From: an uncultured bacterium
GTDB taxonomy: Bacteria; Verrucomicrobiota; Verrucomicrobiia; Verrucomicrobiales; DEV007
Assembly: GCA_963977015.1 (NCBI GenBank)
Contig: CAXBMO010000014.1
Location: 96,001 to 160,000 of the forward strand
DNA length: 64,000 nucleotides
Reading direction: 5' to 3'
Position 1 is the stretch's first letter; each line of letters opens with the position of its first letter. Of the stretch, positions 1 through 64,000 are shown in pieces. The translations under genes were made by a program, and so were the position numbers. The notes beneath the pieces were generated by a model, which did not search any database, had not been told where the DNA came from, and saw only the letters and a program-made list of their open reading frames with translations.

Positions 1-1
1 C

Positions 2-3000
2 ACGGACGTTACGAGCGATACGCAGTTGGATGCCACCACGATCGCAGCCAACAAGCTCACCATTTCCGGCGAAAACATCATTGGGAGTGGCGATACGTTG
101 AATCAAGTCCGCTTCCAGGCATTTGCCAGCGATGATGGAGGGGGAACGCAGGGGATGTTTTTCGATGAACTGCACATCGAGAACCTTGAGGCGAGCGCGA
201 CAGCGTCGTGGACGAACAATGTGGAACTGGCAACCGGTTCCAGTTCCTCCATCACGCTCGATGATTTCACCAGCGTGGACACGTTGGGAACGCTCACCAC
301 GAATGGAGCGGCTACGCTAAGCGTCAACTCCACCACCGGCGCAGGCGCGCTGGAATTCAGTGGAAACTCAACTCTGGGCGGCGATTTGACCGTCGTAACG
401 AACGATCTGTCGTCGTTGACGCTCAATAATGTGAGCGGTTCGGCGGGCATCATCAAAGACGGCAACGGGACCCTGATTCTGCCTACAACGAACAGCTACA
501 CCGGGCAAACGACTGTCGATGACGGCCGGATTCAGGTTTCGGCTGACGGAGCTCTCGGAACGACCGCTGCCGGGACCTCGGTGAACAACGGAGGTCAATT
601 GGTGATTTCCGATACGAATTACGCCACCCTGGAGGCGTTGAGTATCGAAGGCACCGGTCCGAATAGCGATGGGGCTCTCCTCGGCGCCGGAACCTCCACG
701 TTCGCGGGCGCGGTGACGGTGGCTGGTGATGCTCAGATTCAATCCGACGACGATCTGACCCTAACCGGTGGTATCGACACCGCGGGGAACGAAGTTTTGT
801 TCCAAGGCGAGGGGAACACCACGATCGACTCCGGGATCGTGACCGGTTTGGGCAGCCTGCGAAAGGACGGCGACGGCGTTTTGACGGTGAACACGGCCAA
901 CGACTACGCCGGGGCGACCAACATTGATGGCGGGGTTCTCGTCGCGCGGCACGATACCGCTCTGGGAGCAGCTGCTGGCGGCACGTTCGTGGCTGACGGC
1001 GCCCAATTGCGCTTGGAAAACGATATCACCATCGGCGCGGGTGAAGCGATCACGTTGAACGGGCGCGGCACGAACAACAACGGCGCGTTGTTGAATCAAT
1101 CGGGCGCAAACACTGTTCAGGGGTCCGTCGTTTTGGCCACCGATAGTGAGATCGAGGCGAACGACACCCTCAATCTGGAAGGGACTCTGACCCTAACCGG
1201 AAATCTCATTGCCGACGTGAATTCCGGCGACACCATTAACGTAACCGGAATGGTTACCGGTAGCGGCGATATCGAAAAACAGGACGTCGGGATCTTGATT
1301 CTGGCGAACGGGACCAACGATTTCACCGGAGCGCTGGATGTGGACAATGGCAGGGTTCAGGTGACCGCGGACGGAGCTTTGGGCGGGGCCGGCGCCACCA
1401 ACGTGGCCTCGGGCGCCACCCTCGAATTCGCCGGCGCTGTCAACTACACCGCAGCGGAAACCATCAACATCGCGGGAATTGGGGAAAGCGGCTCGGGCGC
1501 GTTGCGCAGTTCGGGCGGTGACACCGCGATCGGCTCAAGCGTGACGATCGACCTGACTGGGGACGCCACCATTAGATCGGTCGGCGGAACTTTGACCATC
1601 GACCCGAATCTCGATCTGGATTTCAATCTGGAGTTGGATGGCACGGGCGACTTCCTCGTCCAGGGCGTCATCAGCGGTATCGCGGGCGCCAGCTTGGAAA
1701 AGGGAGGGAGCGGAACCGCACGGCTGACGGGGACCAACACCTATTTGGGCGATACCGTGGTCGCGGACGGAATCCTGGTTGTGTCGAACAATTCAGCGCT
1801 GGGTTCGCCTGGCGAGGGAACTGTCGTTCGCGATGGGGCCACTCTGGCTTTCGACGACCAGGGAGGCGCCGACCTCACCATCGCGGGTGAGAATTTCACG
1901 ATCATTGGTGACGGCTTCCTCGGAACAGGTGCAATTCGCAACGATCAGGGTGACAACACCCTGACCGGCACGATCGATGTGAAGGTCGACAGCGAGCTGG
2001 GATCGGGGAGCGCGACCATCGCCTCGGACGCCGATACGCTCACGATTGAGGGTGATGTGACATTCACCCAACTGACTTTCAATGGCGACGGCGACACCGT
2101 GGTAAATGGCCAATTGATGAATGGCCTTTCTTCCGAGACCCTGCTTTCGCAGGACTTCGAGAATTTTGGTGGCGGACAGACTGACCCGGGCGACTCCCAG
2201 ATTCTCATCGAAGGTTGGGTCAACGACACCACGGACGATGTGGACTGGGTTTCCGACCAAGCCGGAACCGGCTCGGGGGGAACAGGGCCGAATGTGGACA
2301 ACACGCTGGGTACGAATTCCGGGACCTACATGTATGTTGAAGCCTCCGGTGTTGGTACAGGTGGGAAGACCGCGCGAATGACTTCTCCGGTCATCGACCT
2401 GACGGGTTTTACCGCCGCCCAGCTCGATTTCTTTTATCACATGCATGGTGACACGATCGGGACGCTCTCCGTGCAGGCCAGCACCGACGGGGGAACGAAC
2501 TGGTCGGGCGACTTGTTCAGCCTGACGGGAGAACAGCAGCAGAGTCAGGGGGACCCCTATCAGCAGGCAGTCGTCGACCTGACACCCTACGCTGGCGCCA
2601 ATAACCTACAGCTGCGAGTTACCAACGTCACGGGTTCGAGCTTTACCAGCGACATCGCGGTCGATGATTTTCGTGTGACCGCCTCGACAGGAGCTCCGAC
2701 GATCGGGGAAGTATTGAAAAACGGCACGGGCACCACGACGTTAAGCGGAGACAATTCCTATAGCGGCGCCACCACGGTGGCCGCAGGAACCCTGGTGGTC
2801 GCAAACAATAATGCACTTGGAACCCTGGCGACTGGAACCACGGTGGCGGCGGGCGCTACGATTGCCTTGGACAATCAGGGCGGCGCAGACCTTTCAATTG
2901 CCGAGGATTTCACCATTCGCGGTGAGGGTGTCCTCGGAACGGGCGCGATTCGCAACGATCAAGGGCAAAACGTCATCACCGGCGATATCACCGTGCCGGA

Positions 3001-6000
3001 GGCGCTTACAATGCCAGTAACCACGGGGCTGGAATTGCACCTGGACGCCTCGAATGTCGCCAGTGTGATTGCGGCGGACGGAACGCTGGACGACGGAGAC
3101 CTGATCTCCGGCTGGAACGACTTCCTGGGTGGCGACAATACCGTGGCCAACGACGCAGTTCAGACGGACGCGGCCCAGCAGCCTCGCTGGATCGCCAACG
3201 CGATCAACGGATTGCCCGCGATTCGCTTCGATCCAGATGCTGGAAATAGTTCCACAGACGACGATGACATGCAGATTACCGGGCTCAATCTCGGCAACAA
3301 CGCGTCTTTCTTCTTTGTCCTTCAGGAAGCAGCTCAGGAGCCTGCTTCTGGCAGTGCGCTTCGACCCTTTTTCAGCGGTAGCGGCGATTCCCACTCCGGA
3401 AACGATCACTATGCCTTTACGTTGAGCCGCCCCGACCTCTCGGATCAGTTCCGGATCAACGCGGCCGCCGGAGTATCGACGGCCTATTCGGGCATCGTGA
3501 ATCAGAACGGTGATTTTCACACCTATTCCTATGTTCGCGACGGCGTCGATGGCGAGTTGTTCCGCGACGGAGCCAGCGCGGTGACGCAGTCCGGGCTGAC
3601 CGGGAACGCGACGGATTCCGTCTACTTCATTGGTGGTCAAGATGGTAACGGCGCTCGTCACTACCAGGGTGACATCGCCGAAATCATCGCATTCAACCGC
3701 ACCTTGAGCGCCGTGGAACGGCAGCAGGTCGAGAGTTTCCTGAACGAAAAGTACTTCGGAGCTGGGGCTGCCGGGGGTGCAACGATCGGTGCTGCGGCGG
3801 GAGGCCAGCTGACGATTCAAGGCGGAGTGGAATTTTCCGATCTGACCCTGAACGGGGCCGGAGAGATCGCGGTTGAGGGTGTGATGAGTTCGCAGGTTGG
3901 CGCGGCCGGAACCCTGACCAAGGACGGCACGGGAACGGCCACCTTGAGCGGAGCGAACACCTACGCGGGCGAAACGACGGTTTCTGACGGAATCCTTGTC
4001 GCGGCGAACGACGCCGCTCTCGGCAACACCGGCGCGGGCACGACCGTGGCGGATGGCGCGGTCCTCGCGTTGGACGACACCATCCCAGGCGCGGCGCTCA
4101 CCATCGCGGAAAACATCACCTTGGGCGCGGATGCGGCCAATCCCGGCGTACTGAGAAACGTCGCGGGCGACAACGACGTTGCGGGAGGGGTCTTCGCCGA
4201 ATCGGGAGCGTTGGGCGACATCCGGATTGAATCGGCGAGCGATACCCTGACGATTTCAGGAGACGTCTCGCTCAATCAGGCTGGGATCACCGTAACCGGC
4301 GCAGGCGACACCCAGATCGACGGTCAGATCCTGGCTGGTGTGACGGTGGTCAATACCTATGATACGACTGTTCTGGCGGATAACCCGCTGGTCTACTGGC
4401 GGCTCGGAGATGGCGACCAATCCAACGGCGCCACGGTCGATAATGTCGGAACCCTTGACGCTGCTGGTGACGGCACCTATCTCGATACGGCAGGATCCAT
4501 CATCGAAACGGTGGCCGATCCGGCAATTTCGGGGGGAGACGGCATCGCGATTGAGGGGGATAAAAAGGAAGGTGTGGGACTCGCCTTCAGCGGAGACTTC
4601 CCGGGTACGACGGCGACCTTTGAGGGCTGGTTTCGCGGGGATGACGATCCGCATTCCGGAGGTCAGTATGAACCAGCGTTGTTCTCTTATGAAGGATCTG
4701 GCCCCGGAGGCGGCGGGAATGAGTTCATCGCGTTGTTTTCAGGCAACAATCTCAACATCTTCGGGAACGGGGCCGCATCGTCCACTTCGATCACGAAGGG
4801 AACTCTCTTCAACGGAAACTGGCGGCACCTTGCCATTACCTTCGATTCCACAGCTTCCGGATCTGGTTCCGCCAGCGTCTATCTCGACGGTCAATTTGTT
4901 GAAACCGTTACCAACGCAAATTGGGACGCGGATTTGAGCAGTTCGGGGCAATTCGTGGTGGGATGGGAACAGGACGGAGCTCTCAGCAACGGCAACCAGT
5001 CCTTTCAAGGTTTTGTTGGCGACATGGCCGAGGTCGCCATCTACGGCAGCGTTCTTGGCGCCGCTACCATCCAGAATCACTACGACGAAGGCCTCGTTAC
5101 GCCGGTGGACCCCGCCAACACGCTGACCAAATCCGGCAGCGGCACCCTGACCCTCACCAACGCCAATACCTACGAAGACGGCACTACAGTGAGCGAAGGA
5201 ACCCTGTTGGCCAACAACACCAGCGGTTCGGCGACTGGAACCGGTGGCGTCACCGTGGAAACCAACGGCATTCTGGCCGGAACCGGCTCCGTGGCGGGAA
5301 CGATCAGCGCGAACAGTGGCGGCGAGGTCAATCCGGCTCTGTCGGCTCCGAACGACGTGACCGGCGATCTGGGCTCCGGCGGCGCGAATTTGGCGACCGG
5401 CGGAACCTTCACCGTCCAGATCGAATCCACCACTCCTGACACCGGCTTTGATCAACTGGATGTTGCCGCTGGTGGAACCGTGACCATCAATGGCGCGGCG
5501 CTGGATGTTTCGATTCTGGGAACGCCCGGGTTCGCCGTGGGCGACAAGTTCAAGATTATCGACAATGACGGGGGTTCCCCGGTGACGGTGACCAGTCCGT
5601 TTACGGTTGGCGGTTCGGCCGTGCCGAATGGCAGAGCGTTCGAAGTGACCGACGACAGCGGCGCGGGGAGCACTACCTACGTGTTTTCGATTCTCTACAA
5701 TGTGGACGGGGACGCGGCTGACCCGCGAGGCACCACCGGCAACGACGTGGTCCTCTTCAACTTCGGGGAACCGGAAACCGAGGTTTCCATCAATGGCGAC
5801 GGTCATTTGGTCATCACCGACATCAACAGCGACTCGAATGATGCGATCACGATTGAGGATGACGGGACCAACTACATCATCCGCGATGCAAACCTGGCAC
5901 TGACCACCACGATTTCAGGAGCTGAACGCGTCGATGGCAATACGATCAAAGTTGCCAAGGCAGACGTCACCGGAGGCGGATTGATCGTCAATACGGCCAA

Positions 6001-9000
6001 TGCTGCGGACACGACAGGCGTCAGCGATACGGTTATCATTGGAGGTAGTACCAATCCCGTGAGCTTCACGGGACCTGTGACGTTCAATGCGGAATTCGTC
6101 CGGTTCGACCAGGATCTGGATGCCACCGGCAACACGGTGACCTTCAATGCGGAGGTGACGATGGGCGCCGATGCCGAACTCACAGCGCAGGACGTGGCTT
6201 TCAACCAGGCGGTGACGCTCAGCGACAAGGTTCTGACCGTGAACGTTTCCGGCACGGGAACTGCCAACGCGGTCACGGCGGCAGGCGGTGGGTTGACTAA
6301 AGACGGCGGCGGAACCCTGACGATCACGGGCCAAATCGATGATACCGGCACGGGATTTTCCGGCGTCGTGAATGGCGGCGAACTCAAGGTGCAAAACACC
6401 ACCAACAGCTTGGGCGAGTCCTCCTCCACCTGGACGGTCAATAGCGGTGGGATCCTGGAAGCGGTTGGCAATGGCAGCGTCAGCGGCTTGGGAAGCGCGG
6501 ATGTAACGCTCAATTCCGGCGAACTGGAGTTCGTCATGCCGCCCAACCCGTTTACGGATGCCCCGGGACAGTTGCAGGCGCGCTACTGGGACTACGACGT
6601 GCGGGGATCCCAGGGATCGGGGGGAGTGAGCAATGGTGGAATAGCCGAGTTCGATACGTTGGCCGGTCTGGAAGGGTTGATTGCGACCATGGGGACGCCG
6701 AATTTCGATGTCTTGCTGCAAGGTGACCTCGATTTCCCGGCGGGAGGAGGCAACAACAGCACCAGTGGCAATCCGTTCAGTTCCATCGGCAGCCTCGGCA
6801 ATAACGACACCATGGTGGCGGTCTGGTCAGGGTATGTCCACATCGACCCCGCGGACTACGACGGCAGCCTGACGACCTTCTTCAGCGCGAGCGACGATGG
6901 CACGGTGGTTTACGTGGATGGCAACCTGGTGGTGCAGAACAACCGCTTTCAGGGCGTCACCGAACGCTTCGGCACCTACGATTTGACGCCGGGCGACCAC
7001 GAGATCGTGATCGCATTCTACGAAGGAACCGGCGGGGCCGGGGTGACTGCGAATTGGCAGGGAACGGCCACCGGCGGCGCGAAGACGTTGGTCAATCCGG
7101 CTGCGTTTTCCGGCACGGGTGGAAACAGCTACTTCTTTACCCGCGAATTGCTGGCCAGCCTGGATCCGGATTTCGATCTGACCAACAACGTCACCGTCAG
7201 CGGAAGTTCGACCATCGAGTTGGGCGCGCAAGTGACCAGCGTGACGCTGGATGACCTCACGATGGAGGAGGGTGCCACCTTGACGGTGGAATCCGCCGAC
7301 ATGAATCAGCCGCTGGAATTCGCCAACACCACGCTGAACGGCGCGGCGACCACGACCGCGACGATCGACACCAACATGATGCCGGTCGTGACGCTCAACA
7401 ACCTGAGTGGCGCGGTGGATCTGGACGTGACCGGCGACGGCACGGTGATTCTGCCGACCGACAACTCGGCTGGATTCAGCGGCGAGATTACGGCGAAGAC
7501 GGCAACCACGATCGAGATCACCGTGAACGGTGCCTTGGGCGATACCAGCCAGGGAACTGTCATTGAAGATGGGGCGTCCCTGCGGATGACCGGCGGGTTC
7601 AACTACAGCCTGGCCGAGTCGCTCACCATCAGCGGCGCGGGCAGCCCGAAATCCGATGGCGCCCTCCACAGTGAGACCGGCGACAACGACTTCAGCGGCG
7701 CGATCACGATCGGTTCCGGCACAACGACGATTCGCACCAGCGCCAATTCGTTGGATTTGTTCGGCGGAATCGACACCAACGGCGCCAACGAAGTGCGTTT
7801 CGAGAGTGTGGGGACTACCCGTGTGCAAACTGCAGGAATCCAGGGCGACGGCAGCGTGCGCAAGGAAGACAACGGCACGTTGGAATTCTTCGTCGACAGC
7901 AGCTACACCGGAACCACACTGATCAACAACGGCGTGATTGACATTCGGACCGCGGCGGGACTTGGCACGACGGCGGGATCGACAACGGTGAATGGCAGCG
8001 GCACCCTGCGCTTGCGTGGAGGCATTACCGTGGCGGAGAATCTGACACTGAACAACGGCGATGGAGAGGGCTCCCAGGGCGTGCTCCGCAACGACGCGGA
8101 CGCCAACATTTTGACCGGAACCGTGACCCTGAGCGGCACCCCGCGCATCGATGTGGATGGGGGCACGACCCTGACGATCGAAGGGGCAATCGGTGGAGGC
8201 GGCGATTTCTTCAAGACCGATTCCGGAACCCTTGTGCTGGACAACTCCAGCAACGTCAACACCTACACGGGAACTTCAACGATTGCCGGTGGCACGGTGA
8301 TCATCCAGAAGGATTCCGCGCTGGGAACCGCCGCCGGAGGCACCATCTTGAATGCGGGTACGAGCCTGGAATTCAATCTCGCTGGAGACTACACCGTGGC
8401 GGAATCCCTCACCTTGGGGGAAGGGGCGACGGTCATCAACCGGGGATCGGACACGGATCTGGCTACCACCAGCATCACGCTGCAAGGTGACGCGACGATT
8501 GAATCGGCCACAGCCGGCACAACGTTCAGCACGGCCGCGAACATCGATCTCGGATTTGGCAACCTGACGGTGATTGGGGATGGCGACACCAGTCTGACGG
8601 GCGACATTTCCAACACCGCGTTCGTGAACGACGGCAACGGTAACTTCTTTGCCTCCGGCTTGATTGAGCGGGTTTACGATATTCGCAGTGTGGACGATCC
8701 ATTTGGAGCCACGCAATTGGGGGCCAGTCTGCAGAGCGGTCCGCGGGCCGGCTACACGACGACGAATCAGGGGCCTTGGGCTATTGACACGACAGACGAG
8801 ACCATCGTCTACACGGGCCAATTCTATGATGCGGACGGCATCTTCTCCTTCGCGGAGAGCATTGATGACGACGTGGCGATTTATATCGCCGGCACGCGTG
8901 TTTTGCGGAATACCTCCGCGAGCGTGGCGACGACCACGGCAACGACTTCCGGGATCAATAACAGCAACGAATCCGGCAACGCCAACCCGGACGGCGGCAC

Positions 9001-12000
9001 CTTCGACTTCAGCTCTTTGCCGAATGACAATGGCTGGTATGACATCGAAATCCGTTTTGCCAATGGCGCGGGGGGAGAAGGCGCGGTCTCGCGCGACTCG
9101 TGGACGACTTCCTTCGGATTCGCCTTGGCCAATCCGGCAACCGCGGATGAATTGCCGGGCGTGGATGCCGGTGTGCTGGATGGCTCCGACAAATCGGGCG
9201 TGCACTCTGAATTGACCGGCAACAACCCGGCTTGGCAGACGGCGGATGACCCGGGCGATGGCAGTTTGTTCCGGGTTTCGATGGAGGGCCGCGCCGGAAT
9301 CGTCAAGCAAGGCACCGGCACCCTGCGCCTCGAGGGCGACAGCACCTACCAGGGCCTGACCGATTTGCAGGCCGGCACGATTGAGGTGGCGTCGGCCACG
9401 GCTTTGGGCAGCGCGGATTCCGGAACGGATCTGTCCGATGGCACCACGCTTGCCTTCGATGGCACGTTCACGATTGCCGATGAGCCGATTTTGGTGGGCA
9501 ACAGCACCCTCCACAACCTGGCGGGTGACACCACCATCGCTACCACCATCACCGTGCAAGAGCGCGCAGGCGGGACGTTCACGCTGAGTTCGGATGCGGA
9601 CACGCTGACGATCTCCTCCGACCTGAACCTGAACCGCTCCGATCTGGACGTGACGGGCGATGGCGACGTGACGATTTCCGGGGTCTTGAGCGATGCGGGT
9701 GCGGCGACGGAAAGTGAATACGCGAGCCTTCTCCTCAACGAGGGGACGGACCTGAAAGCCTACTTCCGCCTGAACGAAGCGACCGGCACTTTGGAAGCGT
9801 TCGATTCGAGTTCGTATCGGGTGAATGGCACGTTCCAGGGCGGTGCGGAATCGACTCTGGAGGAGGCCAGTGCACATGCCAATCTGGGAACGGCGCTCGA
9901 TTTTGATGGAAGCAATGACTACATCGAGTTGGGCCAATCACCGGCTGATCTGGGACTGAACGGTCCCTTCACCGTATCCGCCTGGGTCAACGTGGATTCC
10001 TTCAAGCAGGACAACACGATCCTCGGCAACAGCGCAGGATCGTCGAACCAAGGCCTGCACCTGGTGATTCGCAACAGCCGGGCACACTTTGGCTTTTTCG
10101 GCAATGATACGGCCGGTTCGCAGGTGCTGACTGAGAACACCTGGTATCACGTGGTGTGGCGCTTTGACTCCAGCAATGGAGAACAGGCGATCTTCATTGA
10201 TGGGGCGCTGGACAACTCCAGCACCGGGCACGCGGCCTTCGCCGGAACTCAACCCGTCGATATTGGCCGCTGGAGAAACAGCAATTATTTTGATGGCACG
10301 ATGGACGACGTCGCCATCGTGGGCCGCGTCATGGACGACGCGGAAATCGCCGCGCTCTTTGCGGCAGGGCCGAACAACACGACGGTTAGTTACGATGCCG
10401 ATGTTACGAAGTCTGGGGCCGGAACCCTGACATTGTCCGGGGCGAACACCTACGCGGGTCAAACCACGGTTTCGGAAGGAATCTTGAAACTCGACAACGC
10501 CACGGCCTTGGGCACATCGACGGATGCTTCCGATGGCACGGTGGTGGAAGATGGTGGCGCCTTGGATTTGAATGGCGTGGATGTGCCCAACGAGATCGTT
10601 ACGATCAATGGCGACGGCGTTGTTGCCGATCCGGATACCGGTGCCTTGTACAACAGTGCGGGTAGTATGGGCAACAACGGGGTGGATAATCTCGTTTTGG
10701 GCAGCGATGCGTCGATCGGCAGCGATGGCGGGCGGTTTGGACTCAACGGCGGCACGGTATCAGGGGCATTCACCCTGACCAAGGTGGGCAACAACGATGT
10801 GTGGGTCGGTTCCACGGTCACGGTCGCCAACATCATTGTGGAGGATGGTGTCTACGGAATGCAGGGTAACAACGCGGATAATTTGTTGGCTGGCGGCGCG
10901 ATCACGATCAATGCCAATGGCACGCTGGGCACCTGGACGACGAAAACGTTTGATGCCGACATCGTCATGAACGGTGGCCGGATTGATACGGGAGCCCCAG
11001 GAGGGCAAAATAACACCGTAACGTTCAATGGTGATATTACGCTGAACGGGGCCAATAACCGGTTTCATATCGTAAATACGGCGGACGTCATTGCGACGGG
11101 AGTCATCAGCGGGGGCGGCGATTTGGTGAAGTCGGATAGTGGTGATCTTACGCTGACCAATGACAATACCTACGCGGGGACAACGGCCGTTAACACGGGA
11201 TCACTCCTGGTGAATGGATCCCACACGGGCGGTGACAACTACACTGTTGGCTCGACGGCGACGCTGGGGGGCAACGGAACGATCACTCTGCTCGACAACA
11301 GCAAATCCGTCACGGCATCGGGCACGGTGGCGACCGGCGATCCGACTACGGATTCGGGCATCGGCACCCTGACGGTCAACAACGACGTTAACTTGAACGG
11401 CGATTTTGACTTCCAGATCGATGGCGCTACCGCGGATTTGCTGGATGTTGATGGAGGGGTGAATCTGGATGCCGGTTCGACCCTGACGCTTTCCGACATC
11501 AACGATCCGGTCGACGGGTCGACCATCCTGCTGATCGACAACGATGACACCGATGCGGTGAACGGCACTTTCGGCACGGATTCGCGGTCCGGAACCGCAT
11601 TGACGGAAGGCGCAACGGTGACCGATGACGAAGGCGATGCCTATACCATCAGCTACGCCGGTGGCACGGACAGCAACGACGTGGTGCTCTTCGTGGGTGC
11701 GGCGGAGACCGAGGTGTCATTCTCCGGCGGCGTTCTCACCGTGACGGACATCAACAGCGATAGCGGAGATGACCTGACCATCAGCTACGATGCGTTGGCG
11801 GATGAATACGTCATCTCGGATGCCGCATTGAACCTGACCACGAACGGCCTGACCTCCGCCCAGGTGAAGCGTCCGGACGCCCGGACGGTTCGGGTGGATG
11901 CGGGCATCGTCACTTCGCTGGTGGTCCAGACTGCCAACACATCAGGTGACGGCAGCGACGATTCCGCCGACACGATTGGCATCAACGTTGCGAGCCTTCC

Positions 12001-15000
12001 CGCCTACCTCACCGGAGACGTCACGGTCACGGCGGAGACCATTCAATTGGACAGCGGCATCTCGGCCGGTGGTGATGTGACGTTGAATGGATCGACGACT
12101 CTAGGAGCGGCAGCTGCGCTGACTGCCAGCAACGTGAATTTGAACGGGACGATGAGCTTGGGCGCGAACAACCTGACGGTGAACGTCACCGGTGTGGGAG
12201 GGGCTTCAACCGGCGGAATTACCGGAAACGGCCAGCTCATCAAACAAGGCAACGGCACCTTCACGCTGAATGGCACGGGAACCAACAGCAACGGCTACAC
12301 GGGGTTGACGCACGTTCAAGGCGGCACGCTCGCGGTCGGCGGCAGCTTTGCCACGGATGGCGCAATTCAGGGCGACGTCACGATCGATGCCGGGGCGACC
12401 TTCGATTTGACCCAAAGCAACGTGATCGCCAACGGCAGTGACTTCACCATCAACGGCACGCTCGACATGAGCGGGCTGACTGAGGTGCTTGGGAACATTC
12501 AGGGCTCAGGCAGTATCATCAATCATACCAACAATGGCTCCAACGGCCTGACTCTGGATGATCTGAACGGCACCCACACTTTCGCGGGTGATATTTCCGG
12601 CGGCGGTTCGCTCAACATTCGCGGTAACATCGACGACAGCGGAACGCTGGAATTGTCTGGCGGGACGATCAGCCTCGGCAACCTGCGAATTGGCGATGGA
12701 ACGGTGACGATCAAGGATGACGCCACGGTAACCGCATTCAGCCAGACGGTGGTGGGAACGAATCGCACCGAAATTGCGGGGATCACCGCCGCTTCGGTCA
12801 CCGCAAGGCTGAACATCGAGTCCGGCAGTCTCACGACCGGTTCAATCATTACCGGAAACCGGGCTAGCGGCACGGTCACGGCGGTGATTGACCAATCGGG
12901 TGGCACCGTCCGCACCACCGGCAGCGCCGAAGAAGGCAACGGGGTCCGCATGTCCCATTGGGGCAATTCAGACACGACCTACACCCTGTCCAATGGAACG
13001 CTGACGATCGACAACGGGTTTGCCCTGAGCATGGCCACCACCGGCAACGGGCGATTTACCCAAACCGGCGGGACACTGAACACGACCAGCGTGGACGTGA
13101 ATTCCCGGACCGACGCGAACGGGAACGGAACCTTCGAGGTGCTGGGCGGAACCGCCAACATCGGTTCCGGTGGCATCGTGAGCGATTCAACCTCCAATCC
13201 GGGAACGGTCAACCTTGGCGGTCAGGGCGGCACCCTGCGAGCCACCGCGAATTGGGCATCCTCCCTCGATCTGAACTTGCTGGGAACCGGGGTGGACGTC
13301 ATCAACCTGGACACCAACGGGTTTGACGTCGGGCTGTCAGGTGGACTCAACGGAGTTGGCGGCTTTGACAAGCTGGGCGGCGGCACGTTGACCTTGAGCG
13401 GAACCAGCGACTACCAGGGTGATACGGATGTCGTCGCGGGAACTCTCCTCATCAACGGCGAACATTTGGCCGGCACGGTGGTGGCCGATTATCGCGATGA
13501 TTTCAGCACCACTCCGGCGACGGGTTGGCAGTATCTCTGGAATTCGGGCGGAGACGTTTCCGATCCGGCCAACTACACCGCGTTAGAGGTGGAGAACGAC
13601 CACTGGGAAACGGTGGCGAACGGCAGCTTTCCGGATCCAGCGCCGGGTTCGTATCTCAACCTCACCGGCACCAGCGGCCATCCAGGTTCCACGGACGTTT
13701 ACGCGATTGCCGCCTTTACCGTTCCGACAGCCGGCGATTATGCCATTACCAGCAGCTTCCTGGATCCGGTTACCGGAGCTGGTGACGGGAACGATGTCCG
13801 GATTTTCGTGAAGTCCGGGGCGGTGACGACGGAAGTCTTCTCCACCGCGACCGACGATGCCGTGATTGACTTCGACACGGCGCTGGGAACGCTTGGGGCT
13901 GGAGACGTCATCTATGTGGCGACCGGAACGGACGGTCTTGGTGCGGGCAACGATCCTGGCAATGACAGTTTCAACTGGGACTTCTCCATCTTGAGCCAGG
14001 CCACGAGCACGATCACGGTTCAGAGCGGTGCAACGCTCGGTGGGACAGGAAGTACCAATTCGGCGGTGAACGCGGCCGGAACGTTGAGCGCCGGTTCCCC
14101 GGTTAGCGGAATCGATTCTTTGGAAACTGGGAACCTGGATATAACGGGGACCCTGGAAGTGCAACTCAATGGGAACACCAGCGCGGATTTGATCGATGTG
14201 ACCGGGCCCGTCAATTTGGGTGGCGCCTCGATTCTGACGGTGTCTGGACTCGCACCTGCGAATGGTGCGACGATCACGATCATCGAGAACGATGGGACCG
14301 ATTTAGTGACCGGTCGTTTTACTTCCGACGGCTTCACCGTTTTGGAGGAGAGCGATATCGTCACGGTTGGCGGCGACCGCTACATCATCAGCTACGTGGG
14401 CGGGGATGGGAACGACGTGGTTCTGTTCAAGGGAGTGCCTGAAACGCAGGTTCATCTTGATGCTTCGGGCAATCTGACGATCAGCGATATTGAGAGCGAT
14501 AGCGCGGACTCGCTCACCATCACCTTCGACTCTTCAACCAATGAGTATGTCATCTCTGATGCGAATTTGAATTTGAGCGCAACAGGGTTTGATCGGGCCG
14601 ACGTTTCTCGCCCGGATGCGAAAACCGTGAGAGTGGCGGCGACTGCAGTCACGGGGAATGTGTTTGTGAACACGGCGTTCGGATCCGATTCGCAAACAGA
14701 CACGGTCACGATTGGAGGTGTGGATGCCTTGACTTTTTCGGGTGCGATCGAGATCACCGCAGAGTCGATTCTGATCGCAGGAACGGTGGTGGCCAATGGC
14801 GACGTGACCCTCACGGGGACCTCGCCGACCGGGACTGTAACGATCGCGGACGGGGCTGGTATCGATGCGGGGATTGGAAACATTGGAATTACCGCGGGCG
14901 CGGATATTCTGCTCGGTGGACTGAGCACGACGAATACCGCGACGATTCGTTCGCTCAATGGGTCGATCCTCGACAATGGAGATACCGATGTTGAGATCAT

Positions 15001-17533
15001 CGCCTCCAGCGCAGTTCTAAACGCGGCGGTCAGTATTGGAACGGCAACGAACTCATTGGAGACTCAAGTTTCAGCCCTGGAAGGATCCGCCGGGACAGAT
15101 CTCTATCTCAACAATCTGGGTGCTTTGAATCTTACCGCCGGAGGACTCTCCGTGACTCGGAATTTGGAGATCAACAGCGATCAAGGGATTACGGATTCCG
15201 GAGCCATTACCGTGGGGGGCGACGCCCTGTTCACAACGAGTGCAAACGACTCCGATATCACGCTGGATCAATTGGCTGTCGACGGAAGTATTGGGTTGAA
15301 CGCCTCAGGCGCGGGAAGTGATGTCACCATCGTCAATGCTACTGGAATCAACTTTCAAACTGGTGGCGCTGGCGGATTTCTCAGTGCGACGGCAACCACT
15401 GGGGATGTTCTGGTCGGTTCGGGAATTGCCATCAGCACGGGAGGTGCCTTAACGCTGGTTGCTGAAGATAACTTTACGTTGGATCCGAATGCTTCGCTCA
15501 ATGCTGCTTCCGTCGACATCCGCATTGACAACGGCAATGTCGGAGATGCCGTGGATGTCGTTCCGTTGGCTTTGGTGAGCGGAACCATCACGACGTCTAC
15601 CACTCCATTTGCAACTCCCGCGGGTGCGGGAACTGCCGGAACGCGGGTTACGGGTGGCGCCCGGACTGACATCTTTAGCTTGGCGCATAGTAACTCGGTC
15701 ATCTCTGTTTACGGCGGTGATCCGAGTGCGACGCCCGGGGATTCCATCGCCATTCAAACTCCGGGTAGCGCCTTGACTTCTGGGCCGGGCGCTGATCAAG
15801 GTCGTTTCTCCGCCAGCGGTTTCGAGGACATTCATTTCACCCAAATTGAAGACTTGGCGCTGAGCGGGGACTTGGTTCTAACCGGAACGGCAGGTGATGA
15901 TGTCCTGGAAATTAGTCCTATTGATTCCAATCAAGGAGTGATTCGTTTAACGAGCAATGGCACGCCGGGACTGGTCATCTCTTATGCCGGCCTAACTTCG
16001 TTGACCTTTAACGGCGCGGCTGGGAACGATGAATTGCTGATCCAATATCCTGACGGTATTGTCTTTGCTCCTGCCGGTGGCGTGACCTTTAACGGTGGTG
16101 GTGAGACGGATACGTTGACGATCAACGGAGCCACCCTGACCACATCGCTCGATGTCACCATGGGAAGTGCAACAACGCTTGGCGTGACCGCTTTCGACGC
16201 GACCGTTGGCGGCCCGGTCACCACGAATATTTCGATCTATAACGTGAGCAATACGACCTTGAATGGAGGATCGGCGGCGGACACCTTTTCGATTATACCC
16301 GGACCAACGACGACGTTCAGTGTGAATGGCGGGGATCCGGATCTCCTTCCGGGCGATCGCCTTGATGTAGTGGCAACGAACGGGACGATGCACGGTGGCA
16401 GGGATGTTGGTTCCGGTGTCTGGACCTTCCCCGGGGGGCTTCAGCCGATCAATTTCACAGGGATCGAAAGCGACGGCGTAACGCCGGTCCTGTCCGGAGT
16501 GAATGGGGCTTTGAGTCGTTTGACTCACGGACAGGGGAAAGGACCGCTGGGGCTCTTCCCGACCATCGTGGTGACCCAGGCATCGTTCCTCACCGAGGCC
16601 ATCATCCAGTTCGCTGGGGGATACCAGCCTGGTGAGGACGCGCTTCGCTCGATCGCTTTGCCAGCCGGATTCACTCAGAAGTTCGATCCCGCGTCCGGTC
16701 GCTTGACCATCACTGCTGGGGAAGAAGGTGCTTCTGCCTTGGACATGGAGGTTGCCCTGCGTTCTGTGGTCTACGAGAACAAGAATTTGACGGACCCGAC
16801 CCCTGGGACGCGGTCCATTGTCGTTGTCGTCTATGACATCAGTGGGCGTAGTAATGTCCTGACGGTTACCGTGACCCAGGAACGCGATCCGAAGTTGGTT
16901 GCCCCTGGCAATCAGAACTCCGCCTCGGTAATTGGAAGTGGAACTTCGCAAGGTGGGCAGCAGGGAGATGGTGGCCTTTCTGAGTTGCTTGCCCTCCTGA
17001 ACAGCTTTGGTGATGACGGCGTTTTCGCCGGATTCCGGGTTGATCCGTTGGAAGAAGGGGCAAATTACGGCTTCTTGAATGGTCAAATCGTAGGTCCGGA
17101 TGGAACTGCGGTGGATCTTGGCAATTTGAGTAGCGGACAGAGTAGCGTCTTGGCTTCGCTTCCACCGCTTTCGACACTGACTCCATTCTTTGCGGGCAGT
17201 TCGGGAGTTGGCTCTCAGGTCATCGTGACAATTAGCGATGGAGCTGGCGGTTTCAGCCAGACGATGACGGTTCAGACCGATTCCGCAGGAAACTGGTCGG
17301 CCGCATTTTTGGGGCTCACTCTGGAAGACCGAACCTACTCAGTGACCGTCCAAGAGGTTGCCGCAGTCATCGACGTGTTTGACGTGGAGAGAACGTTTCT
17401 ACGAGTTGGTCATTTTCATGGAGGAATCCTGCCGAATGGGGCTGATGATGAGGACCTGAGCCTTGGCGATATCTTCGGCATGATCATCGATACGGTGAAT
17501 CCGGAAGAAGCGCTGGAAAAGCTCGCTGAATAA
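2..17533 (+). CDS. Giant beta-helical adhesin-like surface protein 1 (5'-truncated, >5840 aa) with PATR repeats, MAM, LamG-like, PA14-like and C-terminal Ig-like domains
   Basis: The frame is open from position 2 (TDVTSDTQLDATT...), so the TTG at 26 is probably not the real start. Many LTKxGxGTLxLxGxNTYxGxTxVxxGxL repeats; Gly/Thr/Asp/Asn-rich; stop TAA at 17531-17533. Confidence 0.93.
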   Translation, partial: TDVTSDTQLDATTIAANKLTISGENIIGSGDTLNQVRFQAFASDDGGGTQGMFFDELHIENLEASATASWTNNVELATGSSSSITLDDFTSVDTLGTLTTNGAATLSVNSTTGAGALEFSGNSTLGGDLTVVTNDLSSLTLNNVSGSAGIIKDGNGTLILPTTNSYTGQTTVDDGRIQVSADGALGTTAAGTSVNNGGQLVISDTNYATLEALSIEGTGPNSDGALLGAGTSTFAGAVTVAGDAQIQSDDDLTLTGGIDTAGNEVLFQGEGNTTIDSGIVTGLGSLRKDGDGVLTVNTANDYAGATNIDGGVLVARHDTALGAAAGGTFVADGAQLRLENDITIGAGEAITLNGRGTNNNGALLNQSGANTVQGSVVLATDSEIEANDTLNLEGTLTLTGNLIADVNSGDTINVTGMVTGSGDIEKQDVGILILANGTNDFTGALDVDNGRVQVTADGALGGAGATNVASGATLEFAGAVNYTAAETINIAGIGESGSGALRSSGGDTAIGSSVTIDLTGDATIRSVGGTLTIDPNLDLDFNLELDGTGDFLVQGVISGIAGASLEKGGSGTARLTGTNTYLGDTVVADGILVVSNNSALGSPGEGTVVRDGATLAFDDQGGADLTIAGENFTIIGDGFLGTGAIRNDQGDNTLTGTIDVKVDSELGSGSATIASDADTLTIEGDVTFTQLTFNGDGDTVVNGQLMNGLSSETLLSQDFENFGGGQTDPGDSQILIEGWVNDTTDDVDWVSDQAGTGSGGTGPNVDNTLGTNSGTYMYVEASGVGTGGKTARMTSPVIDLTGFTAAQLDFFYHMHGDTIGTLSVQASTDGGTNWSGDLFSLTGEQQQSQGDPYQQAVVDLTPYAGANNLQLRVTNVTGSSFTSDIAVDDFRVTASTGAPTIGEVLKNGTGTTTLSGDNSYSGATTVAAGTLVVANNNALGTLATGTTVAAGATIALDNQGGADLSIAEDFTIRGEGVLGTGAIRNDQGQNVITGDITVPEALTMPVTTGLELHLDASNVASVIAADGTLDDGDLISGWNDFLGGDNTVANDAVQTDAAQQPRWIANAINGLPAIRFDPDAGNSSTDDDDMQITGLNLGNNASFFFVLQEAAQEPASGSALRPFFSGSGDSHSGNDHYAFTLSRPDLSDQFRINAAAGVSTAYSGIVNQNGDFHTYSYVRDGVDGELFRDGASAVTQSGLTGNATDSVYFIGGQDGNGARHYQGDIAEIIAFNRTLSAVERQQVESFLNEKYFGAGAAGGATIGAAAGGQLTIQGGVEFSDLTLNGAGEIAVEGVMSSQVGAAGTLTKDGTGTATLSGANTYAGETTVSDGILVAANDAALGNTGAGTTVADGAVLALDDTIPGAALTIAENITLGADAANPGVLRNVAGDNDVAGGVFAESGALGDIRIESASDTLTISGDVSLNQAGITVTGAGDTQIDGQILAGVTVVNTYDTTVLADNPLVYWRLGDGDQSNGATVDNVGTLDAAGDGTYLDTAGSIIETVADPAISGGDGIAIEGDKKEGVGLAFSGDFPGTTATFEGWFRGDDDPHSGGQYEPALFSYEGSGPGGGGNEFIALFSGNNLNIFGNGAASSTSITKGTLFNGNWRHLAITFDSTASGSGSASVYLDGQFVETVTNANWDADLSSSGQFVVGWEQDGALSNGNQSFQGFVGDMAEVAIYGSVLGAATIQNHYDEGLVTPVDPANTLTKSGSGTLTLTNANTYEDGTTVSEGTLLANNTSGSATGTGGVTVETNGILAGTGSVAGTISANSGGEVNPALSAPNDVTGDLGSGGANLATGGTFTVQIESTTPDTGFDQLDVAAGGTVTINGAALDVSILGTPGFAVGDKFKIIDNDGGSPVTVTSPFTVGGSAVPNGRAFEVTDDSGAGSTTYVFSILYNVDGDAADPRGTTGNDVVLFNFGEPETEVSINGDGHLVITDINSDSNDAITIEDDGTNYIIRDANLALTTTISGAERVDGNTIKVAKADVTGGGLIVNTANAADTTGVSDTVIIGGSTNPVSFTGPVTFNAEFVRFDQDLDATGNTVTFNAEVTMGADAELTAQDVAFNQAVTLSDKVLTVNVSGTGTANAVTAAGGGLTKDGGGTLTITGQIDDTGTGFSGVVNGGELKVQNTTNSLGESSSTWTVNSGGILEAVGNGSVSGLGSADVTLNSGELEFVMPPNPFTDAPGQLQARYWDYDVRGSQGSGGVSNGGIAEFDTLAGLEGLIATMGTPNFDVLLQGDLDFPAGGGNNSTSGNPFSSIGSLGNNDTMVAVWSGYVHIDPADYDGSLTTFFSASDDGTVVYVDGNLVVQNNRFQGVTERFGTYDLTPGDHEIVIAFYEGTGGAGVTANWQGTATGGAKTLVNPAAFSGTGGNSYFFTRELLASLDPDFDLTNNVTVSGSSTIELGAQVTSVTLDDLTMEEGATLTVESADMNQPLEFANTTLNGAATTTATIDTNMMPVVTLNNLSGAVDLDVTGDGTVILPTDNSAGFSGEITAKTATTIEITVNGALGDTSQGTVIEDGASLRMTGGFNYSLAESLTISGAGSPKSDGALHSETGDNDFSGAITIGSGTTTIRTSANSLDLFGGIDTNGANEVRFESVGTTRVQTAGIQGDGSVRKEDNGTLEFFVDSSYTGTTLINNGVIDIRTAAGLGTTAGSTTVNGSGTLRLRGGITVAENLTLNNGDGEGSQGVLRNDADANILTGTVTLSGTPRIDVDGGTTLTIEGAIGGGGDFFKTDSGTLVLDNSSNVNTYTGTSTIAGGTVIIQKDSALGTAAGGTILNAGTSLEFNLAGDYTVAESLTLGEGATVINRGSDTDLATTSITLQGDATIESATAGTTFSTAANIDLGFGNLTVIGDGDTSLTGDISNTAFVNDGNGNFFASGLIERVYDIRSVDDPFGATQLGASLQSGPRAGYTTTNQGPWAIDTTDETIVYTGQFYDADGIFSFAESIDDDVAIYIAGTRVLRNTSASVATTTATTSGINNSNESGNANPDGGTFDFSSLPNDNGWYDIEIRFANGAGGEGAVSRDSWTTSFGFALANPATADELPGVDAGVLDGSDKSGVHSELTGNNPAWQTADDPGDGSLFRVSMEGRAGIVKQGTGTLRLEGDSTYQGLTDLQAGTIEVASATALGSADSGTDLSDGTTLAFDGTFTIADEPILVGNSTLHNLAGDTTIATTITVQERAGGTFTLSSDADTLTISSDLNLNRSDLDVTGDGDVTISGVLSDAGAATESEYASLLLNEGTDLKAYFRLNEATGTLEAFDSSSYRVNGTFQGGAESTLEEASAHANLGTALDFDGSNDYIELGQSPADLGLNGPFTVSAWVNVDSFKQDNTILGNSAGSSNQGLHLVIRNSRAHFGFFGNDTAGSQVLTENTWYHVVWRFDSSNGEQAIFIDGALDNSSTGHAAFAGTQPVDIGRWRNSNYFDGTMDDVAIVGRVMDDAEIAALFAAGPNNTTVSYDADVTKSGAGTLTLSGANTYAGQTTVSEGILKLDNATALGTSTDASDGTVVEDGGALDLNGVDVPNEIVTINGDGVVADPDTGALYNSAGSMGNNGVDNLVLGSDASIGSDGGRFGLNGGTVSGAFTLTKVGNNDVWVGSTVTVANIIVEDGVYGMQGNNADNLLAGGAITINANGTLGTWTTKTFDADIVMNGGRIDTGAPGGQNNTVTFNGDITLNGANNRFHIVNTADVIATGVISGGGDLVKSDSGDLTLTNDNTYAGTTAVNTGSLLVNGSHTGGDNYTVGSTATLGGNGTITLLDNSKSVTASGTVATGDPTTDSGIGTLTVNNDVNLNGDFDFQIDGATADLLDVDGGVNLDAGSTLTLSDINDPVDGSTILLIDNDDTDAVNGTFGTDSRSGTALTEGATVTDDEGDAYTISYAGGTDSNDVVLFVGAAETEVSFSGGVLTVTDINSDSGDDLTISYDALADEYVISDAALNLTTNGLTSAQVKRPDARTVRVDAGIVTSLVVQTANTSGDGSDDSADTIGINVASLPAYLTGDVTVTAETIQLDSGISAGGDVTLNGSTTLGAAAALTASNVNLNGTMSLGANNLTVNVTGVGGASTGGITGNGQLIKQGNGTFTLNGTGTNSNGYTGLTHVQGGTLAVGGSFATDGAIQGDVTIDAGATFDLTQSNVIANGSDFTINGTLDMSGLTEVLGNIQGSGSIINHTNNGSNGLTLDDLNGTHTFAGDISGGGSLNIRGNIDDSGTLELSGGTISLGNLRIGDGTVTIKDDATVTAFSQTVVGTNRTEIAGITAASVTARLNIESGSLTTGSIITGNRASGTVTAVIDQSGGTVRTTGSAEEGNGVRMSHWGNSDTTYTLSNGTLTIDNGFALSMATTGNGRFTQTGGTLNTTSVDVNSRTDANGNGTFEVLGGTANIGSGGIVSDSTSNPGTVNLGGQGGTLRATANWASSLDLNLLGTGVDVINLDTNGFDVGLSGGLNGVGGFDKLGGGTLTLSGTSDYQGDTDVVAGTLLINGEHLAGTVVADYRDDFSTTPATGWQYLWNSGGDVSDPANYTALEVENDHWETVANGSFPDPAPGSYLNLTGTSGHPGSTDVYAIAAFTVPTAGDYAITSSFLDPVTGAGDGNDVRIFVKSGAVTTEVFSTATDDAVIDFDTALGTLGAGDVIYVATGTDGLGAGNDPGNDSFNWDFSILSQATSTITVQSGATLGGTGSTNSAVNAAGTLSAGSPVSGIDSLETGNLDITGTLEVQLNGNTSADLIDVTGPVNLGGASILTVSGLAPANGATITIIENDGTDLVTGRFTSDGFTVLEESDIVTVGGDRYIISYVGGDGNDVVLFKGVPETQVHLDASGNLTISDIESDSADSLTITFDSSTNEYVISDANLNLSATGFDRADVSRPDAKTVRVAATAVTGNVFVNTAFGSDSQTDTVTIGGVDALTFSGAIEITAESILIAGTVVANGDVTLTGTSPTGTVTIADGAGIDAGIGNIGITAGADILLGGLSTTNTATIRSLNGSILDNGDTDVEIIASSAVLNAAVSIGTATNSLETQVSALEGSAGTDLYLNNLGALNLTAGGLSVTRNLEINSDQGITDSGAITVGGDALFTTSANDSDITLDQLAVDGSIGLNASGAGSDVTIVNATGINFQTGGAGGFLSATATTGDVLVGSGIAISTGGALTLVAEDNFTLDPNASLNAASVDIRIDNGNVGDAVDVVPLALVSGTITTSTTPFATPAGAGTAGTRVTGGARTDIFSLAHSNSVISVYGGDPSATPGDSIAIQTPGSALTSGPGADQGRFSASGFEDIHFTQIEDLALSGDLVLTGTAGDDVLEISPIDSNQGVIRLTSNGTPGLVISYAGLTSLTFNGAAGNDELLIQYPDGIVFAPAGGVTFNGGGETDTLTINGATLTTSLDVTMGSATTLGVTAFDATVGGPVTTNISIYNVSNTTLNGGSAADTFSIIPGPTTTFSVNGGDPDLLPGDRLDVVATNGTMHGGRDVGSGVWTFPGGLQPINFTGIESDGVTPVLSGVNGALSRLTHGQGKGPLGLFPTIVVTQASFLTEAIIQFAGGYQPGEDALRSIALPAGFTQKFDPASGRLTITAGEEGASALDMEVALRSVVYENKNLTDPTPGTRSIVVVVYDISGRSNVLTVTVTQERDPKLVAPGNQNSASVIGSGTSQGGQQGDGGLSELLALLNSFGDDGVFAGFRVDPLEEGANYGFLNGQIVGPDGTAVDLGNLSSGQSSVLASLPPLSTLTPFFAGSSGVGSQVIVTISDGAGGFSQTMTVQTDSAGNWSAAFLGLTLEDRTYSVTVQEVAAVIDVFDVERTFLRVGHFHGGILPNGADDEDLSLGDIFGMIIDTVNPEEALEKLAE
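2135..2685 (+). other. MAM-like domain in giant protein 1
   Basis: QDFE...WVNDTTDDVDW...TGSGGTGPNVDNTLG...GTYMYVEAS...ARMTSP...FFYHMHGDTIGTLSV...SDIAVDDF matches the MAM pattern. Confidence 0.85.
3011..3760 (+). other. LamG/concanavalin-A-like jelly-roll domain
   Basis: GLELHLDAS...ISGWND...NAINGLPAIRFD...YQGDIAEIIAFNRTLSAVERQQVESFLNEKY, a pattern common in PVC surface proteins. Confidence 0.75.
4358..5095 (+). other. LamG/pentraxin-like jelly-roll domain
   Basis: VLADNPLVYWRLGD...TFEGWF...WRHLAITFD...VYLDG...VVGWEQD...FVGDMAEVAIYGSVL. Confidence 0.8.
6560..7145 (+). other. PA14 domain
   Basis: GQLQARYW...WSGYVHI...TFFSASDDGTVVYVDGNLVVQN...LTPGDHEIVIAFYEGTGGAG; SDDG is the PA14 hallmark. 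Confidence 0.85.
8650..9285 (+). other. PA14-like domain (divergent)
   Basis: ETIVYTGQFY...FSFAESIDDDVAIYIAG...GWYDIEIRFANGAGGEG. Confidence 0.65.
9716..10370 (+). other. LamG-like jelly-roll domain
   Basis: LKAYFRLNE...ALDFDGSNDYI...FTVSAWV...WYHVVW...IFIDG...IGR...FDGTMDDVAI. Confidence 0.85.
13470..13997 (+). other. Aromatic-rich globular domain of unknown family, possibly carbohydrate-binding
   Basis: VADYRDDFS...GWQYLWN...HPG...YAIAAFTVP.AGDYAI...AGDVIYVATG...NDSFNWDFSI interrupts a PATR repeat. Confidence 0.5.
16475..17533 (+). repeat. Conserved C-terminal module (cadherin-like domain, linker, Ig-like domain, acidic tail), copy 1
   Basis: Clearly paralogous to 54735-55779, e.g. GQSSVLAxLPPLSTLTPFFAGSS and DDEDLxLGDIFGMIIDT...PEEAxxKLAE-stop. 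Confidence 0.9.
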
Positions 17534-17714
17534 TCGGCCAGTCAAAGATTAGGAGTACTTCGGTAAAATGGAGGGAAGCTGTAAAAATGGTGGCTAAAAC
17601 GTCACAGATTTGGTATTTCTGACAACCATTGTTGAAGAGTCGGTCTGTCTACTCAGCGCAAACTTTCAGGCGTTTTCATCATTAAATCCCCTTCAGAAGA
17701 TTCCCTCGTATCAT

Positions 17715-18160
17715 TGGCGCCCGACCATGTGACCTATTTCGTGTCGGCGGACGAAGCGGTGTGTACTAACTACGAAGTCCACAATTCGATTGACGACGAC
17801 GGTGTGTCGTTGGTGTCCGAAGCCCCTGAATACGAGAGGATTAGCACGCATAAGGAGGGCCGCTCGGATGCCGTCGTCTATTGCTCTTGGGCGAAAGAGT
17901 TTGATCCATCGAAGACGGTGACGAGGTGCGCTCGGAGTAGAGTTTGCCAATCGGTATCAAGCCATCTGAAGCGAAAAGTTCAGACGTTGGCCGACAAGAA
18001 GATCAGCTTTGAACGATTTTACGGAAGTTGCCAAAGCCGCCACGTTGGATCCGGGGACGATGACAGGAAGTCACGTTCTGCGCTTCCATTTGCTTTCTAC
18101 ATTTCATCATTCCTCCAAAAGCCACCAAAAGGCCGCCCCATGGGCCTTGGTGGCTTTTTC
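17715..18160 (+). ncRNA. Candidate large structured RNA (5' leader of giant gene 2 or stand-alone ncRNA); family not recognised
   Basis: Dense complementary stems read by eye: ccgac/gtcgg, ggac/gtcc, ttcgat/atcgaa, gacgac+ggtgtccga/tcggatgcc+gtcgtc, gctctt/aagagt, tctgaa/ttcaga, gctttg/caaagc, ggacg-tgac/gtca-cgttc; ends in a terminator. Confidence 0.5.
18117..18159 (+). terminator. Intrinsic (Rho-independent) terminator hairpin, possibly bidirectional
   Basis: aaaagccaccaa[aa]ggcc-gccccatg-ggccttggtggctttt: 16 paired positions with a 2-nt bulge, T5 tract at 18155-18159 and A4 on the 5' side. Confidence 0.8.
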
Positions 18161-18219
18161 ATCGGGAAATTGGATTCACTCCCCGGTTACGAATTACCAT
18201 TTTCTTTCAGTCCCAGTTT

Positions 18220-21200
18220 ATGACCCCCTCTATACTTAAGCGGCTTCAAGCCATCTTAAATCGCGACTCCGGCAGTCAGCGTCAGCTTCAAATGGAACAG
18301 TTGGAGCCTCGGATTCTTTATTCAGCAGCCCCAGTTGAGGCCGCGCCTGAAGCAGAGATGAGTTCCGAGCCTGCGCAAAATGCACCAGCTGCCGCGCCTG
18401 CGGATGAATCGTCCCACGCGGCAGATCCTGCTCCGGCACAAGGGGAAAATTCTGCAGCGTCAATCTTGGAGACCGAGGTCGTGGTCTTGCCAGAAACTAC
18501 CGAGGCTGCAGATTCGACCTACCCCGGAGGGGAGGCGAGTGGAGACGTAGCTGCTGGCAACGAGTTGGATCAGCAGATGTTGGAAAATATCGCGGCTGCC
18601 GCGGCAGATCGTTGGGCGGAGTCCGGTTTGAGCGCGGAGCAAAGCGCGGCGTTGAGCAACGTGGTTTACGAGATCGCCGACCTGAGCGGCAATCACCTGG
18701 GAGCAGCGGAAGGTAACGTTGTCACCATCGATATTGACGCTGCGGGACACGGCTGGTTTGTCGACGAAACGCCATTGCAGGACGAGGAGTTCGTGGCTGA
18801 CATCGGTACGCCAACCCGGCTGTTTTCAACGGATCCGAATGGGCGGATGGATTTGCTGACGGTATTACTGCACGAGCAGGGACACATTTTAGGATTGGAC
18901 CATGAGGAAACGAATGCATCGAGTGTGATGTACGACACGTTCTGGGCAGACGAACGTGTCTTGATCGATGAAGGACAGGCTGCGGGCGCGGTCGCGGGGA
19001 GTTTGGAAGGGATCCATTCCGCCACGACCGACACGGTGATCGCCGGTTACGATTTCGATGACGGGACTGACGATGACGGCACGGCAACCGTCACCGCTGG
19101 TGAGGCGGACAATGCCACCGCGGCGGTGACTGTGAAGAATGCAAATGTCACTGCGAGTGATTTTAGTGTTGGCGCGGGGCTCAAGTTTCTGATCAATCAG
19201 GATAACGGCAACAGCAATTTCAGTGACCTCGACGCGGAAGGGAATGAATTTGGAACCGAAAACGGTTTCGAGTTCGGTGGGGCTCAAAACGCTTTTGAGT
19301 TCACCGACATGGACAACAACAATAACCTCGGGTTGGCGATCACTAACGATGACTACATGGCCTTCACGGTGACCCCGGATGAACGGTATGAGATGGATCT
19401 GTCCAATTTTACCTTTTTGTCCAGAGTAAACAACACCAACAATTCGGCAGAACGTTGGGCTTTATTTTCTTCAATCGATGGGTTCGCCGAAGGTGATCAG
19501 ATCGGAGAGGGACGAAATAATGGAAATGACGGCCAGTACAATGCTTTTACGGTTGGTTTGTCCGATCCGAAATTCCAGAATCTCACCGAAGCAACAGAAT
19601 TTCGACTCTACATCTACGGAGGAAATCAAACTTCCAATTCCGCCACACTGTTCGACAAAGTCATCGTCAACGGCACGACCGTCCCGACGGTCGTCTACGT
19701 CGATGATAACTGGGCTGCTGGCGGGAGCGATCCTCAGAGCAATGGCCAGGCGATAACTGACGCGGACTTAGGGACTTCGTCAGATCAAGGTGCCGTGTAT
19801 GGCGATAACGGTTTTGCAACGGTCGAAGCCGCGCTTGCAGCGGTGGCGGATGGAGGAACGGTCATCATCAATCAAGGCACCTATGCTGAAAATCTGAACC
19901 TTTCCAAAGCGGTGACCTTTCAGGTGACTGGACCAAATGTGGAACAAACCGCGACGATCAGCGGAGAGATTTCAGGGGTGGAAGCGCTGACGAAGTCCGG
20001 TTCGGGGACTTTGGTGGTGAGTGGAGACAACACCTACTCTGGCGGGACAACGATTTCACAGGGAACATTGTCGACGACCACTAATTCCACGGCGCTCGGC
20101 ACCGGGACCGTGAACATGAATGGTGGAATCCTGCGGACGACGGTTAGTCTGGGCAACGAGATCAGCTTGAACGATGTGACCACAACCACTTCGAACACGA
20201 TTGAAGTGGATGGCAACTACCATGTTCTCAGTGGTAAGGTTACTGGAGCCGGAGGTTTGACCGTGGGGAAGGTCGGCGGCGGAAACGACGGCTTGGCGTT
20301 GTCCAATTCGGCGAACGACTTTCAGGGTGACTTAACTATTACGGGTAGCAGCGCTTTCCTTCGACTTGATACCGATGGCGTCATTCCTGATACTGCTAAC
20401 GTTCTTGTGGGTAATGGCGCGGCCCTCCGACTGGAAGGGGATGCCCGAACGGAGACCATCGCGGGTCTCAGCGGCGGTGGTCGGATTTTTGCAGTGAATT
20501 CTGGCGGTGGGGCCACGCTGATCGTCGGAGCTGGCGATGCCACGAGTGAATTTTCGGGTCAGATTGGTGGCGGCGGCGCCAACAACAAGAATATCAGTCT
20601 GGAGAAGATCGGGAACGGAACGTTCACGTTGGCGGGAACGACTTCGGACTACACCGGCACCACCACTATCACTAGCGGTATTTTGCGAGCGGATGCGGCG
20701 GATGTTGTCGCTACGTCAGGAGCTTTGGGCGTCGGTAATATTACGTTCTCTGGGGGCACGTTGCAGTACACCGTGAACAGCGCGGGCACCGATTACAGTG
20801 CTCGTATCGTCGACAGCTCCAGTGCGATTACGCTCGATACCAACGGTCAGGAGGTCACTTTGAGCAATGACTTTGCTAGCACCAACACTGGCGGCTTGAC
20901 CAAACTCGGAACGGGAACGCTGACAGTGGAGTTTCCAGATACGGGGAGCTACGATGGTCTCACCAGGGTCGATGGAGGAGAGTTGAAGGTACTGAATGAT
21001 GACGGGGCACTGCAAAGATGGCGGGCCGGTAATTTCGAAATCAACAATGGCTCCACTTTGGAAATTGGAGGAGACGACACCACTGTCTTTCAAGGATTAA
21101 CATGGACCTTCGATAGCAATGGAGGGGGTACGGTTAATTTGGTGGGAAATACCATTTTCCAGACTAACAACAATACGTTCGTAACCACAGGTGGATTGAA

Positions 21201-24200
21201 AAACACCATCAGCGGTGTGCGATACAATTTGCAGAATTCGAACACGATAAATTACAATGTCGCGCAGGGCACGGATGTTTCGGGTATTGATCTAGAAGTG
21301 TCTGCCAGGCACGACCGGGGTTCTATCGTCAAGACCGGACTCGGGACCGTAGCCCTGACTGACACGACTAACAATTTGAGAAGTGACAACACGATCACGA
21401 TCAATGCGGGTGCGTTGGAGATCGCTGAAGGCGGAAGGCTGAGCAATGGCAACTGGGATGGTGCCATCATCAACGACGGTATCTTCAGGCATAACAGCAG
21501 CGCGGATCAGACGCTGAGCGGGGTGATTTCCGGGACAGGAACGCTCGAAATGTCTGGCTCGGGAGAGATGACTCTGAGCGGCGTCAACACCTACACTGGA
21601 GCCACAGACGTCAATTCGGGAACGCTGACCGTGGGGGGAGAGATCGGCAATGGCGGACCAGCGGGCGTTGTCACGGTTGCCAGCGGGGCGTTCCTGGCGG
21701 GCTCGGGAACGATTCGCGCCCAGGTGGATGCCAGCGCGGGTAGCATCATCCCGGGTGGAGTCGGCTCGGCGGGCGCGTTGACGGTGGACGGAGTGCTCAA
21801 TTTCGGGACCGGATCGACAACCGGGGTCTTTTCCGCGGAATTGGACAGTGGAAGCAATGACTCGATCGTGGTCACAGGCGCGGTGAACCTCACCGATGTG
21901 ACACTCAATCCGTTGACGATCGGAGGGTTCGTTGCCACGGACGGCGCTCAGGTAACCCTGATCGACAACCAACAGAGCGGTGTCGCGGTCACTGGAACCT
22001 TCAACGGTCTGGCCGATGGCGCTGAGATCACCGAGTTGGCCTCCGGTGACATCAAAGCTTACATCAGCTACTTCGGCGGCGATGGGAACGACGTCACGAT
22101 TTCGTTCATCGACACCGTCACTCCGGGCACGGTCACCGTGGCGGACAACCCGAATCTGGACTTTGACACCACGTTTACCTTTCAGATCTCCGGGGACACC
22201 CTGCAAGTGCTGGCGAACGGCCAAGTGGTGGACGCGCGCCCAATCGCCGCAGTCAAGAATCTCGTCATCAACGGCGATGACGCCATTCCAGGCGATGAAG
22301 GCGACGATACCTTCACGATCGATTACACCCTCGATCCGAGGTTGTTGGACATCGACATCACCTTCAACGGCGGTGGTCAGGCTACGGCCGCGGGTGATAC
22401 GCTCTTCGTGACCGGCGGGACGTTCGGCACGGTGACGCATAACCTCACCAACACGACGGATGGCAACATCCACATCGATGGGGACGGCGTCGCTGACATC
22501 ACTTACACTGGTTTGGAGCCAGTTGATATGACCGGGAGCACCGCGACGGATTTCGTCTTCAATCTACCGGCGGGCGCGAACCCCGACGTGGTTTTGCGCA
22601 ATAGCGCGACCGCGGGCGAGATGGAATTGGTCGGCTCGACGTTTGAGTCGACGATTTTCACGGTTCCGAGCGGTTCGATCACGATTAACGGCAACACCGG
22701 GGCTGACACGATCACGATCGAGAGCCTCGACGCGGCTTTCGCAGCCGACATCGTCGTGGACGTGGGCGACGGGACGGATTCGGTGACGATTTCCGGCGCA
22801 CTGGACTACGACGGCGATCTGACGATCACGGCGGAAACGATCAATTTGAATGCCCGGGTCGACACCACAACGGGCGACCAGACTTACAACGGCGATGTGG
22901 TGCAGGGCGTGACCGGACTGATGCGGTTGACGGCGGCGAACATCCGTTTCAACGGCGACACCACGCTTCAAAGCGGCGGCTCCAATGAATTTCAACTTCT
23001 CGCGGCTCAAGTCACCAACTCGGCGGCCGGGACGTTCGATGTGAATGGCGGGCGGCTCAAACTGGAAAGCAGCACCCATATCGTCAATGAGGGGAACTTC
23101 GAAATCGGGACCAACGGCTCAGTGCCAATCTTTGGCGGAACCTCGGCCCGCATCACCAACAACGGCACGTTCACCCACAACGGATCGCAGATCCGCCTCT
23201 ACATGGAGATCATCAACAACGGGACCATGGTGATCGACAATCCTTCCGGAACGGCTGAGATTCAGTTCAAGGCGCCGAGTTCGATCGGTTCGGGTGGAGT
23301 CATCACCAACAACGGCACGCTGAACATTAGCGAAGCGGCCGCCCGGTTCGATGAAGCTGGCGCGATCGTTAACGCGAACGGCGGGATCATCAACGTCACC
23401 GGCGCGAGCGTGACTTTCGCCGAAAACCTGACGGTGACGAACCAGTCCGGTGGCGCATTGAACCTGAACGGTGGAACGGTCACGGTCAACGACACCACCT
23501 TGACGAACGAATCCGGCGGTACGCTCAATTTGACCGACGGAACCATGACGTTGACCAACAACGGTGCCGCGAACAGCGCAGGCGTGACCAATTTCCTCGG
23601 CGCGGGCTACACGGTCAACGGAACGGGGACGTTCACGAACCAATCGGGCGGCGTCGCGGAACTCGGGAGCGGCGTCACGGTGACGGTTGATGGCGCTGCC
23701 CTGACCAACGATTCCGGCGGCACGCTCAATTTGACCGACGGAACCCTGACGTTGACCAACAACGGCGCCGCGAACAGCGCCGGCGTGACCAATTTCCTCG
23801 GCACGAGCTACACGGTCAACGGAACGGGAACGTTCACGAACCAATCGGGGGGTGTGGCGAACCTGGATAGTGGGAGCGTTACGGTCGATGGAACGACCTT
23901 TACCAACAACTCAGGCGGAGTCGTGAGTTTTGCCGGGGCAAACCTCACCCTTGCGAACACTGCCAGCGTGGTGAATGACGCCGGTGGCGACTTTAACCTG
24001 TCCGGCGGTGCGTATACAATCGACATCAGTGATGCATCCTCCGTTTTGACCAACAACGGGACGACCACATGGACGGCTGGGTCGAGTGGCCACAAAACGA
24101 TTACCGGCTCCGGAACGTTCCTCAACGAGGGCGATTTCATTCATGCCCAAGGCGGGGGAAATGATAATCTGCAATTGACCGGTTCCCTCACCTTTCAGAA

Positions 24201-27200
24201 CAACGGCAACTTTACCTTCGTCGATGAGGGGGATGTGAACATCTCGAGCGGATCCGCGCAATTCCGTAATGCGGGCGTGGTAAACAAGACAACGGATCCG
24301 TCCACCGATCCGAGTTTCTTCTTCGGGAACGGAGATTTTCATGCGCTGGCCGGAAGCGAGGTGCTTTCCACCGTAGCCGGGACGCGGATCCATATTGCGA
24401 CCGGAGGAACCAGTGACGCGGGAGCCGAATGGAATGCGGACGGCGGAAATATCGGACTTGGCAGCACCTGGAGCGGCACGTTTGCCGGAACGTCGTCCAA
24501 CGGCGGGGTGTTGCGTTTGACGGATCCGGGCAGTTCGATCGAGCACAATATTACTGTTGGTACGGGCGGACTTACCTTCAACATCGGGGGTGATGGAGTG
24601 GTTTGGGCGGATGCCGCGATCAATGTGAATGGGCAGTCGCTCACCAATCTCGGCGTGCTTCAAATTGTGGGCACTGGTCTCAAGTCGTTGCAGGGCACGA
24701 TGACGAACTCCGGCACCACGAATGTCGCCGGGGACATCACGGTGACCGGAGGCGAGTTTGTCAACACTTCGGGTTCAACTCTCAATTTCGAATCAGGGAT
24801 CGTAACGTTGACCGGAGCGAACGACGCGTTGCGGAACCAAAGTGGTGGCATCTTCGAAATCGGAACGTCGGGGACGAGTATTCTCGACGGCCTTGGTAGG
24901 CTGATCAATGATTCTGGTGCAACCATCACCTGGAGTGACGGGGCGCTCAGCGTTCGGACCACGGCGACGTTCCAAAACGACGGGATCGTCAATTTCACCA
25001 GCAATAGCAACGAAACACTCTACGGTAACGGAGAGTTCATCAACAACGGCGAGTTCCATCACATTGGCGCCAACACCAATAGTGACAACATTATTGGCTA
25101 CGACGCAGGGACGTTCACCAATAATGGGCTTTTTGCGTTCGATACACGTGGCGATTTTCAGCTGACCGAGAACTACACCTTCACCAACAGTTTCACGGGC
25201 ACGATTCGTAAAACGGCCGATAACAATGCCGATCAGGCTCAGTTCTTCAATAACAATGGCGACACGACAGGCGGTGTTTGGGACAATGAAGGCACGATAG
25301 AAGTGCTGGTAGGAACGATCCGAGTCACAACGACGGCTTCAGGCGGGAGTTTCAAAGACGTGTCCTCGCCGCAAGTTGTTGGAACGGAATTGACCGGAGG
25401 AACCTGGATCGCGAATCCGACCGGCGCCAACAACGCTATTATCGATCTCGAACCGGCTGAACCGAACGGGATCGTCACGATCGGAACCAATGCCACGGTC
25501 TCATTATCGGGATCGACGGGGCGTTTTGTTCAGCTCACCAATTTTCTCGCTCAAATCGACGGCTCGCTCACGTTGAACAGCGGTCAGGTCCTCGACGCGG
25601 CGAATGATGTCACCGTTTCCAGCACCGGAACGTTGGCCGGCAACGGCGGAACCATCATTGGAAACATCACCGTGCAATCCGGCGGCACGCTCTCTCCGGG
25701 AGACGGCGCGGCGGATGAGGGGACACTCACCGTAACGGGCGATTTGACGCTGGAAGGCGACGTCAACATCGACATCTCCGGTGATCACCTTGCCACAGGC
25801 CAGGACTCCATTTCGGTCAGCGGCGCCGTCACCGTCGGTGGAAGTCTGAACTTGAACGTAGATCCGGCGACCGATTTCACCGGGATGGTCGCGGGCACGG
25901 AAATCGTGCTGATTTCCGGCGGTAGTCTTGCGGTGACCGATCCATTCACCGGATTCCACGATGGCATCGCGCTCACGATCGGAGGGGCGGAATTCACGCT
26001 CGATTATGGCGGTGTTAGTGGGAACGACGTGGTCCTGACCGCGCAAGGCGTTGCTCAAACCTCGGTCACGCTAGATGGCTCCAACAACCTCGTGATCACC
26101 GACCTCGCCAACGAAGACGACACGCTCTCGATCGCGGTGGGCGCGAATCCAGTTTCGGGCGGCGGCGGCGGCTACATCATCACCGATACAACGCAGGTGA
26201 TCAGCACGGCGATTCCCAACGCGGTGCGCGTCAGCGAGCATCAGGTCTTCATCGACTTCGGCGACATTGCCGGAGCTGAAATTCAGGTCGGGACCGGCGA
26301 CGGCACTGATATGCTGACTCTCAACTTCGGCAGCGGCGACGCGACGGCGTTCCAGCAGCGCGTCATCTTCACCGGCGGCGAAAGCGTGGGCGACAACGAC
26401 ACCCTCACGATCGCCAACGGCGTTTTCGGCGTGGTGACGCACACCGCGACCGCCGGCGAGGCGGGGACGATCAATTTGGATTCGGCGGGAGCGACGGAGA
26501 TCGAATATTCGCAGCTTGAGCCGGTTGACATGAGCGGCAGTACGGCGACGGACTTCATTTTCAACCTGCCGGGAACGGTGGACAATGCGCAATTGAGCGA
26601 ATCGGGCGGGCTGCTCACACTTGAGAGCACTGACCTCACGCCGACCTTCGAATCCACGACGTTCGCGGCGCCGACCGGCTCGATCACGATCAATGGCGGC
26701 GCGGGCGCGGACACGCTGACGATCTCGACAGCGATCGACCTGACGGCGAACGGCACCAGCCTGACGATCAACTCTGAATCGATCAATCTGAATGGAGGCG
26801 CGGTTGATACAGGGGCGGGCAACCAGCGCTACAACGGCGTGGCGACGCTCGGCGCCGACACCACCCTGATAGGGAACGACGTGACCTTCACCAACACGGT
26901 GGATTCTGACGGGACGGCGCGGAGTTTGACCACGAGCGTCGCCGGGACCCTGACCTTGCGGAACAACATCGGCGCGACCAACGCGTTGAGCGCACTCGAC
27001 ACCGGCACGACCGGGACGACTCACATCTTTGGCAACACAGTGCTCGACAATCTGGCCACCGGTCCTGGGGCCGGTTTAATTTTCAACTTCGACGCCTCCT
27101 TCGATCCCAACACGGAGGACAACCTCGTGCCCGATCTGGCGGGAGCCGTGGGCACGGGCGGGGTCGGTGGCGGACCGTTCTCGCTTCTGATCGACGACAG

Positions 27201-30200
27201 CCCTGCGATCACCTTTGCCAACAACCCGTCCGCAGGTTTCGCGGGCATCACTGGGGCCTACGTTTTGCCGGGGGCCCTCGGCGGTTCGGCAGATAGCCAA
27301 CGCGGTGAGGCGGGGCTTGAGTTGCAAGCAGGCGGCGCTGACGAATCGCCATCTGACGTTGATCACGCGGCAACGGGCGTTCCTGATGTGGACGTCAGCG
27401 ACGTTACGTTCGAGCTCTGGATCAAGCCCACTGATCTGACCGGTGACGAAGTGATTTGGGAAACGGGCGGCGGAACGGGGACGGGCTTCGCGCTGGAAGA
27501 CAATCTTCTGGCGTTTCAAGTAATCAGTAGCGGCAACAACGCCCGGGTAACCTACGATCTCAGCGGCGATCCCCTGACCATCTTCGGCGGCGGCGCGGCG
27601 ACCGACGATTTCATCCAGGTCACCGGCACGATCAACATGGCGACGGATACCATCGAGTTGTTCGTCAACGGTACATCGGTAGGCTCCGACGTGAAGCCGT
27701 CCGCCATTAATGATTGGGACGGCGGTGATCCGTCGGGTCTTGGCACGGTTGGCGGTGGCAACATGGGCGGTTACGGCGGCGGAGCGCAGAGTTTTCGGCC
27801 GTTGGACGGCCAGATTTCGGTTTTCCGTCTCTACAGCGGAATTCTGGATCAAACCGACATCCAGACGAATTTTAGCGCGGTTCAGGCCGGCGGTCAGACC
27901 GAGATTTCGCTGCGGACGTCCGGTGATCAGACCTTTGGGAACACGCTCTCGCTCGGCATCGCCACGGTGGTGGAAGGCAACGACGTGACTTTCAATGGCA
28001 CGATCGATGCCGACCCGGCTTCGGCGGCGCTCGGCGCCCTCACGGTCAACACGACCGGTGGCGGCGTGACCGATTTCAACGGCGTGATCGGCGGGACAGC
28101 GGCGCTCGGCGGCTTGGCCACGAATGCGGACGGAGCGGTCACGCTCGACAGCACCGGAATCACTTCGGTCGGGGCGATCGACTTCGCCGACAACTTCACC
28201 GCGAGCGTCAACACTACGTTTGACGCCGCAACGGTCACGTTCGGTGGGACCAGCACTTTTCTCGGAACAGCGACGATCAACGCGATCAGCGCGACATTCA
28301 CCGGGAACGCGACCTTCAACGCGCTCACCGATCTCAACATCGGCGGCGATCTCGACTTCTTGGCCGCTGCTGACTTCAACGCAGTCTCCGACCTCGATGT
28401 GAGCGACAACGCGACCTTCGCGGGTGCGGTCACGATCGGCGGCGCGGCCACGGTCGACGCGCAGGACATCACCTATTCCTCGACGATCGACTCGACGGTT
28501 GGCACGAATCAGTCGCTGACCCTGACCACGACTGGAAGCGGCGTGACCACGGTCGACGGCGTGGTTGGCGGGACCGACGCGCTCGACTCACTTGTCATCA
28601 GCGGCGGCTCGCGGGCGGATATTGGCGCGGGAACGATCGGCTTGGGCGGTACTGGCGTCCTAACGTTCAATACGGCGGTTAGTCTGACGTCGAACCTCGT
28701 CATCACCGATGACGGGACTGGCGATACGACCTTCAACTCGACGCTCGACGGCGCGTTCGCGCTGACGGTGAACACGCCGGGCGGCGGCAACACCTTTTTC
28801 AAGGGAAACGTCGGCGCGACGACCGCGCTGACCTCGGTGACGACCGACGCAATTGGTGGCACTGAAATCAGCGGAATCCCAGCGGTTCCGAACGGCAATT
28901 TGCTGCTGAATTTCGACGCGGACCGCGAGACGGCGGCAGCCGCCGGCATTTTCGAAGGCCTGCTCTTCGGAGCGAACGACGCCGAGCGATTCTCCAATAT
29001 GGGCGCCACCGGAATCACTTTTGGAGCGGCGGCGACCTCGTTGGGCGGAATCCGGAGCGCCTACAGCTTCGACGGAACGTCTCGTGGAACCTCGGACGCG
29101 CTCGCGACGCTTCCCGGAAACCCGACGGATACCGACGCCGCTCTGGAATTCTGGATCAGGCCTGACACGACCAACGCCGGTTCGACCTACCTGATTTACG
29201 AAACTGGCGGAAGCGGAACCGGCACGTCGGTGGTCTACGACGTGGACACCGACACGGTCACGTGGACGGTTGACGACGATTCCGTGCAGCGCTCGGTCAG
29301 CGGAGCGCTCGGCGCGGCAGACGGTGAATTCCATCAGGTGTTTCTGACTTACGATCGCGACAATTCGAACCGCGACATCCTCACGCTTTACGTCGATGGG
29401 GTGTTCCTCGACGACAACATCTCGGGCACCAGCGATCCGGATGACGCGACGGACGTCAACACCAACAGCATCAACAACCTGGACGGCACCGATGGCGCTG
29501 GCCTAGGGGGCGTGAACAACGACGTCGCCGCTACGACCCCTGCTTCGACCAATTACATCGGCGAGATCGCCAAGATGCGGTTCTACACCAACGCGGTCGC
29601 TCAGGCTGGGATCCAAGCGAACTACGACGCGGTGGCGAATCATGTGACGACGGTCACGACCTCCGGCGACCAGACATACGGCGACGCGGTCACGCTGGCG
29701 AATGACGTCACGATTTCGGCGAACGACGCCACCTTCAGCTCCACGGTCGACACCGCGACCGGGGCGATCCAGGCGGCTCTGACCGTGAACACCACTGGCG
29801 GCGGGGTCACAACCTTTGGCGGCGCGGTTGGTGCGACCGGCCCCCTGGGCAATCTGACAACGAACTTCGACGGACGGACCGACATTGCCGGCAGCATCAC
29901 GACCACCGCAAATCAAACCTATGGCGACGCGGTGACGATTCTGGCCGACGCGACCCTCACGGGCGTCGATGTGACCTTCGGATGGACGCTTGATGAAGGC
30001 GCTGGAGCGACCGGGTCGAACCTTACGGTCAATGCGAGCGGCACAACCCGTTTCGCCGCCGATGTGGGCGGCATCACCCAACTCGACAGTCTAGCTACTG
30101 ACAGCGCGGGCACCACCGTGTTCGGCAACACTCTCGGGACGGCGAATGAGCTCTTCCTTCCATTGGAAAGCCAATCCGGCGGTCTGACGGCCGACACCTC

Positions 30201-33200
30201 GGGCAACGGACGCACCGGCACGTTGAACGGTGACGCCGTGATCGCAGCGGGAACCGTCGGCAATGCCGTCGATCTGGATGGGAGCGGCGACTATGTTCAG
30301 GTAACGGGTTATCGTGGCGTAACCGGTTCCGCGCCTCGCACCATGGCCGCGTGGATCAATTCAGCCTCGCCAAATGGCGACGACGCCATCATGTCGTGGG
30401 GACTTGATACCTCGGGTGAAAAGTGGGTTTTCCGCTTGGCGTCCCAACACTTGCGAGTCGAAACGGCGAATGGAGGAATCGAATCAAATGAGGCAACTCC
30501 AATAACCGCGAACACCTGGCACCATGTCGCCGCCGTCTATGATGGTTCGGGAGACCACAACGGAATCACCTTTTACGTGGACGGAGTGCTTCAGGGAACC
30601 GGAACGAACAGCGGGGCCACGGTCGATACGGCCGAGTCGGCCGATGTCGTTATCGGAAGAGATTCTTTCAACACCACCAGAGATTTTGACGGTCTCATCG
30701 ACGAGTCGGGAATCTGGAGCCGGGCGCTTTCCGCGGAGGAAATCGCGGTGCTCGCCGGGATCGGCACGCATACGCCGGTCACGGTCAATACGGCGGGAAC
30801 GCAGACCTATGGCGATGCCGTCGTTCTCGAAGCAACGACGACGCTCAGCGGGACCGACGTCACCGCGTCGTCCACTGTCGGACTTGGCTCCAGCGATCTC
30901 ACCGTCGACGTTAGCGGCACGGTCAGCGGGATCGCGGGCGAGGTTTCGGGAAGCGGCGATCTCACCCTTGAGAGCACGGCGGGAACGGGCGTTTTCGCCC
31001 TCGATAACGACACGGGCAACTCCTACACGGGGAACACCGTCGTGAACGGCGGGTCGCTTCTCGCGGAAAACCAGACCAGCGGATCGGCCACCGGGATTGG
31101 AACGGTCACGGTGAACTCTGGCGCGACGCTCGGCGGCGACGGCGCGGTCGCAGGAACGGTCACGGTCGTCGGCGGAACGGTCAGTCCGGAATTGGGACTG
31201 GCGGAGGACCTTGGAACCGGATCGCTGACTCTCGACAGCGCTTCGACGGTCACCTTCCAGATCAACGGCTTAACGCCGGGCGTCAACGCGGGCTACGACC
31301 AACTCGACGTCACCGGAACGGTCGATCTGAATTCCGATCTCGGCGCGGGCGCGACCCTGGACCTGACCTTAAACGCTGGCGTGAACCCGGCCGATGGTGC
31401 GATCTTCATCCTGATCGACAACGACGGCGATCACACCACCGATACAGTCTCCGGTGAATTCGACGGTCTGCCGAATGGATCCGTGATCACGCTGAATGAC
31501 GGGACCAACGACTACGTCTTCACGATCCATTATGACAAAGAAACCGCGGAGACCGACACGAACGGCAACAACGTGGTTCTCGTCAGCCACGGAATCGCCG
31601 AGACCAGTGTGGAGCTGGTTTCAAACGGGAGCACGCTCGATCTTGTCATTACCGATATCAGTCAGGAATCGCCCGAACTACTCGACATCTCGATTCAGAA
31701 CATCGGTGGAACCGATTATTACGTCATCAAGGACACCAATTCGCCTGAGTTGGCGATGACGACGTCGATCGCGGCTGCTGACGCGAACCGGATCAGCCAG
31801 AACGAGATTCACGTTAAAGTGAGCGCGGTCACTGGCGGGCTGATCGTGAACAGCGATTACTCGGGCGACGTAGGCGACAACGGCACGGACGTATTCACGT
31901 TCAGCGGATCGAACGCGTTTACCTTCGCGGGACCGATCACGGTCAACGCGGAGACGATCAACCTGCCTTTGGACCTCACCGCCGGGACGGCCGAGGACAT
32001 CACGTTGAACGGTTCGGTGGTTTTGGGCGCGAGCGTGAAACTTACCGCGGCCAACGTGGTTCTCGCAGACAGCGTGAGCCTGGGAGCGAACGACCTGACG
32101 GTGGATGTCTCCGACGCCTCCAGCAGCACGGGCGGCGGGATTTCCGGCACGGGACAGTTCATCAAGCAGGGCGTCGGAACGTTGACTCTGACCGGGACCG
32201 CGGCGGGCAACAACTCTTACACTGGCCTGACGCATGTGCAGGGCGGAACGCTGGTGCTTGGCACTGGATTCGGCGGCGACGGCGGGATTCGTGGAAACAT
32301 CACGGTGGAAAACACCGCCACGATGCGGCTCGACATCAATAACCGGATCATCAACTCCTCGATCATCACCGTTAACGCCGGGGGAACCTTTGATTTCAAC
32401 AACAACGGCGATGCGATCGGCTACCTCGCCGGGGCGGGCTCGATCGACCTCGGTTCGGCCACGGTCCTACTCGATATGCCCAACACGGGCAGCGGTTCGG
32501 ATTTCAGCGGAGACATCAGCGGGACCGGTGGATTGACCCTGCGCGGGAATTCCGGAGGACCGACCAACCGGCAGATCCTGAGCGGGGACAGCAATTACAG
32601 CGGCGCGACCACCGTCAGCAAAGGCGTTCTGGAGATCGGCCACAACAATGCGCTGGGCACGGCCGCGGGCGGCACGACCGTCGCCAATGACGCGAAATTG
32701 GAAATCAATGGCGGCGCCGGCGATCTGACCATCGCGGAAAACATCACTGTCGGCAGTGGCAGCGGCGGAATTCGCAACATCGCGGGCGACAACACCATTA
32801 CCGGGGCGGTCATCCTGAGCGCGAGTGCGGATTTCCAGGAAGACACCGGGTCCCTGACTTTCACCGGTGGAATCAGCAGCACGGCGAACGAATCGGTCAA
32901 CCTCAACGGGACGTTCCACATCACCAACAGCACGATCGATCTGAACGACGGGACGCTGACGGTCACGGGCAACGGCCACAGCGTGGCTGCGGCTTCAACC
33001 ATTGACGTGGCGGGCAACGACTTTGCGCTGCTTTTGATTCACTCAGACGGTTACCTGCAGATCGGCGCGGCGAATGTCCTGCCATCAGATGCGGACGTCG
33101 AATTCGGCGCGAGCACGCAGATTTTGTCTTCGGGCACGCTCGACCTCAACGGCTTTGACCAGACTGTCGGATCGATCGGCGTGAATTCGCTATCCATGGA

Positions 33201-36200
33201 TTTGGCGGGCGATCAGAACATCACCGGCGGTGGCGTGCTAACGGTGAATCAGTCGGCGAACACCGAATATCAGGGCCGGATCACGAATGGCGCGACCGCG
33301 ACCAGTCTGGTGAAGAGTGGCGTGGGCACGCTGATTCTCAAAAACCTCAGCGGCACGGCCACGAACAATACGGGCGAGACCATCGTAAACGCCGGCGTCC
33401 TTCAGTTCGGCGATGGCGACGGCGCCGCCGACACGGGCAGCATCCCGCAGGGCGATCTCACGGTGAACAACGGCGGAACTGTCTCCATGCAAACCGACGC
33501 GTTCAACGGCTTCAACACCGGTCGAACGATCACGATCAACGATGGCGGAACGGTGTCAGCGGACAACTCGACCAAGAACGCATTTAACATCGGCGCGCTG
33601 GTGCTGAACGGCGGCACGTTGACCTCGGCGAACGGCGTCGGAGGCCCGGCAAACGATAGCGGGTACGGAAACTGGATTTTCCGCGGCGTGACCGTCGGCG
33701 GAACCACGCAATCCACGATCAGCGCAACTCAAGTCGCGATCCAAAGCGGCGGGTTTGACGTTGCGGACGCTGTCGCTGGCTCGAACACGGATCTGCTCGT
33801 CTCCGGGGCGATCATCGACATCAGTAGCGGGCTCAGCACGATAACCAAAACCGGCGTGGGCACCATGACCCTGACCGGAGCCAACACTTACACCGGTGCG
33901 ACGACCGTGACCGCCGGGACCTTCCAGGTGGACGGCGGTTCGATTACCCAGACGGACTCGATCGCAATCGATGCGGGGATCCTGCAAGTGATCAACGGCG
34001 GCAGCGTGAATGTGACCAATGGCGTCACCAACGGCGCGGGCGAGGGGCAACTGTGGGTGGACGATGGGACCATGACGGTGGGCGACGGCTTCGACGTCGA
34101 TGACCTGCGGGTTGGAGCCAACACGGGCACCGCGACTATCACGGTAAGTGACGGCGATGTTGTGATTGGTGATGGCGATGGCCAGTTCCTGATTGGCTAT
34201 CGAGAAGATGGGATGCCAGTAGGATCTACGGTTGGCACTGTCGATTTTTCAGGAGCCGATTCCGTGACGATCTCGGTAACGGATGTGTTGGCCGGGTACA
34301 GTGCGCCGGTATCGACGGGAAGCGTTGGCAGCTCCGAGGGAGCACTGACGTTGTCGACCTCGGGGGATAATACGGTGACGGCTGACAACGTTCGGCTGGG
34401 GTACACGAATTCTGCCAACAATCAGGGTGCCATCAGAACCTTTCTTCATCTGGGCGGCGCGGCTAACACCTTTGACGTCGATACCTTTGTGGTCGGCGAT
34501 CTGAAAAGCGCGGCCACCGTGGATATCGTCAGCGGAGGAACGTTCACCCTGAGCGGGAACGTGAACGCGGAGACGGACTTGCGCATTGGGGACAATAATG
34601 CGTCCGGAACGGGGACCAATCCAGCGTCCAGTCACCTAAATCTCGCCGGTGGAACTTTCAATGCAACTTTGGACCAACTCGCCATTGGACTGCACAATAG
34701 TGGCAATGGAAGTGGAAAAGGAGAGCTGACCTTTGAAGCGGGCACGGTCTCCGCCACCACCATCGTCCTCGCCGACACCGACATTGGAGGCTCGTCTACG
34801 AACGATGCCGCTACGCAGGGAGCGATCAATTTGAACGGCGGCGTTCTCCAGTTCGGCAACCTGAGCAACGGAGGCGGAACGTCGGACTTCAATTGGAGCG
34901 CGGGCACGATTCAGAACCTGAGCGGTCAAGACCTGGTCAATGTCGATGTAGACATCAATTTGATCGGAACCGGTTCGCACACCATCACGATCGATAACGG
35001 CCAAACGGGAACTTTCCAGGCTGCTGCGCAAATCACTGGCGGAGCGGGCGGTGTATTGGTCAAAGACGGCGAGGGTGCGTTGAGCCTGATGGCGGCCAAC
35101 ACCTACACTGCTGCGACCAACGTGGACCTGGGCGAACTGGTATTCGATGGGGGTTCGGTGGTTGCGACGGATTCGGTCGCGATCGACGCGGGAACGCTTC
35201 AGGTCATCAACGGCGGCAGTGTCAACGTTTCCAACGGCGTCACCAACGGGGCGGGTGCCGGGCAGTTGTTGGTCGACGAAGGGACGATGACTGTGGCTGA
35301 CGGTTTCGCCGTCGATACGTTGCGGGTCGGCGAGAATGCGACGAGCGACTCGAATCTGACGGTCAGTGCTGGCGTGGTCACCATTGGCAACGGCGCTGAA
35401 ACATTGACCATCGGCCATCGCGGGATCGACACCGGCACGACGGCGGCGTTCACTGCGACCGTCGATTTTTCAGCGGCGAGTTCGATCGATATCAGCGTTG
35501 GCGACGCGACGTTGGGAACGCTGGGCTCAAGCGGCACACCCGACCCGGGGTCGGAAGGAATCGCGAACGGGATTCTGATGCTTTCGGACGCGGGAACCAA
35601 CAACTTCACCGCCGACTCGGTCCTGATCGGCGATTCGGCGATTCGTGGCAACGAAAGCGACACGATCGTCTCGGCGATCGCGTTTGGCGGCGCGACCAAC
35701 AACTTCGACGTCGACACTCTGACGGTCGGCGGTCAGAAGGGGATGGGGCAGATCACCGTCGATGCGGGTGGCACCCTCAATCTGACAGGCCGGAACAACG
35801 CCGGCGACGTGGTCGATGCATTCCTCGGATTTAACGTTACCGGGTCCACGGGCACCAATTCGCGTGGTGAGATCGACACGACAGGCGCAAGCTTGGTCGC
35901 GACGTTTGGCTCGCTGCAAATGGGCCGCCACGGTTCCGGCAGCGGCGACGGTCGGGGGATTTTGATGTTTGACGCGGGAACAGTGACCGCCGACACCATC
36001 GTGCTTGGGACCGGCGCCGCGAATTCATTTGGCACAATCAATCAAGGTGGAGGCACGTTCACGGTGGCCAACGGCGTAACCGAAAGCCGGAACAGTGCAA
36101 TCAACGTGACGGACGGAGATTTCGTGGTGACTGCGGGAGGTTTGCAGGTGGACGACCTGTTGGTTGGCCAGAACAGCACGACTGCGACGCTCACGGTGAA

Positions 36201-39200
36201 CGCGGGTGCGGTCGTTGTGGGGGACGGCGGGGGCAACTTCGACATTGGGCGGAGCACCAACGCGACCACCTTGGGAACGGTTGATTTCAGCAACGCGGAT
36301 TCGGTTACGATCGACGTCACCAATGTCCGGCACGGCACCAATGGCTTGGGGAGCAACACTTCCGAAGGCGATTTGACCCTGTCGGCAGCCGGGGGCAACT
36401 CGGTGACCGCTACGAGTTACATGATGGGCTTCACCGAAGGAGGCGGCAACCAATCGGTGGTTAGCGAACTTCATCTCGGCGGTGGCGCCAACGATTTCAA
36501 CGTCGACACCTTCACGGTGGGTGGGCGCAAGAGTTCGGCCTCGATCGACATCGTGGCCGGGGGCGTCCTCACCTTGAGCGGAGACGCCAACGTGGCAGCT
36601 GATCTGCTCATCGGCTATAACGACAGCACGGGAACGGGGACGGCTCCGGCCAGCACGGTCGACCTTACCGGAGGTACCTTCAATGCAACTTTGGATAGGC
36701 TGACCATCGGCTTGCACGGCGGCGGGGCGGGGAGTGGAGACGGAACATTGATCTTTGAGGCAGGGACCGTGACGGCAAATTCCGTGATCCTGGCGGACGC
36801 CGACGCAGGCGGATCGTCCTCCAATGATGCCAACACGGACGGCACGCTCGAGTTGCTCGGCGGTTTATTGGACGTGCAGGGCGGCTCCATCACCGACGGC
36901 GGAGGCTCCGATGTGTTCACCTTCACCGGCGGCACGCTGCGAGATGTTTTGTCGACCAACTTCGCGCTCGTCCAGAACGGCTCAGGCAGCCTGCTCGACA
37001 TCGGTGCGGAGGACGCGGCGGGCACCACGACGATCGGCGGCGACTACACGCTGACTGCGGGCGCGGTCCACTTCGACCTGCTGGGCCTGGGTGGTCCCGG
37101 GGCGGTCGACGGTCATGATCAATTGATCGTCAACGGCGCGGTAAACCTGAACATCACCGATGCGAACATCACCTTTGACCTAAGCGGCTACGCCCCGGCT
37201 TTGGGCGATCCGGACATCGTGCTGATTTTGAACGACACTGGCAGTCCGGGCGACGCGGTCGCCGGTTTTTTTGCGAATCACCCGGATGCCGACGGAGCGG
37301 GTGCGGGCACCGTCAGCGAAGCCTTCAACCTCAACGACGGGACGAACGACTACGTGTTCCGCATCAACTACGCGGGTGGAGACGGCAACGACGTGGTGCT
37401 GGAAAGCTTTGGCGTGGCCGAGACAGAGGTATCGCTGGACGGCGTCGGCAACCTGGTGATCACCGACATCAATGGCGGATTGTCGCTGGACGACCTGACG
37501 ATTCAAGCGGACACGGCCAACAGCCGTTACGTGATTTCTGATCCCAACCTGGCGATCACCACCACGCCAGGCGGCGGACGTTCACCGGTTCCCAATATCG
37601 TAAGGGTTGACGGCAACACGGTTTACGTGCCGTTTGCCAGCGTTACCGGTTCCCAGATCATCGTCAACAGCCTGGGCGGAGCCGATTCGCTCACGCTCGA
37701 CACTCTGGAGGATTTTGTGGATACGGTGGACTATCAGGCGGGAGATCCCACGGCGGCGCCGGGCGATTCGTTGACGATTGATAGTTCCACCTTTGGTACC
37801 GTGACCCATAATCTGACGGGACCCGATGCCGGAAATCTGGAAATTGGCACCCTCGCCGGGGCCGAAGTGACCTACACCGGCCTGGAGCCGGTCGACATGA
37901 CCGGCAGCACGGCGACGGAATACGTGTTCAACCTGCCAACGAGTGGGGATCAGGCTCAACTCAGCGATATTGGCGGGGGCAACCTGCGTTTGGAGAGCTT
38001 GAACGCGAGCTTCGAGACGACTGATTTCGCGACGCCGAGCGGTTCGATTACGATCAACGGGGCGGCGGGCGACTCCTTGGCATTGTCCACCGCGATCGAC
38101 CTGAGCGCGACCAACACCGCGCTGGTCTTCAATGTTCCCACCATCAACCTGAACGGTACGCAGGTATCCAACGGGACGGCGGACCAGACCTACAACGGCA
38201 GTGTGACCTTCGGGGCGAGCCAGACGCTGGACGCCGCCAACATCACCTTTCAAAACGGCACCACCACGTTCGACGGAGTCAACGTGACCATCGACGTGAC
38301 CGGCGCTGCCACGAGCGATGCTGGCAATCACCTCGACTTCCAGGATGGCGATCTGATCCTGGCGAATGGCAGCAGCTTCGTTAGCAACGGGACCGCGGAG
38401 TATCGGTTAGGCACCGGATTCTTCGAGTTCCGCGGCACGGGGACGTTTACCAACAACGGCACCTTCAACCACAGCGCTGCTGGAAACAGTGATAACCTGG
38501 AATTGTTCGACAGCTTCACCTTTCAGAACAACGGCACTTACGACTTTCAGGAACGGGGCGACATCCGGTTGAGGGGAACGTCCACCTTCAACAATGCTGG
38601 TCTGGTCGTCAAATCTGTGGCTGGAACCGACCAGTCCTTCATCTTCGGCTTATCCACGGACGGAGACAATGGCACCTTCCACAACCTCGCGGCTGGTGAA
38701 GTGCGCGGCAATGCCGGCACCCTCAACATCGCGACCGGTGGCGGCGGGGCGAACAACAGCAATATCAGTGATGCCCTTTCCACTTGGACTGCCGACGGCG
38801 GCAACGTGCAGCTCAGCGGGTTCAACTCTTGGGAAGGAACGTTCAACGGTTCTGCCTCGGGTTCGAGCTACATCACGATCGAGGACAACGCCAGTGCTGC
38901 CGGAGCTGACGATTTCGAGGTTGGCGCTGCGGGTGTAACCTTCAACATCACCGGAAACGGAGTTCTGTGGAGCGATGACGACATCGATACCAACGGCAAC
39001 ACCGTGACCAACCTGGGCGTGCTGACTGTGGTCGCCGGTGAAACCAAGGAGTTGAAAGGCGGCGGCGAACTCGTCACCGGCAACGGCGGTACGACCACGC
39101 TCGCAAGCACGGTGACTTCGGTTGGCGGATCGACCTTCCGGGTTCTGGCGGGTGGCCTGCTCGAGGGCAGCGGCGCCTTCACCGGCGCGATTCTCTCCGA

Positions 39201-42200
39201 GGGGGGCAACGTGGCTCCGGGAATTTCAACCGGGGACGTCACCGATGACCTCGGTTCTGGCAATTTAACCTTGGACAGTGCCACGACCTTCACGGTGGAA
39301 CTGGGAGGAACCACCGAGAACACGGATTACGACCAGGTGGACGTGACCGGAGCGGTGAATATCAATTCGAATGCAAACGCGGCAGGCGGCGCGTTGCTGG
39401 ATCTTTCGCTGGTCGGCGGATTCGCCCCGACGGCTGGGAACACCTTTACGATCGTCAACAACGACGACGTAGACGGCATCACCACCACATTCCAAACGAT
39501 GGACGACGACCGTGGGTTGGTCGAGTTGACCGAGGGCAGCGCGTTTACCGCGGACGGCCACGTGTTCACCATCACCTACTTGGGCGGCACAGGAAACGAC
39601 GTGGTTTTGACCGCAGCGGGTGAGGCCGAAACGCGGGTTAAGATCGACGGGGGTAATCTGGTGGTCGAGGACATCAACAACGAGTCTCCCGACAATTTGG
39701 AAATTTCGGTGCAGAACATCAGCGGCACTGACTACTTTGTGATCAAGGACGTCAACGCCACTCCGTTGACTTTGACGACGACGATCGGGACCGGCGACGC
39801 CAATCGGATCAGCGCCAGCGAGATTCATGTGCGCGTTGATGCGGTGACTGCGGGTCTGGAAGTCAACACGGCCAATCCGACGGTGGGCGGCGCTGCCGAC
39901 GCGGTTACCCTCGATCTTAGCGCGCTCCCTGCTCCGGGCAGCCTGAACGGCGCTGTCGACATCGAGGCGGAGACGATCAACCTGAATTCGGGCATCGACA
40001 GCAACGCCAGCAACCAGACCTACGACGGAGCGGTGATCCTGGGCACGGATGTCACTCTGAATGGAGGCAGTGTGACCTTTACCGAGACGGTCGATTCTGA
40101 TGCGACTCCGAGAGCGTTGGTGGTCAACACGAGCGGTGGCGGGGTCACAACGTTCGGAGACTTGGTAGGCGAAACCTCCGCCCTGGCCTCGGTCACGACC
40201 AACGCGGACGGAACGCTTTTCCTCGGCGAAAACGTCACCACAGCTGGCGACCAGACCTACAACGAGGCTACCGCGACCTTGACGGGCGCGGTGACGATGG
40301 CCGGGGTGAACATCACCCTGGGATCGGCGTTCTCCAATGCTGGGAACGGATTGGGGGTCGATGCCGAAACGATCGAGGTCTTGAACGGTATCGACGGTCA
40401 GGGCGGCTTGATTCGTTTGAACGCCAGTTCGACGACCGGGGTTGGAGTCCACATCCACACCGGGGCGGCGGTGACAACGTCTGGCGGCGGGACGATTTCC
40501 TTAACCGGAACCGGAGGCGGAGTTGGGAACCAGGGCGTTTTGATTGAGGCCGATGTGACGACGGAAAAGGGCAATCTTTCGATCACCGGATCTTCCAGTG
40601 GAGACGACGGGGTGGCGATCGTGGGCGCGACGGTTTCGACGACCGGTCAGGGGATAATTCGGATTTCCGGCAGTGGCGGGGACGGAAGCAGCACGTTTGC
40701 CGTCGACATCGACGGCGCGTCCGAAATTTCCACGGCGGACGGGACCATCTTTGTGGGAACGACGGCTGGCAGCGCCAGGATCGGTGGGAGCGTGGATTCC
40801 GGGGCGCATGCGCTCACCTTCGACAGCGCGGAGGACCTGAATCTCATCGACACCACAATTGTCGGCGGAATCATCGACCTTGAGGCGGACAACGACGTGA
40901 ACATGACGTCCGCGACGAATATTACCGGTCCGGATGCGGCTCTCGGGAACGTGGCCATCCTCTCGCAGAATTTCGAGACGTTCCCCAACAACACTATTGA
41001 GTTGATCGAAGGTTGGCAGAACCAGTGGCTTCCCTACGAATCGATGGATTTCGTTTCGGATCGGAGTGGTACCCCAAGTGGCGGCACCGGGCCGAGTGGA
41101 GATCACACGACGGGGTCGGGGTATTATCTCTTCCTTGAGACATCCGGAACGGTAGCTGATGGAGAATATGCCAATCTTCTTTCGCCGGTAGTCGATTTGT
41201 CGGCTGAAACCGGTTCCCGCGTCGAGTTTTACTATCACATGTTTGGCATTGAGATGGGTGACCTCAATGTGGAAGGGACTTCCGACGGGGGCGCTACGTG
41301 GACGAACGTGTTTTCGGTGTCTGGAGATCAGGGCAACCAGTGGAATCAGGCCGATGTTGATCTCTCGACATTTGATGGGCAATCTCAAGTCCAGTTGCGC
41401 ATCACAGGCACCAAGGGAACGGGCTACCGTGGCGATATGGCCGTGGACGATTTTCGCTTCTATGCAAACAGCGGTGACCTTTTGGTAGAGAATTTTGACT
41501 CATTCGGACAGGGCCCAACCGGTAACCCGAGACCACAGCAAGTATTGCCGGCCGTTTCAGAATGGACCAATGTTCCCAGCACAATCGATTGGAGAACCAT
41601 TCGCGACAATACGCCCAGTGGCGGCACTGGAGCCAGCGACGACCATACCTTGGGCACCTCCAGCGGTACGTATTTGTTCATCGAGACATCTGATCCCGTT
41701 CTGGAGGGCCAAACTGCCAGGTTGCTTTCCCCGACCATCGATCTGAGCCAGCATTCCACGGCGAGCGTGGAGTTCTGGTTTCACATGTGGAGCAATGCGA
41801 ATCCGGATGAAATGGGCGAATTGAATGTCTATGGCAGCTCCGACGGGGGAACGAATTGGGATCTCTTGAATTCCGTCTCCGGCAACCAGGGAAATGCCTG
41901 GCATCAGGCTTCCATCAACCTGGATGCCTATGCAGGAAGTTCGCAGTTTGTTCTCCGGGTTGACGGGGTTGCCGGCGCCGTCAATGCCTTGGCGGCCACC
42001 AGTTCTGGTTATCGTAGCGACATCTCGCTGGATGATTTCCGGTTCTTTGGCGATCCGGTTGCGAATACGAACATTTCCATCACGGCCGATGCAAATGGGG
42101 ACGCGAACGGATCGGGTGGTGCGATCAGCATGGCGGACGGTGCCGAAATTGATGCAGGCTCGGGCACGGTCACCCTCAGCGCAGACGAGGACATCACCGT

Positions 42201-45200
42201 TTCCAACATCGCCACGACCTCGACGATCACAGCTACCTCGACGAGCGGTGCGATTCTCGACGCCGGCGATTCCGGCACAGACCTGGTGGCCAGCGCTCTG
42301 GTGGCGAGGTCCGCCACCGGGGTGGGTACTGCGGCCAATAGTCTGGATGTCTCACTGAACAACCTGGAGGCTGATGGTGGAAGCGGTGGGGTTTTCTTGT
42401 CCAATACCGGCGATCTGGTGCTGGGCGACGCAGGCGCGGGGCTGGGAATTATTACGGATGGAACGGTAACCATTGAAACCACGAACGATCTCACTTTGGC
42501 GGCCAATAGCGTGGTTAGCGGAAGTCGCGTCAGTTTGTTGGCAGACAACGACGTGAACTTCCTGTCCGGTTCTCAAATTTTCGGCCCGACACAGGTGACG
42601 ATCTTGCAGGAGACCTTCGATACGTTTAGCGAAGGAAGCGAGACTCCCGGCGCGACCAATATCCTGCTGGGCAATGGTTGGACGAACGTCCAGGGAACGG
42701 ACCAGATCGACTGGTCGCCGGACGCGGGAGGAACGCCAAGTGGAAACACCGGTCCATCGGCGGATCACACTACCGGCAATGCGACTGGGAGATTCCTCTA
42801 CACTGAAACTTCCGATCCGGTGCAAACCGGCGACACGGCGATTCTGCTTTCGCCGGTCCAGGATCTGAGCGGGTTGGAGAGTGCCAGCCTGGAGTTCTAC
42901 TACCACATGTGGGGCGACCATATGGGAACGCTGGAGGTTTCCGCCAGCACGGACGGCGGGGCCACGTTTTCCGCGCCATTGTTTTCGACGACTGATGACC
43001 TGAACGCGTGGCAGAAGGCCACCGTCGACCTGACGCCCTTTGTGGGCAGCGCGAATTTTGTGCTGCGGGTGGACGGGATCGCCGGCGCGGTCAGCCCTTC
43101 CGGATCTGCTGGCTACCAGAGCGACATGGCGATCGACGACTTCACGATCACCGGAGTGCCTGCCATTGACGTCACGGTGACTGCAGATGCGGACGGCGAC
43201 GCCAACGGTTCGGGCGGCGCGATCGATATGGCCGACGGCTCCTCGATTGTCATCGTGGCCGGATCGGTCGCCTTGAATGCTGATGGAAATGTCACCGTAA
43301 ACAGCATTGCAACTACGGGCGACGTCACCATCACGTCCGGGAACGGAGAAATCCGGGATCGCGGTCAAACTCCGGACATCACCGGCGGAACGGTAACGTT
43401 CAACGGCAACGTGACCCCCGGCCTGTCAGCCTTGGGCAATCTTGAGGTCGCAGGAGATCTCGACTTGGCCAGCGACGACGTGCTCAGCCTGGAGTTGAAC
43501 GGAACCACGGCAGGCACGGAACACGACCAGGTGGTGGTGACGGGAGCCGTCAGCCTGGGCGATGCCTTGCTCGACCTGAACTTCGGGTTCGTCCCGACGA
43601 CCGGCGCAACGTTCACCATTGTCGACAACGACGGAACCGATGCTGTAACCGGTATCTTCCAGACTACCGATGACGATCGCGGTCAGGTTGATCTTCCTGA
43701 GGGAAGTGCCTTCACCCGTGGTGGCCAGGTCTACACGATCACCTACCAGGGCGGGACGGGGAACGATGTGGTGCTGACTACGTTTGGGGAGGCGGAAACG
43801 GAGGTTCGGATCGACGGGAGCGGCAACCTCGTGATCGACGACATCAACAACGAATCAGCCGACCAGATCGACATTTCGGTTCAGAACGTGGGAGGTACGG
43901 ATTACTTTGTGATTCGCGACGTCAACGCCACACCCGTGACTTTGACGACGCCAATCGGGGCCGGGGACGCCAACCGGGTCAGCGCCAGCGAAATCCATGT
44001 TCGGGTTGGTGCCGTGACCGGCGGTTTGGAAGTCAATACAGCCAATCCGACCCGCGCAGGTGCCGTCGATGTAATTACCGTCAACCTCAGCGGGTTGCCG
44101 GGCAGCCTGAATGGCGACGTCACCCTGAACGCGGAGACAATCGAGGTGAACTCGGACATCGACAACACGGGAATGCAGATCTTCAATGGAGCAGTGTTCC
44201 TGGGTGCGGATGTAACCTTGACTGCGACGGGCGACATCGACTTCAAGAGCACCGTCGACTCCGACGCCAGCGCCCGCAGCCTGACCACCAGCGTGGGCGG
44301 CACTCTGACTTTCCGCAACCACGTCGGCGCAAATTCGCAACTCAGCGCGCTGGATACCGGCACGACTGGCACGACCCACATCATCGGGAGCACCATTCTC
44401 GACAACTTGGCGACCGGCGACGGGCTAATCTTTAACTTCGACGCCTCCTTCGATCCCAACACCGGGGACAACCTCGTTCCGGATCTGGCGGGGGCCATTG
44501 GGAACTCCGGCGCGACGGTGAGCGGGCAGCCGTTCTTTCTTCTCATCGACGACAATCCAGCGGTTGGCTTTGCGAGCAACCCATCCGCCGGGTTCGCCGG
44601 GATTACCGGAGCCTACGTATTGCCCGGAGCAACCGGGGACACGGCGGACAACCAGCGCGGCGAAGCGGGATTGGAATTGCAAACCGGCGGAGTCGATGAG
44701 GCACCGCAGGATGTCGATAACGGAGCGCTGGGCGTTTCTGATGTGGACGCCAGCGACGCGACCTTTGAATTCTGGATCAAGCCCACCGATTTGACCGGCA
44801 ACGAAGTCATCTGGGAAACCGGTGGTGGCACGGGAACGGGATTCGCTTTGGAGGACAACCTGTTGGCCTTCCAGGTTATCGGTGGCAGCAACAATGCCCG
44901 GGTAGCCTACGACCTCAGCGGAGATCCCAACGGAATCTTCGGCGTCGGCGCGGCGACCGACGATTTCATCCAGGTGATCGGAACGATCGACGTGTCCGCG
45001 AATTCGATCGAATTGTTCGTCAACGGAACCTCAGTCGGGAGTGCGGTGAAGCCCTCGGCATTTACAGATTGGGATGGCGGCGATCCGTCCGGACTCGGCA
45101 CCGTCGGCGGCGCCAATATGGGCGGCTACGGCGGCGGTTCCCAGAACTTCCGGCCTTTCGATGGCCAAATCGCGGCTTTCCGGCTTTACAGTGGGGTTCT

Positions 45201-48200
45201 TACCAGCGGAGTCGGCGGCCAGATCGAGAACAATTTCAACGTGGTCCAGCAAGGTGGTCAGACCGAGATTTCGCTGAGGACGACGGGCGACCAGACCTTT
45301 GGCAATACCCTGTCGCTTGGAATCGCCACGGTGGTGGAAGGTAACAACGTGACCTTCGATGGAACGATTGACGCCGATCCGGCTTCCGCGGCGCTTGGCG
45401 CACTCACTGTGAACACGACCGGCGGTGGAGTGACCGATTTCAACGGCGTGGTTGGCGGCACGACCGCGCTCGGCGGTCTGACGACCAACGCGGACGGAAC
45501 CACCACGCTCGACACCAATTCGGTCATCGCTTCCGGCGCGATCAGCTTGAACGACGACACTACCGCGAGTGGGGACATCGCCATCGACGGCGCGGTGGTC
45601 ACCTTCGGCGCGACCAGCACGTTCAATGGAGCGGCGACGGTATCGTCTTCGGGCAACGTCACCTTCGACGGCGTCACTACGTTTAACGACGCGGGAACGG
45701 TGGATGCGGGCAACGCCACCTTTAACGCGGCAGCGAACTTCCTCGGCGGGGTTGCCGACGTTAATGCGAGCGGAAACGCAGATTTCAACGACACGCTGAC
45801 CTTTGGCGACACGGCCACGATCGATGCGGGCAGCGACGCCACGTTTGACGGCGTGGTGACCTTGGGCGGCACCACTACGGTGACGGCGACCAATATCAGC
45901 GTCGCCACGGCCGCGACGATCGACTCTGATCTCGGCAACAATCACGATCTGACGCTGAACGCTTCCGGAACCACGGATTTGGACAGCGAAATCGGCGGAA
46001 TCCAGGCGCTGGGATCGCTGACAACGGATCGTTCCGGCCAAACCCAGCTCGACGCGAATGTGACCGTGGTCGGAGCGGGCGGAATCACCTTCGGCGACAG
46101 CTTGGTGCTGACCAATGACGTGGTTCTGAATTCGAGCGATGTCGGTGGCGATGTGATATTTGTCTCCACCGTGGACGGCGCATTTGCATTGGCGGTGAAC
46201 ACACCGGGTAGCGCCGCTACCTTCTTCCAGGCCGATGTCGGTGGCTCCACGGCCCTGACCTCGCTCACGACCGACGGCAATGGTATTGCCAAGCTCGGTG
46301 GATTGTCTCCGGTGCCAAGTGGCACCTTGCTGCTGAACTACGACGCGGACAGCGAGACCGTCCTGACCGGTCAAACTTGGGAGAGCACGCCGGATGTTTC
46401 GGGGCAGGAATGGAACTTTGGCGGAGCATTCGGCACGGGAGTGACTTTGGTGGTGTCTAACAGCGCACACACCGGCATCCTCAACGCCTACCATTTTGAC
46501 GGCAGCGCGGGGGTCACCAACCCGGGTCTCGACGATCTGCCGACCGACCCAACGACTGCGGACGCAACCTTCGAGTTCTGGTTCCGTCCCGAAGCGGGGA
46601 CCGATATCGACATGATTTACGAAACCGGCGGCGGAGGCGACGGCATGTCGATCGTCTACGACGGCAACACCAACGAGGTGATTGTGACGATCGACGACGG
46701 CAACGTGCAGCAGCAGGTCCGCGGTGGGTCTGCGCTTATCACCAACACCGAGTTCCACCAGATTGCGGCGGTTTACAATCGGGACGGCCTGGGCGGCGGC
46801 GTCGATCTGTTGCAACTCTACATCGACGGGCAACTGGTCGATGATACCGACCCGTCCAATCTCTTCGACGCGACGTCAGTGACGGCGACGACTGGCGCGG
46901 CGGGAACGGACGAGATCACCCTGAATTCGACCACGACTTCGGCCCAGATCACGGTGGAATACGTGGATGGAGGCGCTGGCGCCACGTTGGCGGTCGCCGA
47001 ATCCAACAACACCGTCACCGTGACCTTTGAAGCCGGCGTGACCACGGCGGATCAAGTCGTGGCGTTGATCAATGCCGAGAACGGCGGATCGGGTGTGGCC
47101 TTGACGGCGGGAGGATTCCTCACGGCATCGGGTGTCGACACCGGATTTCTTGCGGCCCAGGCCGGAGTGGCGTTGCGCGACCCGGTCGACACGGCTCAAA
47201 CGACCACAGGACTTGATGACTGGGCAGGTACGGACGACGCTTCACTAGCGCTGGGCGGAGCAAACGTGGCCGACGCCACGCCCGCGAACACCAACTTTGA
47301 AGGCGATATCGCCAAATTCCGCTTCTACGGCAACGCGATCGGCGCGGCGGGGATTCAGGCAAACTACGTAGCGGTGACTGCCAACACCATGGACGTCATC
47401 ACGACCGGCGACCAGCTTTACGGCGGGGCGGTCCAGTTGCAGAACCACACGGTCCTGACCGGCAACAACGTGACCTTGAGCGGCACGGTGGATTCCTGCG
47501 ACGCGGATCATGATCTGGACTTGACGGTGAACACGACCGGCGGCGGGGTGACCACGTTTGGTGGCGATGTCGGCGGAAACTTCGAGCTGGGCAACCTGAC
47601 CACCAACGCCGACGGCCACACCGTGGTTGCGGCGAACATCACGGCCAACGGCGCCAGCGGTGGCGATATCCGCTTCGGCGATGCGGTTCTGCTAGGCGCG
47701 GACACGACTATGACCCAGAACGGAGACACGACGTCCCGGGTGCTTTTCCTAAGCACCGTCGATGCGGTGGACGGCGTTTCGGCGAATCTCACCGTCAATA
47801 CGCCCAACGGAGCCGTGACGCAATTTGGCGGAAATGTCGGCTCGGACGCATTGGGCGCGCTTTCGAACGATTCGGGCTTGGCGAGCATCACGACAGACGC
47901 GGCCGGGACCACGCTTTTTGAAGTGGGCGGAGCGATCAAGAACGGGGCTACTTTCAACTACGATGCCGCGGCCGTTTCGAACGACGGTTCTCCGGCCGTC
48001 TGGGAAAGCGGAGGTGACCCCGCCTACAACGCGACGATTTCCAATTTGGGAACGGACGTGACTCTCGAAGATGTTTCCGGATCCACCGCGAGACCCGGTA
48101 TCACCCATGCTTATCGATTCAACGATAATGGCGTCACCACGAACGGAACCGGCGCCACGCTGTTGGATTTGGATCCGTTCAGCACAGCGGATGCGACGTT

Positions 48201-51200
48201 CGAATTCTGGCTCCGGCCCAACAATACCGGGGACGCAACTCAGGTCATTTACGAGACTGGAGGTACGACGGACGGCTCCGGCTTCTGGTATGAAACGGCC
48301 ACCAGTACCCTGAACTGGACGGTCGACGACTTGAGCACCCAGCGGACCGTTTCAGCCGTCATTTCCACTACGGAATTCAGCCAAATTGTCGGCGTTTACA
48401 AGCTTGACGCGGCGGGGAACAACGACCACCTCGAACTCTACGTGAACGGTCAGTTGGTGGACACCAGCACCGACGCCACCGCGCTCAATGATTTCTCGGG
48501 AACGGACGATGCATCGTTGGGAACGGTGAACGGTGCCGTGGGCGAGGGCGTCGCGACCGGACAGTTCAACGGCGACATCGCGGTATTCCGTTTCTACGAG
48601 AGCGCGATGAGCGCGAACGAAGTGATTGGCAATTTTGTGGCCCTGGCGGGAGCGGAGGCCGTAAGTGGCACCACCATCACTGTAGCGACCAGCGGCAACC
48701 AGACTTACAATGACAACGTCGTGGTTGGAGCGGACGTGACGCTTTCGGCGCAAGACGTGACCACAGTTCAGACCGTGGATCTGCAGTCGAACGAGTTGAC
48801 GGTAGCGGTCACTGGAACCGGCGGCCAAGCGACCGGGGACATCACCGGTAGCGGAAACCTGATCATGGACGGGAGCGGCACTTTCACTCTGGCCAATGCG
48901 ACTGGAAACACCTACACCGGCGAGACGACAATTCGCGAAGGTACCCTTGTAGCGACGCATGACGATTCGCTCGGCACTACCGACGCCGGGAACCTGACCA
49001 TTGAGAGCGGCGGAACGCTGGGATTGACCGGTGGAATCACGATTCCGGCTCACGAGACGATCACGCTCGTGTTCGACGGCACCGGCGACGCCACCATCGA
49101 AAATATCAGCGGCGACAATTTCGTGGAAGCGCCGATCAACGTGCAACTCGGGGTCCTGGGCGATTTGCAACTGCTCTCCTCGGATGGCGCCGGCACCCTG
49201 ACCATCAACGGCGACATCGAGCTGCAACAAGCCGGAATTCTGGCCGATGGCGACGGCGACACCATTCTGAACGGCAATGTGGCCTCGACCGTGACGGAAT
49301 TCGCGAATTTGGGCGAGGTGGGCCAAGTACTGAACGTGGGAGGCACTCCGCAGACATTGACGTTTGCCGGAACTTACGTGAACCCGGTCATCGTCGCATT
49401 GGCCGAGCAAGGCAGCGCCACGAACCTGACTGTCGATCCAAATGCCGTGGAAGTGCGCATTTTCAATGTAGACGCGATCGCGGGAACCTTCCAGATCCAA
49501 CTCGACGTTCCTCCGGGTGCGAACAACGCCAACCCGCCCGCATTGGAAACGGTGAATTACCTCGTGGTCGAAGCCGGCACTTACACTCTGGACGACGGGA
49601 CGGTCATCCAGGCCGGCACGGTCGATGCTTCGCCTTCGGCGGATGAATCAGTTAGCTTCGGCGCGGGCGTGTTCGGGACTACGCCGATCGCGATGACGCA
49701 GTTGATGAGCCAGAACGATGCGAGTTTCGTCAAACCGAGGCACCGAGCTGGGATCGACGCGAACGGGTTTGCCTTCTTCCTCGAAGAAGCCGAGGGCCAG
49801 GCGCAACATCCCACCAGCGAAACCGTGGGTTACATCGCCATCACTCCGACGGCGGCCGCAGGGTCCACCACGGGAGCCGGATTGCTCTTCGAAGCCGGCA
49901 CCACGCCGAATGCGGTGACTCATGCGCAATTTAGCGTGACGCTGCAGAACACCTACGGAGCTCCGCCGATTTTCATTGGCGACCAGCAGACGATTGACGG
50001 CGTCGATCCTTCCGGGGTGCGTTTCCGCTACAATGGCAACGGAGTCCAAGTTTTCACCGACGAGGACCGCTCCAGCGACACCGAGACCAGTCATGCTGAC
50101 GAGGTCGTCGGATTTGTCGCCTTCGCCAACACCGGCCTGCTACAAAGCACCAACGAGCGGGACAATCAGCTCACGAAAAACGGCACGGGCAACCTGATCA
50201 TCAACGGCACCGCCGACTTCCAGGACGGCACGCTGCACAACGTCGGCACCCTGACGGTGGACGGAACTTTGTCCGGTGACACCGTCAATATCGCCAGCCT
50301 CGCAACTCTGACGGGCGGCGGCACGGTGGACGCGCCGGTCTTCAGCGACGATGCCGATTCCAACATCGTGGCCAGCGGCAACTTGACGCTCGGTGACGGC
50401 TCAGCCGATGGATTCGACTTCGGCGGCGTCCTGACCGTTGGCGGAAACACGGTAACCATCGTGGATAGCGACGATGGCCTGCTGGGTCGGAGCACGACGA
50501 TCGACGGCGGCACGTTGACGGCGGCCAACGGCCTGGCGATGAGCACGGACGACGTGCTTTCCGGTCAGGGCACGGTGGATTCGACCCTCGACTTGAACGA
50601 AGGCACGGTGACGCCCGGCGATACCGGAGACATCACCAACACCCTCAACATTCGCGATATCGACCTAGGCACCGGCGAATTCGTCGTCGATATCGACACG
50701 GACGCCGTGGGCGAGCACGACTTGCTCGACATCACCGGCACGGTTAATCCCAATGGGGCTACTCTCACGGTTCAGGACTTGGGCAACGTGGCGTTGGGAA
50801 CCCAGATTCTAGTCATCAACAACGATGGCATGGATCCCGTGACCGGGACTTTTGCCGGATTGCCCGAAGGAACGACGTTTACAGCTCCCACCGGCCAGGA
50901 TTTCACGATCAGCTATGTCGGTGGGGACGGCAACGATGTGGTGCTCTATCGCGGCGCGGCTGAAACCAGTGTCAGTTTCAACAGCGCAACTGGCGAACTC
51001 ACGATCTCCGACATCACCAACGATTCGACCGATACTCTGGAAGTTACCTTCGACGCCTTGGCCCAGACCTACACGATCCGGGAAACGGCGGACACCAGCC
51101 TGGTGATCGGCACGACGGGCCTCAGCGGCGCGCAGCTAAGCCGTCCCGACGCCAACACGGTTGTGATCAACGCTAACCCGGGAAATAACGGGGTCGCGGT

Positions 51201-54200
51201 TCAGTCTCTCACGGTAAAAACGACCGGACCTGACACGACGACCATTGGCGTTGAAGACGACGATATCGTGACGCTGCTAACACCGAACGGTCCGTTGAGC
51301 CTGACGGGCGATGTTGCCATCACAGCAGATGACGTCGTCTTCGCGGCCAACGCGCAGATTGACCAAAGCGCGGGTTCTGGCGCGGTGACCGTAACGGCGG
51401 ACCGCTCGATCACGATGAACGCGGGTGCCGCCATCACCACGGCGGACGGCGCGATCGCCCTGACGGCAGCCGGCAATGGCTCAGGCAATTTCGTCGGCAT
51501 CGACTTGACTGACACAACGATCACGACGGCGGACGGCGCGATTTCGCTCGATGGCACGGGTAGCGGCGTCAACAACAACCGCCACGGGGTTTTCCTTGCC
51601 GGAACCACCGCGATCGAGGCGACGGACAGCGGAACGATTGACATCACCGGTCAAGGCGGCGGCGATCGCACTTCCAACCGTGGCATCTTGGTTGAGGCAG
51701 GCTCCTCCGTCGAAGTCGTCAACGGAGACCTTACGATGATCGGGACTGGCGGGCCGGGCGGAGACCCGGTGCCCAACAACAACAATCGCGGGATCGAAGT
51801 GAACGGCCGCGTCGCGACATCGGGAACCGGAAACATCAGCCTCACCGGTCAAGGCGGTGGCGCGAGCACCGGGGACGCGGCCAACAACAACCAAGGGGTC
51901 GACCTTTCCGGCGCCGGAGCGCTCATCACCTCGACTGGCGCGGGCAACATCTCCGTCATCGGGATTGGCGGCGGCTCAGCAGCTGCCGACGGCGAGACCA
52001 ACGAAGGGATTCGCATCACCACCGCCGGAGCGGCGATTTCTTCGACCGGCACGGGCACGATCACGCTGAGCGGCACGGCTGGAGGCGGGCGGGAGAACAA
52101 CCGCGGAATCTTGATCAACGACGGCACCAGCGTGACTTCGGTGACGGGCGCGATCGACATCACCGGGATCGGCGGCGGCGGATTCGCAGATTCGGACAGC
52201 AACGACGGGGTGCAGGTGGATGGCGTCATTCAGTCGACGGGCTCGGCCACGATCGACATCGAGGGCACGGGTGGCATTTCGGCCAACCATGACGACTTCA
52301 ACTTCGGGATTTCGCTGGGAAGCGCCACCGCGCTGATCACTTCCTTGAATGGCAATATCAACCTGATGGGAACCGGCGGCGGAACGCTCACTGCAGCTTC
52401 GGCCAACAACGACGGCATCCGGATCGACACGGCCGGGGCGACAATCAGTTCGACCGGCACCGCCACGATCACCCTGACCGGCGGTGGAGGGAACGCGGAC
52501 GACAGTAACCGCGGCATCCGTCTTCTCGAAGGCACGGTGGTGACCAGCGCGACTGGCGACATCACCCTTACCGGAACCGGGGGAGGCACGGGGGTTCTGG
52601 ACAACAGCAACCGCAACATCGGGATCGAAGCGGACGGAACGATCTCCTCCACCGGCACAAATGCCGCCACTGCGGCGACGGTGACCTTGATCGGCTTTGG
52701 CGGTGGCGGTGGAGGCAACAACAACGACAACAACACCGGTGTCGAAATTTCCAGCGCCACGGGGACGGTTACATCCGTGGCCGGGAATATTTCGGTTACG
52801 GGAACCGGCGGCGGAAACGGCGGGAGCAACGGTGGTCAAAATGACGGCGTTCGTATTTCGGAAGGTGGAAGTGTGCTCTCGACGGGCACGCTTACCAACG
52901 CCGCCAGCATCACGATTACCGGGACAGCCGGCGCCAACGGCGGGGACGATCCGGACGACGACGAGGGTGTCATCATCATGGATGCCGACTCCCGGATATC
53001 CTCCATCGACGGTAACGTCACGATCGACGGCACGGGTGAGGACGGCGTCGAACTGGCTGCTGGTGTTACCGCGCCGCTCAGCGTCACGGGCGCGGGCAAC
53101 ATCGATATCTGCGGGCATTCCACGGCGCCGAATCTGGCGGCGGGCCAAGTCGGCGTTCAGATCGACTCGCCAATCCTCAGCGGCACGGGAACGGTGACCA
53201 TCGCTTCGGACGATCATGTTACGTTTGGCGCGGATGGTGATGTGACCTCCACCAGCGAGACGGTGACCATCCAGGCCGACAAGGCGGGTGCAACCAACGG
53301 CGGTCAAGTCTTCATGGCTGATGATTCGTTGATCGATGCCGGAGCGGGCGCGATTGACGTGGATGCGGACGGCCATATCACTTTGGGCGGGCTGCAGACG
53401 ACATCCTCCGTGACGGTTGATTCCGCAAGTGGCTCAATTCTGGATGGCGGCGACACCCATGATCCGGACATCATTGCAGCGACGGCGGTATTGAGCGCCG
53501 CGATAGACGTGGGAACCTTGGCCAATCCGCTGGAAACGCAGCTTTCCAACCTGGAAGGGACGGCGAGCACGGGCGATTTCTCTATCAACAACACGGGCGC
53601 GCTGGAATTAGGCGGGGCGAGTGGCTCGGCCAGTGGTGTTTCCGCGGGAGGTGACCTCCAGATCGTCAACGACCTGGGAATCACCGATTCGGAAACTGTG
53701 ACCGTGGGCGGAGAGGCGCAATTCACCACGACCCAGAACGGCAGCGATCTGAACCTGAATCAACTGGCGGTGACCGGTTTGATCGGGCTGAGTACGACCG
53801 GTGCCGACAGCGACGCAACGATCGTGAACGCAACGGTGATCGACTTTAAGGCGACCAACGTTGGCGGCAACCTGGCGGCGACGGCCACCACTGGCGGTAT
53901 TGGGCAAAGTGCCGGTTTGGATGTGGACGGAACCACGGCTCTGGCGGTGGGAACCGACAACATCGATCTGAGCAACGTCGGCAACGACTTCACGGGCGCG
54001 GTTTCGATCGTGAGCGCTCAAGACGTGACCCTGGTCGATGCCAACGGAATTGATCTGGGCGCCTCCACGATTTCCGGAAACCTGGACGTCACCTCCTCCT
54101 CCGGAGACATCACTGACAGCGGAACGGTTTCGATCTCGGGAACGGCTGATTTGACCACGAGCAACGGCAACATCATCACCGATCAACTGGATGTGAGCGG

Positions 54201-55779
54201 CTCGATCGCGCTCAATGCTTCCGGCACGGCGACGATCGTCAACGCGACCGGAATCGTCTTCCGCGATTCCACGACCGGCGGAGATCTCACCGCAACGGCC
54301 ACCACAGGTGATCTGAACATCGGACCAGGCGTCACCCTGACGTCCACCGGTGGCGGAATTATTCTGAGCGCCGATGGAACACTCCTCTTCGATGCGGCGG
54401 CCAATCTGAATGCCGCGGGCAATGTGGAAATCAGCCTGGACCAGGGGCCGAAGGATGACACCGGCGTGATCGTGCAATTCTTTGGTCAGGTCGATGCCGC
54501 AGCGGCGATCATCAGCGGCGGCGAAGATCCGGACCTGTTCCGGGTTCAGCCGAGTGCGATTACCGAGATTACGGTGAGAGGTGGCGATCCGAAGACGCTG
54601 CCTGGCGATGCCCTGTTGTTGCTGGAGGACATGAGCCTGGCCAGCAGCGGGATCGATGGAACGGGAGCCTCGTTCGGCACTTACACCGCGACCGGGTTTG
54701 CGCCAGTGCACTTCAACAGCATCGAGTCCGACGACCTGGTGCCTTCGCTTGCGGGCACCAATGGGGCGTTGCTGACGCATGGGGTGGGGCAGGGGCCGAT
54801 CGCGGTGTTCCCGGACTTGATCATTCGGGACGCGATTCTCGTGACCGAAGCGGTGGTGCAGTTTGCCGGGCGCTACATTCCGGGTGAAGACCAGCTTACC
54901 TCGCTGGGATTGGGCTCGAACATGACGCAAACCTGGGATCGGGCCAGCGGAACCCTCTTGATCAGTGCCGGGCCGGGAGGAGTCAGTGTGACCGCGATGG
55001 AGCGAGCCCTACGCAGCGTGGTATACATCAACAAGAACGGGAGCAACCCGACACCGGGCGCGCGAAGCATCTCGGTGGTGCTGCAGGACGGAGTCGATCA
55101 GAGCAACTCGCTGGTCAACACCGTCATCCAGAAAGGCGTCGAAACCGATGCGCAAAACGACCCTGCCGCAACCGCCGGGACGCAGACCACGTTACCGGGG
55201 GCGGGAGCCGGTGCCGGAGCCGATGGCGAACTGGCCCAGCTTCTGGAAGTGCTGAGCCGATACGGCGACGATGGCGTGTTTGCCGGATTCCAGATTGATG
55301 CATTGGAGGGGTACCAATTCGTCAACGGCCAGCTGATTGGTCCGGACGGCAACCGTCTGGATCTGGGGACGGTTACCAGCGGCCAGAGCAGCGTTTTGGC
55401 GGGGCTTCCGCCGCTCTCGACCCTGACCCCGTTCTTCGCGGGTAGTTCAGCGGTTGGGGCGCAAGTCACGGTCACAATCAGTGATGGTGCTGGCGGGTTC
55501 AGCTACACCATGACGGTGCAAGCTGACGCGGCGGGGAACTGGGCGGCAGCCTTCCTCGGGGTGAGCCTCGAGGACCGGGCTTACACGGTCACAGTCCAAG
55601 AAACTTCGCCCATCCTGAGCATGTATGATACGGGGAACTCGATCTTCCGGGTCGGCTCCTTCCGTGGCGGAATTCTGCCGAACGGGGATGACGACGAAGA
55701 CTTGAACCTGGGCGACATTTTCGGAATGATCATCGACACGACAATTCCCGAAGAAGCCATGGCAAAGCTCGCAGAATAA
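18220..55779 (+). CDS. Giant LEPR-xLL-motif adhesin-like surface protein 2 (12,519 aa)
   Basis: Uninterrupted 37.5-kb ORF; LQMEQLEPRILYSA near the N-terminus; PATR and other beta-helix repeats; LamG-like, MAM and H-lectin-like domains; tail paralogous to protein 1. Confidence 0.95.
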   Translation: MTPSILKRLQAILNRDSGSQRQLQMEQLEPRILYSAAPVEAAPEAEMSSEPAQNAPAAAPADESSHAADPAPAQGENSAASILETEVVVLPETTEAADSTYPGGEASGDVAAGNELDQQMLENIAAAAADRWAESGLSAEQSAALSNVVYEIADLSGNHLGAAEGNVVTIDIDAAGHGWFVDETPLQDEEFVADIGTPTRLFSTDPNGRMDLLTVLLHEQGHILGLDHEETNASSVMYDTFWADERVLIDEGQAAGAVAGSLEGIHSATTDTVIAGYDFDDGTDDDGTATVTAGEADNATAAVTVKNANVTASDFSVGAGLKFLINQDNGNSNFSDLDAEGNEFGTENGFEFGGAQNAFEFTDMDNNNNLGLAITNDDYMAFTVTPDERYEMDLSNFTFLSRVNNTNNSAERWALFSSIDGFAEGDQIGEGRNNGNDGQYNAFTVGLSDPKFQNLTEATEFRLYIYGGNQTSNSATLFDKVIVNGTTVPTVVYVDDNWAAGGSDPQSNGQAITDADLGTSSDQGAVYGDNGFATVEAALAAVADGGTVIINQGTYAENLNLSKAVTFQVTGPNVEQTATISGEISGVEALTKSGSGTLVVSGDNTYSGGTTISQGTLSTTTNSTALGTGTVNMNGGILRTTVSLGNEISLNDVTTTTSNTIEVDGNYHVLSGKVTGAGGLTVGKVGGGNDGLALSNSANDFQGDLTITGSSAFLRLDTDGVIPDTANVLVGNGAALRLEGDARTETIAGLSGGGRIFAVNSGGGATLIVGAGDATSEFSGQIGGGGANNKNISLEKIGNGTFTLAGTTSDYTGTTTITSGILRADAADVVATSGALGVGNITFSGGTLQYTVNSAGTDYSARIVDSSSAITLDTNGQEVTLSNDFASTNTGGLTKLGTGTLTVEFPDTGSYDGLTRVDGGELKVLNDDGALQRWRAGNFEINNGSTLEIGGDDTTVFQGLTWTFDSNGGGTVNLVGNTIFQTNNNTFVTTGGLKNTISGVRYNLQNSNTINYNVAQGTDVSGIDLEVSARHDRGSIVKTGLGTVALTDTTNNLRSDNTITINAGALEIAEGGRLSNGNWDGAIINDGIFRHNSSADQTLSGVISGTGTLEMSGSGEMTLSGVNTYTGATDVNSGTLTVGGEIGNGGPAGVVTVASGAFLAGSGTIRAQVDASAGSIIPGGVGSAGALTVDGVLNFGTGSTTGVFSAELDSGSNDSIVVTGAVNLTDVTLNPLTIGGFVATDGAQVTLIDNQQSGVAVTGTFNGLADGAEITELASGDIKAYISYFGGDGNDVTISFIDTVTPGTVTVADNPNLDFDTTFTFQISGDTLQVLANGQVVDARPIAAVKNLVINGDDAIPGDEGDDTFTIDYTLDPRLLDIDITFNGGGQATAAGDTLFVTGGTFGTVTHNLTNTTDGNIHIDGDGVADITYTGLEPVDMTGSTATDFVFNLPAGANPDVVLRNSATAGEMELVGSTFESTIFTVPSGSITINGNTGADTITIESLDAAFAADIVVDVGDGTDSVTISGALDYDGDLTITAETINLNARVDTTTGDQTYNGDVVQGVTGLMRLTAANIRFNGDTTLQSGGSNEFQLLAAQVTNSAAGTFDVNGGRLKLESSTHIVNEGNFEIGTNGSVPIFGGTSARITNNGTFTHNGSQIRLYMEIINNGTMVIDNPSGTAEIQFKAPSSIGSGGVITNNGTLNISEAAARFDEAGAIVNANGGIINVTGASVTFAENLTVTNQSGGALNLNGGTVTVNDTTLTNESGGTLNLTDGTMTLTNNGAANSAGVTNFLGAGYTVNGTGTFTNQSGGVAELGSGVTVTVDGAALTNDSGGTLNLTDGTLTLTNNGAANSAGVTNFLGTSYTVNGTGTFTNQSGGVANLDSGSVTVDGTTFTNNSGGVVSFAGANLTLANTASVVNDAGGDFNLSGGAYTIDISDASSVLTNNGTTTWTAGSSGHKTITGSGTFLNEGDFIHAQGGGNDNLQLTGSLTFQNNGNFTFVDEGDVNISSGSAQFRNAGVVNKTTDPSTDPSFFFGNGDFHALAGSEVLSTVAGTRIHIATGGTSDAGAEWNADGGNIGLGSTWSGTFAGTSSNGGVLRLTDPGSSIEHNITVGTGGLTFNIGGDGVVWADAAINVNGQSLTNLGVLQIVGTGLKSLQGTMTNSGTTNVAGDITVTGGEFVNTSGSTLNFESGIVTLTGANDALRNQSGGIFEIGTSGTSILDGLGRLINDSGATITWSDGALSVRTTATFQNDGIVNFTSNSNETLYGNGEFINNGEFHHIGANTNSDNIIGYDAGTFTNNGLFAFDTRGDFQLTENYTFTNSFTGTIRKTADNNADQAQFFNNNGDTTGGVWDNEGTIEVLVGTIRVTTTASGGSFKDVSSPQVVGTELTGGTWIANPTGANNAIIDLEPAEPNGIVTIGTNATVSLSGSTGRFVQLTNFLAQIDGSLTLNSGQVLDAANDVTVSSTGTLAGNGGTIIGNITVQSGGTLSPGDGAADEGTLTVTGDLTLEGDVNIDISGDHLATGQDSISVSGAVTVGGSLNLNVDPATDFTGMVAGTEIVLISGGSLAVTDPFTGFHDGIALTIGGAEFTLDYGGVSGNDVVLTAQGVAQTSVTLDGSNNLVITDLANEDDTLSIAVGANPVSGGGGGYIITDTTQVISTAIPNAVRVSEHQVFIDFGDIAGAEIQVGTGDGTDMLTLNFGSGDATAFQQRVIFTGGESVGDNDTLTIANGVFGVVTHTATAGEAGTINLDSAGATEIEYSQLEPVDMSGSTATDFIFNLPGTVDNAQLSESGGLLTLESTDLTPTFESTTFAAPTGSITINGGAGADTLTISTAIDLTANGTSLTINSESINLNGGAVDTGAGNQRYNGVATLGADTTLIGNDVTFTNTVDSDGTARSLTTSVAGTLTLRNNIGATNALSALDTGTTGTTHIFGNTVLDNLATGPGAGLIFNFDASFDPNTEDNLVPDLAGAVGTGGVGGGPFSLLIDDSPAITFANNPSAGFAGITGAYVLPGALGGSADSQRGEAGLELQAGGADESPSDVDHAATGVPDVDVSDVTFELWIKPTDLTGDEVIWETGGGTGTGFALEDNLLAFQVISSGNNARVTYDLSGDPLTIFGGGAATDDFIQVTGTINMATDTIELFVNGTSVGSDVKPSAINDWDGGDPSGLGTVGGGNMGGYGGGAQSFRPLDGQISVFRLYSGILDQTDIQTNFSAVQAGGQTEISLRTSGDQTFGNTLSLGIATVVEGNDVTFNGTIDADPASAALGALTVNTTGGGVTDFNGVIGGTAALGGLATNADGAVTLDSTGITSVGAIDFADNFTASVNTTFDAATVTFGGTSTFLGTATINAISATFTGNATFNALTDLNIGGDLDFLAAADFNAVSDLDVSDNATFAGAVTIGGAATVDAQDITYSSTIDSTVGTNQSLTLTTTGSGVTTVDGVVGGTDALDSLVISGGSRADIGAGTIGLGGTGVLTFNTAVSLTSNLVITDDGTGDTTFNSTLDGAFALTVNTPGGGNTFFKGNVGATTALTSVTTDAIGGTEISGIPAVPNGNLLLNFDADRETAAAAGIFEGLLFGANDAERFSNMGATGITFGAAATSLGGIRSAYSFDGTSRGTSDALATLPGNPTDTDAALEFWIRPDTTNAGSTYLIYETGGSGTGTSVVYDVDTDTVTWTVDDDSVQRSVSGALGAADGEFHQVFLTYDRDNSNRDILTLYVDGVFLDDNISGTSDPDDATDVNTNSINNLDGTDGAGLGGVNNDVAATTPASTNYIGEIAKMRFYTNAVAQAGIQANYDAVANHVTTVTTSGDQTYGDAVTLANDVTISANDATFSSTVDTATGAIQAALTVNTTGGGVTTFGGAVGATGPLGNLTTNFDGRTDIAGSITTTANQTYGDAVTILADATLTGVDVTFGWTLDEGAGATGSNLTVNASGTTRFAADVGGITQLDSLATDSAGTTVFGNTLGTANELFLPLESQSGGLTADTSGNGRTGTLNGDAVIAAGTVGNAVDLDGSGDYVQVTGYRGVTGSAPRTMAAWINSASPNGDDAIMSWGLDTSGEKWVFRLASQHLRVETANGGIESNEATPITANTWHHVAAVYDGSGDHNGITFYVDGVLQGTGTNSGATVDTAESADVVIGRDSFNTTRDFDGLIDESGIWSRALSAEEIAVLAGIGTHTPVTVNTAGTQTYGDAVVLEATTTLSGTDVTASSTVGLGSSDLTVDVSGTVSGIAGEVSGSGDLTLESTAGTGVFALDNDTGNSYTGNTVVNGGSLLAENQTSGSATGIGTVTVNSGATLGGDGAVAGTVTVVGGTVSPELGLAEDLGTGSLTLDSASTVTFQINGLTPGVNAGYDQLDVTGTVDLNSDLGAGATLDLTLNAGVNPADGAIFILIDNDGDHTTDTVSGEFDGLPNGSVITLNDGTNDYVFTIHYDKETAETDTNGNNVVLVSHGIAETSVELVSNGSTLDLVITDISQESPELLDISIQNIGGTDYYVIKDTNSPELAMTTSIAAADANRISQNEIHVKVSAVTGGLIVNSDYSGDVGDNGTDVFTFSGSNAFTFAGPITVNAETINLPLDLTAGTAEDITLNGSVVLGASVKLTAANVVLADSVSLGANDLTVDVSDASSSTGGGISGTGQFIKQGVGTLTLTGTAAGNNSYTGLTHVQGGTLVLGTGFGGDGGIRGNITVENTATMRLDINNRIINSSIITVNAGGTFDFNNNGDAIGYLAGAGSIDLGSATVLLDMPNTGSGSDFSGDISGTGGLTLRGNSGGPTNRQILSGDSNYSGATTVSKGVLEIGHNNALGTAAGGTTVANDAKLEINGGAGDLTIAENITVGSGSGGIRNIAGDNTITGAVILSASADFQEDTGSLTFTGGISSTANESVNLNGTFHITNSTIDLNDGTLTVTGNGHSVAAASTIDVAGNDFALLLIHSDGYLQIGAANVLPSDADVEFGASTQILSSGTLDLNGFDQTVGSIGVNSLSMDLAGDQNITGGGVLTVNQSANTEYQGRITNGATATSLVKSGVGTLILKNLSGTATNNTGETIVNAGVLQFGDGDGAADTGSIPQGDLTVNNGGTVSMQTDAFNGFNTGRTITINDGGTVSADNSTKNAFNIGALVLNGGTLTSANGVGGPANDSGYGNWIFRGVTVGGTTQSTISATQVAIQSGGFDVADAVAGSNTDLLVSGAIIDISSGLSTITKTGVGTMTLTGANTYTGATTVTAGTFQVDGGSITQTDSIAIDAGILQVINGGSVNVTNGVTNGAGEGQLWVDDGTMTVGDGFDVDDLRVGANTGTATITVSDGDVVIGDGDGQFLIGYREDGMPVGSTVGTVDFSGADSVTISVTDVLAGYSAPVSTGSVGSSEGALTLSTSGDNTVTADNVRLGYTNSANNQGAIRTFLHLGGAANTFDVDTFVVGDLKSAATVDIVSGGTFTLSGNVNAETDLRIGDNNASGTGTNPASSHLNLAGGTFNATLDQLAIGLHNSGNGSGKGELTFEAGTVSATTIVLADTDIGGSSTNDAATQGAINLNGGVLQFGNLSNGGGTSDFNWSAGTIQNLSGQDLVNVDVDINLIGTGSHTITIDNGQTGTFQAAAQITGGAGGVLVKDGEGALSLMAANTYTAATNVDLGELVFDGGSVVATDSVAIDAGTLQVINGGSVNVSNGVTNGAGAGQLLVDEGTMTVADGFAVDTLRVGENATSDSNLTVSAGVVTIGNGAETLTIGHRGIDTGTTAAFTATVDFSAASSIDISVGDATLGTLGSSGTPDPGSEGIANGILMLSDAGTNNFTADSVLIGDSAIRGNESDTIVSAIAFGGATNNFDVDTLTVGGQKGMGQITVDAGGTLNLTGRNNAGDVVDAFLGFNVTGSTGTNSRGEIDTTGASLVATFGSLQMGRHGSGSGDGRGILMFDAGTVTADTIVLGTGAANSFGTINQGGGTFTVANGVTESRNSAINVTDGDFVVTAGGLQVDDLLVGQNSTTATLTVNAGAVVVGDGGGNFDIGRSTNATTLGTVDFSNADSVTIDVTNVRHGTNGLGSNTSEGDLTLSAAGGNSVTATSYMMGFTEGGGNQSVVSELHLGGGANDFNVDTFTVGGRKSSASIDIVAGGVLTLSGDANVAADLLIGYNDSTGTGTAPASTVDLTGGTFNATLDRLTIGLHGGGAGSGDGTLIFEAGTVTANSVILADADAGGSSSNDANTDGTLELLGGLLDVQGGSITDGGGSDVFTFTGGTLRDVLSTNFALVQNGSGSLLDIGAEDAAGTTTIGGDYTLTAGAVHFDLLGLGGPGAVDGHDQLIVNGAVNLNITDANITFDLSGYAPALGDPDIVLILNDTGSPGDAVAGFFANHPDADGAGAGTVSEAFNLNDGTNDYVFRINYAGGDGNDVVLESFGVAETEVSLDGVGNLVITDINGGLSLDDLTIQADTANSRYVISDPNLAITTTPGGGRSPVPNIVRVDGNTVYVPFASVTGSQIIVNSLGGADSLTLDTLEDFVDTVDYQAGDPTAAPGDSLTIDSSTFGTVTHNLTGPDAGNLEIGTLAGAEVTYTGLEPVDMTGSTATEYVFNLPTSGDQAQLSDIGGGNLRLESLNASFETTDFATPSGSITINGAAGDSLALSTAIDLSATNTALVFNVPTINLNGTQVSNGTADQTYNGSVTFGASQTLDAANITFQNGTTTFDGVNVTIDVTGAATSDAGNHLDFQDGDLILANGSSFVSNGTAEYRLGTGFFEFRGTGTFTNNGTFNHSAAGNSDNLELFDSFTFQNNGTYDFQERGDIRLRGTSTFNNAGLVVKSVAGTDQSFIFGLSTDGDNGTFHNLAAGEVRGNAGTLNIATGGGGANNSNISDALSTWTADGGNVQLSGFNSWEGTFNGSASGSSYITIEDNASAAGADDFEVGAAGVTFNITGNGVLWSDDDIDTNGNTVTNLGVLTVVAGETKELKGGGELVTGNGGTTTLASTVTSVGGSTFRVLAGGLLEGSGAFTGAILSEGGNVAPGISTGDVTDDLGSGNLTLDSATTFTVELGGTTENTDYDQVDVTGAVNINSNANAAGGALLDLSLVGGFAPTAGNTFTIVNNDDVDGITTTFQTMDDDRGLVELTEGSAFTADGHVFTITYLGGTGNDVVLTAAGEAETRVKIDGGNLVVEDINNESPDNLEISVQNISGTDYFVIKDVNATPLTLTTTIGTGDANRISASEIHVRVDAVTAGLEVNTANPTVGGAADAVTLDLSALPAPGSLNGAVDIEAETINLNSGIDSNASNQTYDGAVILGTDVTLNGGSVTFTETVDSDATPRALVVNTSGGGVTTFGDLVGETSALASVTTNADGTLFLGENVTTAGDQTYNEATATLTGAVTMAGVNITLGSAFSNAGNGLGVDAETIEVLNGIDGQGGLIRLNASSTTGVGVHIHTGAAVTTSGGGTISLTGTGGGVGNQGVLIEADVTTEKGNLSITGSSSGDDGVAIVGATVSTTGQGIIRISGSGGDGSSTFAVDIDGASEISTADGTIFVGTTAGSARIGGSVDSGAHALTFDSAEDLNLIDTTIVGGIIDLEADNDVNMTSATNITGPDAALGNVAILSQNFETFPNNTIELIEGWQNQWLPYESMDFVSDRSGTPSGGTGPSGDHTTGSGYYLFLETSGTVADGEYANLLSPVVDLSAETGSRVEFYYHMFGIEMGDLNVEGTSDGGATWTNVFSVSGDQGNQWNQADVDLSTFDGQSQVQLRITGTKGTGYRGDMAVDDFRFYANSGDLLVENFDSFGQGPTGNPRPQQVLPAVSEWTNVPSTIDWRTIRDNTPSGGTGASDDHTLGTSSGTYLFIETSDPVLEGQTARLLSPTIDLSQHSTASVEFWFHMWSNANPDEMGELNVYGSSDGGTNWDLLNSVSGNQGNAWHQASINLDAYAGSSQFVLRVDGVAGAVNALAATSSGYRSDISLDDFRFFGDPVANTNISITADANGDANGSGGAISMADGAEIDAGSGTVTLSADEDITVSNIATTSTITATSTSGAILDAGDSGTDLVASALVARSATGVGTAANSLDVSLNNLEADGGSGGVFLSNTGDLVLGDAGAGLGIITDGTVTIETTNDLTLAANSVVSGSRVSLLADNDVNFLSGSQIFGPTQVTILQETFDTFSEGSETPGATNILLGNGWTNVQGTDQIDWSPDAGGTPSGNTGPSADHTTGNATGRFLYTETSDPVQTGDTAILLSPVQDLSGLESASLEFYYHMWGDHMGTLEVSASTDGGATFSAPLFSTTDDLNAWQKATVDLTPFVGSANFVLRVDGIAGAVSPSGSAGYQSDMAIDDFTITGVPAIDVTVTADADGDANGSGGAIDMADGSSIVIVAGSVALNADGNVTVNSIATTGDVTITSGNGEIRDRGQTPDITGGTVTFNGNVTPGLSALGNLEVAGDLDLASDDVLSLELNGTTAGTEHDQVVVTGAVSLGDALLDLNFGFVPTTGATFTIVDNDGTDAVTGIFQTTDDDRGQVDLPEGSAFTRGGQVYTITYQGGTGNDVVLTTFGEAETEVRIDGSGNLVIDDINNESADQIDISVQNVGGTDYFVIRDVNATPVTLTTPIGAGDANRVSASEIHVRVGAVTGGLEVNTANPTRAGAVDVITVNLSGLPGSLNGDVTLNAETIEVNSDIDNTGMQIFNGAVFLGADVTLTATGDIDFKSTVDSDASARSLTTSVGGTLTFRNHVGANSQLSALDTGTTGTTHIIGSTILDNLATGDGLIFNFDASFDPNTGDNLVPDLAGAIGNSGATVSGQPFFLLIDDNPAVGFASNPSAGFAGITGAYVLPGATGDTADNQRGEAGLELQTGGVDEAPQDVDNGALGVSDVDASDATFEFWIKPTDLTGNEVIWETGGGTGTGFALEDNLLAFQVIGGSNNARVAYDLSGDPNGIFGVGAATDDFIQVIGTIDVSANSIELFVNGTSVGSAVKPSAFTDWDGGDPSGLGTVGGANMGGYGGGSQNFRPFDGQIAAFRLYSGVLTSGVGGQIENNFNVVQQGGQTEISLRTTGDQTFGNTLSLGIATVVEGNNVTFDGTIDADPASAALGALTVNTTGGGVTDFNGVVGGTTALGGLTTNADGTTTLDTNSVIASGAISLNDDTTASGDIAIDGAVVTFGATSTFNGAATVSSSGNVTFDGVTTFNDAGTVDAGNATFNAAANFLGGVADVNASGNADFNDTLTFGDTATIDAGSDATFDGVVTLGGTTTVTATNISVATAATIDSDLGNNHDLTLNASGTTDLDSEIGGIQALGSLTTDRSGQTQLDANVTVVGAGGITFGDSLVLTNDVVLNSSDVGGDVIFVSTVDGAFALAVNTPGSAATFFQADVGGSTALTSLTTDGNGIAKLGGLSPVPSGTLLLNYDADSETVLTGQTWESTPDVSGQEWNFGGAFGTGVTLVVSNSAHTGILNAYHFDGSAGVTNPGLDDLPTDPTTADATFEFWFRPEAGTDIDMIYETGGGGDGMSIVYDGNTNEVIVTIDDGNVQQQVRGGSALITNTEFHQIAAVYNRDGLGGGVDLLQLYIDGQLVDDTDPSNLFDATSVTATTGAAGTDEITLNSTTTSAQITVEYVDGGAGATLAVAESNNTVTVTFEAGVTTADQVVALINAENGGSGVALTAGGFLTASGVDTGFLAAQAGVALRDPVDTAQTTTGLDDWAGTDDASLALGGANVADATPANTNFEGDIAKFRFYGNAIGAAGIQANYVAVTANTMDVITTGDQLYGGAVQLQNHTVLTGNNVTLSGTVDSCDADHDLDLTVNTTGGGVTTFGGDVGGNFELGNLTTNADGHTVVAANITANGASGGDIRFGDAVLLGADTTMTQNGDTTSRVLFLSTVDAVDGVSANLTVNTPNGAVTQFGGNVGSDALGALSNDSGLASITTDAAGTTLFEVGGAIKNGATFNYDAAAVSNDGSPAVWESGGDPAYNATISNLGTDVTLEDVSGSTARPGITHAYRFNDNGVTTNGTGATLLDLDPFSTADATFEFWLRPNNTGDATQVIYETGGTTDGSGFWYETATSTLNWTVDDLSTQRTVSAVISTTEFSQIVGVYKLDAAGNNDHLELYVNGQLVDTSTDATALNDFSGTDDASLGTVNGAVGEGVATGQFNGDIAVFRFYESAMSANEVIGNFVALAGAEAVSGTTITVATSGNQTYNDNVVVGADVTLSAQDVTTVQTVDLQSNELTVAVTGTGGQATGDITGSGNLIMDGSGTFTLANATGNTYTGETTIREGTLVATHDDSLGTTDAGNLTIESGGTLGLTGGITIPAHETITLVFDGTGDATIENISGDNFVEAPINVQLGVLGDLQLLSSDGAGTLTINGDIELQQAGILADGDGDTILNGNVASTVTEFANLGEVGQVLNVGGTPQTLTFAGTYVNPVIVALAEQGSATNLTVDPNAVEVRIFNVDAIAGTFQIQLDVPPGANNANPPALETVNYLVVEAGTYTLDDGTVIQAGTVDASPSADESVSFGAGVFGTTPIAMTQLMSQNDASFVKPRHRAGIDANGFAFFLEEAEGQAQHPTSETVGYIAITPTAAAGSTTGAGLLFEAGTTPNAVTHAQFSVTLQNTYGAPPIFIGDQQTIDGVDPSGVRFRYNGNGVQVFTDEDRSSDTETSHADEVVGFVAFANTGLLQSTNERDNQLTKNGTGNLIINGTADFQDGTLHNVGTLTVDGTLSGDTVNIASLATLTGGGTVDAPVFSDDADSNIVASGNLTLGDGSADGFDFGGVLTVGGNTVTIVDSDDGLLGRSTTIDGGTLTAANGLAMSTDDVLSGQGTVDSTLDLNEGTVTPGDTGDITNTLNIRDIDLGTGEFVVDIDTDAVGEHDLLDITGTVNPNGATLTVQDLGNVALGTQILVINNDGMDPVTGTFAGLPEGTTFTAPTGQDFTISYVGGDGNDVVLYRGAAETSVSFNSATGELTISDITNDSTDTLEVTFDALAQTYTIRETADTSLVIGTTGLSGAQLSRPDANTVVINANPGNNGVAVQSLTVKTTGPDTTTIGVEDDDIVTLLTPNGPLSLTGDVAITADDVVFAANAQIDQSAGSGAVTVTADRSITMNAGAAITTADGAIALTAAGNGSGNFVGIDLTDTTITTADGAISLDGTGSGVNNNRHGVFLAGTTAIEATDSGTIDITGQGGGDRTSNRGILVEAGSSVEVVNGDLTMIGTGGPGGDPVPNNNNRGIEVNGRVATSGTGNISLTGQGGGASTGDAANNNQGVDLSGAGALITSTGAGNISVIGIGGGSAAADGETNEGIRITTAGAAISSTGTGTITLSGTAGGGRENNRGILINDGTSVTSVTGAIDITGIGGGGFADSDSNDGVQVDGVIQSTGSATIDIEGTGGISANHDDFNFGISLGSATALITSLNGNINLMGTGGGTLTAASANNDGIRIDTAGATISSTGTATITLTGGGGNADDSNRGIRLLEGTVVTSATGDITLTGTGGGTGVLDNSNRNIGIEADGTISSTGTNAATAATVTLIGFGGGGGGNNNDNNTGVEISSATGTVTSVAGNISVTGTGGGNGGSNGGQNDGVRISEGGSVLSTGTLTNAASITITGTAGANGGDDPDDDEGVIIMDADSRISSIDGNVTIDGTGEDGVELAAGVTAPLSVTGAGNIDICGHSTAPNLAAGQVGVQIDSPILSGTGTVTIASDDHVTFGADGDVTSTSETVTIQADKAGATNGGQVFMADDSLIDAGAGAIDVDADGHITLGGLQTTSSVTVDSASGSILDGGDTHDPDIIAATAVLSAAIDVGTLANPLETQLSNLEGTASTGDFSINNTGALELGGASGSASGVSAGGDLQIVNDLGITDSETVTVGGEAQFTTTQNGSDLNLNQLAVTGLIGLSTTGADSDATIVNATVIDFKATNVGGNLAATATTGGIGQSAGLDVDGTTALAVGTDNIDLSNVGNDFTGAVSIVSAQDVTLVDANGIDLGASTISGNLDVTSSSGDITDSGTVSISGTADLTTSNGNIITDQLDVSGSIALNASGTATIVNATGIVFRDSTTGGDLTATATTGDLNIGPGVTLTSTGGGIILSADGTLLFDAAANLNAAGNVEISLDQGPKDDTGVIVQFFGQVDAAAAIISGGEDPDLFRVQPSAITEITVRGGDPKTLPGDALLLLEDMSLASSGIDGTGASFGTYTATGFAPVHFNSIESDDLVPSLAGTNGALLTHGVGQGPIAVFPDLIIRDAILVTEAVVQFAGRYIPGEDQLTSLGLGSNMTQTWDRASGTLLISAGPGGVSVTAMERALRSVVYINKNGSNPTPGARSISVVLQDGVDQSNSLVNTVIQKGVETDAQNDPAATAGTQTTLPGAGAGAGADGELAQLLEVLSRYGDDGVFAGFQIDALEGYQFVNGQLIGPDGNRLDLGTVTSGQSSVLAGLPPLSTLTPFFAGSSAVGAQVTVTISDGAGGFSYTMTVQADAAGNWAAAFLGVSLEDRAYTVTVQETSPILSMYDTGNSIFRVGSFRGGILPNGDDDEDLNLGDIFGMIIDTTIPEEAMAKLAE
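18286..18327 (+). other. LEPR-xLL / planctomycete-extracellular-type N-terminal motif
   Basis: LQMEQLEPRILYSA, followed by an Ala/Pro/Glu-rich linker; no hydrophobic Sec signal peptide. Confidence 0.85.
18565..19020 (+). other. Matrixin/metzincin-like zinc metalloprotease domain
   Basis: IDIDAAGHGWFVDETP...DLLTVLLHEQGHILGLDH (HExxHxxGxxH at 18871-18903), then SSVM, a possible Met-turn. Confidence 0.75.
19036..19680 (+). other. Beta-sandwich domain, possibly carbohydrate-binding
   Basis: VIAGYDF...AITNDDYMAFTVTP...MDLSNFTF...SSIDGF...EFRLYIYG...FDKVIVNGT. Confidence 0.5.
23500..23860 (+). repeat. Tandem 201-bp (67-aa) direct repeat, about 1.8 copies
   Basis: acgctcaatttgaccgacggaacc at 23521 and 23722; protein TLNLTDGTxTLTNNGAANSAGVTNFLGxxYTVNGTGTFTNQSGGVA occurs twice. 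Confidence 0.9.
26895..28150 (+). repeat. ~1.25-kb internal duplication containing a LamG-like domain, copy A
   Basis: Closely similar in protein and DNA to 44250-45515 (LIFNFDASFDPNT.DNLVPDLAGA...QRGEAGLELQ...WIKPTDLTG.EVIWETGGGTGTGFALEDNLLAFQVI). Confidence 0.9.
28880..29640 (+). other. LamG-like domain
   Basis: LLLNFDAD...AYSFDG...LEFWIRP...IYETGG...FHQVFLTYD...LYVDG...YIGEIAKMRFY. Confidence 0.75.
30140..30760 (+). other. LamG-like domain
   Basis: ADTSGNGRTGTL...AVDLDGSGDYV...RTMAAWI...WHHVAAVYDG...FYVDG...FDGLIDESGIWSRALSAEEI. Confidence 0.88.
40950..42055 (+). other. Two tandem MAM-like domains
   Basis: Two copies of F(E/D).F...W...TPSGGTG.S.DHT.G...YLF.ETS...LLSP..DLS...F..HM...MG.LNV...G.QGN.W...D...DDF. 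Confidence 0.85.
42595..43155 (+). other. MAM-like domain
   Basis: ETFDTF...GWTN...DW...GTPSGNTGPSADHTTG...FLYTETS...LLSP...FYYHMWG...SDMAIDDF. Confidence 0.85.
44250..45515 (+). repeat. ~1.25-kb internal duplication containing a LamG-like domain, copy B
   Basis: Paralog of 26895-28150; offset 17,349 nt measured at the LIFNFD codons (27076 vs 44425). Confidence 0.9.
46310..47385 (+). other. LamG-like domain carrying a nested ~110-aa insertion
   Basis: Aligns by eye with 28880-29640 except for an extra segment at ~46876-47200. Confidence 0.7.
47935..48650 (+). other. LamG-like domain
   Basis: FNYDAA...AYRFN...ATFEFWLRP...IYETGG...LYVNG...FNGDIAVFRFYESAMS. Confidence 0.75.
49300..50150 (+). 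other. Three tandem H-type-lectin-like beta-sandwich repeats
   Basis: Three ~90-aa units of the form G.V...(V/L).F...(Y/F)..P....Q...R....F...E....H..E.V.(Y/F), ending ETVNYLVVE, ETVGYIAI and EVVGFVAF. Confidence 0.6.
51400..53180 (+). repeat. Gly/Asn-rich beta-solenoid repeats (~35-45 aa units)
   Basis: Repeated G.I...G.GGG.....N.G(I/V).(I/V)......(I/V).S pattern (NRGI, NQGV, NEGI, NDGV, NFGI, NDGI, NIGI, NTGV). Confidence 0.8.
54735..55779 (+). repeat. Conserved C-terminal module, copy 2
   Basis: Paralogous to 16475-17533. Confidence 0.9.
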
Positions 55780-55874
55780 ACGTGAAACCGCATTTCGTGG
55801 AGCCTTCCTGGACAGATGTTCGTCTAATCAAACTGTGATGTAGACAAAACCAGTCGAGGCGGCGAAAGGGGGCC

Positions 55875-56180
55875 ATGAAGAAGACGTTCCCATTTGAAGA
55901 GCCTCCCCATCAACCTGCCAGGGTGGTGGAGAGGATTAAAAGTAATGTTCGAAAATACATCAAACGCGAACGGCGTAAACCGCTGGTTGAAGGCGCTGAT
56001 TTCTGGGCGTTTGACTGTCGGGTCGGGAAGAAAAGTGAAGAAGCGAAGCCGATTCACGAGGCGGAATTGATCCAAGCCATCGACATTGCTGCGAAAGATG
56101 AATGGACCGAAATCTACATCGAGATTCTTGCCAAGCCTGCTTATCGCACAAAAAAGGAAAACCCGGAATCGAATTCCTGA
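55875..56180 (+). CDS. DUF6172-family small protein
   Basis: MKKTF...R.VE.IK..VRKYIKRERRK.L.EG.DFW.FDCR.G...YIEILAKP; purine-rich aaggggg before the ATG. Confidence 0.8.
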   Translation: MKKTFPFEEPPHQPARVVERIKSNVRKYIKRERRKPLVEGADFWAFDCRVGKKSEEAKPIHEAELIQAIDIAAKDEWTEIYIEILAKPAYRTKKENPESNS

Positions 56181-56222
56181 AATCGGCCGCCTTCATTGAA
56201 CTTGGGCTTAGTTAGGCTGCTC

Positions 56223-57449
56223 TCATGAGTTCTGATATGTGACGTTGGGGCGATTCCATCGGATTCGAGCGAGCAGCGTGTCGCCTTTTGCTCCACGTCG
56301 GGGGAGCCATTCGCCGACGGTGACCCAACTCTCTTCTAGGCTTGCATTCGTAACATGAAAGTTACCCATCAAAGCCACTTCGTCGGGAGTGTTCACGCCG
56401 TCTCCGACAAGTGGGAGAACGACTTGCTCGGAGTCCTTGATTAAACAGAGCTTGTCAGGATCCACCTGTGCCAGCCACAGCGGTGAGCGCCAGCGGATGA
56501 CGTTGGTATTCGATGGGTCTTTGCGCGAGTAAACGAGAAAGAGCGCATCGGAATGAGTTAGCCAGTGTTGTTGGGTTGTCGACATTGCGATGGGGGTGCC
56601 ATCGTCCCAGGCCCATGGCATTTTGGGAGAATAGTGCAGTCCATCACTGCTGACACTTGCATATCCGCGGCTGTCTTCTGCGCGAATTGTTAGATAGAAG
56701 CGATCACGAAACTGGGTCACGGAAGGTTCAAGCAGGCCGCGGCCATGTTGGTGTTCCAGCGGAGGGCCGACTTCCTTGATTCGTAAGGTGTCGCCATCGA
56801 AAGCGCATCGCACCCCAGCGACTGATCGCCCATTCGACTCTGGACCGAAGGTGAAAGACATCAGGATGTCGCCATTCGGCAGTACGATCCGTTGACCGCA
56901 GTTGTTGGTGTAGATATGACTGCCTCGGGGATCGTCCCATTCCAGCTTCTTCCGTTCAGACCACGTGCCGTCCTTTCGCCGGACGACGTAAACCGGGTAA
57001 CGAGCCAGTTGATCTCCTTTTGCGAAGCGTGGACCGCGATAGAACACCACGTGGCCCAGGGCGAGGACGGTTTCAGTCTGGGGATGATACTGAGGAGTCA
57101 CATCACAAACGGCCGCTTGGAGACCTTCGTGACCGGGAACGGGATCGCGACCCAACGACGCGATTGGTGCCGGGTTAGTCCAAGTCTTGCCCAAATCGCT
57201 CGACTCCGACCAATGGACCGGGCCAAAGTAGTCGGAACCGCCAATGGGTTGAAGATTCATCAGCGCCTTTTGGCCGCCCTCGCCAACGGGAACCATGCAG
57301 GCACGCGGATGAAACCAGGTGGTGTCTTTCCCGTCGCGATTCTTCCAGAGTGTTTGCTTGGAAATCGAGGCGATCAGGTCCTTCGATTGTCCGTGCACTG
57401 GCGCAGCGATCGTGGCGGATGTGGCGGCAAGGAAATGGCGGCGATTCAT
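56223..57449 (-). CDS. Tat-exported sialidase-like (BNR/Asp-box) beta-propeller protein
   Basis: Twin-arginine signal MNRRHFLAA; Asp-boxes SSDLGKTW and SSDGLHY; RGLLEPS motif. Confidence 0.8.
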
Positions 57450-57623
57450 GATTGCTGTTGTCGCATAGAGCCGAGTCTCTTGGCAAGCTTGGTCACCAGT
57501 CGATGGGGTTGAATGGATTTGGTCTGATTGCGCATCAATTGCGAAAGCGTAGTGAAGATTTGTTTGCCTCTTGCGCGATGAACCTGAAGTCCGTATCGCA
57601 TCTTATCCAGTTTTGACAGACCC

Positions 57624-58235
57624 ATGACGAGATCGGCTCCATTCCTGATGATTTTTATGGCGTTTCTCGTTTCGTGCGGGTCGGAAACACCCCCGATGAC
57701 GGATCTGTCCCCGCGGCAACGGGAGTCCTGCCTTTCGGTGGGAAAGAAGGTCTCAGATGCCCTCATGATGAATCTTGGAACGCAGTTGAAGTCGACACTT
57801 GCCTCTGGCGGCGAAACTGCAGCGGTTCAGGTGTGTCAGCAAATCGCGATTCCGATCACGGAATCCACCAGCGAGATGGAGGAAGGAGTAACGGTTCGGA
57901 GAACATCATTGAAAGTGCGAAATCCCCAAAATGCTCCGGAAGAAGGCGATGTAGTCATTCTAAAACGATGGGAAAGGCTGGATCAGGAGGGCAAGCCGCT
58001 GCCGGAGCACGAGTTGCGTCGATTGAACGAATCCCAGGTTGCCTATTACCGCCCAATCCTCGTCCAGGCACTTTGTCTCAAGTGTCATGGCGCGAGCCAG
58101 TCTCTCAATCCGGAACTGCGCCAGGTTCTGGACGAACTCTATCCCGCGGATCAGGCGAGGGGATACCGGGAAGGTGATCTGAGAGGAGCGTTTCGTGTCG
58201 ATATCGATCTCAATCAATTCCAGGAGGAACGTTAG
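57624..58235 (+). CDS. c-type heme lipoprotein, DUF3365/Tll0287-like
   Basis: Lipobox LVSC; RRTSLKVRNPQNAP; CLKCH heme motif; LYP.DQARGY..GDLRGAF; an extra Cys in AVQVC. Confidence 0.85.
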   Translation: MTRSAPFLMIFMAFLVSCGSETPPMTDLSPRQRESCLSVGKKVSDALMMNLGTQLKSTLASGGETAAVQVCQQIAIPITESTSEMEEGVTVRRTSLKVRNPQNAPEEGDVVILKRWERLDQEGKPLPEHELRRLNESQVAYYRPILVQALCLKCHGASQSLNPELRQVLDELYPADQARGYREGDLRGAFRVDIDLNQFQEER

Positions 58236-58474
58236 ATTCCTATTGCTGAGCGCTCTCATTTTCCTTTTCAATTCGATCGTCAAGCATCTCCAAGCGCTCG
58301 TTGATCAGAAGAAGCGACTTGACCACGGAGGATGGTCTGGCGCTGGCGCCTGTGTCAGAAGAGTCTGCGCAAAACGATCATGATATGGCGGCCTCCATTG
58401 CCTTCATCGAGCGTGGAACTAAGGCTACCGTTGTTAGTAAGCCCAATTCCGGCGATCATCGGAGTCGCAAATGG

Positions 58475-60205
58475 CTACGGGGATTCATGGAATTGATTCC
58501 CGGTGATGATTCCTTTGCTTCCATTGATGGAAAGAACCTGAGCGCTGGGATCGGTTGAAAGTGCGGTGTTGCCAAAAACGTTTGCTGCCGTTTTCGGCTG
58601 ATCAACGATGAACGCGAACTGGGAAAAATTACGAACCCTGTTGTTGTCTGCCGTGATTGTCGCTGCGGTTGCGTGCAGGGCGTGGCGCCAATTCCGAATC
58701 TCATTCCGCGACATTGTAACCTGGGAGCCTTCCAGAGCCCAAATCGCATAACTCGGTGGTCCGGTCCTTCTCAGTTTGGCCGTCTCGAAGTGGTTGTCCA
58801 CGGCGACTACCTTGCCGGAGACTCGGATTCCAGCGACGCCATTGCCCTGAATGATGTTCTTCGTAAACGTTGCGTCGGCTCCTTTAAAAACCATGACGAC
58901 AGGTGGCATCCCGTCTTTGCGCGAAAACTCATTTCCCGTCAGATTCACGGTCCAGCCCGAGTGGATGCCGACAGCAACCATGGCGTTGTCGGTAACGCGG
59001 TTATTCAGCACGATGGACGAACCGGATTCAGAGTCATTGTATCCAATGCCTGCAGCTTTGTTGTGATGACAGTGGTTCTCAATCAGCGTCGAATGGGCGC
59101 CATCGGTGTGGCCGATTCCCACCTTCGCATTCTCAAAACACTCATTCTGGATGATCAAAGGCCGCGCTCCACTCATGCACCCAATTCCCGATTGTTGGTT
59201 TCGGTAACACTTATTGCCGATGATGGTGGGAGTTGATCCTTCGCGACATCCGATTCCCGCCAACGCGTTTTCATAACAGCGGTTGTCACGGATGATGGGA
59301 GACGCATGATCGGTGGTCCCAATTCCTGCCATATCGTTTTCGTAGCAGTCATTGTCTTCGACAATGGGTTGGGTGCCTTGGCCCGTCCGAATGCCGATTC
59401 CTGCGCGGCGATTCCGGTAGCACTTATTGCCTCGGACGGTGGGTTTGGCGTTCTCACTAATCCCGATACCGGCGCGAACATTCGCGTAGCAGATGTTGTC
59501 AATCACGAGTGGACTCGCGTTGTCATGTCCAATGCCGGCGTAGAAATTCTCGAAGCAGATATTTCCTTCGATGATCGCCGTTGATCCTTCCATTGAGCCG
59601 ATTCCTCCGCCCATGTTGCGATAGGTGATGTTTTGCAGGATGTGGGGAGAGACTCGGCTACCCTCCGCTCCCATGATCGCAATCCCGGTGTAACCGATGT
59701 GATGGACAATGTTGTTGGTTACCACACAGGTTTCGATGTCCAAAATGGCGACACCCGCCGTGCCGGGAACTCCGATGTGGTCGTGGTGTTGCTGATTTCC
59801 CTGGGTCGCGTGGTGATGATTCCAAGAGGTTTCATCGTATTCGCCAACCCCGGTTACCGTGAATCCGTCGAGGGTTGAATCCAGGGCCATGGTAACGCCT
59901 GCGCCCACGGCCTCAGGGAAGGCTCCGTCAATGATGGTCGCTTCGGCTCGTTTCAGTCCCACCGCTCCTTTGCTGTTGTCACCGGCGCTACGCAGGGTTA
60001 CTCCGTGGGCTAGGTTGATTCGTTCACGGTAGGTTCCCCGGCTAACCAGAACGATGTCTCCGGGTTTCGCCGAATTGATGGCTGACTGGATGGTGGGGTG
60101 GGTTGCCGGAACCAGAATGGTTTCAGCTGTCGTCCAAATCGGGATCCCGGCAGCGAAGACAGCGCTTACCAGAAGGGTGCTCCTAAATTGGGGGAGAATC
60201 ATCAT
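58475..60205 (-). CDS. Secreted right-handed parallel beta-helix (pectin-lyase-fold/NosD-like) protein
   Basis: Signal peptide; PTIQSAINSAKPGDIVLV..GTY.E cap; ~23-aa repeats P.I..N.CY.N..AGIG. Confidence 0.85.
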   Translation of the reverse strand: MMILPQFRSTLLVSAVFAAGIPIWTTAETILVPATHPTIQSAINSAKPGDIVLVSRGTYRERINLAHGVTLRSAGDNSKGAVGLKRAEATIIDGAFPEAVGAGVTMALDSTLDGFTVTGVGEYDETSWNHHHATQGNQQHHDHIGVPGTAGVAILDIETCVVTNNIVHHIGYTGIAIMGAEGSRVSPHILQNITYRNMGGGIGSMEGSTAIIEGNICFENFYAGIGHDNASPLVIDNICYANVRAGIGISENAKPTVRGNKCYRNRRAGIGIRTGQGTQPIVEDNDCYENDMAGIGTTDHASPIIRDNRCYENALAGIGCREGSTPTIIGNKCYRNQQSGIGCMSGARPLIIQNECFENAKVGIGHTDGAHSTLIENHCHHNKAAGIGYNDSESGSSIVLNNRVTDNAMVAVGIHSGWTVNLTGNEFSRKDGMPPVVMVFKGADATFTKNIIQGNGVAGIRVSGKVVAVDNHFETAKLRRTGPPSYAIWALEGSQVTMSRNEIRNWRHALHATAATITADNNRVRNFSQFAFIVDQPKTAANVFGNTALSTDPSAQVLSINGSKGIITGNQFHESP

Positions 60206-60249
60206 TCGTCAGGTGCGCAGCGACCATCGAGCCACGGTCGTGGGCACAC

Positions 60250-61302
60250 CTACTGCTTCTTCTTTTTGGAAGCTCCCGTATGGTTGTTGGCCGGGATCGG
60301 GCTCTCAAAACCGTTGTAAACTTCCGGCTTAACACCGCGGGCATAACCACCGCCGCGAAACGTGTTCGGCTGGTATTTCCCAACAAAGCCAATTGGGGAG
60401 TTGGCGACAATCTGCTCTTCCAAGCCGAGAATCCAGTAAGACGCATTCACCAGCATGCGACGATAGCCGTCGTTCAGGATATCCTCGGAGGCTCCATAAA
60501 GGGATGTGAAAACGCGTCCCTTGGTTCCATTGGCTCCGGTGTATTCCCGTGTCCATTCAGACGCCATGGGTGGCTTGGTCGCATCCGGTTCACCGTCAAT
60601 CTCCATACTCATGAGCGGCTGGGCCGTGGTCAGAATGTTCCAATCATCCTGGAGGACGGCGTTGTAGCCTCCGCATTGCACATGGATGTCCTTCACACCG
60701 GTCAGAATTGCATGATCGGCTTTTTCGGGAACGATGGAGATTCGGGTGCTCTGCTTGTGGTTTCGGCCGTAGTGTCCCACCCAGGTTTGTCCCAAAACCT
60801 GATGGCCAAAACCGTTCTCATAGCCTGCGGTTTTGGCCCTGAAATCGTATTTTGCGTAGGGGCTCTCCTTGTCGTCATATTTGAACCCATGGGTTGAGGT
60901 GCGGAGGCCCATGACCGGACCACCCCGATTCAAGTACGCGTCGATGTGTTGCATTTGTTCATCGGGCAACGCTTGAAACCGGGTAAAGATGACCATCCCG
61001 TCTGCCGATTCCAGGGCTTCGAGCCCGGGAATGTTCGACTCGCCAGCCTTGATTTCGCCGTTTTCATCAAGCCCAAAGAGAACCGTGCAATCGATTCCAT
61101 GATGCTTGGCCAGGATCCGGGCCAGGGCGGGCAGTGTTTCCTCGCCGCGATACTCATGGTCGCTGGCAATGAAAACGAGGTGCTTGCCCTTGGAAATTGC
61201 TTCAGTCCCCTGGTAGGAAACGGGATTTGCGATTGCCTTCGAGCCAAAAAGAGCGGCGAAAGCTAGAGCGAGAAGGATTTGGAGGTGGTGGAGTGTTTTC
61301 AT
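60250..61302 (-). CDS. Secreted ThuA-like (class I glutamine amidotransferase fold) protein
   Basis: Signal peptide; DHEYRGEE.LP.LARILA.HHG..CTVLF; GLRTSTHGF; GRVFTSLYG. Confidence 0.8.
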   Translation of the reverse strand: MKTLHHLQILLALAFAALFGSKAIANPVSYQGTEAISKGKHLVFIASDHEYRGEETLPALARILAKHHGIDCTVLFGLDENGEIKAGESNIPGLEALESADGMVIFTRFQALPDEQMQHIDAYLNRGGPVMGLRTSTHGFKYDDKESPYAKYDFRAKTAGYENGFGHQVLGQTWVGHYGRNHKQSTRISIVPEKADHAILTGVKDIHVQCGGYNAVLQDDWNILTTAQPLMSMEIDGEPDATKPPMASEWTREYTGANGTKGRVFTSLYGASEDILNDGYRRMLVNASYWILGLEEQIVANSPIGFVGKYQPNTFRGGGYARGVKPEVYNGFESPIPANNHTGASKKKKQ

Positions 61303-61444
61303 GTAAATAGGGGGAATCAGTCAGGGCGTAGAGGACACGTTTTATTGTCAGGATCTTTTCAAAAACCCGAAACTTTGGGGGCGAAACGATGCTGACTTGA
61401 AAGATGGCCAGGCCTTGCGAATTCCGGTTTCCCGGTAGAGTTCC

Positions 61445-62959
61445 CTAAGGCCGATAAGGCGCGCTGCGTCCGCTTCGCTTGGTCTCTTCGAGAAGGTCTT
61501 TCAACCGCTTTACCGTTTCGAGTTCTTCAGAATAGAGGTTCGTGGTTTCTCCGGGATCGCGTTCCAGATCGTAGAGTTGGCCGGGAGCATCTGGCTCCGA
61601 ACTCGGGAGGGCGAGCGGGCGGAGCCTTTCCTTCCCATATCGATTTCCCCCTGAACCTCGGTGGTCGAGATACTTCCATTTTCCCATCCGGATTGCCAAT
61701 GCGAGACTGATGGTCTGATGAAGCGTAAACTTGCGAATCGGTGAGGTGGCTTCCCCTATCAAGACCGGTAAGAGATTGAAACTATCTTCGGCCGACTGAT
61801 TGGGCAACTTTGCGTCGACCAGCGCCGCACAAGTCGCCATGAGATCCGTCAGGCAGACGGTTTGATCCGTTGTTGTCGAGGGCTGGATTTTCCCGGGCCA
61901 GCGGGCAATGAGGGGAACCCGATGACCGCCTTCCCAGTTGTCGCGCTTCAACCCTCGCCACGGCCGGGCCCCGTCGTGATCGAACGATTTGCGCATGTTG
62001 AGGGTTGTCCCGACTTCTGGGCCGTTGTCGCTAGTCACGATCACCAGCGTGTTGTCAGCCAACCCGAGGTTCTCCAGTTGATTCAGAAGCTGGCCGACGA
62101 TGTGATCGAACTGAAAAATGAAGTCCCCGTGGGGCCCTGCTTGAGATTTGCCTTGGAATTCCTTTCCGGGAAACGACGGGAGATGAACGGCCTGCAACGA
62201 ATGAAAGAGAAAGAAGGGTTTGTCTGGTTTGGCCTTCGTGTGCTGGTCAAGAAATTGGAGGCTCTTTTCGAGAAACACCATATCGACTTCTTCAAGATCA
62301 AAGTCAGGAGCGACAAGTCCAGGTCGACAATCGTACGACCATTCATGAGTTGGCAGCTTCGACTTGTCGACCGTTTGCGTTGGTGGGACTGGAACGCGAT
62401 CGCCGTCAATAAAGGCGTAAAGCCAATCCGTCGTTGGACAACATGCGGTGCCAAAGAAGTGATCAAATCCGAGGTGAATCGGCGCATCGGGAATTGATCG
62501 GGAGTAATCGATGCGTTTCACCGCCTCCAATCCATTTTCATTGATCGGGTTTCCTTGCTGATCGAGAAATGAAAGGCCGATGTGCCACTTGCCGAACATC
62601 GCAGTTTCATATCCCTGTTGCCGAAGCATTTCAGGAAGGGTGAGCCGGTCTTTTGTGATGAGACATGGGCCTCCCGCACCCGTAAAGACCCCGGGATAGT
62701 TGAGGCGGAATGCCATCTGTCCGGTCAGGATGCTGTATCTGGTGGGAGTACAAACGGTGGAGGGACTATGGGCGTCGGTGAATCGCATTCCGTCCCTGGC
62801 CATCTGATCGAGATGAGGTGTCGGAACTTTGGAGTCCGGATTGTAGCAGCCGACATCTCCATATCCCAAGTCGTCGGCGAGAACGAGGAGGATGTTGGGT
62901 GGCCCGGCGAGACCAAGCGAGGAAATCCAAAAGAAGGCAAGTAGAGCGAGATTTCTCAT
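61445..62959 (-). CDS. Formylglycine-dependent sulfatase (arylsulfatase A-like)
   Basis: PNILLVLADDLGYGD, CTPTR (CxPxR), GKWHIG, SDNG, EGGHRVP, QLYDL..DPGE. Start placed at the ATG at 62959 (MRNLALLAFF signal peptide) rather than 63019. Confidence 0.93.
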   Translation of the reverse strand: MRNLALLAFFWISSLGLAGPPNILLVLADDLGYGDVGCYNPDSKVPTPHLDQMARDGMRFTDAHSPSTVCTPTRYSILTGQMAFRLNYPGVFTGAGGPCLITKDRLTLPEMLRQQGYETAMFGKWHIGLSFLDQQGNPINENGLEAVKRIDYSRSIPDAPIHLGFDHFFGTACCPTTDWLYAFIDGDRVPVPPTQTVDKSKLPTHEWSYDCRPGLVAPDFDLEEVDMVFLEKSLQFLDQHTKAKPDKPFFLFHSLQAVHLPSFPGKEFQGKSQAGPHGDFIFQFDHIVGQLLNQLENLGLADNTLVIVTSDNGPEVGTTLNMRKSFDHDGARPWRGLKRDNWEGGHRVPLIARWPGKIQPSTTTDQTVCLTDLMATCAALVDAKLPNQSAEDSFNLLPVLIGEATSPIRKFTLHQTISLALAIRMGKWKYLDHRGSGGNRYGKERLRPLALPSSEPDAPGQLYDLERDPGETTNLYSEELETVKRLKDLLEETKRSGRSAPYRP

Positions 62960-63049
62960 GGGAACGGAGAGGATCCAAGTGAGCCGCAAGGTTGGCGTGT
63001 GAACCGCTGCGAAAAACACTTCATTCCAACTTATGGGTGGCAGGCCGCC

Positions 63050-64000
63050 TCAGTCCAACGTTCTCTTTTGCAGTCTCAGGGCGTTGGCAATGACGGAAAC
63101 CGAACTGAAACTCATGGCGGCCCCCGCGATCATGGGATTGAGCAACCAGCCGACAATGGGGTAAAGGATGCCGGCCGCTACGGGAACGCCGAGCGCATTG
63201 TAACCAAAGGCAAACAAGAGATTCTGGCGGATGTTGTTCATCACGGCTTTGCCGAGAGTCATCGCTTTGGAAATTCCGTTGAGGTCTCCTTTTACCAACG
63301 TGATGGAGGCGCTTTCGATCGCAATATCCGTTCCGGTTCCCATCGCGATTCCGACATCGGCTTCGGCCAATGCGGGCGCATCATTGATTCCGTCACCGGT
63401 CATGGCAACGACGGCACCTTCGCTCTTCAATCGCTTCACCAGACGCAGTTTGTCTTCGGGAGACAACCCGGCGTGAACTTCATCAATACCAAGTTGTTCG
63501 GCAACCGCCCTTGCCGTGGCCTCGTGATCTCCAGTCGCGATGATCAAACGAAGACCAAGGTTATGAAGGGCCTGGACCGCTGCCGGAGTGGTTTCCTTGA
63601 TCGGGTCCGAGATGCCGAGCAAGCCGATTGCCGCATTTGAGTGGGCTACCCAGATTGCGGTTTTTGCGGAGTTGAGGATCTCATTGGCGGAGGCTTGAAG
63701 CGCAGATGGTATGGAAAATCCATTCTCTTCAAGGAAACTTGATTTACCCACGAGAACAGGTTTTCCATCGACGATACCGCGAACGCCTTGTCCGGTTGAC
63801 GAGTCGAATTCCGCGACCTCGGCGAGTTGAAGGGATCTCGCTTTGGCCTCTTCAACGACGGATCGCGCCAACGGATGTTCGCTGTGGTTCTCCACGGAAG
63901 CGGCAAGCGTAAGCAACTCATCTTCCAAGATGTCCTCCTTCGTGATGATGTCGGTAATCCTCGGCTTCCCCATCGTCAGCGTGCCGGTCTTATCGGTGAT
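63050..64000 (-). CDS. copA: Copper-translocating P1B-type ATPase, C-terminal part (gene starts beyond the window)
   Basis: DKTGTLT at the window edge, SEHPLA, TGD, GDGINDAPAL, plus YN and MSFSS transmembrane motifs typical of Cu(I) P1B-1 ATPases. Confidence 0.9.
   Translation of the reverse strand: MTDKTGTLTMGKPRITDIITKEDILEDELLTLAASVENHSEHPLARSVVEEAKARSLQLAEVAEFDSSTGQGVRGIVDGKPVLVGKSSFLEENGFSIPSALQASANEILNSAKTAIWVAHSNAAIGLLGISDPIKETTPAAVQALHNLGLRLIIATGDHEATARAVAEQLGIDEVHAGLSPEDKLRLVKRLKSEGAVVAMTGDGINDAPALAEADVGIAMGTGTDIAIESASITLVKGDLNGISKAMTLGKAVMNNIRQNLLFAFGYNALGVPVAAGILYPIVGWLLNPMIAGAAMSFSSVSVIANALRLQKRTLD

Follow-up and report, generated by a model that had tools for sequence, protein, structure and literature searches.

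Results and Discussion

We report that the segment of DNA directly upstream of a giant gene in the analysed window (a 64,000-nt stretch of a bacterial contig) is not a structured RNA but a small protein-coding gene, here called the leader, with a length of 169-195 codons (17636/17714-18223). The leader open reading frame is conserved at the protein level, is paired with giant genes of the LEPR-XLL type, and recurrently encloses a terminator-shaped hairpin. To explain the locus as a whole, we favour a conserved leader gene whose embedded hairpin gates the expression of the giant gene, a reading to which we give about an even chance of being correct. The original prediction, which interpreted about 440 nt of this segment (17715-18160) as RNA, missed the open reading frame and its conservation.

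Organization of the locus

The leader lies between two giant genes on the forward strand, which also carries all the other features described below. The upstream one (giant gene A) is represented in the window by its 3' part (2-17533), with the frame open from the window edge, the start outside the window, and the TAA stop codon at 17531-17533 according to the list of open reading frames. The complete frame on contig C14 comprises 8,967 codons, includes the LEARILYS motif of this LEPR-XLL gene, and is itself preceded by a leader ORF and a hairpin of its own. The spacer that separates giant gene A from the leader frame (17534-17635) has a low G+C content (0.44-0.475 vs 0.53-0.62 in the flanking genes), contains three further stops in the reading frame of the leader, and may be regarded as a candidate promoter or 5' UTR region; a site scan of the spacer found no sigma-70-like site. 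Within it lies a conserved DNA element, TCACAGATTTGGTATTTCTGACAAC (17602-17626), which aligns with elements located before the orthologue in genome G002 and before the C37 paralogue, and which can also be seen by eye before C3_205538, C3_184353 and C14_86650. This element is possibly a promoter or an operator; loose patterns that describe it have matches genome-wide and are hence non-specific.

The leader open reading frame (17636-18223 in the ORF list and its translation; 195 codons from stop to stop) ends with TGA at 18221-18223. Its candidate start codons are TTG at 17714 (the first canonical one, which would give 169 codons), GTG at 17729 and GTG at 17741. The four C3 paralogues share a conserved ATG start (M-V-I/T-S) a few codons past an in-frame stop; the start of the window's leader is uncertain, because its frame contains no ATG and a 1-nt shift, itself compensated, is part of the similarity to the G002 leader ahead of TTG 17714. 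At the other end, both the sequence and the ORF list place the leader TGA in an ATGA overlap (18220-18223) with the ATG of giant gene B, and a corresponding overlap of leader stop and giant-gene start was found in five members (the window's leader, C5_116908, L068, L080 and L086). Giant gene B (18220-55779; 37,560 nt, 12,519 codons) is indeed the 37.5-kb gene described earlier as lying downstream of the segment. It has an N-terminal LEPR-XLL domain, and its product matches the LEPR-8K family NF012209 at residues 23-45 with 26.7 bits (cut-off 17), one of the 14 such matches in the window's genome.

Evidence for a coding sequence

A six-frame protein search with the segment identified an orthologue in G002, a genome of the same genus (35% identity, E 7e-12); the window's own genome yielded a paralogue as well. 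At the DNA level no homologues were detected in three same-genus genomes and 37 other relatives, save for a weak match to the hairpin region in G032 (E 2.2e-4). The similarity is restricted to one frame: same-frame translations score 72, 36.6 and 46.2 bits, and the other two frames 11-24 bits (23.9 and 11.2 bits for the 72-bit comparison). Differences at the first, second and third codon positions amount to 0.47, 0.52 and 0.67 per codon, 34 of the 58 identical residues are encoded by different codons, and the homologues differ at synonymous third positions within the codons of the family motif [YF]xx[LF][FY]G. All seven paralogue pairs compared show pS greater than pN (dN/dS 0.23-0.61), whereas in each of the two control frames pS and pN are roughly equal. 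The leader frame has the highest codon score of the six frames in each of 10 leaders; the scores themselves range from -0.10 to +0.15, and in nine of the 10 leaders they fall under the 5th percentile of real genes (0.127). Among the DNA contigs of four runs, X1 alone differs from the window (about 97% identical), with four synonymous and five non-synonymous codon changes in the leader, which indicates that constraint over this short range is weak, these changes being too few for a firm dN/dS. A search for RNA sequencing runs that contain the sequence returned none.

The weak codon usage, the lack of a predicted fold, the uncertain start codon and the narrow taxonomic range are features that a decaying remnant or a functionless chance ORF might also display. 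Nonetheless, we consider such an origin of the leader frame very improbable, as no member has an interrupted frame, all seven pairs show dN/dS below 1 with flat controls, the motifs are invariant and have a fixed spacing, and the placement relative to the giant genes is fixed in four genomes.

Evidence against a large structured RNA

The complementary stems quoted in the original prediction do exist: ttcgat (17785-90) can pair with atcgaa (17908-13), gacgac (17792-97) with gtcgtc (17873-78), and ggtgtccga (17812-20) with tcggatgcc (17864-72), and the two hairpins with GCGAAA at their tips are found at 17883-17900 and 17965-17984. Most of these stems are included in the minimum-free-energy fold of the segment. 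In comparison with shuffled sequences, there is no excess of folding: the forward strand of 17715-18160 folds at -151 kcal/mol vs -144.6 +/- 6.4 kcal/mol for the shuffles (z -1.01, with 14 of 100 shuffles equal), the reverse strand gives z -1.25, and 17715-18110, from which the terminal hairpin is left out, gives z +0.50 with 71 of 100 shuffles folding equally well. The corresponding z-scores for two homologous leaders are -0.87 and +0.36. Neither is the pairing conserved, as only 57 and 48 of the 124 non-terminator pairs are kept (46% and 39%) when the window's minimum-free-energy pairs are mapped to two homologues, the same level as in slid controls (39-44%). A small hairpin at 18006-18037 retains 84.6% of its pair cells in three sequences; it coincides with the conserved FERFYG codons.

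Searches against Rfam yielded no match at the gathering score in the whole 64-kb window, and permissive filters applied to 17450-18300 returned three chance-level matches (E 0.22-9.1, far under the gathering score), the best of them to an unrelated flavivirus stem-loop (E 0.22) situated on the terminator. The earlier failure to assign the segment by eye to a known RNA family is borne out by covariance models, those for EAR, riboswitches, T-box, RNase P and tmRNA included.

A riboswitch-like, EAR-like or stand-alone RNA with an incidental open frame would accord with the many local stems that can be drawn, with the retention of the hairpin at 18006-18037, and with the terminator that comes next. 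Against it stand the z-scores listed above, the chance-level retention of pairs in the homologues, the absence of any meaningful Rfam match up to E 10, the conservation, which is tied to one frame and centred on the first two codon positions, and the position of the sole retained hairpin on the FERFYG codons. We therefore regard the proposal of a large structured RNA as already largely refuted and attach next to no probability to it. One part of the original prediction survives, namely that the segment may be a cis-regulatory leader of the attenuator type with a terminator; the part that postulated a ligand-sensing RNA fold finds no support. If there is an attenuator at this locus, it would act via translation of the leader ORF and not via such a fold.

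The terminator-shaped hairpin

Within the segment, exceptional folding is confined to a hairpin followed by a T run (18116-18160; stem 18120-18155, extendable by A/T pairs), which has the shape of an intrinsic terminator and lies inside the leader frame. The stretch 18114-18164 folds at -26.5 kcal/mol, and none of 200 shuffles is as stable; with z -5.06 the terminator proposed earlier for the end of the segment is a strong hairpin, and its T run ends, as had been stated, 60 nt before the ATG at 18220. A terminator scan of 17300-18500 reports one site, with 1.2 +/- 1.2 expected from shuffles. The region 18012-18178 contains no substitution between the window and its approximately 97% identical relative.

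Hairpins that differ in sequence, each followed by a T run, occur at the equivalent position in paralogues and orthologues, with z-scores from -5.06 to -1.2 across leaders and 35-124 nt between the T run and the giant ATG. Their stems vary in sequence between subfamilies, and an A-T to G-C exchange is seen among those of the C3 paralogues. According to our own criteria, a hairpin with a T run is present in the last 100 nt of eight of the 13 giant-gene upstream regions vs 48 of 1,500 random windows, and it can be seen by eye in two more of the upstream regions. The tract that precedes the hairpin has a mild excess of C over G in six of eight leaders.

The hairpin is typically enclosed by the coding frame. 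Among the 14 leaders in which both have been located, the frame crosses the whole hairpin in 13 and stops inside it in one (C3_231860), as judged by eye from the coordinates. The ends of 13 placed leader frames range from 102 nt before the giant ATG to an overlap with it, four of them falling at or on the ATG. Past the [YF]xx[LF][FY]G motif, 30-71 codons follow before the leader frame closes (median 56, from 17 of the 18 leaders in which the motif was detected; in the 18th the frame extends beyond the sequence retrieved), and the median open lengths of the other two frames are 30 and 28 codons. The leader frame is the longest of the three in seven of the 18 cases, a weak control partly because one of the other frames is that of the giant gene itself. 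In the window's genome, sites with a hairpin and a T run are found after 38 of 698 stop codons vs 33 of 698 positions inside ORFs; this lack of enrichment at gene ends counts against taking such hairpins as established terminators, and their use as terminators by the organism is putative.

It could be argued that the hairpin is a plain terminator or insulator for the upstream giant gene or for the small gene, that the promoter of giant gene B follows it, and that the small ORF is an ordinary, poorly conserved one with no regulatory link to the giant gene. The leaders in the window and in the C3 array are indeed situated between tandem giant genes, and the hairpin in the window has an A run on one side and a T run on the other, which would make bidirectional action possible. 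However, leader and hairpin are likewise present before the first gene of the C3 array and in G002, where the orthologue follows a non-giant gene; a search of the 35-124 nt between the T run and the ATG revealed no sigma-70-like site; and in 13 of 14 cases the stop codon of the ORF lies beyond the hairpin, so that termination there would yield mRNAs without a stop codon. Moreover, hairpins of this kind do not mark gene ends in general in the window's genome, and the leader stop overlaps the giant ATG in five members. We thus find the insulator explanation improbable, and a hairpin functionally linked to the leader and to the giant gene seems to us a better account.

Distribution and pairing with giant genes

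To judge from the genomes and databases searched, the leader family is found only in the window's genus. A profile search of 134 genomes of the family-level group gave 16 matches, all in this genus and all 16 located on the same strand as, and directly upstream of, an ORF that carries the LE[PAQ]R[VIL]LYS motif of giant LEPR-XLL genes. In the window's genome 10 of the 13 giant genes are preceded by a leader, and inspection of 13 further loci of the genus added seven more leader-like frames. A narrow profile built from three sequences, run against 401 genomes of the order, recovered only the window's genome and G002 aside from weak matches, and one further match in G294 (E 0.008). The weak matches in G164 and G057 lie off-frame inside large conserved genes and were discarded as spurious. 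Large protein databases yielded three members only: P0005, which hardly differs from the copy in G002, P0007, and P0006, the window genome's own paralogue. A scan of JGI metagenomes with alignment A1 yielded none, and a scan of all species genomes returned the G002 contig alone, with search patterns derived from subfamily A only, so that members of other subfamilies may be missed.

The orthologous leader in G002 is preceded by a non-giant gene, which indicates that the leader travels with the gene downstream of it. Furthermore, the groups formed by the leaders agree with those formed by the N-terminal sequences of their giant genes, which suggests that the unit was duplicated as a whole. The literature on LEPR-XLL appears, by its titles and abstracts, unrelated to the question of the leader, and among the matches listed for "giant genes" together with Planctomycetes no title or beginning of an abstract concerns leaders or terminators.

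The leader peptide

The leader ORFs are 140-230 codons long and encode peptides of a common layout: an acidic N-terminal part with EAPE-like motifs, a Ser-Trp pair, about 40 basic residues, the motif [YF]xx[LF][FY]G, and a variable tail that is encoded across the terminator-shaped hairpin and the T run. The Ser-Trp codons of the window's leader (17885-17890) specify S84 and W85, the sole invariant columns in the 12-sequence alignment A3, and the family motif, here SFERFYG, is encoded at 18005-18025 (alignments A1 and A3). The spacing between Ser-Trp and the motif is 39-41 residues in eight of the nine paralogues measured, and the basic segment contains 15-28% Arg+Lys. Subfamilies A and B are homologous with moderate support (hhalign 89.8%, E 1.8e-6); the relationship of subfamily C to the others is unsupported, its motifs being matched by eye only.

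We found no similarity of the leader to families in the databases: 12 members had nothing under E 0.087 in Pfam-A, and of four members compared with NCBIfam three had no family at all and one had a chance match (E 0.26). AlphaFold predicted no confident fold for the leader peptide (pLDDT 37.7), the best score in the ESM Atlas was 0.81, below a meaningful level, and no hydrophobic N-terminal stretch was seen on inspection of the leader peptides. As the sequence of the peptide is under selection, it suggests a role beyond the mere passage of the ribosome, exerted either by the nascent chain or by the released protein.

Possible mechanisms

The arrangement of the leader, the hairpin and the giant gene resembles that of the pyrBI (pyrL) system, and by analogy a translation-coupled gate can be envisaged, to which we assign somewhat less than an even chance. 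In this scenario, the hairpin would halt or pause RNA polymerase 60 nt before the giant gene, and a ribosome translating the leader close behind the polymerase would keep the hairpin from forming. The same ribosome would terminate at or near the start of the giant gene and re-initiate there, so that a gene of 7-38 kb would be transcribed only under ongoing, coupled translation. That the hairpin terminates transcription, that the ribosome suppresses this and that translation is handed over are all steps that we infer from the layout of the locus. A model in which the ribosome serves purely as a blocker of the hairpin fails to explain a peptide of 140-230 residues under purifying selection.

On the other hand, the leader might encode a small trans-acting protein co-expressed with the giant gene, such as a gene-specific regulator or antiterminator, or an accessory protein or chaperone. 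Its basic segment could bind its own hairpin, like lambda N on boxB, the protein being small and disordered; the hairpin would then serve the protein as its RNA target, or would adjust the relative amounts of the two products as a partial terminator, and the passage of the ribosome would be incidental. This possibility is in agreement with the purifying selection on the amino-acid sequence, with the conserved motifs at a spacing of 39-41 residues, with the succession of an acidic N-terminal part and a basic segment of 15-28% Arg+Lys, and with the absence of a predicted fold, as expected of a disordered protein. Each giant gene, moreover, is accompanied by a separate paralogue and a distinct hairpin sequence, and the leader groups track the N-terminal groups of the giant genes, in keeping with duplication of the whole unit. 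However, common ancestry would by itself account for the match between subfamily and hairpin sequence, a hairpin that serves as a target needs neither a T run nor a place in its own coding frame, and transcripts that end at the hairpin would lack a stop codon. In addition, the codon usage is poor for a protein that accumulates, and there is no similarity to any Pfam or NCBIfam family, antiterminators included. With these arguments on both sides, a trans-acting protein is a possibility that we rate as rather unlikely.

It is tempting to extend the translation-coupled gate to a scenario in which each giant gene possesses its own licensing module, where the nascent chain or the product of the leader would sense the state of the cell (such as its capacity for translation or for export of a giant surface protein) and would decide, at the embedded hairpin, on the release of the polymerase and the first ribosome together. 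This extension is speculative, and we consider it doubtful. If true, it would reveal that giant genes have a control system of their own, which duplicates and whose sequence-specific leader protein has no counterpart in any described attenuator.

Significance

To our knowledge, essentially no study has addressed how bacteria regulate genes of 20-40 kb and bring their expression to completion. One genome with 13 giant LEPR-XLL genes has the same compact module before most of them, in which a conserved leader ORF encloses a terminator-shaped hairpin and stops at or near the giant start. The recurrence of this module suggests that genes of very high cost are under an on/off gate of their own, and it provides a concrete and easily testable handle on their regulation. 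The proteins encoded by giant genes have been noted as a huge metabolic burden (PMC5177795), and in the portions of that giant-gene genome paper available to us the words "upstream" and "terminator" and words beginning with "transcri-" are absent. The leaders also add a protein family without a database match. Finally, there is a lesson in the observation that an "intergenic" stretch of normal GC content, full of drawable stems, turned out to be a gene, a status that was settled by the shuffle control together with the six-frame homology search.

Comparison with known systems

The leaders of pyrBI-type attenuators, among which the rph-pyrE attenuator is similar to that of pyrBI, are short (tens of codons), and their peptides are not conserved. 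With Escherichia coli pyrBI (pyrL) the locus described here shares a leader ORF on the same strand directly upstream of the regulated gene, as well as a hairpin, followed by a T/U run, that the ORF contains internally or at its end; in our case this hairpin is a terminator in form only. In pyrBI the terminator is located inside the 135-bp leader ORF, and a closely following ribosome represses this intrinsic terminator (PMC4824070). Formation of the pyrL terminator is prevented only by tight coupling across pyrL, and stalling of the ribosome upstream of the terminator raises termination (PMC5021804). The differences are also considerable: in place of 135 bp there are 140-230 codons, and the pyrL peptide has no known role of its own, whereas the peptides described here are conserved (dN/dS 0.23-0.61) and have invariant motifs. 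In addition, the leaders form a set of paralogues, one per giant gene, no U-rich pause region of the UTP-sensing kind was identified here, and the regulated genes are giant and of the surface type instead of serving pyrimidine synthesis.

The leader tnaC of the tryptophanase operon, 24 codons long, acts by blocking Rho at a rut site. In that operon, termination just upstream of the structural genes is governed by leader translation, as we propose for the present locus; unlike tnaC, the leaders described here contain a structure of the intrinsic-terminator shape, and the tract before it shows no more than a mild excess of C over G, in six of eight cases.

SecM, MifM and VemP are encoded by ORFs of about 90-170 codons directly upstream of the controlled gene, and the sequence of the peptide matters. 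They act in cis through the position of the ribosome on the mRNA, with an N-terminal signal or membrane segment and a C-terminal arrest motif, and they unmask a ribosome-binding site. By contrast, the N-terminal part of our leaders is acidic, their conserved motif is found 30-71 codons before the stop, and the structure downstream resembles a transcription terminator.

The lambda N protein is small and disordered, and binds a hairpin by an arginine-rich segment. Unlike lambda N, the leader has no sequence match to any Pfam family and, unlike EAR, the segment has no match in Rfam, EAR included; compared with both systems, the hairpin here is peculiar in that it lies inside a coding frame and is followed by a T run. 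What the giant genes have in common with lambda N and EAR is the need to carry RNA polymerase through a very long transcription unit.

Layout of the locus and evidence for a coding leader

On the forward strand, giant gene A, which crosses the left edge of the window and ends at 17533, is separated by a gap of 686 nt (17534-18219) from giant gene B (18220-55779, 12,519 codons), whose start carries an LEPR-XLL domain (NF012209, 26.7 bits; cut-off 17). Within this gap a reading frame on the same strand is open from 17636 over 195 codons, and its stop codon, TGA at 18221-18223, shares bases with the ATG of gene B. The frame contains no ATG in the window; its first canonical start is a TTG at 17714, a candidate that gives 169 codons. 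The G+C content is 0.55 in 17700-18000, as in the flanking genes, and 0.44-0.475 in 17500-17700.

We regard it as very probable that this segment is the coding leader of a family associated with giant genes. A DNA-level search of 40 relatives yielded no homologue and only one weak match, on the hairpin region described below; a six-frame protein search revealed an orthologue in G002, a relative from the same genus (35% identity, E 7e-12), together with a paralogue encoded on contig C37 of the genome that contains the window. Both copies are open frames of 195-198 codons, which end 10 and 50 nt before an LEPR-XLL giant gene. By four sequence-based tests, it is the protein that is conserved. The same-frame translations score 72, 36.6 and 46.2 bits, compared to 11-24 bits for the other two frames at the same offset; the differences per codon position amount to 0.47, 0.52 and 0.67; and 34 of the 58 identical residues are encoded by different codons. 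In all seven closer paralogue pairs pS (0.52-0.70) exceeds pN (0.24-0.40), with dN/dS of 0.23-0.61, while the two values are roughly equal in each of the two control frames. Of the six frames, the leader frame also has the best codon-usage score in all 10 leaders. On the other hand, these scores themselves (-0.10 to +0.15) are low compared to those of real genes (0.30 +/- 0.10), the frame in the window lacks an ATG, and the contigs of a relative of ~97% identity exhibit only 4 synonymous versus 5 non-synonymous codon changes, all of which count against coding.

The leader family and its giant genes

According to a motif scan, the LEPR motif occurs near the N-terminus of 13 giant ORFs (2,361-12,571 codons) in the window's own genome, located on contigs C14, C12, C3 (four in tandem), C5, C6, C37, C11, C2 and C23. 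In front of ten of these lies an open frame of 144-236 codons, and these frames are built alike: the N-terminal part is acidic and bears EAPE/PERE-like motifs, a Ser-Trp pair is invariant, 39-41 mostly basic residues separate it from a [YF]xx[LF][FY]G motif, and the tail is variable. Homology of the window's subgroup with the four C3 copies in tandem has support from profile-profile comparison (89.8%, E 1.8e-6), which that of the C5/C23 pair lacks; this pair is counted in the family by motifs and position only. The groups of leaders parallel the groups formed by the N-terminal sequences of their giant genes, and thus leader and gene seem to have been duplicated as a unit.

A profile built from 12 sequences and run against 134 genomes of the family-level group found matches in the window's genus alone (all four genomes) and in none of the 130 genomes of 29 other genera. 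All 16 matches lie directly upstream of an LEPR-motif ORF on the same strand, and 7 more leader-like frames occur among 13 further LEPR loci of the genus; as the genus is known from only four assemblies, these counts over paralogues and orthologues are not independent. The LEPR-XLL genes themselves are more widespread (20 of 41 relatives), and in the other genera none of the 17 giant-gene starts examined has such a leader or hairpin, 3 of the 20 loci having been left out for want of a start by the search pattern. No match to the leader family was found in Pfam or NCBIfam, large protein collections contain only three members, a scan of JGI metagenomes retrieved none, and AlphaFold predicted no fold for the leader (pLDDT 37.7).

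Upstream of the leader frames, a conserved element, TCAC..A(A/T)TTGG(C/T)A..CTG(G/A)A(T/C)A (17602-17626 in the window), is found at a distance of 10-60 nt in five or six loci, which are the window and the leaders in L004, L011, L019, L020 and L025. It may be a promoter or operator; loose patterns derived for it were unspecific across the genome.

Several features of the giant genes themselves deserve mention. In gene A, whose start lies outside the window (L025, contig C14, 85651-87100), 'MTDKTPP...', situated ~29 codons before LEARILYS, resembles the N-termini of other giant genes, and the first ATG of its open frame is probably not the true start. The leader frame of gene A ends at this 'MTDKTPP...' start, with a hairpin at positions 1011-1051 of L025. 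A zincin-like HExxH motif, 'LMHEQGHILGL', is kept near the N-terminus of giant protein B (residues ~210-254, window about 18850-18980), of the C37 protein and of the G002 orthologue, in loci L004 and L011; a weak match to a metalloprotease family (NF041905) has an E of 5.6e-4 and falls well short of the cut-off. In 4 of 4 metagenome runs, other contigs match a 47-nt piece of gene A (17225-17271), differing from it at 5 positions and having a loose end on either side; this piece is probably a repeat unit common to giant genes.

The segment as RNA

The original prediction interpreted 17715-18160 as a structured RNA of ~440 nt ending in a terminator. Its stems were all found where it had placed them, most of them in the minimum-free-energy fold, and the terminator-like hairpin is real (18114-18164, -26.5 kcal/mol, z -5.06, none of 200 shuffles as stable), with a T run that ends 60 nt upstream of the ATG of gene B. 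What did not hold is folding of the whole segment beyond chance: the 446 nt reach -151 kcal/mol versus -144.6 +/- 6.4 in dinucleotide shuffles (z -1.01), 14 of 100 of which are as stable. The opposite strand gives z -1.25, the segment without the hairpin z +0.50, and two homologous leaders z -0.87 and +0.36. Nor is the pairing kept, as the window's fold, mapped onto the homologues, leaves 57 and 48 of 124 non-terminator pairs possible, the same level as in slid controls (39-44%); the overall figure of 61.7% is too high, one of the three rows having supplied the structure. The small hairpin at 18006-18037, the one that is kept, coincides with conserved codons. In Rfam, the whole window has no match at the gathering score, and when E values of up to 10 are allowed, no match rises above chance level. 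On the grounds of folding, pairing and Rfam taken together, the structured-RNA reading is rejected.

The hairpin and its possible role in the control of the giant genes

Of the 13 regions upstream of giant genes, 8 contain within their last 100 nt a single hairpin (-12 kcal/mol or lower) with a T run behind it, versus 48 of 1,500 random windows; two more were found by eye, once gene A was taken to begin at its probable true start, and others precede giant genes in the other genomes of the genus. The stems are wholly unlike between subfamilies, with an A-T to G-C exchange among the C3 copies, and the T run, often TTTTCGTG-like, always comes next. In most leaders it commonly extends beyond the hairpin (18155-18164 in the window) as TTTT(T)CGTG, TTTCGTYG or TTTTCATCG; more sequence is kept here than a T run alone needs. 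By our reading of the coordinates, 13 of 14 leader frames cross the hairpin entirely and the remaining one has its stop within it; where the end of the frame was placed (13 leaders), its position ranges from 102 nt upstream of the giant ATG to an overlap with this codon, 4 of the frames ending at or on the ATG.

Throughout the window's genome, sites with a hairpin and T run are not enriched after the stops of long ORFs (38 of 698 in the following 100 nt versus 33 of 698 inside ORFs), and therefore "terminator" is here the name of a shape and not of an activity. As the usual end of a gene, intrinsic terminators of such shape thus seem to be rare in this organism, and their clustering ahead of giant genes is all the more conspicuous. 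It is unlikely that the hairpin serves the preceding gene as an insulator or terminator, since in G002 the orthologue comes after a non-giant gene, the module is also present at the first gene of the C3 array, and the leader's own stop lies past the hairpin.

The arrangement is like that of the Escherichia coli pyrBI attenuator, where the regulated gene is immediately preceded by a leader ORF with a terminator-shaped hairpin in its 3' end. According to the relevant passages of two papers (PMC4824070, PMC5021804), a closely following ribosome blocks formation of the hairpin in pyrBI, and termination increases when ribosomes lag or stall. By this analogy we tentatively propose that a translation-coupled gate could control the giant gene, a possibility to which we give slightly less than even weight: polymerase would enter the giant gene only if the leader were translated in step, and the ribosome at the leader stop would be handed over to the ATG of the giant gene. 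Passage of the ribosome alone does not explain the conserved peptide, which might act as a nascent chain or, in trans, as a small disordered protein; we consider this rival reading less likely than the translation-coupled gate, and the two are not mutually exclusive. The finding makes the control of giant genes directly testable. The family of leader ORFs with an embedded hairpin before giant genes is new and genus-restricted, and represents a variant of the leader-ORF attenuator theme.
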